Part shown: in pieces, positions 1 through 35,319 of the stretch
Layout of the letters: each line of letters begins with the position of its first letter
Numbering within the stretch: the stretch's first letter is position 1
Assembly: GCA_001775445.1 (NCBI GenBank)
Contig: MEWV01000002.1
Location: forward strand, 1 to 35,319
Direction: 5' to 3'
Length of the DNA: 35,319 bases
From: Candidatus Adlerbacteria bacterium RIFCSPHIGHO2_02_FULL_54_18
Lineage (GTDB): Bacteria; Patescibacteriota; Minisyncoccia; Phycocordibacterales; SBAW01
Notes under the pieces: generated by a model
The model's database searches: none
Seen by the model: the letters and a program-made list of their open reading frames with translations, nothing else
Told to the model about the DNA's origin: nothing
Translations under genes and position numbers: made by a program

Positions 1-764
1 ATTTTGAAGCCGTCGATATCTTTTACCTCAGTAGTGAGTGAAATACTGCAGAGCCGTATCGGCTCGCGTGAGAGTTGTTCTTTGACCGCATCGAAGTGCT
101 CGTGGTAAATGTGCGCATCGTTCAGTGTCAAGACACATTCATCGGCAACCGTGTCCGTCACTTGCGCCATCATGTGGAGCAGGAGCGAGTATGAGGCGAT
201 ATTAAATGGTACGCCAAGGAACATGTCGCAACTACGCTGGACCATGTGGAGCGAGAGTTTGCCGTTTGCCACGAAGAACTGAAAGAGCATGTGGCATGGC
301 GGCAGCCCCATTTGGTCTATCTCACCCGGGTTCCACGCAGTGACAATGATACGTCGGTCGGACGGACTTTTCTTTATCTTTTCTACCGCATCCTTAATCT
401 GGTCTACGATGCGGCCGTCGACAGAGCGCCACTTGCGCCACTGTACGCCGTAGATGCGGCCAAGGTCGCCGTCGAACTTTGCCTTTGGTTTCCAATAAGG
501 GGCCTCGGCATTGTCTGTCCATATCGTTCGCTCGGAGCCATTGAGCTCTTTGAGTCGGTTGTCGTCGCTGCTCCCTTCGAGGAACCAGAGCAACTCGCTC
601 TTAACCGCTTTGAACGCGAGCTTCTTTGTAGTGACTGCGGGGAAGCCCTCACTCATCTTGAAGCGCATCTGTATCGCAAACAGGGCGCGGGTGGTCGCGT
701 TACGGCCCACCCGGTCGACACCTTCGTTCATAATTTTGCGGAGTACGTCGTTGTAGATTTTCAT
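1..764 (-). CDS. thyA: thymidylate synthase ThyA, C-terminal end cut by window edge
   Basis: Absent from the ORF track because it runs off the window. My reverse-strand translation from the ATG at 764-762 reads MKIYNDVLRKIMNEGVDRVGRNATTRALFAIQMRF...LLWFLEGSS...GDLGRIYGVQWRKW...DRRIIVTAWNPGE...LPPCHMLFQFFV...LHMVQRSCDMFLGVPFNIASYSLLLHMMA. These are the classic ThyA motifs, including the catalytic Cys in PPCH. Confidence 0.93.
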   Translation of the reverse strand, partial: MKIYNDVLRKIMNEGVDRVGRNATTRALFAIQMRFKMSEGFPAVTTKKLAFKAVKSELLWFLEGSSDDNRLKELNGSERTIWTDNAEAPYWKPKAKFDGDLGRIYGVQWRKWRSVDGRIVDQIKDAVEKIKKSPSDRRIIVTAWNPGEIDQMGLPPCHMLFQFFVANGKLSLHMVQRSCDMFLGVPFNIASYSLLLHMMAQVTDTVADECVLTLNDAHIYHEHFDAVKEQLSREPIRLCSISLTTEVKDIDGFK

Positions 765-794
765 GGTCTTTTTTTCTTAACTTCTTATTTCGCA

Positions 795-1469
795 CTACTG
801 TTTCTTTATGTCGCGGTCAAGGTACAGGCGGGGGAGCATATCGATCGGCTTCCAGCGTTTTTTGAGCTGCGCCACCGAGCCGCCGCTTTGATACTTACCC
901 CCCTTGCCATAGTCGCCCGCCAGTATAGGCCCTGTTTCAAAAAATATAATCTGCGCGATGCGCCGCCCGACCACCAGTGGGATGTAATAGTGGGTCGAGT
1001 TGTTGGTTATCTCCATTGTCCATCGGTTAATGTAGCCCACATCGCCCCAGCCGGCGCACTTACACACCTCGATGAAGCTGCGCCCAAGAGAGGAGCGCGC
1101 TTTCATCATAGTGGTGATATGGCCGCGCCCGCCGATAAACTCCTGTGTGTGGCCAAGCACGGTTTCTCCCGGAGCAAGTAAAATTATTTTATCGTTCGGC
1201 GAAATGCCGTCATATTCGAATTTATATTTAGCCAGGATCTCTTTTGCCGGCTTGGCGTGCTTGGCTTTAGTACCCCACACACGCTCGATATGCTTTTTGT
1301 CGTACACATTGTACAGATTCTCAAAATGTTTAGGCGTCTGTTCGGGGAAAAACCACTCGCCGAGTGTAACATCGTAGGAGGAGGTGGCCAAGTTTGCGCG
1401 CCTAAAAGGGCTTATCACAATTGATCCCTCTTTCATTGCGTCGAGGATTTTTTTGTCGGAGAATGCCAT
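795..1469 (-). CDS. dcd: dCTP deaminase / dUTPase-superfamily protein
   Basis: ORF 795..1799 trimmed to the internal ATG at 1469 (MAFSDKKILDAMKEGSIVISPF...). It has the DCD-DUT type core (LAPGETVLGHTQEFIG, KARSSLGRSF, GWGDVGYINRWTMEITN). The longer N-terminal ORF extension is antisense to tmk. Confidence 0.85.
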   Translation of the reverse strand: MAFSDKKILDAMKEGSIVISPFRRANLATSSYDVTLGEWFFPEQTPKHFENLYNVYDKKHIERVWGTKAKHAKPAKEILAKYKFEYDGISPNDKIILLAPGETVLGHTQEFIGGRGHITTMMKARSSLGRSFIEVCKCAGWGDVGYINRWTMEITNNSTHYYIPLVVGRRIAQIIFFETGPILAGDYGKGGKYQSGGSVAQLKKRWKPIDMLPRLYLDRDIKKQ

Positions 1470-1515
1470 AGTTTTTGTCTGTGGAACTATAGCATATACT
1501 AAGCGTACATAATCT

Positions 1516-2139
1516 ATGGACAAAAACGGCGCATATATTGTAATAGAGGGGGGTGACGGAGCGGGGAAGGATACCCATATCGCCTTCCTAAAAGAAACAT
1601 TTCCTGAGGGAGATTTTGTATATACTCGCGAGCCGGGTGGTACGGCGCTTGGGGCTGAACTACGTGAAATGCTTCTCCACGGCTCAAAAGGCGATGTCTC
1701 TCTCCCAACAGAACTTTTTTTATTTTTGGCCGACAGAGCGCAGCATGTTGAAGAGGTGATAAAGCCCGCGCGCGCTGCGGGCAAGCACGTTATATCCAAC
1801 CGCTCGTGGATTTCTTTTTTGGCGTATCAAATATACGGTCGGGAGCAGTTCGACTGGAAGCCGCTTGTTGACTCCGCACTAGAAAAGATTTTTAAGGGTT
1901 GTCCGCTGACTCTCGCTATCATTCTCGACGTGCCGCTTAGTATGGGTAAGGAGCGTCAGCGTTCTATGGGAAAGATCCTCGATACAATGGAAAGTATGTC
2001 GAATGACTCGCACGAACGCATACGGCAGGCCTTCCTCACTATAGGGAAGACGCTTCCGCAAGCAAAAATTATTGACGCATCACGTACAAAAGAGGAAGTG
2101 CGGACCGATGTGTATGCCGCGGTGCGCTCTGTTTTATAA
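1516..2139 (+). CDS. tmk: thymidylate kinase
   Basis: P-loop IVIEGGDGAGKDT, YTREPGGT and the DRAQH lid region. The length of 207 aa is typical. Confidence 0.93.
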   Translation: MDKNGAYIVIEGGDGAGKDTHIAFLKETFPEGDFVYTREPGGTALGAELREMLLHGSKGDVSLPTELFLFLADRAQHVEEVIKPARAAGKHVISNRSWISFLAYQIYGREQFDWKPLVDSALEKIFKGCPLTLAIILDVPLSMGKERQRSMGKILDTMESMSNDSHERIRQAFLTIGKTLPQAKIIDASRTKEEVRTDVYAAVRSVL

Positions 2140-2143
2140 CACT

Positions 2144-3412
2144 ATGAATTTCTACGACTCTATAAAAAAACAGGACAAAGAAGTTTTTGACGCTCTTGCT
2201 GGCGAGGAGGTGCGCGAGCAGGAGGGGCTGGAGCTTATCCCTTCGGAAAATTATGTCAGCCGCGCGGTGCGCGAGGCGCAGGGCTCGGTCTTGACCAACA
2301 AATACTCCGAGGGGTACCCGGGCAAGCGCTACTACGGCGGGCAGGAATTTACCGACGCGGTAGAGACGCTCGCTATCGAGCGGGCCAAAAAACTCTTTGG
2401 CGCGGCGTTTGCCAACGTCCAGGCGCACAGCGGCTCCAACGCCAATATCGCCACCTATATGGCTTTGTTGAACCCCGGCGATACTGTACTCGGGATGGAT
2501 CTCTCCCATGGCGGGCACCTCACCCATGGACATCCGGTGACCTATATCACTAAGTTCTTTAATTTTGTGCGCTACAAGATGAAGGACCCAGACACCAGCG
2601 AAATCGACTATGAGGAGATGTTGCGCGTAGCCAAGGAGCATAAGCCAAAAATCGTGCTCGCCGGCTTTTCGGCCTACAGTCGCGAGCTCGACTATCAAAA
2701 GTTTGTCGACATTGCGCGGCAGGTCGGCGCGTACAGCGTTATTGATGTCGCGCATATCGCGGGGCTTATTGCCGGCGGAGCAGTAAAAAACCCCTTCGAC
2801 TACGGCTTCGACGTGATGACCTCGACGACGCACAAAACTCTGCGCGGTCCGCGTGGCGGGCTCATTCTCACGCGCGAGTCGGAGGATATCGCCAAGCGGA
2901 TAAACAAAGCCGTCTTTCCCGGCCTCCAAGGCGGGCCGATGATGCACGTTATCGCGGCCAAGGCGGTTGCTTTTGGAGAGGCCATGCATCCGTCTTTTAA
3001 ACTATATGCTGTGCAGATACTCAAAAATGCCAAGGCGATGGAGGAGGTCTTTCGACAGGGAGGAGTGCGGATGCTCGGCGGGGGCACGAGTAACCACCTT
3101 ATCCTCGCTGACGTTTTTGGCTCGCTCGGTATCCCGGGCAAAGAAGCCGAGGTATTGCTCGACCGCGTTGGTATCACGCTCAATAAAAATGCGATTGCCG
3201 ATGACGTGCGCGGTCCTATGGACCCTTCGGGTATACGCTTTGGTACGCCAGCTGCCACCACCCGCGGGTTTAAAGAGGGGGAGTGCAAGCGCATCGCCGA
3301 GTTGATGCTCGAAGCGCTCAAAAACAGAACCGACGAGCAGAAGCTCTCTGCAATCCGCGAGGAGATCCGCACGCTCTGCCTCAAGTTTCCTGTCCCCGAC
3401 TCGTTTGTATAA
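2144..3412 (+). CDS. glyA: serine hydroxymethyltransferase
   Basis: LELIPSENYVS, the SGSNAN motif and the PLP-lysine motif TSTTHKTLRGPRGG. ORF 2072.. trimmed to the ATG at 2144 (MNFYDSIKKQD), directly after the tmk stop. Confidence 0.95.
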   Translation: MNFYDSIKKQDKEVFDALAGEEVREQEGLELIPSENYVSRAVREAQGSVLTNKYSEGYPGKRYYGGQEFTDAVETLAIERAKKLFGAAFANVQAHSGSNANIATYMALLNPGDTVLGMDLSHGGHLTHGHPVTYITKFFNFVRYKMKDPDTSEIDYEEMLRVAKEHKPKIVLAGFSAYSRELDYQKFVDIARQVGAYSVIDVAHIAGLIAGGAVKNPFDYGFDVMTSTTHKTLRGPRGGLILTRESEDIAKRINKAVFPGLQGGPMMHVIAAKAVAFGEAMHPSFKLYAVQILKNAKAMEEVFRQGGVRMLGGGTSNHLILADVFGSLGIPGKEAEVLLDRVGITLNKNAIADDVRGPMDPSGIRFGTPAATTRGFKEGECKRIAELMLEALKNRTDEQKLSAIREEIRTLCLKFPVPDSFV

Positions 3413-3418
3413 AAAGGG

Positions 3419-3424
3419 TAGAAT
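3419..3424 (+). promoter_or_regulatory. -10 box TAGAAT 6 nt upstream of ATG 3431 (leaderless-type arrangement)
   Basis: tagaat agccct ATG, with no SD-like purine tract. Confidence 0.35.
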
Positions 3425-3430
3425 AGCCCT

Positions 3431-4513
3431 ATGAGGGCATTGTGGCACAGCATTTTTCATTTTTGGGAGCGGTACGAGCATCATATTGGTGTCGGCGCTT
3501 TGGTCGTGGGCTTCCTTTTTGACCTGTGGGTGGCCGACCGACCGGACAGCATCTTTAATAACCTGCTCCTGCTCTCCTACCTCTTTTTAGCGGGCGCGTT
3601 CATTATCATCCTCAACCTCCGCGCGCGCCGACGCCCCGATGACGCGACACCTCTGTTTTTGCTCCTTATGCTGCAGTTTTGTTTCGGTGGTCTTGCTTCA
3701 AACCTGCTTGTGCTCTACGGGCACAGCGGGACATTGACAGGAAGCGCCGTCTTTATAGGAATTCTTGTATTGATAGTGTTCGGTAACGAGTACTTTCGCA
3801 GCCGCTACTCGCTGCTGCGCTTCAACATCGGAGTGTATTACTTTTTGATGTTGAGCTATGCGCTTGTCGCGGTGCCTATTTTTATCACCCACTCGCTCGG
3901 GATACTCACCTTTTTTCTAAGCGGCATCATCAGCATCATGGCAATCTCGGGATTTTTAATACTGCTCTTTTTTGCCGTCTTTCGCGGGAGCGATACGGGC
4001 AAGCTCAAGGAGGTTTCGTTTATTATCGGAGGCATCTTCTGTGTTTTTAACCTCCTCTACTTTCTCAATGTAATCCCGCCTGTGCCGCTCTCGCTGCGCG
4101 ATATAGATGTCTATCACTCGGTGCTTAAGCGCGCCGACGGCACTTATCTTGCACTCTATGAGCCCGCGCCGTGGTATCAGTTTTGGCGCAGTAGTAGCGA
4201 GCGGTATACATCGGCGAGCGGCACGGCGGCGTGTTTCTCCGCGGTGTTTGCGCCCGCTGACCTACAGACACCTATCTACCATGTGTGGGAGTATAAAAAC
4301 GCGACGGGCGAGTGGGAGCAGCGCTCAAAAGTACCCTTTCCTATCCAAGGGGGGCGGGCGGAAGGGTATCGGGGTTTCAGCACGAAATCGGCGCTTACTC
4401 CGGGCGAGTGGCGCTGCAACGTAGAGACAGCGAGCGGCGCTTTGATAGGCCGAGTCGGCTTTGTGGCAGTGTGGGCGTCTACCACCCCGGCGCTTTCCCA
4501 AACGACTCTCTAA
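3431..4513 (+). CDS. polytopic membrane protein with soluble C-terminal domain (DUF2914-like, from memory)
   Basis: 360 aa with multiple hydrophobic helices in the first ~220 aa. The C-terminal part (YHVWEYKNATGEWEQRSKVPFPIQGGRAEGYRGFS...PGEWRCNVETASGALIGRVGF) resembles what I recall of DUF2914. Confidence 0.7.
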   Translation: MRALWHSIFHFWERYEHHIGVGALVVGFLFDLWVADRPDSIFNNLLLLSYLFLAGAFIIILNLRARRRPDDATPLFLLLMLQFCFGGLASNLLVLYGHSGTLTGSAVFIGILVLIVFGNEYFRSRYSLLRFNIGVYYFLMLSYALVAVPIFITHSLGILTFFLSGIISIMAISGFLILLFFAVFRGSDTGKLKEVSFIIGGIFCVFNLLYFLNVIPPVPLSLRDIDVYHSVLKRADGTYLALYEPAPWYQFWRSSSERYTSASGTAACFSAVFAPADLQTPIYHVWEYKNATGEWEQRSKVPFPIQGGRAEGYRGFSTKSALTPGEWRCNVETASGALIGRVGFVAVWASTTPALSQTTL

Positions 4514-4530
4514 GTGCTACGCTGAAACGC

Positions 4531-6075
4531 ATGATTCGCGAACGCATAGAAGAGCAGATACGAGCGGTCGTGGGTGACGTGCCCTTTGTAGTGGCGCGCG
4601 CGGACTCGGTTGCTCACGGTGACTACTACACCAATGCGGCACTTGTGACAAAAACAGACCCTAAAGCACTGGCAGAAAAGCTCAAGGTGGAAGGGGTTGA
4701 ACAGATAGAGGTAGCCGGAAAGTTCATCAACTTCTACCTCTCCCGCGAGGCACTGATTCCAGCCGAACAAAAAATCCCCCAGCAATACGCGGGCAAAACG
4801 ATTATGGTCGAGTATACAAGCCCCAACCTCTTTAAGCCGCTCCACATCGGCAACTTGATTGGGAATATTTTGGGCGAGTCGATTGCGCGTCTGCTCGAGA
4901 AGAGTGGCGCTGACGTCAAGCGGGTTAATTACCCTTCCGATATAGGGCTCACGGTTGCCAAGGGCGTATGGGGGCTTACGCAGACAAAAGGAGACCCCTC
5001 CGACATCGTGGCGCTGGGCGAAGCGTATAAAACTGGCCATGCGGCGTACGAAGACGGATCGGCTAAGGTACAGATTGACGAAATAAACACCGCGCTGTAC
5101 GAAAACTCAAACCCAAAATGGAGCGAGCTGCGGACGGAAGGGGTAGCAACGTCACGGAAGCATTTATCCGAGCTCTGCAAAACACTCGGCACTACGTTTG
5201 ATAAAGAATTTTTTGAGAGCGAGTCCGGATTGCTTGGGGCCGGCATCGTACGCGAGAGTATAGGAACAGTTTTTGAAGAAAGTGAGGGCGCGGTAGTGTA
5301 CCGTGGAGCGCACACGCGGGTGTTTCTCAACTCGCGCGGGCTGCCGACCTATGAGGCAAAAGAGGTCGGACTGTTTGATTTGAAAAGCAAGGCGTATCCG
5401 GACTTCGACACATCTTTGACCGTGACGGGTGGCGAGCAGAAAGACTTTTTTGCAGTGGTGTTTGATGCGATAAAGAAAATCTTTCCTGACCGGACGGCAG
5501 GTAAGAATTTGCAACATATTTCGAATGGCTTTTTAAAACTCACTAACGGAAAGATGTCCTCGCGCTTGGGCAACGTCATTACGGGAGAATCGCTGCTTGC
5601 CGACCTGACCGTAGCTGCGCGGGGAAGGGAAGACGTGGCGGTGGGTGCTATAAAGTATACGGTGCTCAAGTCGGGGAGCGGCAAGGATATTATTTTTGAT
5701 CCGGAGCGGTCACTCTCGCTGGAGGGCGACTCGGGGCCGTACCTGCAGTACGCCCTGGTGCGCGCTAGAGCATTATTGAGAAAAGCTTCTGGAGCTACGG
5801 TAACTCAATTTATTACTCCGCAGAGCAAAACTTTGGAGCGCATACTCATTCATTATCCAGAAGTAGTCGAACGCGCTGCGCGCGAGCTTGAGCCGCACCA
5901 CCTAACAACTTTTCTGACTGAGCTCGCTGCGGAATTTAATAGTTGGTATGCCGCAGAGCGCGTAATTGTTGATGGCACAATAGCTGGTTATACACTCAGC
6001 TTGGTTAAAGTTGTAGAACGCACTCTCTCCCAAGGCCTCAACCTCCTCGGCATTCCGACCCCCGAGGAGATGTAA
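4531..6075 (+). CDS. argS: arginyl-tRNA synthetase
   Basis: Class I HIGH-type motif (PLHIGNLIGN), a KMSK-like GKMSSRLGN, and a C-terminal anticodon-binding region ending ...PTPEEM. ORF 4312.. trimmed to the ATG at 4531 (MIRERIEEQI), because the upstream part overlaps the previous gene. Confidence 0.92.
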   Translation: MIRERIEEQIRAVVGDVPFVVARADSVAHGDYYTNAALVTKTDPKALAEKLKVEGVEQIEVAGKFINFYLSREALIPAEQKIPQQYAGKTIMVEYTSPNLFKPLHIGNLIGNILGESIARLLEKSGADVKRVNYPSDIGLTVAKGVWGLTQTKGDPSDIVALGEAYKTGHAAYEDGSAKVQIDEINTALYENSNPKWSELRTEGVATSRKHLSELCKTLGTTFDKEFFESESGLLGAGIVRESIGTVFEESEGAVVYRGAHTRVFLNSRGLPTYEAKEVGLFDLKSKAYPDFDTSLTVTGGEQKDFFAVVFDAIKKIFPDRTAGKNLQHISNGFLKLTNGKMSSRLGNVITGESLLADLTVAARGREDVAVGAIKYTVLKSGSGKDIIFDPERSLSLEGDSGPYLQYALVRARALLRKASGATVTQFITPQSKTLERILIHYPEVVERAARELEPHHLTTFLTELAAEFNSWYAAERVIVDGTIAGYTLSLVKVVERTLSQGLNLLGIPTPEEM

Positions 6076-6076
6076 A

Positions 6077-6085
6077 TGATAAAAT
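6077..6085 (+). promoter_or_regulatory. extended -10 TGaTAAAAT 6 nt upstream of the ileS ATG
   Basis: tgataaaat accttt ATG. Confidence 0.35.
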
Positions 6086-6091
6086 ACCTTT

Positions 6092-9000
6092 ATGTCCGAC
6101 CTGTCAAAACGAGAGGAAGAGATTCTAGATTTCTGGAATAAAGAACTCATATTTGAAAAATCGCTAGAGAAGCCCGCGCCCCGAGGCGACTATGTTTTTT
6201 ATGACGGGCCGCCGTTTGCCTCGGGTCTGCCGCACTACGGACACCTCCTGCAGAGCGCAATCAAAGACGCAATTGCGCGCTACCGCACGATGCGGGGTTA
6301 TCGCGTACGTCGGCAGTGGGGGTGGGATTGTCACGGATTGCCGGTGGAGAACCTGGTAGAAAAAGAGCTCGGCATCAAGTCGAAGCGCGACATTGAGCAG
6401 TACGGGATAGAAAAGTTCAACGAAGCGGCGCGCGTCTCTATTATGAAAGACGTGGCCGGCTGGAGGAAAATAATCCCGCGGCTGGGGCGCTGGGTCGACA
6501 TGGACGATGACTACAAGACCATGGACCCGAGCTACACCGAGTCGGTGTGGTGGGCGTTTAAGACACTTTTTAATAAAGGGCTTATTTACGAGGGTTTTAA
6601 GTCGATGTACTTGTGTCCGCGATGCGGCACGACTCTCTCCAACTTCGAGGTGGCGCAAGGGTACAAAGATATCGATGATATCGCGGTGACGGTTAAACTT
6701 CCGCTGGTTGATGAGTTGAACACCTCTTTGCTTGTGTGGACCACGACCGCGTGGACCTTACCGGGCAATGCTGCAGCGGCAGTAAAAGCAGACGCGCTAT
6801 ACGTAAAAGTAAAGGTAAGAGACGAGTTTTTTATTGTGGCGAAGGCGCGCGCGGCTGCCGTGTTTGGCGGCACTGTCGAGGTGGTGGGAGAGATAGTCGG
6901 AAAAGAACTTGCGGGCAAAAAATATCTTCCCCCGTTTTCCTATTTTACAGACGAGTTTGCCAAGAATAAAAATATATGGAGAGTGTACGCGGGGGACTTT
7001 GTGACGATGGAGGATGGCACCGGGGTGGTGCACATTGCGCCTGCGTTCGGCGCCGATGACCTGGCGCTTGCACAAAAGAACGCCGTTCCGCTTGTGAGGC
7101 ACGTGACCGATGAGGGAAAGTTTGTTCAAAAAGTTACCGATTTTGCCAGCATGTCGGTAAAGCCGAAGGGGAATCCGCGCGAGACGGACGAAAAGGTCGC
7201 CGCGCTGCTTAAAGAGCGGGGAGTGCTGTTTAAAGAAGAAAAGATAAAGCACAGCTATCCGCATTGCTGGCGCTGTGACACCCCGCTCCTCAATTGGGCG
7301 GCTACCTCTTGGTTTGTAAAGGTCTCTGCGCTTAAATCAAAACTTTTGAGTGAAAACGCTGCGGTCGGGTGGGTGCCCGAGCATGTCGGCACGGGGCGCT
7401 TCCACAACAGCATTGCAAGCGCGCCCGACTGGGCCATATCGCGCAGCCGCTACTGGGGCGCGCCGCTCCCTGTCTGGCGCAACACTAAAACAAAAGAGAC
7501 AAGGGTCGCGGGCTCGGTGCTCGATGTTCTCAGTATGGCGCGCCGCAGCGGCAACCGCTACTTTATGATGCGTCACGGCGAGGCGGCACACAATGCTACA
7601 AATACTCTCGATCCAAATGGCGATCCCGCGAATCATCTCACCGAAAAGGGGAGGGGAGAGGTGATACATACGGCGACAGAACTCCGGCGCGAGAACATAG
7701 ACCTTATTGTTTCTTCGCCATTTTTGCGTACGCGCGAGACAGCCGAACTTGTCCGTAACGAATTGGGTTTGTCGCAAGCAGTGCTTATGATAGACGAGCG
7801 ATTACATGAGTATAACGAGCAGCCAGATATGCTCGCGGTGCGCCGTCGCATGGGAGATTTTTTGTTCGATATTGAACGCCGATATGTCGGAAAAAATATT
7901 CTTGTGGTGTCCCACGGCAACCCTCTATGGGTACTGCAGCAAGTAGCGCGACACCGATCGAATACAAAGGTCTTTGTCGAAAAGAATATGCTGCGCACTG
8001 CCGAGGTGTGCGAGATTCCTTTTACTCCCTACCCGCATAATCGCGACTACGAGCTCGACCTGCACCGCCCTTATATCGACGACCTTCCGACCGGCGACTG
8101 GAAGCGCGTTCCGGAGGTATTTGACTGCTGGTTTGAGTCCGGCTCGATGCCGTTCGCGAGCGCTCATTATCCGTTTAAAAAGGACGCTTTTAATCCTAAA
8201 CGTTTCTTCGGGTGGGGGAGCAGGGGGTATCCGGCGGACTTTATCGCCGAGGCGCTGGACCAGACACGGGGATGGTTCTACTCGCTCATCGTGCTCGGAG
8301 TGGGGCTCTTCGGCCGCGCGCCGTATAAAAACGTTATAACCACCGGGCTTATACTCGCCTCCGACGGGCAAAAAATGAGCAAGCGGCTTAAAAACTATCC
8401 CGACCCAATGGATATAGTGGAGAAGTACGGCGCCGATGCCCTGCGCTACTATCTGCTTTCCTCCCCGGCAATCAAGGGCGAGGATCTACGCTTTCAGGAA
8501 AAAGGGGTAGACGATGTGAGTAAAAAACTACTGATGCGCCTCGACAATGTGCGCAGTTTTTATGACCTGTATGCCGACGGGACAAGGCGCAGTAGCGCCA
8601 GCACACACACGCTTGACCGTTGGATTGTTGGGCGACTGGGAGAGGTGGTGCAGGCGGTATTTACCGGCTTCGAGTTCTACTCTCTTGATGCCGCCTCCCG
8701 TCCGATGGCGGAGTTTATCGATGACCTTTCGGTATGGTATGTGCGGCGCTCCCGAGAGCGGTTCAAAAACGGCGGCGAGGACAAGACCGATGCGCTGGCC
8801 ACGCTCCGGTACGTGCTCTTTACCTTGGCGCAGGTGACGGCTCCAGTGATGCCGTTTTTTTCCGACGCTCTCTACCGTAGTGTCAAAGAAGAGGGCGACC
8901 CCGAGAGCGTACACCTCTCGGCGTGGCCCGAGGCGGGTATCGTCGACGGAGATCTTTTGAGGAACATGGCGGTCGTACGTACACTGGCCTCCAAAGGGTT

Positions 9001-9388
9001 GCAGTTGCGCGAACACTCTGGCATAAAAGTGCGCCAGCCCTTGGAGGCATTTGAGATCTCGACACAAGTTTCCGAAACGCTTATGCCGATTTTGCTTGAT
9101 GAAATTAATGTAAAAAAAATAATCTATACCCCCGGACTAAAAGAAGACACTCTCGATACCGCTCTTACGCCAGAGCTTAAAGAAGAGGGGACAGTGCGCG
9201 AGTGGGTTCGCGCGATACAGGAATGGCGCAAGACCTCAAAACTTTCGGTAAGCGACCGCCCCGGCCTACTCATACAAACACCTGATGCGGAGTTTATCCG
9301 CGCGCATAGAGAGGTGCTCATAGAGGCAACCGGTCTTTTGTCGCTTGAAACAAAACAATCCGAAGAAACGGTCTTTGAGCGACTATAG
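6092..9388 (+). CDS. ileS: isoleucyl-tRNA synthetase (type 2 / eukaryote-like KMSKRLKNYPDP form) with nested histidine-phosphatase domain
   Basis: PPFASGLPHYGHLL (HIGH), the CP1 editing-region motif TTTAWTLPGN, WAISRSRYWGAPLPVW, HRPYIDD, FDCWFESGSMPFA and KMSKRLKNYPDP. Confidence 0.95.
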   Translation: MSDLSKREEEILDFWNKELIFEKSLEKPAPRGDYVFYDGPPFASGLPHYGHLLQSAIKDAIARYRTMRGYRVRRQWGWDCHGLPVENLVEKELGIKSKRDIEQYGIEKFNEAARVSIMKDVAGWRKIIPRLGRWVDMDDDYKTMDPSYTESVWWAFKTLFNKGLIYEGFKSMYLCPRCGTTLSNFEVAQGYKDIDDIAVTVKLPLVDELNTSLLVWTTTAWTLPGNAAAAVKADALYVKVKVRDEFFIVAKARAAAVFGGTVEVVGEIVGKELAGKKYLPPFSYFTDEFAKNKNIWRVYAGDFVTMEDGTGVVHIAPAFGADDLALAQKNAVPLVRHVTDEGKFVQKVTDFASMSVKPKGNPRETDEKVAALLKERGVLFKEEKIKHSYPHCWRCDTPLLNWAATSWFVKVSALKSKLLSENAAVGWVPEHVGTGRFHNSIASAPDWAISRSRYWGAPLPVWRNTKTKETRVAGSVLDVLSMARRSGNRYFMMRHGEAAHNATNTLDPNGDPANHLTEKGRGEVIHTATELRRENIDLIVSSPFLRTRETAELVRNELGLSQAVLMIDERLHEYNEQPDMLAVRRRMGDFLFDIERRYVGKNILVVSHGNPLWVLQQVARHRSNTKVFVEKNMLRTAEVCEIPFTPYPHNRDYELDLHRPYIDDLPTGDWKRVPEVFDCWFESGSMPFASAHYPFKKDAFNPKRFFGWGSRGYPADFIAEALDQTRGWFYSLIVLGVGLFGRAPYKNVITTGLILASDGQKMSKRLKNYPDPMDIVEKYGADALRYYLLSSPAIKGEDLRFQEKGVDDVSKKLLMRLDNVRSFYDLYADGTRRSSASTHTLDRWIVGRLGEVVQAVFTGFEFYSLDAASRPMAEFIDDLSVWYVRRSRERFKNGGEDKTDALATLRYVLFTLAQVTAPVMPFFSDALYRSVKEEGDPESVHLSAWPEAGIVDGDLLRNMAVVRTLASKGLQLREHSGIKVRQPLEAFEISTQVSETLMPILLDEINVKKIIYTPGLKEDTLDTALTPELKEEGTVREWVRAIQEWRKTSKLSVSDRPGLLIQTPDAEFIRAHREVLIEATGLLSLETKQSEETVFERL
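7556..8022 (+). other. histidine phosphatase (phosphoglycerate-mutase-like) domain inserted inside IleRS
   Basis: In frame within ileS: RYFMMRHGEAAHN...HLTEKGRGE...IVSSPFLRTRETAE...IDERLHEYN...ILVVSHGNPLWVL. This gives the RHGE, N, R, E and HG residues of branch-1 histidine phosphatases. The domain sits between the IleRS motifs WGAPLPVW and DLHRPYIDD. Confidence 0.8.
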
Positions 9389-9393
9389 CCGCC

Positions 9394-9960
9394 ATGCATC
9401 AAAAACATATCACCGAGGGGATAGTGCTCGGCAAGCACGGAGTAGGCGAGGCCAATGTGCTGGTGTTGGTGCTGACCGAAGAGCTCGGGCTTCTGCGCGC
9501 CAAAGCAGTAAGCGCGCGGAGGGAGGACTCCAAACTGCGCTACGGGCTCGAAACGCTCTCATGTGGAAGATACTCTTTTGTGCAGGGGAAAAACGGATGG
9601 CGGCTAACCGGTGCCGACAGCGTGTCTCGTGAGTTGTTGTCCGCCGATGCAGTGCGCCGCGCGGCGGCAGGGCGGGTGACACGCCTCCTGCTCCGGCTCG
9701 TACAAGGCGAGGAGGCCTCTGCTCTTTATGCGACGGTTATGGAAGGCCTCCGCGCGCTCGTTTTTAGCGAGCATCCGAATGCAACGGAGGTGGTGTTGGT
9801 GCTAAGGATTCTCTCGCGACTCGGCTATTTGCCGCACACTCCGGCGCTTGAGCCCTTTGTGGACGGGGAGTTCAGTGTTGAGCTCTCTGCCAAAGCACTG
9901 GAATCCCGCGCGCTCCTTATCCGCACCATCAACGAGTCCCTGCAGGCCTCGGGGCTCTAG
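9394..9960 (+). CDS. recO: DNA repair protein RecO (short form)
   Basis: N-terminal OB-fold signature (EGIVLGKHGVGEANVLVLVLTEELGLLRAKA..ARR..SKLRYGLE). At 188 aa it appears to lack a zinc-finger segment. Confidence 0.75.
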   Translation: MHQKHITEGIVLGKHGVGEANVLVLVLTEELGLLRAKAVSARREDSKLRYGLETLSCGRYSFVQGKNGWRLTGADSVSRELLSADAVRRAAAGRVTRLLLRLVQGEEASALYATVMEGLRALVFSEHPNATEVVLVLRILSRLGYLPHTPALEPFVDGEFSVELSAKALESRALLIRTINESLQASGL

Positions 9961-9966
9961 TATACT
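9961..9966 (+). promoter_or_regulatory. -10 box TATACT 6 nt upstream of ATG 9973
   Basis: tatact gtaggg ATG. Confidence 0.35.
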
Positions 9967-9972
9967 GTAGGG

Positions 9973-11898
9973 ATGCACGAGGATAAGAGCGAGGTAGAGC
10001 AGCTTAAGGACAAGCTCTACTCGCGCGGGCAGGAGGGAATTGCACAAGACATCCGCGCTCCGCTTGAGCAAAGCGACGCCTACGCGCCGCCCGTGTGGGA
10101 GGGCGGGTCACTGCTGCGCGGCCCTAAGTCGGCTTTCTATGCGATGCCGGCGGGGGCGAAGATGTCTTTTTCCACCAAGTTTTTAATAGGGTCAGCCGCC
10201 TTTTTTGCGATAGCGGCGGTGGGTGCGACGGTCTTCTTTTTTACCGGGGGAAATTATGTTTCCTCGCAAAACATAGACCTGCAAATTGTGGCACCTCCGC
10301 TTATAAACGGCGGGACGCAGGCCGACCTTCAGTTTATTATCACCAACCGCAATCCGGCCCAGCTGCAACTGGCCGACCTCATCATCACCTATCCGCAAGG
10401 GACACGCGATCCGAAGAACCCTCAAAAGGCCCTCACGCAGGAGCGTATCTCGGTGGGTACGCTCGCCTCCGGCCGGCAGACAAAACTCACGAGCGCGGCA
10501 CTCTTTTACGGCGCGGAGGGTTCGACGCAGACCATCCGTGCAACGCTTCAGTACAGTGTAGAGGGCAGTGTCGCTGTTTTTACCAAAGACGTCAATACGG
10601 AGCTCACGCTCGGCTCCTCGCCGGTCTCGGTCTCGGTCGACGCGCCGTCAGAAATAATCGCAGGGCAGGCGTTCTCATTTATCGTAACTGTTCAGAGCAA
10701 CTCGCAAACGCCGGTTGACGACGTGCTTGTCCAGGCACATTATCCGTTCGGCTTTTCTGTAGACAGCACCAGTCCGCGCGCCGATGCCGGCTCGACCCTC
10801 TGGCGGATAGGTACTATGAGTCCGGGTTCAACGAGGGTAATCAAAGTGACCGGTCGCGTCGATGGTCAAGACGGTGATGAAAAGGTCTTTCGTTTTATTG
10901 CGGGGAGCAGCAAGGACCGCACCGGGGCAAAAGTGGATGTTCCGTTCCTTTCGGTGCCGGCAAGCGTCACCGTCCACCGGCCTTTCATTACCGGTTCGAT
11001 ATCCGTAGACAGCAAGACAGGCGAGAAAATATCCGTCGCCGCGGGAAAAACTCTGCAGGGCACTGTCACGTGGCAGAATAATCTCGCCGACTCGGTCGGC
11101 AACGTGGAACTACGTTTGCATCTGGCGGGGCCCGTAATAGACACGGCATCCATTAAATCGAGCAGCGGCTTCTATCAGTCGGGCGACTCAACAATTGTGT
11201 GGACCTCGGCGCAGGACCCCTCGCTTGCGCTGGTGCCGCCGGGCGGAACAGGAACGCTCTCGTTTTCCTTTGCAACGCTGGTGCCTGGAGCGGGCGGCAC
11301 CGTTTATCAAAACCCCACCGTCGACCTCTCGCTTTCGGTCAGGGGCACGCGCTCCGGAGAGAGCGGAGTCCCCGAGGAGGTGACTTCGAGCGCAAAGACA
11401 CAAGTGGTGCTTTCCTCGGCGGTGTCGCTTGCCGCCACCGCGCTCCATAACACCGGGTCTTTTAATAATCCGGGGATACTGCCTCCGCGCGCGGAGTCGA
11501 CTACCTCCTACGCGATACTCTGGAGTATCCGCAATTCCTCCAACGCCATAGGGAACGCGAGTGTCTCGGTGGTACTACCGTCTTACGTGAGTTTTGTGGC
11601 CGCCGCTGGTGGCACCAATATCGTCTACGATAGTGCGAGCCGTACGGTGCGCTGGACTATAGGCGACATAACGGCAGGTGCGGGCTATACCTCGGCGGCG
11701 CTGCAAGGGACATTTCAAGTTGCTCTTACTCCGAGCTCCTCCCAGGTGGGCGAGGTGCCTGCGCTCACCGGCACTGCCGTTCTTGCGGGCACGGACCGCT
11801 TTGCCCAGGTGGGCATTTCGGCGAGCGCCGAGGCGCCCACGACGCGCCTTTCTGAACCGGGTTTTGTAAACGGAATGGAGGTTGTCGCTCCCCGTTAA
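9973..11898 (+). CDS. membrane-anchored, beta-rich extracytoplasmic protein, function unknown
   Basis: 641 aa with a ~65-aa cytoplasmic N-terminus and one TM helix (FLIGSAAFFAIAAVGATVFFF). It is followed by a long Ser/Thr/Val/Gly-rich region that looks like repeated Ig/CARDB-like sandwiches. Confidence 0.6.
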   Translation: MHEDKSEVEQLKDKLYSRGQEGIAQDIRAPLEQSDAYAPPVWEGGSLLRGPKSAFYAMPAGAKMSFSTKFLIGSAAFFAIAAVGATVFFFTGGNYVSSQNIDLQIVAPPLINGGTQADLQFIITNRNPAQLQLADLIITYPQGTRDPKNPQKALTQERISVGTLASGRQTKLTSAALFYGAEGSTQTIRATLQYSVEGSVAVFTKDVNTELTLGSSPVSVSVDAPSEIIAGQAFSFIVTVQSNSQTPVDDVLVQAHYPFGFSVDSTSPRADAGSTLWRIGTMSPGSTRVIKVTGRVDGQDGDEKVFRFIAGSSKDRTGAKVDVPFLSVPASVTVHRPFITGSISVDSKTGEKISVAAGKTLQGTVTWQNNLADSVGNVELRLHLAGPVIDTASIKSSSGFYQSGDSTIVWTSAQDPSLALVPPGGTGTLSFSFATLVPGAGGTVYQNPTVDLSLSVRGTRSGESGVPEEVTSSAKTQVVLSSAVSLAATALHNTGSFNNPGILPPRAESTTSYAILWSIRNSSNAIGNASVSVVLPSYVSFVAAAGGTNIVYDSASRTVRWTIGDITAGAGYTSAALQGTFQVALTPSSSQVGEVPALTGTAVLAGTDRFAQVGISASAEAPTTRLSEPGFVNGMEVVAPR

Positions 11899-11937
11899 AG
11901 CGGGCACAAAAAGCGAAGTCGTGCTATTTTGGTGATT

Positions 11938-13167
11938 ATGGCTGACCACGAAAGGGTGATGGAAAAAATAGTGTCGCTATGCAAACGCCGCGGGTTTGTC
12001 TACCAAGGGTCCGAAATTTACGGCGGGCTCGCTGGCACGTGGGACTATGGCCCGCTCGGGGCTGAACTTGTGGACAATATCAAAAATTGTTGGTGGAAGA
12101 AGTTTTTATACGACCGTGAGGATATATATAAAATAAATGCCGCGATTTTGATGAACCCCGGCGTGTGGGAAGCGAGCGGACATGTGTCTGGTTTTGCCGA
12201 CCCACTCGCGAGTGGCAAATTATTTAACACGATGTTCAAAACTTCCGCAGGAGCAGGAGAGGATGCAGCTACCGTTTATCTGCGGCCGGAGACTGCGGGC
12301 GGCATTTTTGTAAATTTTAAAAACGTTGTGGACTCTTTTCATCCTAAATTGCCGTTCGGCATCGGCCAAATAGGGAAGGCTTTCCGCAATGAGATAGCGC
12401 CGCGCGATTTTATCTTCCGCGTGCGCGAGCTTGAACAAATGGAGATAGAGTACTTTGTTCGCCCCGAGGAGTGGGAACAAAAGTTTGAAGAATGGAGGAG
12501 GGGTGTACATGAATTTATGGAAATGGTCGGTATTGCAAAAAAATCTGTGCATGAACTCGAGGTGCTGGACGGCGAGCGCGCGCACTACAGCAAGCGCACC
12601 ATCGACTTTGAGTTTGACTTCCCGTTTGGGCGCAAGGAATTGTGCGGTTTGGCGTATCGCACCGACTTTGACCTCTCTGCGCACGAAAAAGCTTCGACTG
12701 TCGAACTAAAATATCAGGACCCCGATACCAACAAAAAGTTTACGCCGCACGTCATTGAGCCGTCATTCGGCGTTGAGCGCACGTTCCTCGCGGTACTTGT
12801 CTCTGCGTACACAGAAGACACTCTCGGCGGCGAGACTCGTGTGTATCTAAAATTTAAGCCGTCAGTTGCTCCAATTAAAGCCGCGGTTTTTCCCCTGCTT
12901 AAGAACAAACCCGAGCTCGTAAATAAAGCGCGCGAGATTTATACGGAGCTTAAAAAAGACATTCCGCAGATTATGTGGGACGACAACGGCAACGTGGGCA
13001 AACGCTACCGCCGCCAAGACGAGATAGGCACACCCTACTGCATCACCATCGATTTTCAGACACTCGAGGATAATACTGTTACAATTCGGGACAGGGACAC
13101 GGGAGAGCAGGAGCGCGTCTCCGCTGCAGATCTCTCCACTACTCTATGGAAAAACTTAAAGACATAA
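11938..13167 (+). CDS. glyQS: glycyl-tRNA synthetase (alpha2 dimer type)
   Basis: RRGFVYQGSEIYGGLAGTWDYGPLG, the motif 2 region YLRPETAGGIFVNF, FRNEIAPRDFIFRVREL and IEPSFGVERT. The ORF track starts at TTG 11929. I prefer ATG 11938, which lies 7 nt after a TGcTATTTT box. Confidence 0.92.
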   Translation: MADHERVMEKIVSLCKRRGFVYQGSEIYGGLAGTWDYGPLGAELVDNIKNCWWKKFLYDREDIYKINAAILMNPGVWEASGHVSGFADPLASGKLFNTMFKTSAGAGEDAATVYLRPETAGGIFVNFKNVVDSFHPKLPFGIGQIGKAFRNEIAPRDFIFRVRELEQMEIEYFVRPEEWEQKFEEWRRGVHEFMEMVGIAKKSVHELEVLDGERAHYSKRTIDFEFDFPFGRKELCGLAYRTDFDLSAHEKASTVELKYQDPDTNKKFTPHVIEPSFGVERTFLAVLVSAYTEDTLGGETRVYLKFKPSVAPIKAAVFPLLKNKPELVNKAREIYTELKKDIPQIMWDDNGNVGKRYRRQDEIGTPYCITIDFQTLEDNTVTIRDRDTGEQERVSAADLSTTLWKNLKT

Positions 13168-14225
13168 ACGTCCACATCACCTCGGGGAGCATCATCACCA
13201 CGCTCCTCTTTTTGACGCTCGCCGCTCTTTTGTGGGTGTTGCGCGACATTGTACTCATTGTGGTGACCGCGGTCGTTATCGCCTCGGCGATGGAGCCGGC
13301 AATACGTTTTATTACCCGCTGGCGCGTCCATCGTATACTCGCAGTCATACTCATATATGTGCTCATGGCAAGCGTCTTTCTTAGCATCCTGCTTGTATTT
13401 GTTCCGCCGTTGCTTGGCGACGCGGCCGACTTTCTTTCGCGCCTGCCTGAAACTCTCTCGGGGTTCAACCTCAATGAGGCGACGCACGGCCTCTTGCCGT
13501 GGGGCAATGTCGGCGACCAAATATCCTCGGCCGACCTCTTGCGCAACATATCCACGACGCTTGCCGACACCACGGGCGGGGTCTTTACCACCGTCTCTGC
13601 CTTCTTTGGCGGTTTGGCCTCTTTTGTCCTTATTGTTGTCTTTTCCTTCTACTTTTCGGTGCAGGAGACGGGCGTGGACGACTTTTTGCGCGTGGTGACG
13701 CCTATCAAGGAGCAGACCTACGTGCTGCATCTTTGGAAGCGCTCTCAAGAAAAGATAGGCAAGTGGATGCAGGGGCAGCTGATGCTTGGCGCTATCGTGG
13801 GGATACTTTTATATTTAGGGCTTACTATTTTAGGCATTCCGAACGCGCTTTTGCTTGCGGTTATCGCAGGGCTCTTTGAACTCATTCCTGTCTTCGGTCA
13901 GATACTCGCGGCCATACCGGCGCTTGCAATCGCTTTTTCCGACGGTGGTCTTACCGCACTCCTGCTCGTTGCCGGGCTCTACATAGTGGTACAGCAGTTT
14001 GAAGCTCATCTTATCTATCCCGTGGTGGTAAAAAAGGTGGTCGGCGTGCCACCGCTTCTGGTCATACTCGCTCTTATCGTAGGAGCCAAACTTGCCGGCT
14101 TTTTGGGAATACTGCTTTCGGTCCCCATCGCCGCGGCGATACAGGAATTTGTTTCCGATATCGACAAGGAAAAGACCCGCGCTCTCACCAAGGCCGGGCT
14201 TGCAGGTGATGACGAAGACGAGTAG
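13146..14225 (+). CDS. AI-2E family (PerM/UPF0118) transporter
   Basis: 359 aa with ~8 TM helices and the family-typical LLAVIAGLFELIPVFGQILAAIPALAIAF. The start overlaps the glyQS end by 22 nt. Confidence 0.85.
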   Translation: MEKLKDINVHITSGSIITTLLFLTLAALLWVLRDIVLIVVTAVVIASAMEPAIRFITRWRVHRILAVILIYVLMASVFLSILLVFVPPLLGDAADFLSRLPETLSGFNLNEATHGLLPWGNVGDQISSADLLRNISTTLADTTGGVFTTVSAFFGGLASFVLIVVFSFYFSVQETGVDDFLRVVTPIKEQTYVLHLWKRSQEKIGKWMQGQLMLGAIVGILLYLGLTILGIPNALLLAVIAGLFELIPVFGQILAAIPALAIAFSDGGLTALLLVAGLYIVVQQFEAHLIYPVVVKKVVGVPPLLVILALIVGAKLAGFLGILLSVPIAAAIQEFVSDIDKEKTRALTKAGLAGDDEDE

Positions 14226-14237
14226 TGTCAGACAGTA

Positions 14238-15665
14238 ATGGCTGAAAAGAATTTTTACGTAACGACACCTATCTTTTATCCAAATGCAAATTTGCATTTG
14301 GGGCATGCGTATGTAACGACCCTGACTGACGTTATTGCACGCTACCATCGGTTAGTAGGGGATACTACGTACTTTCTGACGGGTTCGGATGAAAACACTC
14401 AAAAAATATTGTCGGCTGCGGCAGATGCAGGAGTAACCCCACAGCAATTTTTGGACGACAAGGTTGAGGGTTTTGAGAATCTCTTTAAACAGCTCAATAT
14501 TTCGTATGACCAATTTATTCGCACGAGCGATGAAAAGGTTCATTGGCCAGGCGCAGTTGCTTTATGGAAAAAACTGGATGCGGCGGGTGACTTGTACAAA
14601 AAGCAGTACGAAGGCCTCTACTGTGTGGGCCACGAGGCGTTTATCACCGAAAAAGACCTGGTCGACGGCGCATGCCCCGATCACGGAACCGCACCTGAGC
14701 GCATACAAGAAGAGAACTATTTTTTTAAGCTCTCAAAATATACGCAGACCATTAAAACCAAAATCGAATCAGGCGAACTTTGCATTATACCGGAGTCGCG
14801 CCGGCATGAAATTCTTTCGTTGCTTGCCGAAGGATTGCAAGATGTAAGCTTCTCGCGCCCGCGTACTCCTATGTCAGTCGGAATCCCGGTGCCGGGGGAT
14901 ACTACACAGGTTATGTATGTGTGGTGCGACGCGCTCAGCAACTACATTACGGCGCTTGGTTATGGACAGGATGAGACGCTCTATAAAACATTTTGGCCCG
15001 CCAATGTGCATATTATAGGAAAAGATATTTTACGTTTTCATGCGGCTATGTGGCCCGCGATGCTTCTTTCGGCGGGGGAGCCATTGCCCAAAAGCATTCT
15101 GGTGCATGCCATGATACTCTCCGGTGGACGCAAGATGAGTAAGACGCTGGGGAACATCATCGACCCGCAAGAACTCCTGCAAGAGTACGGCACCGACGCG
15201 GTGCGCTACTTTTTGGCTCGGCACATCTCGCCATTTGAGGACGGAGACATAACTCGCGAGCACTTCAAAGACGCCTATAATGCCGATTTGGCAAACGGGC
15301 TCGGCAACCTGGTCGCCCGCATTATGCAGCTTGCACAAACTCATTTAAGCGCGCCAGTTGAACTGGAGTATAAGCCGTTTCCTAAAGAGTATACTGATGC
15401 GTTTGAACGTTTTGAAATTAATAAAGCCGCCGACCATGTGTGGGGCCGTATCCAAGCGCTCGACCAAAAAATTACCGAGATGGCGCCGTTTAAGGTAGTA
15501 AAGGAAGATGAGGAAAAAGGGAGAGGAATAATTATCGAGCTCGTCGTAGAGCTCGCCTGCATCGACCAAATGCTCGAGCCGATTATGCCGCAGACGAGCA
15601 AAAAAATAATCGACGCTATTATGACGAACAAAAAACCTGAAAATCTCTTCCCCCGCAAAGAATAA
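14238..15665 (+). CDS. metG: methionyl-tRNA synthetase (minimal form without C-terminal tRNA-binding domain)
   Basis: FYVTTPIFYPNANLHLGHAY (HIGH), WCDALSNYITALGY and KMSKTLGN. Length 475 aa. Confidence 0.94.
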   Translation: MAEKNFYVTTPIFYPNANLHLGHAYVTTLTDVIARYHRLVGDTTYFLTGSDENTQKILSAAADAGVTPQQFLDDKVEGFENLFKQLNISYDQFIRTSDEKVHWPGAVALWKKLDAAGDLYKKQYEGLYCVGHEAFITEKDLVDGACPDHGTAPERIQEENYFFKLSKYTQTIKTKIESGELCIIPESRRHEILSLLAEGLQDVSFSRPRTPMSVGIPVPGDTTQVMYVWCDALSNYITALGYGQDETLYKTFWPANVHIIGKDILRFHAAMWPAMLLSAGEPLPKSILVHAMILSGGRKMSKTLGNIIDPQELLQEYGTDAVRYFLARHISPFEDGDITREHFKDAYNADLANGLGNLVARIMQLAQTHLSAPVELEYKPFPKEYTDAFERFEINKAADHVWGRIQALDQKITEMAPFKVVKEDEEKGRGIIIELVVELACIDQMLEPIMPQTSKKIIDAIMTNKKPENLFPRKE

Positions 15666-15688
15666 GTCAGACATCCGATGTCTGACTT
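15664..15688 (+). terminator. perfect 11-bp-stem hairpin overlapping the metG stop codon
   Basis: aagtcagacat ccg atgtctgactt, with arms 15664-15674 and 15678-15688. Only a short T run follows, so its terminator function is uncertain. Confidence 0.35.
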
Positions 15689-15694
15689 TGGAGT

Positions 15695-16456
15695 ATGAAA
15701 CTTTTTGACTCGCATTGCCACCTGCAGATGCCGCAATATGATGCCGATAGGGCAGAGGTTTTGGCGCGCATGCAAGGGGCGGGGATGGGAGCTATTGTCG
15801 TGGGGACCGATTACGAGATGAGCAGGGCGGGGATTGAGCTGGCCGCCAACCACGACTTTTTGTGGGCAAGCGTCGGCTCGCACCCCAATCATGCCGAGGA
15901 GTTTGATAGTGCAAAATTTGAGGAGTTGGCAAAAGATCCAAAAGTGGTAGCAATAGGGGAGTGCGGTTTGGATTACTTTCGTTCTGAAAAGTCGGATGAA
16001 CAAAAAGAAAAATTCGTAAAACAAATTGTGCTCGCCCAAAAACTCCACAAGGCCCTTGTCGTCCATTGTCGCGACGCACACGAGGACATGTTTGACATAC
16101 TCGCCTCTGAGCAAGGTTCGACCTTGCTCAATAAAGTGCCGGTGGTTATGCACTTTTTTACCGGGTCGGCCGAGTTGGCGCAAAAGTATCTCGATTTGGG
16201 CTGCTATCTTTCGTTCCCCGGACCCATTACGTTTACGGATATGTACGATGACTCTATACGTCTCTGCCCGCTTGAAAAGATGCTTATAGAAACCGACGCT
16301 CCCTTTGCGGCACCCGTGCCGCATCGCGGCAAGCGCAACGAGCCAGTATATGTTGAGCATGTCGCGCGCAAAATCGCCGGGCTGAAGGGCTTGGGGTTGG
16401 AGGAGGTTTCCGAGCGCGCCGTAGCGAATGCACAAAAGGTCTTTAATATTGCATAA
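15695..16456 (+). CDS. tatD: TatD-family metal-dependent hydrolase
   Basis: FDSHCHL start, GECGLDY, VVHCRDA and IETDAPF motifs. Length 253 aa. Confidence 0.92.
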   Translation: MKLFDSHCHLQMPQYDADRAEVLARMQGAGMGAIVVGTDYEMSRAGIELAANHDFLWASVGSHPNHAEEFDSAKFEELAKDPKVVAIGECGLDYFRSEKSDEQKEKFVKQIVLAQKLHKALVVHCRDAHEDMFDILASEQGSTLLNKVPVVMHFFTGSAELAQKYLDLGCYLSFPGPITFTDMYDDSIRLCPLEKMLIETDAPFAAPVPHRGKRNEPVYVEHVARKIAGLKGLGLEEVSERAVANAQKVFNIA

Positions 16457-16485
16457 ATAACCCTACTCTGGTAAGGTACTCGGGT

Positions 16486-17013
16486 ATGGCAGAAACAGCG
16501 CATCCTGATACTGAGGCTCGTGCCGAAGTAGAAGGGTCATCCCAAGCGCCAAAAGACATAACACCGGTCTACGAGATCGGCTTTCATATCGTGCCCACCG
16601 TAGGAGAGGAAGGGGTCCCGGCCGTTCTCGACCGTGTCCGCGCTCTCCTCGGCGATGCAGAAATAATTTCAGAAAGTTTTCCTCAAAAGATGACGCTTGC
16701 GTACCGGATAGAGCGCGCGCAGGCAGGAGCCCGCGAAAAGTATACCGAGAGCTACTTCGGTGTCATCAAATTTGCCACTGAGCGCGAGCATCTCTCTGCG
16801 ATAGAAAAAGGGGTGCAGGGCATCCGCGAGGTTATGCGCGTGCTCATCATCGGGACGGTGCGCGAGGACATCACCCAGCACAAACAACGCACGGTCTTTA
16901 GCTCCGATCGGCTTGAGGGCAAAGTGATAGAAAAGCCCGCCGCACAAAAAGAGGTGGCCGTCGAGGTCTCTGAGGAGGAGCTTGATAAGTCGATAGAAGC
17001 GCTTACGGGCTAG
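16486..17013 (+). CDS. rpsF: 30S ribosomal protein S6 (extended N- and C-termini)
   Basis: It sits in the conserved rpsF-ssb-rpsR order. The core (YEIGFHIVPT...LAYRIE...YFGVIKF) is S6-like, and the tail is acidic. Confidence 0.8.
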   Translation: MAETAHPDTEARAEVEGSSQAPKDITPVYEIGFHIVPTVGEEGVPAVLDRVRALLGDAEIISESFPQKMTLAYRIERAQAGAREKYTESYFGVIKFATEREHLSAIEKGVQGIREVMRVLIIGTVREDITQHKQRTVFSSDRLEGKVIEKPAAQKEVAVEVSEEELDKSIEALTG

Positions 17014-17031
17014 CGGTATACTTAAAACTAT

Positions 17032-17475
17032 ATGTATCTCAACAAAGCAATGGTGTTTGGCAACCTAACCCGCGACCCGGAGGTCCGTGCGCTGCCGAGC
17101 GGCGGGCAAGTATGCAGCTTTGGGATCGCGACCAACCGAGTATACAAAAAACCCGATGGCACCAAGCAAGAAGAGGTGGAGTTTCATAACGTCGTCACCT
17201 TTGGCAAGCTCGCTGAGCTCTGCGGCCTCTATCTCAAAAAGGGGAGCAGCGCCTACATAGAGGGGCGGCTCAAAACACGGAGTTGGGAGGGGGAGAAGGG
17301 CAAACAATATAAAACCGAAATTATCGCCGAAGTGGTGCAATTTGGTCCCCGTGCTGCCGGGCAAGGAGCGGCGCCTCGCGGAGCGGAGTCGGCGCCGGCG
17401 GCAGCATCCGCGGCCAAAGAAGACGCAATCGACTATCCGGCGGAAGATATTAACCCTGACGATATACCGTTCTAA
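17032..17475 (+). CDS. ssb: single-stranded DNA-binding protein
   Basis: OB fold ([16 protein letters not shown]...[12 protein letters not shown]...[12 protein letters not shown]), a Gly/Ala-rich linker and the acidic tip DDIPF. Confidence 0.95.
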
Positions 17476-17480
17476 AATTT

Positions 17481-17675
17481 ATGAAAAAAGAGTACGTAGC
17501 ACAATTTCAGCATATCGACTATAAGGATATAGAGATGCTTAAAAAATTTCTCAATCCGCACGGCAAGATTATGCCGCGTCGGCGCACAGGACTCAATGCC
17601 TCCAACCAGCGCGCCCTGGCCGAAGCGGTCAAACGCGCGCGTTTTATGGCGCTCCTTCCGTATATTGTTCGGTAG
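17481..17675 (+). CDS. rpsR: 30S ribosomal protein S18
   Basis: [27 protein letters not shown]...[19 protein letters not shown]. Confidence 0.93.
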
Positions 17676-17702
17676 AGGCTCCACAAAACTTGTTTTGTCT
17701 CG

Positions 17703-18278
17703 CTAACGCTTGTCCACTCTTTCGACGTACTCGCCGGTTTCGGTGTTTATGCGGACGGTGTCTCCCTCGTTGATAAAGAGGGGAGCGTTGAGTGTCGCGC
17801 CGGTTTCGAGCGTTATAGATTTTGACCCGCCCTGCGCGGTGTTGCCTTTGACCGCGGGCGGGGCCTCGGTGACAGTGAGCTCCATTTTTATTGGAATTTT
17901 GATCCCTATAATCTTGTCATCAAACACCAATGCTTCTACTATCATAGTGGGCTTCATAAACTGCGCACCTGTTCCGATTGTCTCCTCGGATAGCATAAAA
18001 CGGTCTGCGGGGTTTTGTTCGGCACAAAACCATCGTTCGCCTTTGTTGGTGTAGAGATACTTTACGCTCTTGGTCGAGAGGTCGGCCTCGGAGACCTTTT
18101 CCGACACGTGGAACGCCTGCTCGGTTACCTTGCCGGTGATAATGTGTCGCAACTTGGTCTGGTTGACCGGCTTGCGCTGTTGTTTGCGAAAGACATGTGC
18201 GTCGAGCACTTCGTACGGCTGTCCGTCGAGCAGGATCACTTTTCCTTTCAAAATCTCATTATATTCGAGCATTGCCAT
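17703..18278 (-). CDS. efp: elongation factor P
   Basis: MAMLEYNEILKGKVILLDGQPYEVL...KPVNQTKLRHIITGKV.. is typical of the EF-P N-terminus. ORF 17703..18353 was trimmed. The in-frame ATGs at 18290, 18278 and 18272 cannot be distinguished with certainty. A TAGAAT box on the minus strand (18294-18289) favours 18278 or 18272. Confidence 0.88.
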   Translation of the reverse strand: MAMLEYNEILKGKVILLDGQPYEVLDAHVFRKQQRKPVNQTKLRHIITGKVTEQAFHVSEKVSEADLSTKSVKYLYTNKGERWFCAEQNPADRFMLSEETIGTGAQFMKPTMIVEALVFDDKIIGIKIPIKMELTVTEAPPAVKGNTAQGGSKSITLETGATLNAPLFINEGDTVRINTETGEYVERVDKR

Positions 18279-18398
18279 GGACTGAAACATTCTACCTAAA
18301 ATTGCCGTTATATCAAAATGATATGACCGTCGCTCGCGACAAATAGAAAGCAAGCTTTCTTTTGCTTGCTTCGCTAGATCATAGCAATTGAAACACCA

Positions 18399-19004
18399 AT
18401 GATATACAGTGTTGGCATGGAATACCTCTCACTAGAGGAGAAGGGGGAGGGGATGGGCGACGAAGAGGTTCTTGCGGCATCGGTCAAACACCCGTCGCTC
18501 TTTGCTTTTCTTGTGCGCAAGTACGAAGAGCCGTTCCTGCGCAAGGCGCGCTCTATTGTGCGCGAGCAGGAGGCGGCAGAGGATATAGTGCAGGAGTGCT
18601 TTACTAAAATTTATCTCAATGCAGAGAAGTTTAAAAAGCAGGAAGGGGCGCAGTTTTCTTCGTGGGGCTACCGCATACTCATCAACACCGCTCTCACGCA
18701 CTATGCGCGCCACAAGCGACGCGGGCTCTCCGAGTTTGGATTGGATGAAGAAATCTGGGCGCTTATCCCCGACAAGCAGCTGCGGCAGTTTGAAAAGCGG
18801 GAACTGCAAGACCTCGTTGCCTCGGTGCTCTCCCGTATGCCGAGCTCCATGGCCCGTGCGCTCTCACTCTTTTTTATAGAGGGGAAGACGCAGGAAGAGA
18901 TAGCCGCACAAGAAGGGCTTTCGGTTGGGGCGGTTAAAACCCGGGTGCATCGCGCTAAAAAAGAATTCAAAAAAATCTACGAAACTATTACTACTAAGAG
19001 CTAG
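18399..19004 (+). CDS. RNA polymerase sigma factor, sigma-70 family (ECF-like, regions 2 and 4)
   Basis: Region 2 (AEDIVQECFTKIYLN..KF......FSSWGYRILINTA) and region 4 HTH (GKTQEEIAAQEGLSVGAVKTRVHRAKKEF). The start may instead be the ATG at 18417. Confidence 0.85.
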   Translation: MIYSVGMEYLSLEEKGEGMGDEEVLAASVKHPSLFAFLVRKYEEPFLRKARSIVREQEAAEDIVQECFTKIYLNAEKFKKQEGAQFSSWGYRILINTALTHYARHKRRGLSEFGLDEEIWALIPDKQLRQFEKRELQDLVASVLSRMPSSMARALSLFFIEGKTQEEIAAQEGLSVGAVKTRVHRAKKEFKKIYETITTKS

Positions 19005-19015
19005 TTACAAGGTAT

Positions 19016-19336
19016 ATGCAAAGCAAGATAGAACAACAGGTGATGGCTGGGGTGGGAGTGATATATGCTACCCGTCAGTTGGTAAGTGCCACTGCGCTCA
19101 AACTCTACGTCTGTGCGCTCTCGCTCTATGGGCTCGCTCAGCTGGTATGGGTCGCCCGCGTGTGGGAGAATTTCTCGCAGGTTGGGCTGCAACACTCGTT
19201 GCAGTTTGTTCTCTCGGCAGTACTGAACACCCATCTGCCGGTCCAAATCGCTCTCTCGGTGCTTATATTTGTGGGCTTCTCGTTACTCCTCGACTTCGTC
19301 CGCAGCACTTTCTCACCTCGTACACTTTCATATTAA
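19016..19336 (+). CDS. small membrane protein, possible anti-sigma partner
   Basis: 106 aa with 2-3 hydrophobic helices, 11 nt downstream of the sigma gene. The function is inferred from position only. Confidence 0.5.
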   Translation: MQSKIEQQVMAGVGVIYATRQLVSATALKLYVCALSLYGLAQLVWVARVWENFSQVGLQHSLQFVLSAVLNTHLPVQIALSVLIFVGFSLLLDFVRSTFSPRTLSY

Positions 19337-19337
19337 G

Positions 19338-19368
19338 TTGCAGAAAACCCTTATTTGTGGTATATAAT
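19338..19368 (+). promoter_or_regulatory. sigma-70-like promoter upstream of the DGR target gene
   Basis: TTGCAG (19338-19343), then a 17-nt spacer ending in tgg, then TATATA/TATAAT (19361-19368), an extended -10-like arrangement. The predicted leader is ~110 nt and ends in AAGGAG (19474-19479), 8 nt before the ATG. Confidence 0.5.
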
Positions 19369-19487
19369 TTACGTTAGTTCATTGATAGGGAATCAGCTAT
19401 TCAGCCGTAGCGAAAAGCGTCTTTAGGGGCTCTTTCCGCTGCGGCAGAACCATTCCGGTATAGCCGAGCAACCAAGGAGACATCGTC

Positions 19488-19976
19488 ATGACCGCTCAGG
19501 TCAAGAAGCTCCTGCAGTTCGTGACGACGACCAGCGTCGCCGCGATCGAGAGCTTCACGGCCGCCGACAACTTCAAGGTCGACACCAAGAAGGCGGCTAC
19601 GCGGATCTACTATCTCGGCGACAGCTTCAAGAAGCACTTCGGCCGCAAGGAAGAAGGCGCTTCGGAAGCCACTAAGATCAAGGTCCACAAGCTGCTCGAA
19701 GGGTCGCTCGACGCCCCGATCATCACGGAACTCGCCGACAAGTGCGAGATCACGCTGGGTCAGTTCTTCGCTCTGCTCTCGAAGCAAGGGAAGGGCGAGT
19801 CCGGGCCATTGCTCACCAACGGCTGGGCGAACATCGCCTACATCCGCGACGACGAGGGCAACCTCTGGGCGGTCTACGCCCACTGGAGCGCCGGCCGCAG
19901 CGGCTGGAACGTCGAGGCCAGCTCGGTCGAGTACCCGAGCGGGTGGGACGACGGCTACCAGGTCATGTCTCGCTGA
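19488..19976 (+). CDS. DGR variable (target) protein, 162 aa, C-terminal variable region
   Basis: Strong SD (AAGGAG) and GC-rich codons. The last 37 codons (LWAVYAHWSAGRSGWNVEASSVEYPSGWDDGYQVMSR) match the TR except mostly at TR adenines, and the stop codon follows the VR immediately. I see no obvious signal peptide or TM helix. Confidence 0.88.
   Translation: MTAQVKKLLQFVTTTSVAAIESFTAADNFKVDTKKAATRIYYLGDSFKKHFGRKEEGASEATKIKVHKLLEGSLDAPIITELADKCEITLGQFFALLSKQGKGESGPLLTNGWANIAYIRDDEGNLWAVYAHWSAGRSGWNVEASSVEYPSGWDDGYQVMSR
19863..19973 (+). repeat. DGR variable repeat (VR)
   Basis: 111 bp that align without gaps to 20319..20429 (offset 456). There are 97 identities and 14 mismatches, and 12 of the 14 lie at positions where the TR has A. 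Confidence 0.9.
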
Positions 19977-19986
19977 TTCTTTCGAC

Positions 19987-20018
19987 CTTAGGTACTTAGC
20001 TTCGGCTTTGAACCTAAG
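19987..20018 (+). promoter_or_regulatory. hairpin 14 nt downstream of VR (candidate DGR target-recognition hairpin)
   Basis: cttaggt (19987-19993) pairs with acctaag (20012-20018). The 18-nt loop contains agc-ttcg-gct. In characterised DGRs a hairpin or cruciform just 3' of the VR supports homing. Confidence 0.45.
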
Positions 20019-20025
20019 ACCCTTT

Positions 20026-20080
20026 GACCCTCTGTAACTTTGCACCTTTGGTGCAGGGGAGTAGAGGGTCTTTTTATTTT
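20026..20080 (+). terminator. rho-independent terminator after the DGR target gene
   Basis: Outer stem gaccctct (20026-20033) / agagggtc (20063-20070). Inner stem tgcacc (20041-20046) / ggtgca (20050-20055). It is followed by tttttatttt (20071-20080). Confidence 0.75.
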
Positions 20081-20318
20081 TGATATAGTAAAGAAGAGGA
20101 ACGCTCTGGCGTGGCGTTGTAAAAGATTCCGCGCAGCGCCTCGGGCTATCCGTACGGCCGGAATTCTGTCGGAGAAATCTTACGGGAGCGCGCATGCGGA
20201 AGTTCAAAAAAGATAAAGAATCGGTGCGCGGCGCTCTGGGACTTATAGGTCCTGTATACGATACAGCCCGGAGAGTATTCGATGGGTAGTGGAACGGATG
20301 GCGCGGCGCACGATACGA

Positions 20319-20429
20319 CTCTGGGCGGTCAACGCCAACTGGAACGCCGACAATGGCGGCTGGAACGTCGAGGCCAACTCGGTCGAGAACCCGAACAGGT
20401 GGAACGACGGCAACCAGGTCATGTCTCGC
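20319..20429 (+). repeat. DGR template repeat (TR)
   Basis: A-rich at codon-equivalent positions: 9 AAC plus 1 AAT out of 37 triplets, and 27 adenines in total. Twelve of these adenines are substituted in the VR. The reading through it (ORF 20289..20486) is not a plausible protein. Confidence 0.9.
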
Positions 20430-20456
20430 CACTCTTTTCTTTCTCCGCCCCCTGAT

Positions 20457-20810
20457 TTATTTTTCTCGGGACGGAGTTTTCGATAGCAGGCCTTTGCGCC
20501 AACCGCCGACCATTTTCCCCACGCTCTCAACGTCTGTCGCAAGCAAAATATAATGTTTTTGTTCGAGTAAGGTACATTCCCACGCTAGTTGGAGAAAGAA
20601 CCGCAGTAAGTCCGTATTTTGTAAAACTTTTCCTAGCAAGGCTATTTTTCCGTTTCCTGACGCATAGGATGCTTCCCGCAACTGTTCGAGAGCATTCAAA
20701 AAAGTGTCGTCAATCCGCTTGCCTATGCCAAACCGCTCATCGCGTGCCATGTTGCGGCGGATGGGTAGCCATAAGGTGTAAACTTTCTTCGTATGCTCAA
20801 TAACCGGCAA
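20457..20810 (-). CDS. avd: Avd-like accessory variability determinant (four-helix-bundle / 23S rRNA IVS protein family)
   Basis: 117 aa with a TTG start. The N-terminus PVIEHTKKVYTLWL and the segment LLRFFLQLAW...VESVGKMVGGWRKGL parallel, from memory, Bordetella phage bAvd (EPIEEATKCYDQML ... MLRFWLRFLAG ... AEVGRILGSWI). It lies between the TR and the RT but on the opposite strand. Confidence 0.8.
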   Translation of the reverse strand: MPVIEHTKKVYTLWLPIRRNMARDERFGIGKRIDDTFLNALEQLREASYASGNGKIALLGKVLQNTDLLRFFLQLAWECTLLEQKHYILLATDVESVGKMVGGWRKGLLSKTPSREK

Positions 20811-20821
20811 AAAATCCCTGC

Positions 20822-20829
20822 GGGGGGGG
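20822..20829 (+). repeat. G8 homopolymer in the avd-RT divergent spacer
   Basis: cGGGGGGGGt at 20821-20830, lying inside the open upstream extension of the RT reading frame. Confidence 0.95.
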
Positions 20830-20884
20830 TCGTCAAAGAAAGATTTTCGCTCATACGTATGACGATATCATTTCTGTCGAGAAT

Positions 20885-21880
20885 TTGCTCGAAGCGTGGA
20901 AGGAGTTTTTGAGGGGAAAAAAGAAGAAGCAAGATGTGCAGGAATTTCAGGCGGACCTAATACATAACATCTTGTTGCTCCACCGCGACCTAGTAGGTCT
21001 GACCTACTGCCACGATGGCTACCATCACTTCAAAATCTCCGACCCCAAGCCCCGCGATATTCACAAAGCGAGTGTCCGCGACCGCCTGCTCCACCACGCG
21101 CTCTACCAGCAACTTTATCCGTTTTTTGACCGAACGTTTGTTGCTGACTCATATTCTTGCCGAATAGGGAAGGGCACGCATAAAGCTATGAATCAATTCC
21201 GGCACTTTGCCTATCAAGTTTCCAAAAATCACACCCGTACAGCGTGGGTACTCAAATGCGACATCCGCAAGTTTTTTGCCTCAATAGACCATCAAATTCT
21301 CTTTGCGATATTGGAACGTTCCATACCAGAACAAAATATTTTCAATCTTTTGCGCGAGGTGGTCAGTAGCTTCTGTTCCTGTTGTAGGATAAAAAACAAC
21401 ATATACCACTACTCTCCGGTCGGAGAATACAAGTGTATGCGTAAAGGTTTGCCATTAGGAAACCTCACGAGCCAGCTTTTAGTAAATGTCTACATGAACG
21501 AGTTCGACCAGTACGTTAAGCATAAACTTAAGGTCGAGTACTACGCCCGGTACGCGGACGACTTTGTGTTGTTGTCGCACAACAAGCAAGAGCTGGAACA
21601 AGCACTCCGAAAATCGCTAGTATTTCTACAAGGTAGATTAAAACTAGAGCTACATCCCGACAAGGTGTTCATCAAGACATTTGCCTCCGGTGTGGATTTC
21701 CTCGGCTGGGTGCACTTTGCCGACCATCGCGTGCTACGCACCAGCTCCAAACAGAGGATGTTGCGACGTACCCATGGGTTGGAAGAAGAGAGCTCCATAG
21801 TCCAATCGTATCTGGGTTTACTTTCACACGGGAACGCAGAGAAGCTGCATCAAAAAGTTAGGAGTGATTACAAACTCTAA
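20885..21880 (+). CDS. DGR-type reverse transcriptase
   Basis: SYSCRIGKGTHKA, KCDIRKFFASIDH, LPLGNLTSQLLVNVYMNEFD (the I/LGxxxSQ motif diagnostic for DGR RTs), YARYADDFVLL and GVDFLGW. TTG start as in the ORF track. RT-like residues (YDDIISVEN) continue upstream of it in frame without a canonical start codon. Confidence 0.9.
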   Translation: MLEAWKEFLRGKKKKQDVQEFQADLIHNILLLHRDLVGLTYCHDGYHHFKISDPKPRDIHKASVRDRLLHHALYQQLYPFFDRTFVADSYSCRIGKGTHKAMNQFRHFAYQVSKNHTRTAWVLKCDIRKFFASIDHQILFAILERSIPEQNIFNLLREVVSSFCSCCRIKNNIYHYSPVGEYKCMRKGLPLGNLTSQLLVNVYMNEFDQYVKHKLKVEYYARYADDFVLLSHNKQELEQALRKSLVFLQGRLKLELHPDKVFIKTFASGVDFLGWVHFADHRVLRTSSKQRMLRRTHGLEEESSIVQSYLGLLSHGNAEKLHQKVRSDYKL

Positions 21881-21885
21881 CCAGT

Positions 21886-22977
21886 TTATTCCTCCTCCGG
21901 AGCGTCTTCTTTATCTGCCGCCGCGGCTTTGCCGGTGCCGCTCTGCGATAGGGTTTTGCGTATTTCTTTCAGAAGCTCGGCGGCTATTTTTTTGTTTTCG
22001 CGCAAGAAAGTGCGGGAGGCATCGTAGCCGCGTCCCAGCTTTTCTTCACCGAAGCCGTATGAGGTGCCGCTCTTTGTGACGATACCGAGCTTCTCGCCGA
22101 GCGCAAGGAGCTCGCCCTCGGTCGAGATGCCCTCGTTGTACATAAGGTCGAACTCCGTGGTACGGAAGGGTGCCGCCACTTTGTTTTTGACCACCTTGAC
22201 CCGGTGCCGGCCTCCCACCACCTCCTCGCCTTTTTTAATCTGCGCAATGCGGCGGATATCGAGCCGCACAGAAGTGTAAAATTTGAGCGCCTTGCCACCG
22301 GTTGTTGTCTCGGGGTTGCCAAACATCACGCCGATTTGCATCCGGATTTGGTTGATGAAGATGACGATGGTTTTTGATTTAGAAACTATTGCCGTGAGTT
22401 TGCGCAAAGCTTGTGACATAAGCCGGGCATGCTTGCCGACCTGGTAGGAGCCCATGTCTCCCTCAATTTCGTCTTTTGGAGTGAGTGCGGCCACCGAGTC
22501 AATGACGATAATGTCCACCTTGCCCGAGCGCACGAGGCCTTCCACAATCTCAAGCGCCTGCTCGCCAGTGTCGGGTTGCGAGACGAGAAGCTGGTCGATT
22601 TTGACGCCGATTTTTTTTGCGTACTCCGGGTCAAGCGCATGCTCGGCGTCTATAAATGCGCACACGCCGCCCTTTTTTTGTGCTTCAGCGATGGCGTGGA
22701 GTGTGAGCGTCGTCTTGCCGGAGGACTCGGGGCCATAAATCTCCAAGATGCGCCCGCGCGGGTAGCCACCGATGCCGAGCGCCCAATCAAGCCCGATAGA
22801 GCCGGAGGGCACGACGTCAACGTCAACCCGCGGTGCGGCGCCCAGCATCATGATGGCCTCGTCGCCGAATTTTGTTTTAATGGCGCGGATTGCCGCATCT
22901 ATTGCAGCGTTGTCCTTGCTTTCGCGCGATGCAACCGTCTTTGCCGGAACCTCCTTCTTTTCTTTTTTAAACGCCAT
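21886..22977 (-). CDS. recA: recombinase RecA
   Basis: [17 protein letters not shown] (Walker A), [12 protein letters not shown], the L2 region [22 protein letters not shown], a ~25-aa basic N-terminal extension and an acidic tail. Confidence 0.96.
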
Positions 22978-23317
22978 AGTTTTCGATGCAGTAGGTTACT
23001 ACGTTAAAAGTAATAGACTTGCTCGCGCGGCGGCCAAACCGGTCCACGGCCGCCACGGTGACCACAGTATACCCTGCAGGCGGGGAGAAGCGGTACACAA
23101 ATTTACCCCGTTCGTCGGTATAAGACGGGGCATCATTTATAGTCAAAAAAGAAATATTTTGAGCCGTCCCCACCACGGTGACCGCTACGGTTGAGGTCGC
23201 CGAGCCATCGAGGGGGGACTCAAAAGTGATATCCGGCCCCTCCAAGAGCTTACGCGCCTCGAATAAGCCGTACAAGACGATAGTCGCCGCCGCGAGCAGA
23301 AAAAAAACTTTCTTCAT
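22967..23317 (-). CDS. small secreted/anchored Ig-like protein
   Basis: 116 aa with the signal/anchor [19 protein letters not shown], then a beta-rich region ([11 protein letters not shown]...[11 protein letters not shown]). It overlaps the recA start by 11 nt. Confidence 0.6.
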
Positions 23318-23348
23318 ATACGGCAGAGTGTACCAAATAAATCTCGGG

Positions 23349-23357
23349 TGTGGATAA
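23349..23357 (-). promoter_or_regulatory. perfect DnaA-box 9-mer (TTATCCACA on minus strand)
   Basis: tgtggataa at 23349-23357, in the 44-nt gap upstream of the small-protein/recA operon. It is a single box. Confidence 0.3.
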
Positions 23358-23361
23358 CTTT

Positions 23362-25572
23362 TTAGAGCGTTTCTTCGTTTTGACGGGCGGGGGAGCTTGT
23401 CGGCTTTTCCAAAATGTCGCGCGGTTTTGCTCCGTCGCCGGGGCCGATGACGCCGCGCTCCTCCAAAATATCGACCAGACGAGCCGCCCGCGCGTAGCCC
23501 ACCCGCAGCTTGCGCTGCAAATAGCTCGTGGAGGCCTTCCCTGCCTCCAGCACTGCCGCCCGCGCGGCTTCGTACAGGTCGTCGTCTATATCGTCTTCGT
23601 CACCAAATCTGCTGCCACTGTCGGCCGAGCTCCCAAGCCCCACGCCGTCCTCCCCTCTTTGCGGAGGCGTAATTTCAATCGGTAGTTCCGGCTCGTTGTG
23701 TTTGGCTATAAAGTCGACCACTTGCTTGACCTCCCCCTCGCTTATAAAAGCGCTCTGCAGACGCACGGGTTTGTTCATATCGGCAGACAGGTAGAGCATG
23801 TCGCCGGCACCCAGCAGGGTCTCGGCGCCGCCCTGGTCGAGGATAGTGCGGCTGTCTATTTGGCTCGCCACCTGCAAGGCAATGCGCGCAGGGATGTTGG
23901 CCTTGATGAGCCCGGTGATGACGTTTACCGAGGGGCGCTGGGTCGAGAGTATAAGGTGGATGCCGACCGCGCGCGACATCTGTGCCAGTCGCACCACCGC
24001 GGCCTCGAGCTCTCTCGGGTAGCTCGACATAATATCGGCGAGTTCGTCGATGACTATCACTATGTAAGGCATTGCTTCCGGCACCGGCTCGCCCGCCTCA
24101 GGCACGCCTTTCTTTTTTATCCGCTCGAGCGCGGGTGCGAGCACGTTTTGGTGATACGACTCGACATCGCGGACCCGGGTGCCCTCAAGCAGGTTGTAGC
24201 GGCGCTCCATTTCTTTGCCGGCCCAGCGCAGAGCCGCGATGGCCTTCTTTGCGTCGGTAATCACGGGGGTCAAGAGATGCGGCAGCGAGCGGTAGAGCGT
24301 AAGCTCGACACGCTTTGGGTCGATAAAAATAAACCGCAGTTGCGACGGTCCGCAGCGGTATATAAGAGAGTTGATGATAGTGTGTATCGCGACCGACTTG
24401 CCCGAGCCGGTGGCTCCCGCAATGAGCGCGTGCGGCATTTTGGCGATATTGGCAAACAGCGCTCCTCCTGCGATGTTGCGCCCGAGGCCGACAAGCAAGG
24501 GTTTGTGCGAGTCGGCAAAATCTGGCGTGTCGAGCATTGCGCCGAGACCCACGGTCACTTTGGTGGAGTTAGGCACCTCGATGCCGACCAGCGACTTGCC
24601 CGGGATAGGTGCCTCTATGCGGACGGAGGAGGCCGAGAGAGCGAGTTCAAGATTTTTTTGCAGGGTCAAAATTTTCTGCAGGCGCACTCCTTCGGCTGGT
24701 TTGACCGCATAGCGCGTTACGGAGGGTCCTATCGAAATTTCATCCAACTCCACCGTAATGCCAAAGTTTTGCAGTGTCCGCTTAATGATGTTGGCGTTTC
24801 CTTTTATGTCGCCCACCCCAGGCCGCCCGCGGTCGCGCTCGAGGAGCGAGAGCGGCGGTGGAGTATAAGTGCCAAGCAGCGACTTGAGCGTTTGCATCGG
24901 CATACCGGAGCTCTTCGATGCTGCGGGAGCCCGTGCAGATTCCTTCCCTTTGGAGTCATCGAAGGGCTCCGCTGCCGCGACCGTTTCCGTTTCTTCGGCA
25001 TCGAGTGCAAAACCGCCGATTTTTGGCCCCGTTTCGACAGGAACTCCGCGCATCCTCGCAAGGAGTGTGTGTATACCGCGCTTTAGCGCGTAGAGCGGCT
25101 CAAGCGATATACGACCCTCAAGCAAGAGCAAGAGCGAAATGAGAGAGAGGCCGCCGAGTACGATGAGCGCCGCGTACACATCGAGATACTTGACCGCGGG
25201 GTTGGCGATAACTCCCCCCAGGAGTCCCCCTCGTCCCGAGGCCACTTGTATAAATCCGAGTCCTGAAACAAAAAAAAGCCCACTCGCAATAAGTTTTATA
25301 GGGGTAAATCCGCTCTGCTCGGCGCGCAGGGCGTTGCCGGCGAGTACAAACAACAGGAGAGGTAAGAGGAAGTATCCCATACCAAGGAGCGCTACAAAAA
25401 GACGGTAGGTGTCCGACCCAGCTATCCCTGCCGCATCGAAAGCCGCCAATACTAAAAAGAGCCCCGCCACAATAAACAGTACGACGATTATTGCGCGCCA
25501 TGTATCTCGTGGTACGGCGCCCGACAGGTGCCCCCCTTCTTTCTTGTTGTTCTTGTGTGCCACGTATGTCAT
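23362..25572 (-). CDS. ftsK: DNA translocase FtsK/SpoIIIE
   Basis: N-terminal TM helices and a linker, then a motor domain with Walker A (AGATGSGKSV), VIVIDELADIM and a C-terminal gamma winged helix (STSYLQRKLRVGYARAARLVDILEERGVIG). Confidence 0.95.
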   Translation of the reverse strand: MTYVAHKNNKKEGGHLSGAVPRDTWRAIIVVLFIVAGLFLVLAAFDAAGIAGSDTYRLFVALLGMGYFLLPLLLFVLAGNALRAEQSGFTPIKLIASGLFFVSGLGFIQVASGRGGLLGGVIANPAVKYLDVYAALIVLGGLSLISLLLLLEGRISLEPLYALKRGIHTLLARMRGVPVETGPKIGGFALDAEETETVAAAEPFDDSKGKESARAPAASKSSGMPMQTLKSLLGTYTPPPLSLLERDRGRPGVGDIKGNANIIKRTLQNFGITVELDEISIGPSVTRYAVKPAEGVRLQKILTLQKNLELALSASSVRIEAPIPGKSLVGIEVPNSTKVTVGLGAMLDTPDFADSHKPLLVGLGRNIAGGALFANIAKMPHALIAGATGSGKSVAIHTIINSLIYRCGPSQLRFIFIDPKRVELTLYRSLPHLLTPVITDAKKAIAALRWAGKEMERRYNLLEGTRVRDVESYHQNVLAPALERIKKKGVPEAGEPVPEAMPYIVIVIDELADIMSSYPRELEAAVVRLAQMSRAVGIHLILSTQRPSVNVITGLIKANIPARIALQVASQIDSRTILDQGGAETLLGAGDMLYLSADMNKPVRLQSAFISEGEVKQVVDFIAKHNEPELPIEITPPQRGEDGVGLGSSADSGSRFGDEDDIDDDLYEAARAAVLEAGKASTSYLQRKLRVGYARAARLVDILEERGVIGPGDGAKPRDILEKPTSSPARQNEETL

Positions 25573-25716
25573 TTTATCACGCTAATCGCACTGTGTGCGG
25601 CTCGCGGGCGAGGTGCTTGCAAATTTTCAGAGTGAGGTATACTCAAAGACACAAAGTGTCCGATACATTTCCTTTACAAATAAGAGACAATCAAAGACAT
25701 TTTAAAAGACATACCT

Positions 25717-26406
25717 ATGCCGGACAACAGCAAAAAATTCCATGAATTCGCTTTAGAATCCATCCTTTTTAAAGGACGCATTGATTGGTATTTTTGCTAT
25801 CTTAAGGCAGAAAAGTTGGCCCGTGCGCTCTCATTTTTGGGGCGGGGAGTAGCAGGCGAAGATCAGAATGACATTGACGATGTAGCCCGCAGAGCAGGGC
25901 TTCTGCCGGGGAGCATAGCGCATTTGGCTGGCGGCGAGGTAGATGCACCGCTCGTGTTGGCCGATGTGTTTGGACTCCTTAGCGCGGTGCGCTTGCTTGG
26001 TGCACGTGGATGCTTAAATGAGCAAAATACTCAGGTATTAGTGCATGAATATGAAACTGTGGCGGAGCGTCTGGTGCGGGGTAGTAATCCCTCCCCTTTT
26101 GTTTCTGCCGAGGACTTTTCCGTACCACAACTGGAGAGTACGGCGATGTTTCTACCGAGACCCCCCCACGCGCAGGAGGAGAGTAGAGACAATAAGACAA
26201 AAGGACAAAGTAAAGGACAGTCCGAAAGAATGTCCTTGATACTTGAACTTGTCCGTAAGAAAAAACAACTCTCCATTAAGGAAATAGCCCTTGTTATAAG
26301 GGATTGTAGCGAAAAGACCATACAAAGAGAGCTTGCTGCCCTGATCAACCAAGGACTTGTCCGCAAGGTAGGAGAGCGCCGCTGGAGCGTGTATATGCCC
26401 GTCTGA
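25717..26406 (+). CDS. hypothetical protein with C-terminal DeoR-like winged-helix HTH
   Basis: 229 aa. The C-terminus LILELVRKKKQLSIKEIALVIRDCSEKTIQRELAALINQGLVRKVGERRWSVY looks like a wHTH. I do not recognise the N-terminal domain. Confidence 0.65.
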   Translation: MPDNSKKFHEFALESILFKGRIDWYFCYLKAEKLARALSFLGRGVAGEDQNDIDDVARRAGLLPGSIAHLAGGEVDAPLVLADVFGLLSAVRLLGARGCLNEQNTQVLVHEYETVAERLVRGSNPSPFVSAEDFSVPQLESTAMFLPRPPHAQEESRDNKTKGQSKGQSERMSLILELVRKKKQLSIKEIALVIRDCSEKTIQRELAALINQGLVRKVGERRWSVYMPV

Positions 26407-26437
26407 AGTGCATAGATTGTTATCCCCTTGTGGGCTA

Positions 26438-26466
26438 TTGCCTATTACCCTCCCTTTGTATATATT
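26438..26466 (+). promoter_or_regulatory. candidate promoter giving a ~300-nt leader for the large surface-protein gene
   Basis: TTGCCT (26438-26443), an exact 17-nt spacer, then TATATT (26461-26466). Confidence 0.35.
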
Positions 26467-26771
26467 TAACTCACCCTTAGTACAAGGTAGCAACCCGCCC
26501 AGCGCGGGCGATTTGCGTTGTCCACAGGGAATTTTTGCGGGTTGTGCGGTACCTCTCATATAATAGGTGCTGGCGACCACTCGGCATGCTCGTTGACAAC
26601 TGCATACTTCCGCACTCCTTATCCCTCTACGAAATAGACGGCTGTAACTCCCATTCTTCCCTGTGCTACCAACGCCCGTTTTGGGCAGGTAGATAATTGT
26701 GCATGTGCTTTTACTCATCGATTACAAGTAAGTTTATTAGTTCTCCAGATTAATTAGAAAGTATTATCGGT

Positions 26772-29700
26772 ATGACAATTACCAACAGTTCACTCCGATT
26801 GGTTGCTCTCGTAACCGGCGTTGCAGTTGCTCTCGCTCTCATGGGCGCAGTAGCTATCGCTCCGGCACAGGCCGCAGGTCTTACGCAGACGCAGATCCAG
26901 TCGATCACTTCGCTCCTCGCGTCTTTTGGCGCTGATGCAGCGACTATCGCAAACGTAACAGCGGCCCTCAATGGCCAGGCAACCCCAGGTACCGGCGGCT
27001 CCGGCACCGGCGGCGCTTGTCCCGCGCTCTCTCGCTCGCTCCAGATGGGTAGCGACGGCGCAGACGTTAAAGCTCTCCAGGTGTTCCTCAACGGCAGCGC
27101 AACCACACAGGTTGCGTCCGCAGGTGCGGGCTCTCCTGGAAACGAGTCTACATACTTCGGCGGCCTCACCAAGGCGGCTGTCGTCAAGTTCCAGTCTGCT
27201 AATGGCGTCAGCGCCATAGGCATCGTCGGTCCTGCTACGCGCGCAGCTATCGCAGCTGTTTGCGGCGGCACTGGCACTGGAACCGGCACAGGAACTGGTA
27301 CGGGTACCGGAACCGGCACCGGCACGACAGGCGGTGCGATAACCGTCAGCGCGGGTGCGCAGCCAGTAAACTCGCTCGCAGTTGTGAGCGCCTCGCGCGT
27401 TCCGTTCACCACCTTCACCCTCACCAATAACTCCGGTGCGGCAGTGACGGTCAACAGCGTGACGGTCCAGCGCACTGGCCTCGGCGTTGACGCGAACTTC
27501 AGCGGTATCGTTCTCCTTGACCAAAACGGTCTCCAGGTAGGTACTAGCAAGACCCTCAACTCCAACCACCAGGTCAACATCGGCGACACCTTCACCATCG
27601 GTGCGGGCCAGTCGATGACCTTTACGGTTGCGGGCAACATCCAGACCGACGCAGGCGGCGCAGATGCCGGCCAGGTAGTTTCGCTCCAGGTTGTTGCCAT
27701 CAACACTTCGGCGACGGTCTCTGGCTCGCTCCCCATCACGGGCGCGTCCCACACCATCAACACAACCTTGACGCTCGGCTCGGTCTCCACGACGACCTCG
27801 TCGTTTGACCCAGGCGCGGCGCAGAGCAAGAACATCGGCGATGTTGATGTCCGCGTCTCCGGCCTCCGGTTTACTGCCGGGTCGGCCGAGGATCTAAAAC
27901 TCTACAGCGTTCGGTGGCGTCAGGTAGGCACCGCGTCTGCTTCCGACATCGCCAACGTGGTGAGCGTCGTTAACGGCGTCAGCTACCCCACGACTCTCTC
28001 CTCCGACGGCAAGTACTACACGACAATATTCCCCGGCGGTCTCTTGATCGTCAAAGGAAACTCGATAGACCTGTACAACAAAGTTGATCTCATTGGTTCC
28101 AACTCTGCTTCCCGCACGGTTGATCTCGACATCGACAAAGTGACGGATGTCTACTTTGTCGGCCAGACCTACGGTTATGGTGTCGCTCCTTCGGGCACCG
28201 CTACTCCGTGGTTCACCGGCTATGTCACGACCATCAACGCAGGCACGGTAACCACCATCGGCAAGGCCAATGAGGTTCAGGCGCAAAATATTGCGACTAA
28301 CATCAGCAACCAGCCGCTCGGCGGGTTTGCCACCGACTTCAAAGGTGAGGCGGTCTCGGTAACTTCGCTTCCCATCACTATCGCAACCAGCTCCGGCTTC
28401 ACCGGCGCGGGCGTGATAACCAGCATCTCAATCGTTGACCAGAACGGCGTCGTCGTCGCTGGTCCAGTTGATGAAGCGGCTACCTGCACCACTGGCTGTA
28501 CGGTAACCTTCACCGACACGATTACCTTCCCGGTTGGACGCCATGTCTACACCATCAAGGGTAAGATCAACTCCAGCGTAACCAACAACTCAACGGTTGT
28601 TGTTACCACGGTCCCCTCAAGCTGGAGCGGCGTTACCGGGCAGACTTCCGGCAACACAATCACCATCTCGACGGGCACCTTCGACATGAACACGATGACA
28701 GTTAAGGCGGCGGCACTCACTGTAGTGATGTCCACCTCTCCGTCCTCGCAGAACATCGTCGCGGGCGTGCAAGATGTAATACTCGGCCGCGTTCAGCTCA
28801 ACGCGTCGCAGTCGGGCGAAGACGTCCGCATGTCTTCAATCATCCTGACGCAGACCGGCACTATCGGGAACCTCAGTTCCTGCCGGCTCTTCAACGGTTC
28901 AACCCAGCTCAACTCGGGCGGCAACGTACCGTCCCTGGCGGCATCGGGCTCTGACACGACCTTCAGCTTTGACAACACGCTTGTCATCCCGAAGGGCACG
29001 GTTGTCTCGCTCGACATCAAGTGCAACGTCGCGGCTGGCTCAACCGGTACGCACATCTGGAGCGTCTCCGGCTCGGCAATCACCGCGACCGGCGAAACTT
29101 CAGGCGTCAACATCGCCGTGACTGAAACAGCAAGCTCCGGCGGTACGATGACTCTTGCTTCCGGTTCCCTTACGCTCTCGGTTGACTCTTCGTCTCCTTC
29201 CTACACTCCGGTGGCGGCAGGTACGACCGGAGTAGTTATGGGAGTCATCAAGCTCCGTCCGACCAACGAGGCACTTACCCTCAACAAACTTGGGTTGACC
29301 CTCACAACGAGCGGCGCGGCTAACTCCAACGGCGCCGGCGGCAGCACCAACAGCGGTACTTCCGACCTCCTCCAGGTCTACCTCTACAGCAGTGCGGGCT
29401 CCCTCATCGGTACGGCGACCTTCACCGGCGGTACGGCAACAACGACGGCGACTTCAACGCTCTCCACGCCTCTCGCTCTTGCTAAAGACGTAGACACGCT
29501 TATCACCGTCAAGGCGGACTTGGCCAACATTGGCACGAGCTTCCCAGGCGGTATCGGCGATAGCGTCAAGATTGACCCGCTCAACGCAGAGACGAGTGGA
29601 CAGTCCTCGGGTACAACCATCAGCGCGGCTACTGCCTCGGGCAATGTCGCAGGCGTACGCCTCTTCAAGTCCTATCCGACTCTGGCGCTTGATACGCTTG

Positions 29701-30269
29701 ACTCGACAGGAGTTGCCGACGGGCGCTTGATGCGCTTCAAGGTTACCGCTAACGCGGCTAACCCGGTCAGCATCTTCCACTTCGAGTTCAAGGTCTCTAC
29801 GACCACGGGTGTAACGGTTACGACCATCGGGCTCTACGCTTACTCTGACTCTTCTTACTCCTCGTCCATCTCGGGACAGGGTACCAGCGGTCAGATTGGC
29901 TCCAGCACCGATGCGCACATCAACGGCAACCAGTTCGTTATCGAGCCTGCCTCCACTCCGGTAGTCGTACCGGCTGGTCAGACTCGGTACTTCGAGCTCC
30001 GCGGCACCGTTACGGGCGCAGACACCGGCGACTCTATAGTGACCACGTTCCTTGGCGACGCGGCATACCCAACGGGCTCTGCAGAGATCCCCACAGGGTT
30101 CAACGTCTCCACCTCGAGCGTGGCCACCTCCTCGGCTCTCGGTAACGACAACTTCGTCTGGTCGGGTCAGTCCACCACGTCGTCCAGTTACAACGATCCG
30201 GATTGGAGCAACGGCTTCGGTCTTCCGGGCTTCCCCTCGGGCGGACTCATCAAGTCCCGAGGCATCTAA
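26772..30269 (+). CDS. large secreted cell-surface protein (S-layer/adhesin-like) with N-terminal peptidoglycan-binding module
   Basis: 1165 aa. It has a signal peptide ending APAQA|AG, a PG_binding_1-like segment (GADVKALQVFLN...SPGNESTYFGGLTKAAVVKFQ...GPATRAAI) and a (Gly-Thr)10 linker. About 950 aa of Thr/Ser/Gly/Val-rich beta sequence follows, with almost no Cys. Confidence 0.85.
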   Translation: MTITNSSLRLVALVTGVAVALALMGAVAIAPAQAAGLTQTQIQSITSLLASFGADAATIANVTAALNGQATPGTGGSGTGGACPALSRSLQMGSDGADVKALQVFLNGSATTQVASAGAGSPGNESTYFGGLTKAAVVKFQSANGVSAIGIVGPATRAAIAAVCGGTGTGTGTGTGTGTGTGTGTTGGAITVSAGAQPVNSLAVVSASRVPFTTFTLTNNSGAAVTVNSVTVQRTGLGVDANFSGIVLLDQNGLQVGTSKTLNSNHQVNIGDTFTIGAGQSMTFTVAGNIQTDAGGADAGQVVSLQVVAINTSATVSGSLPITGASHTINTTLTLGSVSTTTSSFDPGAAQSKNIGDVDVRVSGLRFTAGSAEDLKLYSVRWRQVGTASASDIANVVSVVNGVSYPTTLSSDGKYYTTIFPGGLLIVKGNSIDLYNKVDLIGSNSASRTVDLDIDKVTDVYFVGQTYGYGVAPSGTATPWFTGYVTTINAGTVTTIGKANEVQAQNIATNISNQPLGGFATDFKGEAVSVTSLPITIATSSGFTGAGVITSISIVDQNGVVVAGPVDEAATCTTGCTVTFTDTITFPVGRHVYTIKGKINSSVTNNSTVVVTTVPSSWSGVTGQTSGNTITISTGTFDMNTMTVKAAALTVVMSTSPSSQNIVAGVQDVILGRVQLNASQSGEDVRMSSIILTQTGTIGNLSSCRLFNGSTQLNSGGNVPSLAASGSDTTFSFDNTLVIPKGTVVSLDIKCNVAAGSTGTHIWSVSGSAITATGETSGVNIAVTETASSGGTMTLASGSLTLSVDSSSPSYTPVAAGTTGVVMGVIKLRPTNEALTLNKLGLTLTTSGAANSNGAGGSTNSGTSDLLQVYLYSSAGSLIGTATFTGGTATTTATSTLSTPLALAKDVDTLITVKADLANIGTSFPGGIGDSVKIDPLNAETSGQSSGTTISAATASGNVAGVRLFKSYPTLALDTLDSTGVADGRLMRFKVTANAANPVSIFHFEFKVSTTTGVTVTTIGLYAYSDSSYSSSISGQGTSGQIGSSTDAHINGNQFVIEPASTPVVVPAGQTRYFELRGTVTGADTGDSIVTTFLGDAAYPTGSAEIPTGFNVSTSSVATSSALGNDNFVWSGQSTTSSSYNDPDWSNGFGLPGFPSGGLIKSRGI
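27267..27326 (+). repeat. (Gly-Thr)x10 coding repeat linker
   Basis: ggc act ggc act gga acc ggc aca gga act ggt acg ggt acc gga acc ggc acc ggc acg. Synonymous codons vary between units. Confidence 0.9.
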
Positions 30270-30314
30270 CCTAGAGACAATAGGTTACGCTTAGCGGCGA
30301 CAACACTAAGCAAC

Positions 30315-30342
30315 AAAAAACCTCCCTTCGGGGAGGTTTTTT
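30315..30342 (+). terminator. rho-independent (bidirectional-looking) terminator
   Basis: aaaaaa cctccc ttcg gggagg tttttt. The stem is 30321-30326 / 30331-30336 with a UUCG loop. Confidence 0.85.
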
Positions 30343-30381
30343 GTTTGTGTGTATGCTTTTTACATCTCGAGCGTCTATAGG

Positions 30382-30387
30382 TATACT
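30382..30387 (+). promoter_or_regulatory. -10 box TATACT 7 nt upstream of ATG 30395
   Basis: tatact gtcgttt ATG. Confidence 0.35.
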
Positions 30388-30394
30388 GTCGTTT

Positions 30395-30907
30395 ATGACT
30401 GAAATCCAACGTAATCTTGCTGTAGGTATAGGAATCGCCGCGCTTCTTGGCGCGGGAGTATATTATTACGCCACTCGTAGCCCGTTGCCTGCTCCGGGCG
30501 GCCAAACGGCAACCAGCACTCCGACAATCGGCGGGATAGGGGCTACCGGCGACTACACCGTAGAGGAGGTTGAGATTGAGACTCCGCCGCCCACTATCAG
30601 GCCAGTCATCATAAGCGCCGACCTTTCGGCCGAGGCCAGGGCGGCCATAGTGGCTCACTTTGAGGAGAATAAAAAACTGCTTGCCAAGGACCCATACAAC
30701 TTCAACGCGTGGCTTGACCTCGCCATACTCTATAAGATAGGCGGCGATTATCGCGGGGCCGAAGCCATCTGGCTCTACGCAACCAAGGCCTGGCCCACGA
30801 GCCCCATTGCGTACAACAACCTAGGAGATTTGTACCAAAACTTCCTCAAGGACCCTCTAAAAGCGAAGTTCTACTACGACCAAGCGGCTAAACTCAAAAC
30901 TCCCTAG
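30395..30907 (+). CDS. membrane-anchored TPR-repeat protein
   Basis: ORF 30341.. trimmed to the ATG at 30395 (MTEIQRNLAVGIGIAALLGAGVYYY), which lies 7 nt after a TATACT box. The C-terminus has TPR-like repeats (AWLDLAILYKIGGDYRGAEAIW...AYNNLGDLYQNFLKDPLKAKFYYDQA). Confidence 0.75.
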   Translation: MTEIQRNLAVGIGIAALLGAGVYYYATRSPLPAPGGQTATSTPTIGGIGATGDYTVEEVEIETPPPTIRPVIISADLSAEARAAIVAHFEENKKLLAKDPYNFNAWLDLAILYKIGGDYRGAEAIWLYATKAWPTSPIAYNNLGDLYQNFLKDPLKAKFYYDQAAKLKTP

Positions 30908-30918
30908 ATAACGCTTAG

Positions 30919-30927
30919 TTATCCACA
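30919..30927 (+). promoter_or_regulatory. perfect DnaA-box 9-mer TTATCCACA
   Basis: ttatccaca at 30919-30927. It overlaps the right arm of a short hairpin, gataac-gctta-gttatc (30908-30924). It is a single box. Confidence 0.3.
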
Positions 30928-31019
30928 CCCCGTCTTAGCTAGGTGCTATTAGAAGCGTATACTTAGAGGCGTTATAGGGGCAGGTCTCTTTACTAGTATT
31001 TTATAGTTTTGCATTATTT

Positions 31020-31607
31020 ATGAAATTTTCTCTGCGTGGCACAGTGCGGCATATTGTACTCTCCGTACTCTCGGTTCTCGGCGGCGTAACTTTGGGCGCG
31101 GTGCTTGTCGGCGCGGCCACCACTATCAGCACCAATATTGCCACAGACGGTACACTGGCCATCACCAGCTCCTCCACTGTTCAGGCGCTCAACGTCGGCG
31201 GCGCTCTTTTGGCAAACGACACACTTAACGTGGTTGGTTCCTCGACCGTTCAGGCGTTAAATGTCGGCGGGGCGGGTATGCTCTCCTCCACGACCGCAAC
31301 AGGTCTTAAGGTCGGTCAGACCGGCACGCGCCACACTGGCATAATTTCCGGCTATTGCACCATAGCGGCGGCGGCACACACTGCCACGACCACCAAACAG
31401 TTTACCTGCGCGTCGGCGACCGGCATTACCACTTCTTACAAGGTGTTCGTACAATCAACCTCGTCTTTGCCCTCAATGTTCGTAATTCAATCCGCGACAT
31501 CTTCAACCGACGCTATTGAAGTGCGAATCTTCAACACAGGTCTCGGCACCACCACCGCTGGCGGTCTGGAGGGCCCAACATCACTCAACTTCTGGGCTGT
31601 CCTCTAG
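31020..31607 (+). CDS. secreted Thr/Ser/Gly-rich protein, unknown function
   Basis: 195 aa with an N-terminal hydrophobic segment (IVLSVLSVLGGVTLGAVLVGAA) and an internal duplicated motif SS(S)TVQALNVGGA x2. Confidence 0.6.
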   Translation: MKFSLRGTVRHIVLSVLSVLGGVTLGAVLVGAATTISTNIATDGTLAITSSSTVQALNVGGALLANDTLNVVGSSTVQALNVGGAGMLSSTTATGLKVGQTGTRHTGIISGYCTIAAAAHTATTTKQFTCASATGITTSYKVFVQSTSSLPSMFVIQSATSSTDAIEVRIFNTGLGTTTAGGLEGPTSLNFWAVL

Positions 31608-31628
31608 GGTTTGTAACGATTCATCATT

Positions 31629-32501
31629 ATGAAAAAGTTACTTACCCGAACAGGGATAGTCATTGCGCTCTTGCTTCCCTCGCTCGCGTTCGCGGCGTAT
31701 GACGACGTTACACTTACTACCGATACGGTACTGAGCGTCAATGGAGTGACGATGAACATAACAAGTTCAAGCGCCACAATGGAGACGCTTACCGTAAACT
31801 CAACCAACTTCTCCGTTAATGTTCTTTCGGGCTCCACGCTCACCGTTACAGCCGCGTCTCAAAAGGTCATGAGCATCTCCACGGAGCCGGTGGTGTCGGT
31901 GACGACAACATGTACCTCCTCTACCTCCTCGTTTACCTACACCGCCTCGGTCACCGCGACCATTACCGTTACACCCTCCTCTACTGCATGTCCTTTGACA
32001 ACCAGCTCTACTTCCTCCGGCGGCGGGGGTTCTCCAAGTCTCATCGGCGGCGGGGGTGGCGGCGGGGGTTCGTCGGCGCCCTCTACACCCGCGTCCACTC
32101 CTGCTTCGACACCAACGCCCTCAAACCCTGTCTCGGGACTCTCCTCTGTTCAGGTTGAGGCTATCCTTTCGCTCTTGGCATCGTTTGATGCCGATGCGGC
32201 GACTATAGCCAATGTCCGTGCGGCGCTCTATGGTCAGGCGAGCACGGGAACTGGTTCCTCGGTCAGCGCCTTCGTCCGCAATCTTGAGCTCGGCATGAGT
32301 GGCGCGGACGTCAAAGCCCTGCAGGTCTACCTCAACACGCATGGCTACGTTGTTTCGTCTTCAGGTCCCGGCTCACCGGGCAACGAGACGAGTAAGTTCG
32401 GCGGTGCCACCAAAGCGGCGCTCATCAAGTTCCAAAAAGCGATGGGCATCACGCCTGCGGTGGGCTACTTCGGACCCAAGACGCGAGCAGCGGCAAAATA
32501 G
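31629..32501 (+). CDS. secreted protein with Ser/Thr/Gly linker and C-terminal peptidoglycan-binding module
   Basis: 290 aa with signal peptide MKKLLTRTGIVIALLLPSLAFA. The C-terminus (SVQVEAILSLLASFDADAATIANVRAALYGQA...GADVKALQVYLN...GPGSPGNETSKFGGATKAALIKFQ...GPKTRAA) is paralogous to the N-terminal module of the 1165-aa protein. Confidence 0.8.
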   Translation: MKKLLTRTGIVIALLLPSLAFAAYDDVTLTTDTVLSVNGVTMNITSSSATMETLTVNSTNFSVNVLSGSTLTVTAASQKVMSISTEPVVSVTTTCTSSTSSFTYTASVTATITVTPSSTACPLTTSSTSSGGGGSPSLIGGGGGGGGSSAPSTPASTPASTPTPSNPVSGLSSVQVEAILSLLASFDADAATIANVRAALYGQASTGTGSSVSAFVRNLELGMSGADVKALQVYLNTHGYVVSSSGPGSPGNETSKFGGATKAALIKFQKAMGITPAVGYFGPKTRAAAK

Positions 32502-32523
32502 CCAACAACCGGATTTAAGTGAT

Positions 32524-32560
32524 AAAATAAATATCCAGGATCGTCCTGGATATTTATTTT
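32524..32560 (+). terminator. perfect 17-bp-arm palindrome (bidirectional terminator candidate)
   Basis: aaaataaatatccagga tcg tcctggatatttatttt, with arms 32524-32540 and 32544-32560. Confidence 0.65.
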
Positions 32561-32568
32561 AGGTACCT

Positions 32569-32991
32569 ATGGCTAAATGTAAATCAAAATATACGGTGGG
32601 TAACTATGCCTTGCGGGTAAGGCGCTCAAAAACCGGTAACGGGCTCTTTACCGAAGAGTTCATACCTAAAAGTGCATGCATTATAAAGTACACGGGTCGC
32701 CTCGTGGGTAAAGCCGAGCAATACAGTGATTCTGGTAAATATCTTTTTTGGGTTGGCAAAAATTCGATGATTAATGGCAACATCCCTTCCAATAAGGCGC
32801 GTTTCATCAACCACTCGTGCAAACCAAACTGCGAAGCGAGCGGCCCGAAGGGCCGCGTGTTCATCTCCGCCCTGCGCCGCATCAAAGCCGGGGAAGAACT
32901 AACCTACGACTATGGCGACGAATACTTCGAAAAGCACATCGCCCCCAAAGGATGCCGTTGCACCACCTGCACAATCAAGGACGGTCCTTGA
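32569..32991 (+). CDS. SET-domain protein (putative protein-lysine methyltransferase)
   Basis: 140 aa. YALRVRRSKTGNGLFTEEFIPKSACIIKYTG, RFINHSCKPNC, GEELTYDYG and a Cys cluster GCRCTTC are the SET core motifs. Confidence 0.85.
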   Translation: MAKCKSKYTVGNYALRVRRSKTGNGLFTEEFIPKSACIIKYTGRLVGKAEQYSDSGKYLFWVGKNSMINGNIPSNKARFINHSCKPNCEASGPKGRVFISALRRIKAGEELTYDYGDEYFEKHIAPKGCRCTTCTIKDGP

Positions 32992-32995
32992 TTGT
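32971..32995 (+). repeat. perfect palindrome copy 1 (REP / IS200-end-like hairpin)
   Basis: acaatcaaggac g gtccttgattgt, with 12-nt arms. It contains the last codons and the TGA stop (32989-32991) of the SET gene, and ends 16 nt before the transposase ATG. Confidence 0.9.
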
Positions 32996-33010
32996 GCTAA
33001 ACTGAGTTTA

Positions 33011-33706
33011 ATGCTCAGGGACAAGCCCTTCATAAACGGCGAAACATACCACCTCTTCAACAGAGGTGCCCATAAACAGACTATTTTTACAAACGAGGAA
33101 GACTACTGCCGTTTTTTAGTGCTTTTGTTTTTTTCAAACACTAAGGAGCGTGTCCAACTAGGAAATCTCCTGCAAAATCAAGGACGGTCCTTGATTAGTC
33201 TTTTAGGGGAGGATGTCGACCAATCCTTGGTTGATATTTTTTCCTATACTCTGATGCCTAACCATTTTCATTTGGTGATAAGGCAAAAAGCCGACGACGG
33301 TGTTTCCAAGTTTATGAGGAAGCTCGCCACAGCATACTCTATGTACTTCAATATTAAATACGACCACAGTGGAGTCTTATTTCAAGGACGTTTCAAGAGC
33401 AGGCATATAGGAAATGAAGCTTATTTTCGGTACATATTTGCTTATGTGCACTTGAATTCACTTGATTTGTTTGAACCTGGTTGGGAGGAGCAAGGATTAA
33501 AAAACCTTGATGGGGCTAGGCAATATGTAAATTCCTACCGGTACTCTAGTTTTTTTGATTATGTTGGCAATGACCGCCCCGAAAAAGCATTATTATCCTT
33601 GAGCCAAGCGCCAGAGTTTTTAACGACGCAGAATGACTTGGAAGCATTACTCCAGTCTTTCAATCAAGGACAGTCCTTGATTGTGGATGTGGATAGAAAA
33701 GGGTAA
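33011..33706 (+). CDS. Y1 HUH transposase, IS200/RAYT-like
   Basis: ORF 32912.. trimmed to the ATG at 33011 (MLRDKPFINGETYHLFNRG). HUH motif in YTLMPNHFHLVIR, then GVLFQGRFKSRHI and a Tyr-containing helix YFRYIFAYVHLNS. Confidence 0.82.
   Translation: MLRDKPFINGETYHLFNRGAHKQTIFTNEEDYCRFLVLLFFSNTKERVQLGNLLQNQGRSLISLLGEDVDQSLVDIFSYTLMPNHFHLVIRQKADDGVSKFMRKLATAYSMYFNIKYDHSGVLFQGRFKSRHIGNEAYFRYIFAYVHLNSLDLFEPGWEEQGLKNLDGARQYVNSYRYSSFFDYVGNDRPEKALLSLSQAPEFLTTQNDLEALLQSFNQGQSLIVDVDRKG
33176..33196 (+). repeat. perfect palindrome copy 2, inside the transposase ORF
   Basis: aatcaaggac g gtccttgatt. It shares the 5' flank cctgcaNaatcaagg with copy 1 and is translated as QNQGRSLIS. Confidence 0.9.
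33661..33683 (+). repeat. perfect palindrome copy 3, near the 3' end of the transposase ORF
   Basis: caatcaaggac a gtccttgattg. It is translated as NQGQSLIV, in the same frame as copy 2. Confidence 0.9.
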
Positions 33707-33730
33707 CCGTGGTGGTACAATCTGAAGAAT

Positions 33731-34336
33731 ATGAAGAGATCGCTGAGCGTTGTGTGGTGGTGGGTACGTTGGCCGTTGATGGTGCTTGGGTTTTTGTATG
33801 CCGTCTTAGTCGGCTTTCGAACCTTTATGCTTTTTGACGAGGAGAAGACGGCCGAGGCGGTCGCTGCCATACATGCGCAGCGCATTACGCTTGCCGATGT
33901 AGAGGGGGCAAACTTGCCGCCGGTTCCTGACGAATCCGAAAACAATGCGACGGTGGCGGGTGTCGACACAAACAACAACGGCGTTCGCGACGACGTCGAG
34001 CTGGCAATCTTTAAAAAATACCCCAATTCCGCCAAAATCCGCGCAGCGGAGTTGCAGTATGCGATGGCTTTACAGTTGATGCTGACTAGCGTATATAATA
34101 CCGAAACCTGGATTGCTGCCGCAGTAGAGACTTCTCGCGGAGCTGCTTGTATTGGAGAGACTGTATTTAATAAAGACCTGAGCGTCTACCGGGGCCGGAT
34201 TGAAGAAGTAGAAGAAATGGTAACGAATACTTCTGAGCGACAACATGCAGAGGATAGGGCGTATAACTTTACTACCAGTTATGGTCTTCCTAATACTGAG
34301 CTATGCAACATAGGTTTAGACACATTGCCCAATTAG
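33731..34336 (+). CDS. membrane-anchored hypothetical protein
   Basis: 201 aa with an N-terminal TM helix (VVWWWVRWPLMVLGFLYAVLVGF). I recognise no family. Confidence 0.55.
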   Translation: MKRSLSVVWWWVRWPLMVLGFLYAVLVGFRTFMLFDEEKTAEAVAAIHAQRITLADVEGANLPPVPDESENNATVAGVDTNNNGVRDDVELAIFKKYPNSAKIRAAELQYAMALQLMLTSVYNTETWIAAAVETSRGAACIGETVFNKDLSVYRGRIEEVEEMVTNTSERQHAEDRAYNFTTSYGLPNTELCNIGLDTLPN

Positions 34337-35319
34337 GGATTATTCTCTTTTTATTTCCATTGTTTGCCCAGGCGGAATGTTCCTCCAGTGGGTATACTGT
34401 TGTTTTTGTAAATGGAATTTTTAATACAGAGAAGCAAGCAAGGACTAGTGCAGACGAGTTGCAGTTCAAACTTGGAGAAACTTTTAACTCGGAGTCAGTA
34501 ATAGTTCGAACAGGGTACAACCCCTCTCATCTCGCGGGGTTGGGGGACTTGGCCCAGGTTGTTGCTCAGAGTTTTGGGGCTTCTGTCTCGACTTTTGATA
34601 GAGATACTATTTTGTTGCAAATCCACCCTGAGGTCACAACCAGAAAAGTTTTTTTGATAGGGCACTCCCAGGGGACGCTGTACACTAACAACATATACGA
34701 CTACCTCTTGGATAATGGCGAACCGAAGAAATCGGTAGGGGTATACAACATCGCTACACCGGCAAACTATGTTGCAGGCGGCGGTGCCTACCTCACTTCG
34801 AAAACTGACTTTATCATCCAAGCGTATGAGGAGTATGCCAGGAAGGCCGGTGCTCTTGCTCCCCTGCCCTCCAACGCGCAGCTCGACTTTGGGGCCGCGG
34901 TGGGCAACGGACACTCTTTTACAGACATATATTTAACCTATGCTGGAGAGCGCATAGTCGGTGACATACAACACGGGCTTGCGCGGCTTACGGCAGAAGA
35001 GGGTACCGCGACGGAAGGATGCTTTACTCCTCCGGACGGCGGTCTCGGCTACAAGACAAAACAGGCGTTGTATGCCGTGGCTGATCCGGCGGCTATCGGT
35101 TTGAAAGTCGCAGCAGTTACCGGATTTAAGGGAGCCGCCGTAGCCGTCGGTGGAGTTAAAAGCGGGCTCGCTGCCGTTGGTTCTTTTTTTGCGTCTGGTG
35201 CGGCCGCGGTTACGCCAAAACCGCGGACGGAGAATTTGCCCGGGAGTTTTAATATAGTAAAAAAAATATACGGCTCGAGCGTTAGCGAGGAGGACTTAAA
35301 AGATTTGCTTGGAGAAAAT
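34303..35319 (+). CDS. secreted alpha/beta-hydrolase-like protein (GxSxG), 3' end beyond window
   Basis: Absent from the ORF track because there is no stop codon in the window. I checked the frame codon by codon, and it is open from ATG 34303 to 35319 (339 codons). The sequence reads MQHRFRHIAQLGIILFLFPLFAQAECSSSGYTVVFVNGIFNT...KVFLIGHSQGTLY..., with the nucleophile-elbow motif GHSQG at 34660-34674. The start overlaps the previous gene by 34 nt. Confidence 0.7.
   Translation, partial: MQHRFRHIAQLGIILFLFPLFAQAECSSSGYTVVFVNGIFNTEKQARTSADELQFKLGETFNSESVIVRTGYNPSHLAGLGDLAQVVAQSFGASVSTFDRDTILLQIHPEVTTRKVFLIGHSQGTLYTNNIYDYLLDNGEPKKSVGVYNIATPANYVAGGGAYLTSKTDFIIQAYEEYARKAGALAPLPSNAQLDFGAAVGNGHSFTDIYLTYAGERIVGDIQHGLARLTAEEGTATEGCFTPPDGGLGYKTKQALYAVADPAAIGLKVAAVTGFKGAAVAVGGVKSGLAAVGSFFASGAAAVTPKPRTENLPGSFNIVKKIYGSSVSEEDLKDLLGEN

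Follow-up and report, generated by a model that had tools for sequence, protein, structure and literature searches.

A branch-1 histidine-phosphatase domain nested in the CP3 subdomain of a Parcubacteria isoleucyl-tRNA synthetase

Introduction

How does a phosphatase come to lie inside an isoleucyl-tRNA synthetase (IleRS), is it still an enzyme there, and does it serve the synthetase? These questions are raised by one gene in the window, that is, the whole stretch of 35,319 nucleotides that was analysed (contig MEWV01000002.1, Candidatus Adlerbacteria bacterium RIFCSPHIGHO2_02_FULL_54_18). Extra domains of aminoacyl-tRNA synthetases (aaRS) are found mostly at the termini and mostly in eukaryotes, and it is unusual for a bacterial class I synthetase to contain, within its catalytic body, an intact enzyme of an unrelated superfamily. 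Precedents for whole domains within the Rossmann fold of class Ia synthetases are the CP1 editing domain and the leucine-specific domain of LeuRS, one of which is a hydrolase. These are ancient and universal and act on the synthetase's own substrates, whereas the nested phosphatase belongs to an unrelated superfamily and is confined to a CPR clade.

Results

The host gene encodes a complete type-2 IleRS

We observed that ileS is one open reading frame with an uninterrupted frame, and that the GC content is even. The ORF scored 840 bits against TIGR00392 (ileS), above the equivalog cut-off of 621, and the best PDB matches of its product were IleRS2 8c8u, yeast 7d5c and T. thermophilus 1ile (E ~1e-200). 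The full-length AF2 model had a pLDDT of 83.2 and a pTM of 0.69. Both signature motifs that a preliminary description had reported as intact on either side of the insert could be located (Table 1). Among 58 homologues H48 and G50 were invariant and Y49 and H51 nearly so (at least 90%), while K761, M762, S763 and K764 were invariant. The CP1 editing motifs WTTTAWTLPGN and GTGVVHIAPAFG were also found. Together, the profile score, the HIGH and KMSKS motifs, the CP1 motifs and the IleRS2, eukaryotic and T. thermophilus structural matches identify a complete type-2 IleRS with HIGH, KMSKS and CP1 editing motifs intact. It shares with ordinary IleRS2 (8c8u, 1ile, 7d5c) the CP1 editing, CP2, CP2-3 linker, SC fold, anticodon-binding and C-terminal domains.

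Two named IleRS variants were rejected. The mupirocin-resistance enzymes MupA/MupB (NF000257/NF000258) gave 649 and 707 bits against a cut-off of 1900, and ileS_w_GNAT (NF040702) gave 312 bits against 1999, without a GNAT match in Pfam. The NF040702 type is likewise an IleRS with an unrelated catalytic domain inserted in its catalytic body, but the inserted domain in the window is a phosphatase and not a GNAT.

The gene lies 16 nt downstream of the 3' end of argS, for which ATG 4531 is the likely start (the mechanical ORF begins at 4312), and it is followed directly by a recO-like gene. This order corresponds to a conserved argS-(hp)-ileS-recO block, and the recO order was the same in the related loci L081, L087, L090 and L112.

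Table 1. Positions of the genes, motifs and catalytic residues in the window
Feature	Residues	Nucleotides	Strand	Basis or conservation
argS (ArgRS)		4531..6075	+	Pfam Arg_tRNA_synt_N, tRNA-synt_1d, DALR_1
ileS, type-2 (eukaryote/Thermus-like) IleRS with nested domain	1098 aa	6092..9388	+	ORF, TIGR00392
HYGH (HIGH signature motif)	48-51	6233..6244	+	sequence
CP2-CP3 linker APDWAISRSRYWGAPLPVW	444-462	7421..7477	+	alignment to solved IleRS, sequence
WGAPLPVW	455-462		+	sequence
Retained CP3 hairpin and helix RNTKTKETRVAGSVLDVLSMAR	463-484	7478..7543	+	alignment to 1ile, 7d5c, 6ldk
Nested branch-1 histidine phosphatase, including junction motifs	485-650	7544..8041	+	Pfam PF00300, AF2, Foldseek
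RHG: R494, H495 (predicted phospho-accepting nucleophile), G496	494-496	7571..7579	+	sequence
RHGE	494-497		+	sequence
AAHN	498-501		+	sequence
N501, phosphate-binding Asn of RHGxxxxN	501	7592..7594	+	97% conserved
SSPFLRTRET	541-550		+	sequence
R546, second catalytic Arg (in SSPFLRTRET)	546	7727..7729	+	100% conserved
DERLHEY	568-574		+	sequence
E573, predicted general acid (in DERLHEY)	573	7808..7810	+	96% E, else mostly D
VVSHGN	605-610		+	sequence
H608, second catalytic His (in VVSHGN)	608	7913..7915	+	99% conserved
DLHRPYIDD, IleRS CP3 sequence resumes	656-664	8057..8083	+	alignment, sequence
KMSKR (KMSKS signature loop)	761-765	8372..8386	+	sequence
recO-like gene, directly downstream of ileS		9394..9960	+	Pfam RecO_N

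The domain sits in CP3 in place of the zinc-knuckle loop

The domain was placed by alignment to 8c8u, 7d5c and 1ile together with published domain limits. The alignment of the window protein to 1ile, 7d5c and 6ldk continues to residues 477-484. As the CP3 hairpin and helix (residues 463-484) still read as ordinary IleRS, the foreign segment comprises about 166 residues. The in-frame insert is thus real and falls within 7480-8060, where it had first been described, but it is slightly larger than the 155 or so residues then given. Query residues 464-649 correspond to just residues 459-480 of 8c8u, so that the solved enzyme spans in ~20 residues what takes ~185 here. The phosphatase is therefore nested in CP3, where it follows the CP3 helix, precedes the HRPYID strand and takes the place of the small zinc-knuckle loop of ordinary IleRS. 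It had been assigned to the catalytic body; the nesting holds, but the site is the peripheral CP3 subdomain, outside the Rossmann core proper.

CP3 is a variable, peripheral subdomain of IleRS, and as a whole it has 60-70 residues in ordinary IleRS2, with or without a zinc knuckle. The first (CxxC) half of the knuckle is missing from the window IleRS, while the insert-less IleRS of L081/L087 has VWRCKKCNKE; the second (CxC) half is missing as well (LPTGDWKRVPEV). Compared with a zinc-knuckle IleRS, all four knuckle cysteines are absent and a 166-residue enzyme stands there. The CP2-CP3 linker precedes the retained hairpin, and its yeast counterpart, 453-ARDWNVSRNRYWG-465, lines the tRNA A76 / reveromycin pocket (PMC7955072).

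The nested domain is joined to CP3 through an SGNxY motif on its N-terminal side and an FxxxPHN motif on its C-terminal side. In the homologue alignment N488, Y490, F644 and P648 were conserved in 100% and H649 in 99% of sequences, and conservation was higher at these junction residues than in the interior of the domain. The termini resemble those of inteins, with a conserved Ser486 at the start of the segment and a conserved H649-N650 at its end. An intein was rejected: Pfam gave no Hint/intein match, residue 651, at +1, varies (R here, A commonest), and the fold is that of a phosphatase.

The nested domain has the fold and the catalytic residues of a histidine phosphatase

A profile search, a structure prediction and a homologue survey had been proposed as checks, and all three bore out the phosphatase assignment. 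PF00300 (His_Phos_1) scored 72.1 bits on the whole protein (E 6e-20) and 79.2 bits on the excised segment (E 4e-22), with a cut-off of 21.7. The AF2 model of the nested domain had a pLDDT of 87.8, and Foldseek matched it with probability 1.00 to more than 50 histidine-phosphatase family members in the PDB. The top matches (4ij6, 1h2e, 9mmh, 6e4b and 4pz9; probability 1.00, TM 0.61-0.71) are all small-molecule histidine phosphatases, and both AF2 and Foldseek gave the dPGM/PhoE-type alpha/beta fold. We are close to certain that this is a genuine branch-1 histidine-phosphatase fold.

All the branch-1 motifs quoted in the preliminary description were found at the expected coordinates, and all six catalytic residues are present, with conservation of 96-100%. 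The set R494/H495/N501/R546/E573/H608 (RHNREH) was kept in 126 of the 142 full-length homologues with a single insert, so that the domain is conserved rather than degenerate. R494, H495 and R546 were invariant in all 142, and the exchange of E for D was the main variation. Proteins with several copies carried RHNREH in 12 of 14 copies; of the other two, one reads RHAREH and the other is cut off where the protein ends.

Alignment A3 shows the window's copy to be derived and without the cap segment: ~29 residues present in most homologues are deleted right after E573 (residues ~575-580). This deletion is common to the window's subclade, which retains the catalytic residues; the signature was kept in 47 of 47 cap-less forms, with the E-to-D exchange counted. 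A normal cap is kept in most nested domains and in the free-standing relatives. Judged from its residues, the nested domain is probably catalytically active.

These data also bear on whether the fold could be purely structural, an oligomerisation or binding domain that took the place of the CP3 zinc knuckle. The knuckle cysteines are lost where the domain is present, CP3 acts as a protein-protein interface in human IARS1, and proteins of the dPGM family often oligomerise, all of which would suit such a role. A structural role would not maintain the catalytic positions, however, and since all six are conserved over hundreds of sequences, in extra copies and after the cap deletion, we consider it highly improbable.

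We further compared the domain with named phosphatase families. It shares fold, catalytic residues (RHG, N, R, E, H) and similar size with the PhoE/PspA/CobC-type phosphatases, such as G. stearothermophilus PhoE (1h2e), H. thermophilus PspA (4ij5/4ij6), E. coli CobC (6e4b), the riboflavin-pathway HFP (9mmh) and M. tuberculosis GpgP (4pz9). However, it is only 17-22% identical to these and falls below every family cut-off, and unlike these free-standing enzymes the window copy is nested, cap-less and bounded by junction motifs specific to its subfamily. The dPGM assignment was rejected (NF038349, 56 bits against 225; TIGR01258, 26.5 against 81.7; cap segment deleted), and so was SixA (TIGR00249, 42.1 bits against 74.5, with the N-terminal half alone aligned). 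For the window copy CobC (TIGR03162) gave 39.8 bits against 162.9 and PspA (NF045917) 43.7 against 350, and both were rejected; a long-form nested copy (75.9 and 62.9) and a free-standing relative (68.6 and 63.5) also stayed below the respective cut-offs. Since no NCBIfam equivalog cut-off was reached, no substrate can be transferred by homology. The best NCBIfam similarity, 56-87 bits against a cut-off of 326, was to the Rv2228c-type RNase H / CobC-like acid phosphatase (NF005567). This type sets a precedent for a His_Phos_1 domain fused, for no known reason, with an enzyme that acts on nucleic acids, but there the fusion is end to end and the partner enzyme is different, whereas the window's domain is nested.

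The nested phosphatase is a trait of a large Parcubacteria clade

PF00300 was present in 120 of the 120 best IleRS homologues. A tblastn search gave at least 587 confirmed stretches in GTDB species-representative Parcubacteria genomes, with the nested arrangement in 80 of 80 inspected GTDB loci, and a near-identical protein, OGC87659.1, occurred on 12 independent contigs. The nested phosphatase is a trait of a large Parcubacteria clade comprising hundreds of species. In the low-quality relative L084 the ORF is broken by frameshifts. That such artefacts occur in the dataset was all that we found in favour of an assembly chimera, frameshift or mis-joined ORF at 7480-8060. As the nested architecture is repeated in independent assemblies and in hundreds of species, and the window has an uninterrupted frame and uniform GC content, this explanation is refuted with practically no doubt left, and the domain-within-domain reading first proposed is upheld.

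The databases name these proteins only 'isoleucine--tRNA ligase', 'class I tRNA ligase family protein' or 'hypothetical protein'. We found no publication on an IleRS-nested histidine phosphatase in the literature searched (aaRS/IleRS, histidine phosphatase, CPR domain architectures). The preliminary description likewise knew of no described IleRS with this insertion, but the insertion is not unique; it runs through a large clade of Parcubacteria and is already in the public databases.

Relatives elaborate the architecture: some have 2-4 phosphatase copies, some use a second site of insertion, and some have gained a GNAT or P-loop domain. In P0232, P0244 and P0271 a second loop of IleRS, past the KMSKS region, contains further phosphatase copies, and some relatives have tandem copies within CP3. 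P0212 has a His_Phos and a GNAT domain, the latter in a different loop (HYPF..PADF) outside CP3, and P0276 has an added P-loop kinase-like domain.

Free-standing relatives and other fusions

With the insert alone as query, a word-indexed search found no more than 10 free-standing proteins and not the query protein itself; a full-length query and an exhaustive representative search were used instead. In one group of insert-less relatives a free-standing homologue (~190-200 aa) is encoded 1-13 nt upstream of ileS (argS-hp-ileS-recO). The homologue lay immediately upstream of an insert-less ileS in ~28 of ~31 evaluable loci from two divergent IleRS2 sublineages, in a sample from a metagenome scan that was seeded (alignment A5) from proteins already known beside ileS and is biased toward adjacency. 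The idea that this adjacency spans type-1 and type-2 IleRS was rejected, as both divergent groups are type 2. Five further relatives came from the representative search without regard to context (the closest, P0161, and four others). Two of these were evaluable and both were away from ileS, one at adk/secY and one in a glycosyltransferase cluster; the other three are on contigs of ~1 kb or less.

The phosphatase family is also fused to ArgRS and to TsaC, which, like IleRS, are enzymes of tRNA metabolism that convert ATP to AMP and PPi. The ArgRS fusion can be explained by simple loss of a stop codon between neighbouring genes. In CPR, TsaC is joined to a wide range of unrelated enzymes (Ogt, TruB, MPG, NUDIX, GNAT and 2H phosphoesterase), and because its fusions are so promiscuous, being fused says little about a shared function in these genomes. 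When nested, multi-copy and free-standing domains were placed in one neighbour-joining tree, it came out star-like, with the main nested clade and its cap-less subclade coherent and a few nested sequences among the free-standing ones.

Discussion

We propose that the domain is an active phosphomonoesterase. The terminal phosphoryl group would be held by R494, R546, N501 and H608; attack by H495 would give a phospho-histidine intermediate, with E573 as proton donor to the leaving group, and water would then free the phosphate. The domain may derive from the CPR-specific phosphatase family that one relative group encodes as a separate gene upstream of an insert-less ileS, and a partner already present in the operon probably moved into a surface loop that tolerated it.

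The phosphatase may work together with IleRS rather than being a mere passenger. It would be held rigidly beside the CP2-3 linker that forms the tRNA-A76 pocket. The likeliest substrate would be a small phosphate-bearing compound of adenylation or aminoacylation, either a phosphoester of the nucleotide type or one of the products, AMP or PPi for example, though any specific substrate is a doubtful choice; we know of no branch-1 histidine phosphatase that hydrolyses PPi. Because the catalytic His, at the end of strand beta1, is far from the CP3 attachment, the fold topology suggests that the phosphatase pocket may face away from the synthetic site. The upstream-gene adjacency, the second-site and tandem copies, the near-invariant junctions and the ArgRS and TsaC fusions count for a link with IleRS. 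However, free-standing relatives occur elsewhere and CPR fusions are promiscuous, so that coupling to aminoacylation is at most plausible. This functional tie, which we favour only tentatively, is the weakest step and sets the confidence in the whole explanation.

It is also conceivable, although somewhat unlikely, that the domain is an active housekeeping phosphatase (e.g. a broad PhoE-type enzyme for sugars or nucleotides) with no mechanistic link to aminoacylation. CP3, being variable and peripheral, tolerates insertions, and streamlined CPR genomes often fuse co-expressed genes, which would have given such a domain its route into ileS. The closest matches by structure are without exception small-molecule phosphatases, some close free-standing relatives lie away from ileS, the same IleRS clade takes GNAT and P-loop domains in other loops, and the TsaC partners have no obvious common function. 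Yet the pairing with ileS persists over deep divergence in nested, tandem, second-site and adjacent-gene forms, the nearly invariant junction residues suggest a fixed orientation, and repeated extra copies specifically in IleRS are hard to explain by co-expression alone.

A macromolecular substrate appears decidedly unlikely. The domain would then dephosphorylate either IleRS itself, e.g. a KMSKS-loop phospho-serine left by a Hip-type kinase toxin, or the 3'-P/5'-P ends of tRNA-Ile in a form of self-repair. Hip kinases do target the KMSKS-loop serine of GltX and TrpS, and the insertion sites (CP3 and the post-KMSKS loop) flank, in sequence, the catalytic domain's KMSKS-bearing half. The cap deletion in the window's clade opens the active site as in SixA-type protein phosphatases, and the P-loop kinase-like domain of P0276 makes a combination of kinase and phosphatase that recalls RNA end-healing enzymes. 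However, the cap is normal in most nested domains and free-standing relatives, and Foldseek and NCBIfam place the domain nearer to PhoE/PspA/CobC than to SixA. We also saw no basic charge bias, as a signature of nucleic-acid binding, in the nested domain (median pI 7.55), and to our knowledge there is no histidine-phosphatase RNA end-healing enzyme.

In a further reading the phosphatase would be a dedicated working part of the synthetase, a novel type of accessory function built into an aaRS, next to the GNAT and P-loop domains that relatives carry in neighbouring loops; we regard this as quite unlikely. It could possibly remove a product or by-product with a phosphate group that adenylate-forming tRNA enzymes form (IleRS, ArgRS and TsaC are all fused to this family), or possibly reverse an inhibitory phosphorylation of IleRS or tRNA-Ile, e.g. 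by a kinase toxin.

Some consequences are practical. Calls of a phosphatase or 'phosphoglycerate mutase' in metabolic reconstructions of these genomes may stem from the nested domain, and the annotation can be corrected accordingly. Three insertion-tolerant IleRS loops are now mapped, which may serve protein engineering. The locus is also a natural example of how an operon neighbour may enter an internal loop of the next gene. Hundreds of species have kept the nested phosphatase, which in relatives occurs in up to four copies or in the company of GNAT or P-loop domains, and this raises the question of why isoleucine charging in Parcubacteria needs a phosphatase. If the domain were indeed a dedicated part of the synthetase, isoleucine charging in these episymbionts would resist product inhibition or attack.

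A histidine phosphatase lies within CP3 of a type-2 isoleucyl-tRNA synthetase

The ileS product was identified as an isoleucyl-tRNA synthetase (IleRS) by TIGR00392 (840 bits; cut-off 621), and carries the Pfam domains tRNA-synt_1, Anticodon_1 and DUF5915. Its closest solved structures are of type-2 (P. megaterium IleRS2, 8c8u; yeast, 7d5c; T. thermophilus, 1ile; E of about 1e-200 each), while the type-1 structures 1ffy and 8c9e matched much more weakly.

The preliminary description had proposed a histidine phosphatase nested in this enzyme, and the motifs it listed are all present where it had placed them. The identity was borne out by a profile search, in which His_Phos_1 scored 72 bits for the full-length protein and 79 bits (E of 4e-22) for the excised segment by itself, well above the Pfam cut-off of 21.7. 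An AlphaFold2 model of residues 463-652, with 57 homologues as input, gave the phosphatase fold (mean pLDDT 87.8, pTM 0.84). A Foldseek search of the PDB with this model returned branch-1 histidine phosphatases only, led by PspA (4ij6), RosC (9emu), PhoE (1h2e), HFP (9mmh), CobC (6e4b) and GpgP (4pz9) and then the dPGMs (leading matches: probability 1.00, TM 0.61-0.71). We consider the fold and superfamily of the insert, histidine phosphatase of branch 1, to be established. In the full-length IleRS model (pLDDT 83.2, pTM 0.69), most blocks of the insert had a pLDDT of 83-95, and the linkers were confident. The NCBIfam equivalogs for dPGM, SixA, CobC, PspA, GpmB and RNase H/acid phosphatase, compared with the window copy, one long-form nested copy and one free-standing relative, all scored far below their own cut-offs, so a substrate is not transferable to the insert by homology.

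The alignment with 8c8u set query residues 464-649 against chain residues 459-480, and those with 1ile, 7d5c and 6ldk extend to query residues 477-484. The hairpin and helix of CP3 (RNTKTKETRVAGSVLDVLSMAR) therefore belong to the ordinary IleRS sequence, and these limits together define the foreign segment (see table). By the published limits of CP3 (459-526 in yeast, 473-534 in Candida; PMC7955072, PMC7191050), the insert is located in CP3, directly past the CP2-3 linker, which is APDWAISRSRYWG in the window IleRS. The yeast linker (453-ARDWNVSRNRYWG-465) contributes to the pocket that takes up the 3' end of the tRNA (PMC7955072, PMC7191050). CP3 is a peripheral, variable subdomain that forms a zinc knuckle in T. 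thermophilus. In human IARS1, CP3 is a protein-protein interface. The knuckle is present in insert-less CPR relatives (VWRCKKCNKE ... FDCECGD), and all four of its cysteines are gone from the window IleRS (VWRNTKTKE ... LPTGDW).

Features of the IleRS and of the surrounding window
Feature	Window position (nt)	IleRS residues	Remarks
ArgRS gene	4531-6075
ileS ORF	6092-9388 (+)		1098 aa, uninterrupted frame
HYGH		48-51	intact
CP1 editing motifs			WTTTAWTLPGN and GTGVVHIAPAFG, intact
Foreign segment	7544-8041	~485-650
KMSKR		761-765	intact
Large protein	9973-11898		641 aa, DUF11
Aminoacyl-tRNA synthetase gene	11929-13167
Aminoacyl-tRNA synthetase gene	14238-15665
Diversity-generating retroelement	19488-21877
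ORF ending in the variable repeat	19488-19976 (+)		repeat at the 3' end
Variable repeat	19863-19973
Template repeat	20319-20429		111 nt
Reverse transcriptase ORF	20885-21877		RVT_1
Large protein	26772-30269		1165 aa, PG_binding_1
SET-domain ORF	32569-32988		140 aa
IS200-like Y1 transposase-domain ORF	32912-33703		264 aa

Within 11 kb the window has four genes for aminoacyl-tRNA synthetases. Apart from ileS, they encode ArgRS, a class II enzyme whose anticodon domain is of the HGTP type (11929-13167) and MetRS (14238-15665); a Pfam domain search detected no inserted foreign domain in these three. Besides ileS the window encodes dCTP deaminase, thymidylate kinase, SHMT, ArgRS, RecO, MetRS, the class II synthetase, S6, SSB, EF-P, RecA and FtsK, a set that agrees with the Adlerbacteria-type Parcubacterium to which the protein cluster described below assigns the window. 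The window also holds a retroelement whose template and variable repeats are 87% identical, 12 of the 14 mismatches being A in the template and another base in the variable copy. The SET-domain ORF overlaps the start of the transposase-domain ORF. The two large proteins are probably surface proteins, and the longer one is encoded where the window is richest in G+C (0.57-0.63).

The nested arrangement is widespread and its catalytic residues are retained

Each of the 120 IleRS homologues that scored best (59-100% identity; source names Candidatus Adlerbacteria, Nomurabacteria, Kaiserbacteria, Paceibacterota and Minisyncoccia) contains PF00300. When one genome per GTDB species was scanned with the junction pattern GNxY[FHY]xMRHG, tblastn confirmed at least 587 stretches, and the phosphatase lay in frame between two IleRS halves in 80 of the 80 loci inspected. 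An exhaustive search of 50%-identity representatives (E <= 1e-10) gave 286 matching clusters, with IleRS flanks in 99 of the best 150. The nested arrangement is neither an artefact nor rare; the chance that it is an artefact is negligible, and the earlier statement that no frameshift was involved is borne out by the uninterrupted ORF and by the recurrence of the architecture. The 90% cluster of the window protein includes OGC87659.1/OGC89018.1 (UniRef100_A0A1F4Y567, 'isoleucine--tRNA ligase', Candidatus Adlerbacteria), which occurs on 12 contigs. Such sequences have presumably been public since about 2016, judging from the accession series, and their records carry automatic Pfam matches and generic names only.

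Among the 120 homologues, R494, H495 and R546 were conserved in 100%, H608 in 99%, N501 in 97% and E573 in 96%. The full set (RHNREH) was kept in 126 of 142 full-length single-insert proteins pooled from both searches, the remainder being mostly N501 changes or E-to-D; the degeneration considered in the preliminary description is thus not the general pattern. This conservation argues for catalysis by the nested phosphatase, and we regard a silent structural module as very improbable. The junction residues (S475, L480, G487, N488, Y490, F644, P648, H649, N650) are nearly invariant, which suggests that the orientation of the insert on the synthetase is fixed. The insert evolves faster than the synthetase body, being 44-70% identical to the window copy vs 60-73% for the whole protein.

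Insert length, with flanks, is bimodal (roughly 186-190 or 216-225 residues; median 217). Most homologues retain the canonical cap segment (E-x3-G-x3-G-K-x3-E-W ... GGE-T/S-Y), and the window's subclade lacks about 29 residues directly after E573. By this comparison the copy in the window is derived and has lost its cap. The catalytic set was kept in 47 of 47 cap-less proteins (43 RHNREH, 4 RHNRDH).

Free-standing relatives are encoded beside ileS

The closest free-standing relatives obtained by searching with the insert (P0002-P0009) are complete phosphatases of ~190-226 aa, 31-35% identical to it. The genes for P0004 and P0007 each have argS on one side and, on the other, an ileS that lacks the insert (954 and 985 aa) with recO after it, an order that is also the synteny of the window; the gene for P0003 is downstream of argS. 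A metagenome scan gave 36 loci, and the phosphatase gene was directly upstream of ileS in ~28 of ~31 evaluable ones, usually after argS, a count to be read with the caveat that the seed proteins were already known as ileS-adjacent. The stop-to-start gap was mostly 1-13 nt. The type-2 IleRS of these loci fall into two divergent sublineages, with 33-36% and 50-59% identity to the N-terminal half of the window enzyme, and three of the 36 loci were nested forms with the same synteny. The link between phosphatase and ileS is probably older than the insertion; the neighbor-joining tree of phosphatase domains is poorly resolved on the ancestry of the adjacent-gene state and on the number of insertions.

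The phosphatase also occurs away from ileS. Five relatives from the representative search, with P0161 as the closest, were picked irrespective of context; two of the five lay on contigs long enough to be judged, and both of these were elsewhere, one in the adk/secY interval and one beside glycosyltransferase and methyltransferase genes. Two proteins, of L103 (2408-4570) and P0207 (720 and 689 aa), have the phosphatase fused to the ArgRS C-terminus; these probably arose by read-through from argS into the downstream phosphatase gene, which requires only loss of the stop codon. In four clusters (P0172, P0288, P0289, P0290) it is fused to TsaC/Sua5. Patescibacterial TsaC (Sua5/YrdC) is joined most commonly to Ogt (PF01035), then to TruB, MPG (methylpurine glycosylase), NUDIX, GNAT and 2H cyclic phosphodiesterase; since these partners are many and unrelated, fusion in CPR genomes is a weak sign of common function. 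That the nested phosphatase is an unrelated passenger enzyme is, in our judgment, rather unlikely. A cluster in another locus (L088, 2659-6593), whose relation to the insert is only weak (E 4e-4), encodes a Pol-beta-type nucleotidyltransferase, His_Phos, an APH-type kinase, a second His_Phos and AAA_18. Next to it are a D-aminoacyl-tRNA deacylase of archaeal type (PF04414) and an HD protein.

Within IleRS, two tandem copies occupy CP3 in P0222 and P0252; P0232, P0244 and P0271 have one copy there and a second ~75 residues past KMSK, where the synthetase body joins the anticodon-binding domain; P0133 has four. RHNREH was present in 12 of these 14 copies; of the other two, one is RHAREH and one is cut short by the end of the protein. 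A third insertion hot spot is the HYPF..PADF loop, which runs from WFESGSMPFA..HYPF to PADFIAEGLDQTRGWF. In P0276 it holds a P-loop AAA_18-like domain. In P0212 it holds a GNAT domain, and this protein also has an IS200-like Y1_Tnp domain within CP1 (residues 340-461). The window IleRS is not a member of the existing NCBIfam family 'ileS_w_GNAT' (312 bits vs 1999).

Proposed role of the nested phosphatase

Going by the mechanism of the family and by the residues that are conserved here, R494, R546, N501 and H608 would hold the terminal phosphoryl group, H495 would attack it to form a phospho-histidine, E573 would give a proton to the leaving group, and water would free the phosphate. We favour a small phosphate-bearing compound as the likely substrate class, because the structural neighbours are all small-molecule phosphatases and most copies have the cap. 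A macromolecular phosphatase working on IleRS or on tRNA ends seems improbable. The three fusion partners, IleRS, ArgRS and TsaC, all turn ATP into AMP and PPi in tRNA-related reactions. As a lead rather than a result, this hints that the substrate may be a product or by-product of the nucleotide type.

The single most likely reading, held tentatively, is a functional tie of the phosphatase to IleRS, since the pairing with ileS persists in four forms (as an adjacent gene, as a nested domain, in tandem and at a second site), the junctions look rigid and the catalytic residues are retained. A caution comes from the fold topology: the catalytic histidine is at that end of strand beta1 which is more distant from where the insert joins CP3, and the pocket may therefore point away from the synthetic site. 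The preliminary description knew of no such enzyme, and in the full-text literature and preprints searched, no IleRS or other aminoacyl-tRNA synthetase was described as having a histidine-phosphatase domain. The arrangement belongs to a known phenomenon, domain accretion in aminoacyl-tRNA synthetases, within which it stands out as nested, enzymatically intact by sequence, clade-wide and multiplied.

Follow-up and report, generated by a model that had tools for sequence, protein, structure and literature searches.

The region at positions 19,338 to 21,880 of the window analyzed here, a 35,319-nt stretch of the Candidatus Adlerbacteria RIFCSPHIGHO2_02_FULL_54_18 genome (GCA_001775445.1 MEWV01000002.1:1-35319; public since 2016), raises the question of whether it encodes a diversity-generating retroelement (DGR) and, if it does, what might control the reverse transcriptase (RT) that drives mutation. 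An earlier note, made from the sequence alone, read the region as a complete DGR. The present analysis supports that interpretation: adenine-specific TR/VR differences, a DGR-type RT, a full-length Avd match and related loci of the same kind make it very highly probable that this is a chromosomal CPR/Patescibacteria-type DGR arranged as VR, TR, (avd), RT, its mechanism being mostly inferred. The layout is the published CPR type, so the element is ordinary as a DGR. The less ordinary feature is a simple repeat in front of the RT gene, the length of which may set RT expression. Coordinates refer to the plus strand unless stated otherwise.

VR and TR differ mostly at template adenines

VR (19863-19973) and TR (20319-20429) are 111-nt repeats that align without gaps. 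Re-alignment reproduced the mismatch pattern of the earlier note, with 12 of the 14 mismatches on TR adenines (hypergeometric P = 3e-7 for at least 12 of 14) in a TR composed of 27 A, 34 C, 36 G and 14 T. The two non-adenine mismatches are side by side (T20354>C and G20355>A). All 12 adenine-site changes occur at codon position 1 or 2. TR contains 10 in-frame AAY codons (nine AAC and one AAT), and inspection codon by codon confirmed the VR residues at these sites as Tyr, His, Ser, Arg, Asn, Ser, Tyr, Ser, Asp and Tyr, in that order. VR makes up the final 37 sense codons of a 162-aa ORF (19488-19976) and is followed immediately by the stop codon, in agreement with the placement of VR at the ORF end in the earlier note. 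A search of both strands of the window found no second VR.

VR and TR share an identical 3'-terminal block of 17 nt, in which three adenines are unmutated; beyond this block the flanks diverge. Hairpins lie 3' of VR: the DNA fold of 19950-20090 has z = -3.95, and two hairpins follow VR in 10 of the 12 related loci for which the fold was shown. The first hairpin after VR (19987-20018) is a candidate target-recognition (cruciform) element. TR likewise has a hairpin on its 3' side, which is probably a terminator, and the mean fold energy of the 70 nt 3' of VR equals that of the 70 nt 3' of TR.

The adenine bias extends to related loci, of which 80 were fetched with the RT and 65 keep a detectable TR/VR pair. 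The order VR, TR, (avd), RT holds in 65 of these 65, and TR adenines account for 1098 of their 1173 VR/TR mismatches (94%). The earlier note had named a lack of adenine bias in homologous loci as evidence that would count against a DGR, and the bias was found when these 65 loci were checked. VR is identical in every same-strain assembly that was found through the RT and retains VR. It is also identical across all 18 contigs carrying exactly the 162-aa target protein, an identity that follows from looking up these contigs by the exact target protein. The allele P0002 differs from the target at 3 of 125 residues outside VR and at 15 of 37 residues inside it, and 13 of the 15 are at A-templated codons, a contrast that may reflect recent activity.

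The target protein

The target (variable protein) gene at 19488-19976 encodes a protein identical to hypothetical protein A3D70_01180 of Candidatus Adlerbacteria, with no Pfam or NCBIfam domain. An AAGGAG Shine-Dalgarno sequence is located 8 nt ahead of the ATG. A putative promoter (TTGCAG, about 17 nt, then TATATAAT; 19338-19368), with a 5' UTR downstream of it, was assigned by reading the sequence, and a strict consensus scan did not flag it. A GC-rich hairpin followed by a T-run at 20026-20081, recognized from the DNA fold and related loci, is the probable intrinsic terminator of the gene; the strict terminator scan passed over it, probably because the stem carries internal loops. Among 60 target homologues, VR entropy is 2.72 bits at A-templated codons versus 0.55 bits elsewhere (P = 2.6e-7).

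Mtd, TvpA, AvpA and TaqVP are DGR variable proteins with a C-type lectin fold, a class in which VR is presented on a fold of the C-type lectin or FGE-sulfatase type. The earlier note had suggested a structure prediction to look for such a fold in the 162-aa protein; this was run on AlphaFold models and gave no match. AlphaFold2 returned pLDDT 91.6 and pTM 0.89 for the full-length target, and pLDDT 88.0 and pTM 0.81 for residues 55-162. Foldseek searches of PDB and BFVD with the models gave nothing at E <= 0.001 (best E = 0.26) and query-length-normalized TM-scores of at most 0.37, in a method that may overlook very divergent C-type-lectin variants. PDB sequence searches with the target, as a single sequence and as a profile, returned nothing useful, and neither a C-type lectin fold nor a signal peptide domain was detected in the protein. 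Residues 62-161 are modeled in the order beta-alpha-alpha-beta-beta-beta-beta, which would be compatible with a minimal C-type-lectin topology. The models suggest that the target scaffold may be something other than a C-type lectin, and the missing match leaves the DGR assignment unaffected. The target family comprises 3356 clusters at 50% identity (E <= 1e-3), and its confident models without a lectin match bear on how universal the C-type lectin is among DGR targets.

The RT and Avd genes

The RT motifs LGNLTSQ (21455-21475) and YADD (21551-21562) named in the earlier note were confirmed, in an ORF (20885-21880) that begins 455 nt past the end of TR. The frame and motifs of this ORF held up. 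Its TTG start did not: homology to the N-terminus of the Bordetella RT begins at 20852, which places the TTG at 20885 inside the homologous region. There is no in-frame ATG, GTG or TTG between a stop at 20801 and 20885. The RT gene lacks a nearby ATG in 34 of 70 related loci (type II), yet these loci have clean A-specific VR/TR differences. Half of the RT genes in the clade have no canonical start near the conserved N-terminus, with the result that annotated lengths are inconsistent; the RT gene of the present locus alone is annotated as 362, 331, 323 or 314 aa. The RT clade contains more than 7900 proteins at E <= 1e-60.

The closest PDB relative of the RT is the DGR RT of Bordetella phage BPP-1 (8ub7, E = 2e-38), whereas RTs of group II introns and of the retron type in the PDB reach E values near 3e-15. 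The grouping with group II intron or retron RTs that the earlier note had put forward as contrary evidence was looked for in this comparison and did not appear.

The Avd-like 117-aa gene reported between TR and RT is present (20457-20810, TTG start), with the correction that it lies on the minus strand, antisense and divergent from the RT gene. The protein matches NF033474 (DivGenRetAVD) over model positions 1-104 of 104 with E = 4.6e-17 (62.2 bits versus a cut-off of 80), and PF22296 with 39.3 bits versus a cut-off of 40. A minus-strand Avd match is found upstream of the RT in 75 of 80 related loci. An exact-protein look-up with the 117-aa form returned no match, as this gene is called in a shorter version of 97 aa, and the look-ups used were those with the target and RT proteins. 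A PDB sequence search with Avd gave nothing useful. The upstream "sigma-factor pair" of the earlier note proved to be a single sigma-70-family gene (18399-19004) and a 106-aa ORF without a Pfam domain.

TR is part of a predicted structured RNA

Sequence conservation indicates that TR belongs to a small RNA gene of its own with a conserved promoter, a structured 5' domain and a terminator, the transcript ends being predicted. The putative promoter is a conserved extended -10 element (TGaTATAGT, 20081-20089), and the block tTTTg.TA.AaTa is kept at this position in 31 loci. The structured 5' domain (20113-20311) was derived from alignment-based covariation and comprises helices at 20113-20133, 20164-20187, 20224-20235/20300-20311, 20239-20252 and 20266-20269/20284-20287. 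Its 37 pairs have 95.4% of cells paired versus 39-54% when the partners are slid, and a covariation of 0.79 versus at most 0.19; the observed values were reached by 0 of 500 shuffles. Of 85 sources, 75 contain a match to a covariance model of the domain (R1), and each match is on the plus strand and ends just before TR.

Downstream of TR, a conserved tail, a GC hairpin (20443-20476) and UUUU form the probable terminator of the DGR RNA (20430-20480), which overlaps the 3' end of the minus-strand avd gene. The post-TR alignment of 31 loci (A3) has the consensus CAACTCTCTTCATTTCTC, followed by the hairpin and then a T-run. A generic sigma-70 promoter and terminator scan of 19250-21000 returned nothing, so the promoter and terminator assignments rest on conservation. 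The single-sequence fold of the whole putative RNA was uninformative (z = -0.5), and the alignment-based structure alone was therefore used. Rfam detected no family in the whole window at gathering thresholds, and a permissive scan of 19300-21000 yielded nothing relevant apart from a single chance match to mir-454. A pairing of GAGAGT in the 5' domain with ACTCTC just 3' of TR was considered and dropped, as the alignments contain no compensatory changes. R1 is a searchable signature that defines a transcript for reconstitution and bears on which RNA the CPR enzymes recognize.

Proposed mechanism and relation to known DGRs

The proposed cycle would start with a non-coding RNA of about 385 nt spanning 20096-20480, transcribed from its own promoter around 20081-20089 and consisting of the 5' domain, the 111-nt TR and the terminator. 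RT and Avd, expressed from the divergent genes, would copy TR into cDNA with misincorporation opposite template adenines, and the cDNA would, by retrohoming, take the place of VR in the 3'-terminal part of the gene for the 162-aa target. The 3' limit of replacement may be set by the 17 nt that the repeats share at their ends and by the candidate recognition hairpin, which is proposed to follow VR only. The predicted outcome is the re-randomization of about 17 codons that alternate along three C-terminal beta-strands of the modeled target. This scheme is drawn mostly by analogy with BPP-1, and we infer from that analogy and the features above the cDNA, the retrohoming, the transcript ends and any control by tract length.

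CPR and DPANN DGRs were reportedly first surveyed by Paul et al. in 2017. The architecture B3, "TR-(avd)-RT", was reported for 90% of CPR DGRs by Wu et al. 2018 (PMC5758913), and the CPR/DPANN DGRs correspond to clade 2 in the DGR classification of Roux et al. 2021 (PMC8144416). The present locus shares with the CPR B3 elements the arrangement of a target with VR, TR, a reverse-strand avd and RT, a Patescibacteria host, and a small target with a C-terminal VR and no transmembrane segment or known domain; its core shows no difference from them. CPR is rich in DGRs, this exact layout is already known, and the element adds little as a DGR. In these papers such VRs are called "UVR" or are presumed to have a still undiscovered C-type-lectin variant, and neither paper mentions a simple-repeat tract between avd and RT, a structured RNA 5' of TR or a fold for the target family (PMC5758913, PMC8144416).

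The BPP-1 DGR (mtd-avd-TR-brt) shares the A-specific flow from TR to VR, the RT family with its IGxxxSQ-type motif, Avd and the C-terminal VR. The 17 nt shared by the repeat ends and the hairpin after VR are candidate counterparts of the 3' block and the VR-only hairpin of BPP-1. It differs in several respects. In the present locus, avd is encoded on the opposite strand in the interval from TR to RT, and the conserved structured RNA is 5' of TR, whereas the essential spacer RNA of BPP-1 is 3' of TR, as reportedly described by Handa et al. in 2018. Here the TR RNA seems to be transcribed as a unit of its own, ended by a dedicated terminator. A cell rather than a phage is the host, and the target, which has no C-type lectin match, is not a tail fiber.

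A simple repeat of variable length precedes the RT gene

A poly-G tract lies between avd and RT at 20822-20829 and is length-polymorphic among assemblies of one strain, with its position kept across the clade. In assembly consensus sequences, which are the source of all tract lengths given here rather than reads, G8, G9 and G10 are the sole indel difference among assemblies at least 99.97% identical. The window has G8, which leaves the RT out of frame with the sole upstream ATG at 20793. Only G9, as found in sister assemblies, puts the RT in frame with this ATG, giving a 362-aa protein encoded by 20793-21880. By gene calls, 9 contigs encode the 362-aa in-frame RT and 10 encode truncated forms. 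The same organism has a second DGR locus at which tract length differs (G9 versus G10), and a third DGR locus has G9, G10 and G11. Over the same 6.5 kb, the A7, T7 and T8 runs are invariant in length.

Of 77 related loci, 76 have poly-G or another simple repeat at the tract position. Seven loci carry (GT)n, (GA)n, (GATT)n or poly-C there instead of the poly-G tract; one of the seven (L012) adjoins a run of N. These replacements favor the repeat as such over a G-specific motif. The tract directly adjoins a TAnnnT hexamer in 18 of 36 type I loci, versus a background of 2.6%. At these 18 loci, an ATG follows the hexamer by 6-10 nt in 17 (exactly 7 nt in 12), and the spacing between the -35-like and -10-like hexamers is 16-18 nt in 15. 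With a -10-like hexamer adjoining the tract and an ATG soon after, the tract is placed in a putative promoter spacer that is mostly 16-18 nt long. Type II loci are in frame with the upstream ATG through the tract in 7 of 34 assemblies, a fraction that fits a mostly OFF gene and an irrelevant ATG alike.

The position of the repeat and its length differences suggest that repeat length may set the expression of RT, and perhaps of avd. Slippage would turn expression on, off, up or down, acting by frame in loci like that of the window and by promoter spacing in others. Our tentative proposal, to which we give somewhat less than an even chance, is that the DGR mutator of this CPR clade is gated by a hypermutable simple repeat in a two-tier form of bet-hedging, in which a subpopulation hypermutates the target. 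If true, the regulation of hypermutation in thousands of CPR elements would have a simple and testable explanation in the switching of RT by repeat length.

Other explanations of the locus were weighed. The locus could be an ordinary partial gene duplication beside an unrelated group II intron or retron RT, with the adenine bias a product of chance. The best NCBIfam match of the RT is indeed the group II intron RT/maturase model TIGR04416, but its 132.9 bits are far under the 300-bit cut-off, and NCBIfam has no curated DGR-RT model and scores this protein below cut-off with every RT model it holds (59.9 versus 235 bits for retron St85). The RT is much nearer to the BPP-1 DGR RT than to other RT classes, the Rfam scans of the window contain no group II intron or retron RNA family, and the adenine bias recurs in 65 loci; this explanation is already refuted by these results and is extremely improbable. 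Alternatively, the locus could be a decaying, inactive remnant of a DGR with a lost RT start and a frozen VR. Such decay would account for the absence of an in-frame RT start before the conserved N-terminus in the G8 window, for an AAG in the window where the P0227 locus, a close relative, has an ATG, for the frameshift with respect to the upstream ATG, for the two VR/TR substitutions off adenines and for the VR identity among all same-strain assemblies. The 1-kb RT frame is, however, otherwise intact with its catalytic motifs kept, and G9 restores the full ORF on 9 contigs. The lack of a nearby ATG is shared with the type II loci and their clean A-specific differences, and P0002 is a near-identical allele with a re-diversified VR. 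Decay is considered improbable.

A further explanation accepts the DGR and disputes the meaning of the tract length. Poly-G would be a fixed element, such as a G-rich ribosome-binding or promoter sequence, and G8, G9 and G10 would be sequencing or assembly errors. Long G runs are hot spots where Illumina and assembler errors cluster, contig L083 stops just before the tract, and some assemblies may reuse the same reads. The 7 of 34 type II loci in frame are what random frames would give, the RT protein of P0227 is constant at any tract length, and an ATT at 20843, an alternative RT start 13 nt after the tract, matches the spacing of the type I ATG. Errors would not readily explain that consensus length varies among k141 contigs, which have the same assembler naming style and come from different analyses, or that variation recurs at three separate loci (8/9/10, 9/10 and 9/10/11) while the A7, T7 and T8 runs stay constant. 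The other repeats at the tract position in seven loci and the position of the tract against TAnnnT, in a putative promoter spacer, also argue against this explanation. This explanation is judged unlikely, though it retains appreciable weight.

Gating of the RT by repeat length would resemble simple-sequence-repeat contingency loci in form. The tract was compared with the promoter poly-G/C of Neisseria porA and opc, the G8-G13 tracts of Campylobacter jejuni and the TA repeats in the divergent promoters of Haemophilus hifA/hifB. Literature searches on DGRs together with repeat-length or phase variation turned up no paper that connects these subjects. Shared features are a G/C homopolymer of 7-13 nt whose length differs among otherwise identical genomes, a location early in the ORF or between the -35-like and -10-like hexamers of divergent genes, and the presence of other repeat types at this site in related loci. 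What the repeat would act on differs: here it is the gene for a mutator enzyme, the DGR RT, rather than for a surface structure.

The window holds a diversity-generating retroelement of an established kind

The variable repeat (VR, 19863-19973) and the template repeat (TR, 20319-20429) form a gapless 111-nt alignment with 14 mismatches. Twelve of the 14 fall on TR adenines (27 A in 111 bases; P = 3e-7 for ≥12 of 14), just as an earlier note on this DNA had described the pair. The non-adenine differences are two neighbors, T20354>C and G20355>A. The VR forms the final 37 sense codons of the 162-aa target ORF (19488-19976, +), the TR carries 10 AAY codons in frame, and all 12 adenine-site changes are at codon position 1 or 2. 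A check of both strands of the window gave no further VR or TR copy.

The reverse transcriptase (RT) ORF carries the LGNLTSQ and YADD motifs and matches Pfam RVT_1. Comparison with solved structures places the diversity-generating retroelement (DGR) RT of Bordetella phage BPP-1 at the top (8ub7, E = 2e-38), ahead of the group II intron and retron-type RTs that rank next (E about 3e-15), and agrees with the RT type proposed in the note. The window RT falls far below every cut-off of the curated NCBIfam RT models (group II, Drt, retron, and Abi), and no Rfam family, tRNA, group II intron RNA or retron RNA was found in the window. The 117-aa ORF at 20457-20810 matches the Avd model NF033474 over its whole length (E = 4.6e-17) and scores 39.3 bits against PF22296, where the cut-off is 40. 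The note's call of an Avd-like accessory gene is upheld by the model match; its account lacked the minus-strand orientation of the gene, which is divergent from RT. The adenine bias of the TR/VR pair, the DGR-type RT, the Avd model match and the same layout in relatives support with high confidence the note's reading of this element as a DGR.

Scanning a single genome of each species gave at least 570 loci with related RTs. The best 80 of these have 58-73% RT identity and come nearly all from Patescibacteria MAGs. A TR/VR pair is detectable in 65 of the 80, each time arranged as VR, TR, reverse-strand avd, RT and with a VR-TR spacing of about 300-390 nt; summed over the 65 loci, 1098 of 1173 mismatches are at TR adenines. 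The window element and its relatives share the B3 'TR-(avd)-RT' architecture, which makes up 90% of the CPR set of Wu et al. 2018 and is almost absent elsewhere (PMC5758913). Roux et al. 2021 assign such elements to a CPR-restricted DGR clade 2 with targets that lack recognizable domains (PMC8144416). Because the B3 layout is already published for CPR, the element is a typical member of a described kind, and as a system it belongs to a known, abundant one. Three features merit further work: the poly-G tract, the RNA domain 5' of the TR and the target fold, which had no match. Some relatives have extra parts: locus L058 (632-731 and 1624-1724) has one TR and two VRs, and L065 has a second TR/VR pair downstream of RT (5009-5151/5791-5933).

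Upstream of the element, a sigma-70-family gene (18399-19004) is followed by an ORF for 106 aa (19016-19336, +) that has no Pfam match and a hydrophobic look by eye. The 'sigma-factor pair' of the note is dropped, since the 106-aa protein without a Pfam match is not a second sigma factor; it may be an anti-sigma or membrane partner. GC content is uneven across 19400-21800, with 59-62% in the target gene, 44-49% in avd and RT, and 52-58% in the flanks.

A poly-G tract upstream of RT differs in length between assemblies

A G8 tract at 20822-20829, between avd and RT, is the sole G run of ≥7 in the 35-kb window. Independent same-strain assemblies are ≥99.97% identical over 6.5 kb, and their sole indel is the poly-G run. 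The tract is G8 in the window and L087; G9 in L081 (the contig of L090) and L091; and G10 in L082 (the contig of L088), L086 and L089. One same-strain contig stops just short of it. G9 brings the ATG at 20793 into frame to give a 362-aa RT, which is found at 7 further places. In public annotation, 9 contigs carry the window RT gene as a 362-aa call, and 10 contigs have shorter calls of 331, 323 or 314 aa. The A7, T7 and T8 runs of the same region are constant in length. The same organism carries another DGR (RT A3D70_00445, L092-L107), whose tract is G9 on 7 contigs and G10 on the 9 that were retrieved of the 10 contigs with that form. A third locus, P0227, has G9, G10 and G11 in 4, 4 and 2 contigs, respectively, with the same RT protein throughout. 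The A3D70_00445 element has the layout of the window DGR and adjoins a PG_binding_1/GH18 gene, and each of its tract lengths frames another upstream ATG (367 or 345 aa).

The tract recurs in relatives. Of 77 related loci, 69 carry a G run of 6-13 (mostly 8-11) ≤90 nt ahead of the conserved RT N-terminus, and the other 570 kb contain only 7 G/C runs of ≥7. At the tract position, seven of the eight loci that are left carry (GT)n, (GA)n, (GATT)n or poly-C instead. These consensus sequences point to a conserved repeat of unstable length that is likely real.

Two layouts were distinguished in 70 loci. An ATG lies downstream of the tract in 36 (type I). The tract directly abuts a TAnnnT hexamer in 18 of the 36, compared to a background of 2.6%, and the ATG then follows 6-10 nt on in 17 of 18 (exactly 7 nt in 12). 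A -35-like hexamer is located 5-10 nt upstream of the tract, which places the tract inside a 16-18-nt promoter spacer in 15 of 18. The -35 hexamers were picked with pattern guidance, and the reading of the tract as filler of the promoter spacer in type I loci is for this reason suggestive only. The tract of the other 34 loci, window included, is set against the conserved N-terminal codons with no ATG in between, and 7 of the 34 have an in-frame upstream ATG. A nearby in-frame TTG or GTG is seen in 9 of the 34.

The position of the tract is consistent with phase or level variation of RT by the classical repeat mechanism. Homology to the Bordetella RT starts at 20852 (HTYDDIISVENLL), and in the window the first in-frame ATG, GTG or TTG after the stop at 20801 is the TTG at 20885. 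RT translation may instead start at the ATT at 20843, whose distance to the tract equals the ATG-to-tract distance of type I loci; the reading frame across the tract would then be irrelevant. The codon at 20840-20842, ATG in the P0227 locus, reads AAG in the window. What matters at the tract may also be slippage during transcription and not of the DNA. Repeat-mediated variation possibly extends to avd; on the opposite strand, the avd ribosome-binding site lies next to the tract. The avd start codon here is TTG (20808-20810, -) within a TTGCC(G/A)G region kept in relatives, and avd too thus seems to use a weak start codon. A Shine-Dalgarno-like AGGGA/AGGAG is directly against the poly-C side of the tract. 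A literature search found no paper connecting DGRs with such repeats, and the tract could open DGR regulation to direct testing.

The TR is part of a predicted small RNA gene

The 3' side of the VR has two hairpins, the second with a T-run. Beyond them are an extended -10-like block, TGaTATAGT (20081-20089), that is conserved among loci, and a structured RNA domain of ~200 nt identified by covariation 5' of the TR (20113-20311, +). The domain has 37 pairs in 5 helices, and 33 of the pairs have compensatory changes. The predicted partners are paired in 95.4% of cells compared to 39-54% with slid partners, and the covariation score is 0.79 versus ≤0.19; none of 500 shuffles reached the observed values. 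Frequent G-U pairs assign the RNA to the + strand. A 12-bp helix (20224-20235/20300-20311) closes the domain 7 nt ahead of the TR, and 3' of the TR lie a conserved tail and a GC hairpin with U-run (20443-20480), a probable terminator. Judged by sequence, the TR belongs to a putative small RNA gene with its own -10-like block and terminator, in which the 5' domain presumably has a role. The essential structured RNA of the Bordetella element reportedly lies 3' of the TR (Handa et al. 2018), whereas the structured RNA here lies 5' of it. This position would be a real difference in RNA organization, with the role of the 5' domain presumed.

A covariance model was built on the TR-proximal 103 nt of the domain. 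Of 85 sources, 74 give a single match per locus and L069 gives two weak ones, the second at 2998-3107. Matches are always on the + strand and end just ahead of the TR, and they include about 50 loci outside model building together with the RT A3D70_00445 and P0227 loci. No further matches were present in 640 kb at E ≤ 0.01. Rfam 15 contains no family for the domain, including any of the RT-1 to RT-19 motifs of Weinberg et al. 2017 within Rfam 15.

Diversity and predicted fold of the target protein

Neither Pfam nor NCBIfam has a domain for the target, which is identical to the hypothetical protein A3D70_01180 of Candidatus Adlerbacteria bacterium RIFCSPHIGHO2_02_FULL_54_18. Its family comprises 3356 clusters (50% identity, E ≤ 1e-3), whose members have a conserved core of ~160 aa, carry the VR at the C-terminus and differ in their N-terminal extensions. 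Among 60 homologs, mean entropy is 2.72 bits at VR positions whose template codon has A as its first or second base, compared to 0.55 bits at other VR positions and 1.18 bits in the rest of the protein (P = 2.6e-7). The near-identical allele P0002 departs from the target at 15 of the 37 VR residues, 13 of them at A-templated codons, but at 3 of the 125 residues elsewhere. The entropy pattern and this allele speak indirectly for DGR activity. The consensus VR is the same in each same-strain assembly that retains it, which counts against current activity.

Confident AlphaFold2 models were obtained for the full-length target (pLDDT 91.6, pTM 0.89) and residues 55-162 (pLDDT 88.0, pTM 0.81). A C-type-lectin-like fold, which the note had raised for this protein, was not detected: Foldseek of the models against BFVD and the PDB, which includes known DGR variable proteins, returned nothing at E ≤ 0.001 (best E = 0.26), with query-length-normalized TM-scores of ≤0.37. 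Residues 62-161 are modeled as beta, alpha, alpha and four beta strands, an order that a minimal lectin-like topology would allow. Along the last three strands, variable residues occupy alternating positions (130/132/134, 141/143/145, and 149-157), a pattern that in the model fits their display on a single exposed sheet face.

Protein P0005 (209 aa) of the sister strain L087 has an identical VR and C-terminal two-thirds of the target. Its N-terminal part is longer and different, with differences at 32 of 125 aligned residues, which suggests that N-terminal modules of the target are swapped by recombination. Five distinct segments of the 926-aa protein P0062 match the profile of the target family, which looks like either a tandem fusion of five target domains or a merger of several ORFs.

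Follow-up and report, generated by a model that had tools for sequence, protein, structure and literature searches.

The window analysed is a stretch of 35,319 nt on contig C2 of the source genome (G000; 500,731 bp in 25 contigs, 93% complete, 54% GC). Close to its end lie a gene with a SET domain and, downstream of it on the same strand, a RAYT-like gene of the Y1/HUH family, together with three copies of one palindrome (Table 1). The core of this palindrome, AATCAAGGAC-N-GTCCTTGATT, was found by exact matching at 32973-32993, 33176-33196 and 33662-33682, with 0 occurrences expected by chance and 0 matches in 100 dinucleotide-preserving shuffles. Once extended, the copies are perfect palindromes with arms of 14, 10 and 11 bp, respectively, which fold as single-stranded DNA hairpins with energies of -14.2, -7.3 and -9.1 kcal/mol (z of -7.8, -4.0 and -4.4). 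The preliminary description of this DNA had placed the three copies correctly, as well as the spacings of 16 nt from copy 1 to the ATG and 21 nt from copy 3 to the stop codon, and translation confirmed that copies 2 and 3 are read in one frame. It had also reported a 5′ flank common to copies 1 and 2: CCTGCA-n does precede both cores, but it is not kept at copy 1 of the orthologous locus in the sister species G016. This flank was consequently rejected as a guide or target tag, being unconserved in G016, and its presence at both copies is probably a coincidence.

Table 1. Features of the Y1/HUH locus, in positions of the window.
Feature	Position	Strand	Remarks
SET-domain gene, upstream	32569..32991	+	Pfam SET, E 3.6e-21
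Palindrome copy 1	32969..32997		1-nt centre; at -42; ends 14 nt before the Y1 ATG
Y1/HUH RAYT-like gene	33011..33706	+	231 aa; ATG at 33011, stop codon at 33704-33706
Palindrome copy 2	33176..33196		Intragenic; translated as N56-I62 (NQGRSLI)
HUH motif, H85-F-H87	33263..33271	+	H85 and H87 invariant in 22 homologues
Predicted catalytic Y145 (AYVHLN)	33443..33445	+	Y145-x-H147-L-N149 invariant in 22 homologues
Palindrome copy 3	33661..33683		21 nt 5′ of the stop codon; NQGQSLI in the C-terminal tail

Copy 1 doubles as the 3′ end of the SET gene, to which it gives the final six codons and the TGA stop (..TIKDGP*), and copy 2 with its T-rich tail scored as terminator-like in a terminator scan, which should be taken as a hint only. 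The G+C content of the Y1 cassette is ~40%, compared with 54% for the genome. A promoter scan at the locus found none for the Y1 gene. Between copy 1 and the ATG (32996-33010), the hexamer TAAACT is followed by 7 nt, which fits a -10 box placed 6-7 nt before the start of a leaderless gene; were TAAACT such a box, copy 1 would cover the -35 to -15 region of the promoter.

The earlier assignment of the open reading frame to the Y1 transposase family was upheld by profile search, in which Pfam Y1_Tnp (PF01797) matched above its cut-off (E 6.7e-10; 39.6 bits against a cut-off of 23). Among the NCBIfam models, the RAYT model NF047646 gave the top score (39.9 bits), yet below its cut-off of 80, and the IS200 model NF033573 reached 16.3 bits against a cut-off of 55. 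Since the RAYT model scores best but stays under its threshold, the protein appears to belong to a distinct clade outside that curated model. A sequence search of the PDB gave no useful match and a fold search was needed. The AlphaFold (AF2) model built from 22 homologues (pLDDT 84.8, pTM 0.85) was matched best by Foldseek to 4er8_A, the E. coli RAYT bound to a REP hairpin (E 4.7e-7, target TM 0.67), followed by the TnpA proteins of IS608 and ISDra2. Y145 is taken here as the probable catalytic tyrosine from what is known of RAYT and IS200 motifs, and the invariance of the HUH motif and of this tyrosine suggests that catalysis has been retained. Residues 56-62, encoded by copy 2, form a loop between two short helices that is the least confident part of the modelled core, and this loop sits inside an insert between helix 29-41 and strand 74-81; to our knowledge, the insert is absent from the E. 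coli RAYT and from IS608 TnpA. The aligned homologues show almost no variation at G58 and a conserved length for the surrounding segment. The C-terminal tail carrying copy 3 is unstructured in the model (pLDDT < 50).

The palindrome is not confined to the Y1 locus. A total of 7 exact copies of the core CAAGGAC-N-GTCCTTG (14 specified bases) were found genome-wide, compared with ~0.004 expected and with 0 copies of a reversed-pattern control. The preliminary description had raised REP-like dispersal as a reading to be checked in the rest of the genome, and these 7 copies in 0.5 Mb, with more related variants in sister species, agree with it. Beyond the Y1 locus, one copy lies in trmD, two in nifS and one at the atpD/atpC junction, where it falls between the atpD stop and the atpC start and overlaps the TAA. 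The trmD copy is in frame (..INKKKSRTVLDMPKV..), and the two copies in nifS, which encodes a NifS/IscS-type cysteine desulfurase, make up a 45-nt double palindrome that is also in frame (..KYQGPSLMSDIKDGPCL..) and has one arm mismatch. Thus, 5/7 copies of the family are inside coding sequences and 2/7 overlap stop codons, in a genome that is ~92% coding by a crude ORF-based estimate. Across loci, the DNA of this family is translated in all three frames (NQGRSLI, IKDGP and SRTVLD) and on either strand. The frame giving TGA appears either as the true stop of the SET gene or, in nifS, as TGC, the change that constitutes the sole arm mismatch among the 7 copies and removes the in-frame stop; such a use of this frame is what selection against in-frame stop codons would predict. 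No shared tag resembling GTAG or CGTC was seen beside the hairpins when the flanks of the 7 copies were read by eye.

Moreover, the source genome holds nine Y1 paralogues with a mutual identity of 30-51% and no near-identical duplicate of a whole unit, and each of the nine lies between two copies of a palindrome private to it. The 5′ copy stops 11-26 nt short of the ATG and the 3′ copy is at or just past the stop codon, and 3/9 paralogues (C2, C20 and C24) have an inner copy in the same protein insert. When the genome was scanned for perfect palindromes with arms of at least 9 nt, 201 hits were obtained against 15 in a Markov control, each palindrome being counted at several loop sizes. The families comprise 3-10 copies each, and the other families are likewise found in frame in Pfam-confirmed genes, namely pnp (PNPase), uvrA, uvrB (two copies), topA (topoisomerase I), dnaG, glycosyltransferases, a reverse transcriptase and a sortase. 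Outside this genome, a flanking palindrome pair was present at 12/16 further loci of the genus and at 12/28 loci of the phylum sample. In a sample of 150 other genomes from across the phylum, 38 had the Y1 family, often as several paralogues, and no homologue was detected (E<=1e-5) in 26 of 60 other genomes of the genus. The nine paralogues are the maximum among the 61 genus and 151 phylum genomes sampled, despite the source genome being among the smallest of them. This arrangement of one gene for one repeat family is the REP/RAYT pattern known in Proteobacteria from REPtrons and REPIN-RAYT systems (PMC2817692, PMC3116915, PMC5581495).

Two further palindromes were observed in the window. At 15664-15688, the palindrome of the C14 Y1 paralogue, AAGTCAGACATC-N-GATGTCTGACTT, lies at the 3′ end of the ORF 14238-15665. 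At 16108-16130, a perfect palindrome, TGAGCAAGG-N5-CCTTGCTCA, is found in frame (..SEQGSTLLN..) in the ORF 15695-16456; the genome contains it twice more, at C8:16364 and C15:24535. None of the Y1 genes of the source genome carries this sequence, and close relatives of it flank Y1 genes in G046, G024, G018 and G044; it is either an orphan family or one whose Y1 gene falls in the unassembled 7% of the genome.

The Y1 locus was then compared with 14 orthologous loci, one per species, at 50-92% protein identity. The palindrome was present upstream in 11/14, at the inner site in 7/14 and at the stop codon in 8/14 (at about -40, +165 to +170 and the stop, respectively). Over the 14 loci, the arms vary by species and are common to all copies within one locus, around a conserved centre that reads AGGAC-N-GTCCT or AGGTC-N-GACCT. 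In particular, the inner site bears the species' own palindrome in G016, G062, G017, G010, G057 and G049, and the protein segment there, (K/Q)(K/N)Y-x-G-x-S-x, has residues that track the local palindrome (NQGRSLI, YQGRSLR, YKGQTFA, YGGRSSG, YKGQSFV). No indel was seen at this site in the protein alignment of the orthologues except for one residue missing in G000 and G016. Since the length of the segment is constant to within one residue and its residues follow the local palindrome, the inner copy is an old, maintained DNA site. The preliminary description had also suggested a hairpin inserted into, and tolerated by, the gene; this does not hold, as orthologues at 50-60% identity lack any indel beyond that residue and 7/14 have a palindrome of their own. 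Its other suggestion, an element end overlapping the coding sequence, fits the 3′ copy. In G017, G020, G057 and G069, the equivalent copy either has another reading frame or provides the stop codon (the stop of G017 being the TGA of the palindrome), and because its frame of translation differs among species it is a DNA-level feature; the C-terminal tail is a by-product of the open reading frame running into the hairpin.

The region from the SET gene through the Y1 gene to the downstream genes is syntenic in G016, and the same two downstream genes adjoin the Y1 gene in 8 species. Recent horizontal arrival, suggested by the low G+C content of the cassette, is unsupported given this synteny across species. 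The three palindromes of G016 are identical to those described here apart from the free centre base, and copy 1 is kept at 22/22 positions amid a SET 3′ end that is ~70% identical. The SET ORF of G016 ends in a TAA that overlaps the palindrome's first bases. The Y1 proteins of the two genomes share 92% amino-acid identity, with a pS of 0.44 (0.62-0.77 for the neighbouring genes) and a dN/dS of 0.06, and the gene is under strong constraint by purifying selection. Along 32973-33712, nucleotide identity to G016 rises from ~70% to ~90% exactly at copy 1 and drops ~30 nt past copy 3; this step could reflect slow evolution of the gene or an old exchange of the cassette bounded by the hairpins.

The loops of housekeeping genes showed a comparable turnover of palindromes. 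The trmD loop between VIKAVEKI and KVIITAAGG is short and free of palindromes in eight species, whereas in G045 it contains that genome's own variant of the CAAGGAC-N-GTCCTTG family, in G003 the palindrome of the source genome's C20 paralogue family, and in G021, G007, G024, G011, G043 and G001 unrelated palindromes. Repeated hits of the same kind were seen in nifS, in the loop that follows NGP, and in uvrB, in the loop that follows RPVT. All 4/4 copies in G045 have the centre GGA-GAG-TCC and all 7/7 in the source genome GGAC-N-GTCC, and since each genome's copies share their own centre, copies at orthologous sites follow the family of their own genome, either by concerted change or by repeated re-insertion. 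Furthermore, the 45 nt of palindrome in nifS add just 6 residues with respect to G016, and native loops partly resemble one arm (AAAATCAAGAAACC in trmD of G008 and CTCAATGGTCC in nifS of G016). The small gain in residues and this resemblance suggest that the copies partly overwrite native codons, a lead drawn from two or three cases.

Taken as a whole, we consider it likely that the locus is a REP/RAYT-type system, of a clade outside the curated RAYT model, and not an insertion sequence. This reading is built on the architecture of the locus, the dispersal of its palindrome, the nine parallel systems, the co-variation of copies within genomes, purifying selection on the gene and a RAYT-like fold with the HUH motif and tyrosine intact. 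In this system, the Y1 gene would encode a resident, vertically inherited, predicted HUH/Y1 single-strand DNA nuclease-ligase, with the hairpin of AATCAAGGAC-N-GTCCTTGATT as its putative cognate substrate. By analogy with E. coli TnpA-REP, the enzyme may bind and cut these hairpins on single-stranded DNA, an activity that would both spread the copies and keep them alike. Further hairpin copies would be written elsewhere in the genome and, because ~92% of it is coding, the copies expected to survive are those that are read in frame without a stop in surface loops tolerant of them (trmD, nifS) or that fall where genes meet (the SET stop and atpD/atpC). The inner copy is a maintained site and not an accident; a role in, for example, autoregulation or attenuation is a guess. 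The co-variation itself could come from selection for matching instead of enzyme-driven copying.

A different account would treat the palindromes as operator or structural sites and the Y1 proteins as domesticated, non-copying, sequence-specific DNA binders (autorepressors, nucleoid factors or replication factors), the sites being dispersed by mutation and selection. The upstream copy's location 14 nt from the ATG, as expected for a promoter or operator, agrees with this account, as do the perfect palindromes with a 1-nt centre, which suit double-strand DNA binding by a dimer, the housekeeping-like character of the gene (dN/dS and synteny) and the terminator-like score of copy 2 with its T-rich tail. 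We regard it as unlikely, however: the HUH motif and tyrosine are invariant, the in-frame copies of trmD and nifS have no obvious operator role, and a copying process is needed both for identical copies of 19-21 nt in unrelated genes and for different palindromes by species in the same trmD, nifS or uvrB loop.

An autonomous insertion sequence of the IS200/IS605 type, ~713 bp long, with copies 1 and 3 as its end hairpins and newly arrived between SET and the gene downstream, seems improbable as well. The locus does resemble that group (IS608 and ISDra2 TnpA) in its fold, its catalytic motifs, its size of ~0.7 kb with a subterminal hairpin at either end and, by analogy, single-stranded DNA chemistry as the likely mechanism, and the low G+C content of the cassette, the higher identity to G016 within it than in its flanks (~90% against ~70%, with the pS values given above) and the limits of that step near copies 1 and 3 would all be accounted for. 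The Y1 gene is also patchily distributed, being present upstream of the same downstream gene in 8/24 genomes and absent in 16/24, and in G053 the 290-aa gene directly adjoins the 201-aa gene, a Y1 gene being absent from the interval. Among such empty sites upstream of the 201-aa gene, that of G053 has no residual palindrome, and the imperfect relic seen in that of G046, AGGAC-C-GTCCT, is anecdotal. Against an insertion sequence stand the position kept beside the same downstream genes across 8 species whose proteins are 50-60% identical, the dN/dS of 0.06, the sub-threshold score of the IS200 model and the two ends, which are one perfect palindrome and not distinct imperfect LE and RE hairpins. 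Moreover, there is no second copy of the unit, the nine paralogues being only 30-51% identical. The comparison with IS200 made in the preliminary description is thus unsupported as far as mobility is concerned, the unit being single-copy per family, syntenic across species and not mobile on present evidence.

It is very unlikely that the palindromes arose de novo at each site by template switching during replication (quasi-palindrome correction), with no dedicated enzyme. Native loops partly resembling an arm (AAAATCAAGAAACC, CTCAATGGTCC) and the many unrelated palindromes in the same loops would fit such a process, but it cannot yield seven copies with the same 19-21 nt, and the one-to-one matching of families and Y1 paralogues is left unexplained. 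Lastly, the possibility that NQGxSLI is a functional peptide and its palindromic DNA incidental, to which the near-invariant G58 and the conserved segment length lend themselves, is hardly credible, since the same DNA is found outside the Y1 gene in another frame (TIKDGP*), in three frames overall and on either strand, the inner-site residues change between species exactly like the flanking non-coding copies, and the palindrome is found beyond this gene, contrary to what the preliminary description had expected of a motif at the protein level only.

With a REP/RAYT-type system as the preferred reading, the locus was set against those already known. REPs are defined as extragenic, and REP/RAYT systems are mainly described in Proteobacteria. 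The closest in structure is E. coli TnpA-REP (RayT/YafM) with its REP/BIME sequences, or 'REPtron' (PDB 4ER8; PMC3479197, PMC2817692), which is also a single-copy HUH/Y1 gene flanked by cognate hairpin palindromes that are dispersed as well; it is the top structural match, and the RAYT model is the best-scoring one. The two proteins share, however, only ~15% identity in the structural alignment, and the protein of 231 aa described here has an insert of ~30 aa between helix 1 and strand 2 and a C-terminal extension of ~80 aa. Its palindromes also differ in being perfect, with a 1-nt centre, no GTAG tag by eye and only 7 copies, which are located inside coding sequences, the enzyme's own gene included. 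The REPIN-RAYT systems of Pseudomonas (Bertels & Rainey; PMC3116915, PMC5581495) are alike in the presence of several RAYT paralogues in one genome, every one of them with its own family of repeats, in their vertical inheritance, slow evolution and absence of near-identical duplicates, and in their inverted-copy doublets, corresponding here to the 45-nt double palindrome of nifS and to the C19 doublets. In contrast, Pseudomonas REPINs are extragenic and number hundreds, and proteobacterial REPs typically have tens to hundreds of copies, whereas the 0.5 Mb studied here contain nine systems, each of 3-10 copies that mostly lie in frame within genes.

In the literature searched, no account was found of intragenic, translated REPs, nor of REP/RAYT systems in CPR, for which a single paper mentions RAYT, only as a listed KEGG hit. 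The nearest published parallel for in-frame palindromes is that of the Rickettsia palindromic elements (RPE), reportedly described by Ogata et al. in 2000, which are likewise palindromic repeats in frame in the genes of a reduced genome, translated as surface segments. However, RPE are ~100-150 bp long with no known dedicated enzyme, compared with repeats of 17-25 nt here, each tied to a Y1 gene. When the trmD, nifS and uvrB loops were compared with their orthologues, the resemblance to RPE was functional only, length and sequence being unrelated (RPE are mentioned in PMC1779305 and PMC10969869).

A 0.5-Mb CPR genome would maintain nine hairpin-plus-nuclease systems, with repeats translated in essential genes and in the nuclease genes themselves. 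It is a natural case of repeated co-variation between the specificity of an enzyme and its DNA target, which may be useful for learning how HUH enzymes read hairpins, and it offers a mechanism for the hypervariable loops of CPR housekeeping proteins; it also cautions annotators that what looks like a short 'insertion' in a CPR protein can consist of repeat DNA. A bolder version, in which the Y1 enzymes keep rewriting every copy from a master sequence, including those in their own genes and in essential genes, is possible, and we hold it tentatively and with some doubt. If it were true, 6-7 residues in host proteins, and likewise in the enzyme itself, would be set by a DNA element, a drift in specificity would change the sequence of a whole family at once, and the inner copy would be a built-in cis site (for self-targeting, autoregulation or attenuation) common to a CPR clade.

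Finally, a second class of palindromes, of even length with a GATATATC or CATATATG centre and up to 34 nt long, was found in frame or intergenic, including the trmD loops of G024, G011, G043 and G001 and the region upstream of the 201-aa gene in G004. Since this class also occurs in genomes with no detectable Y1 homologue (G011, G043 and G004), it probably depends on a different agent. In G017, the uvrB loop that contains palindromes in the source genome has instead a tandem peptide repeat (GTEVKPSE x2) and no palindrome; this loop accepts several kinds of insertion.
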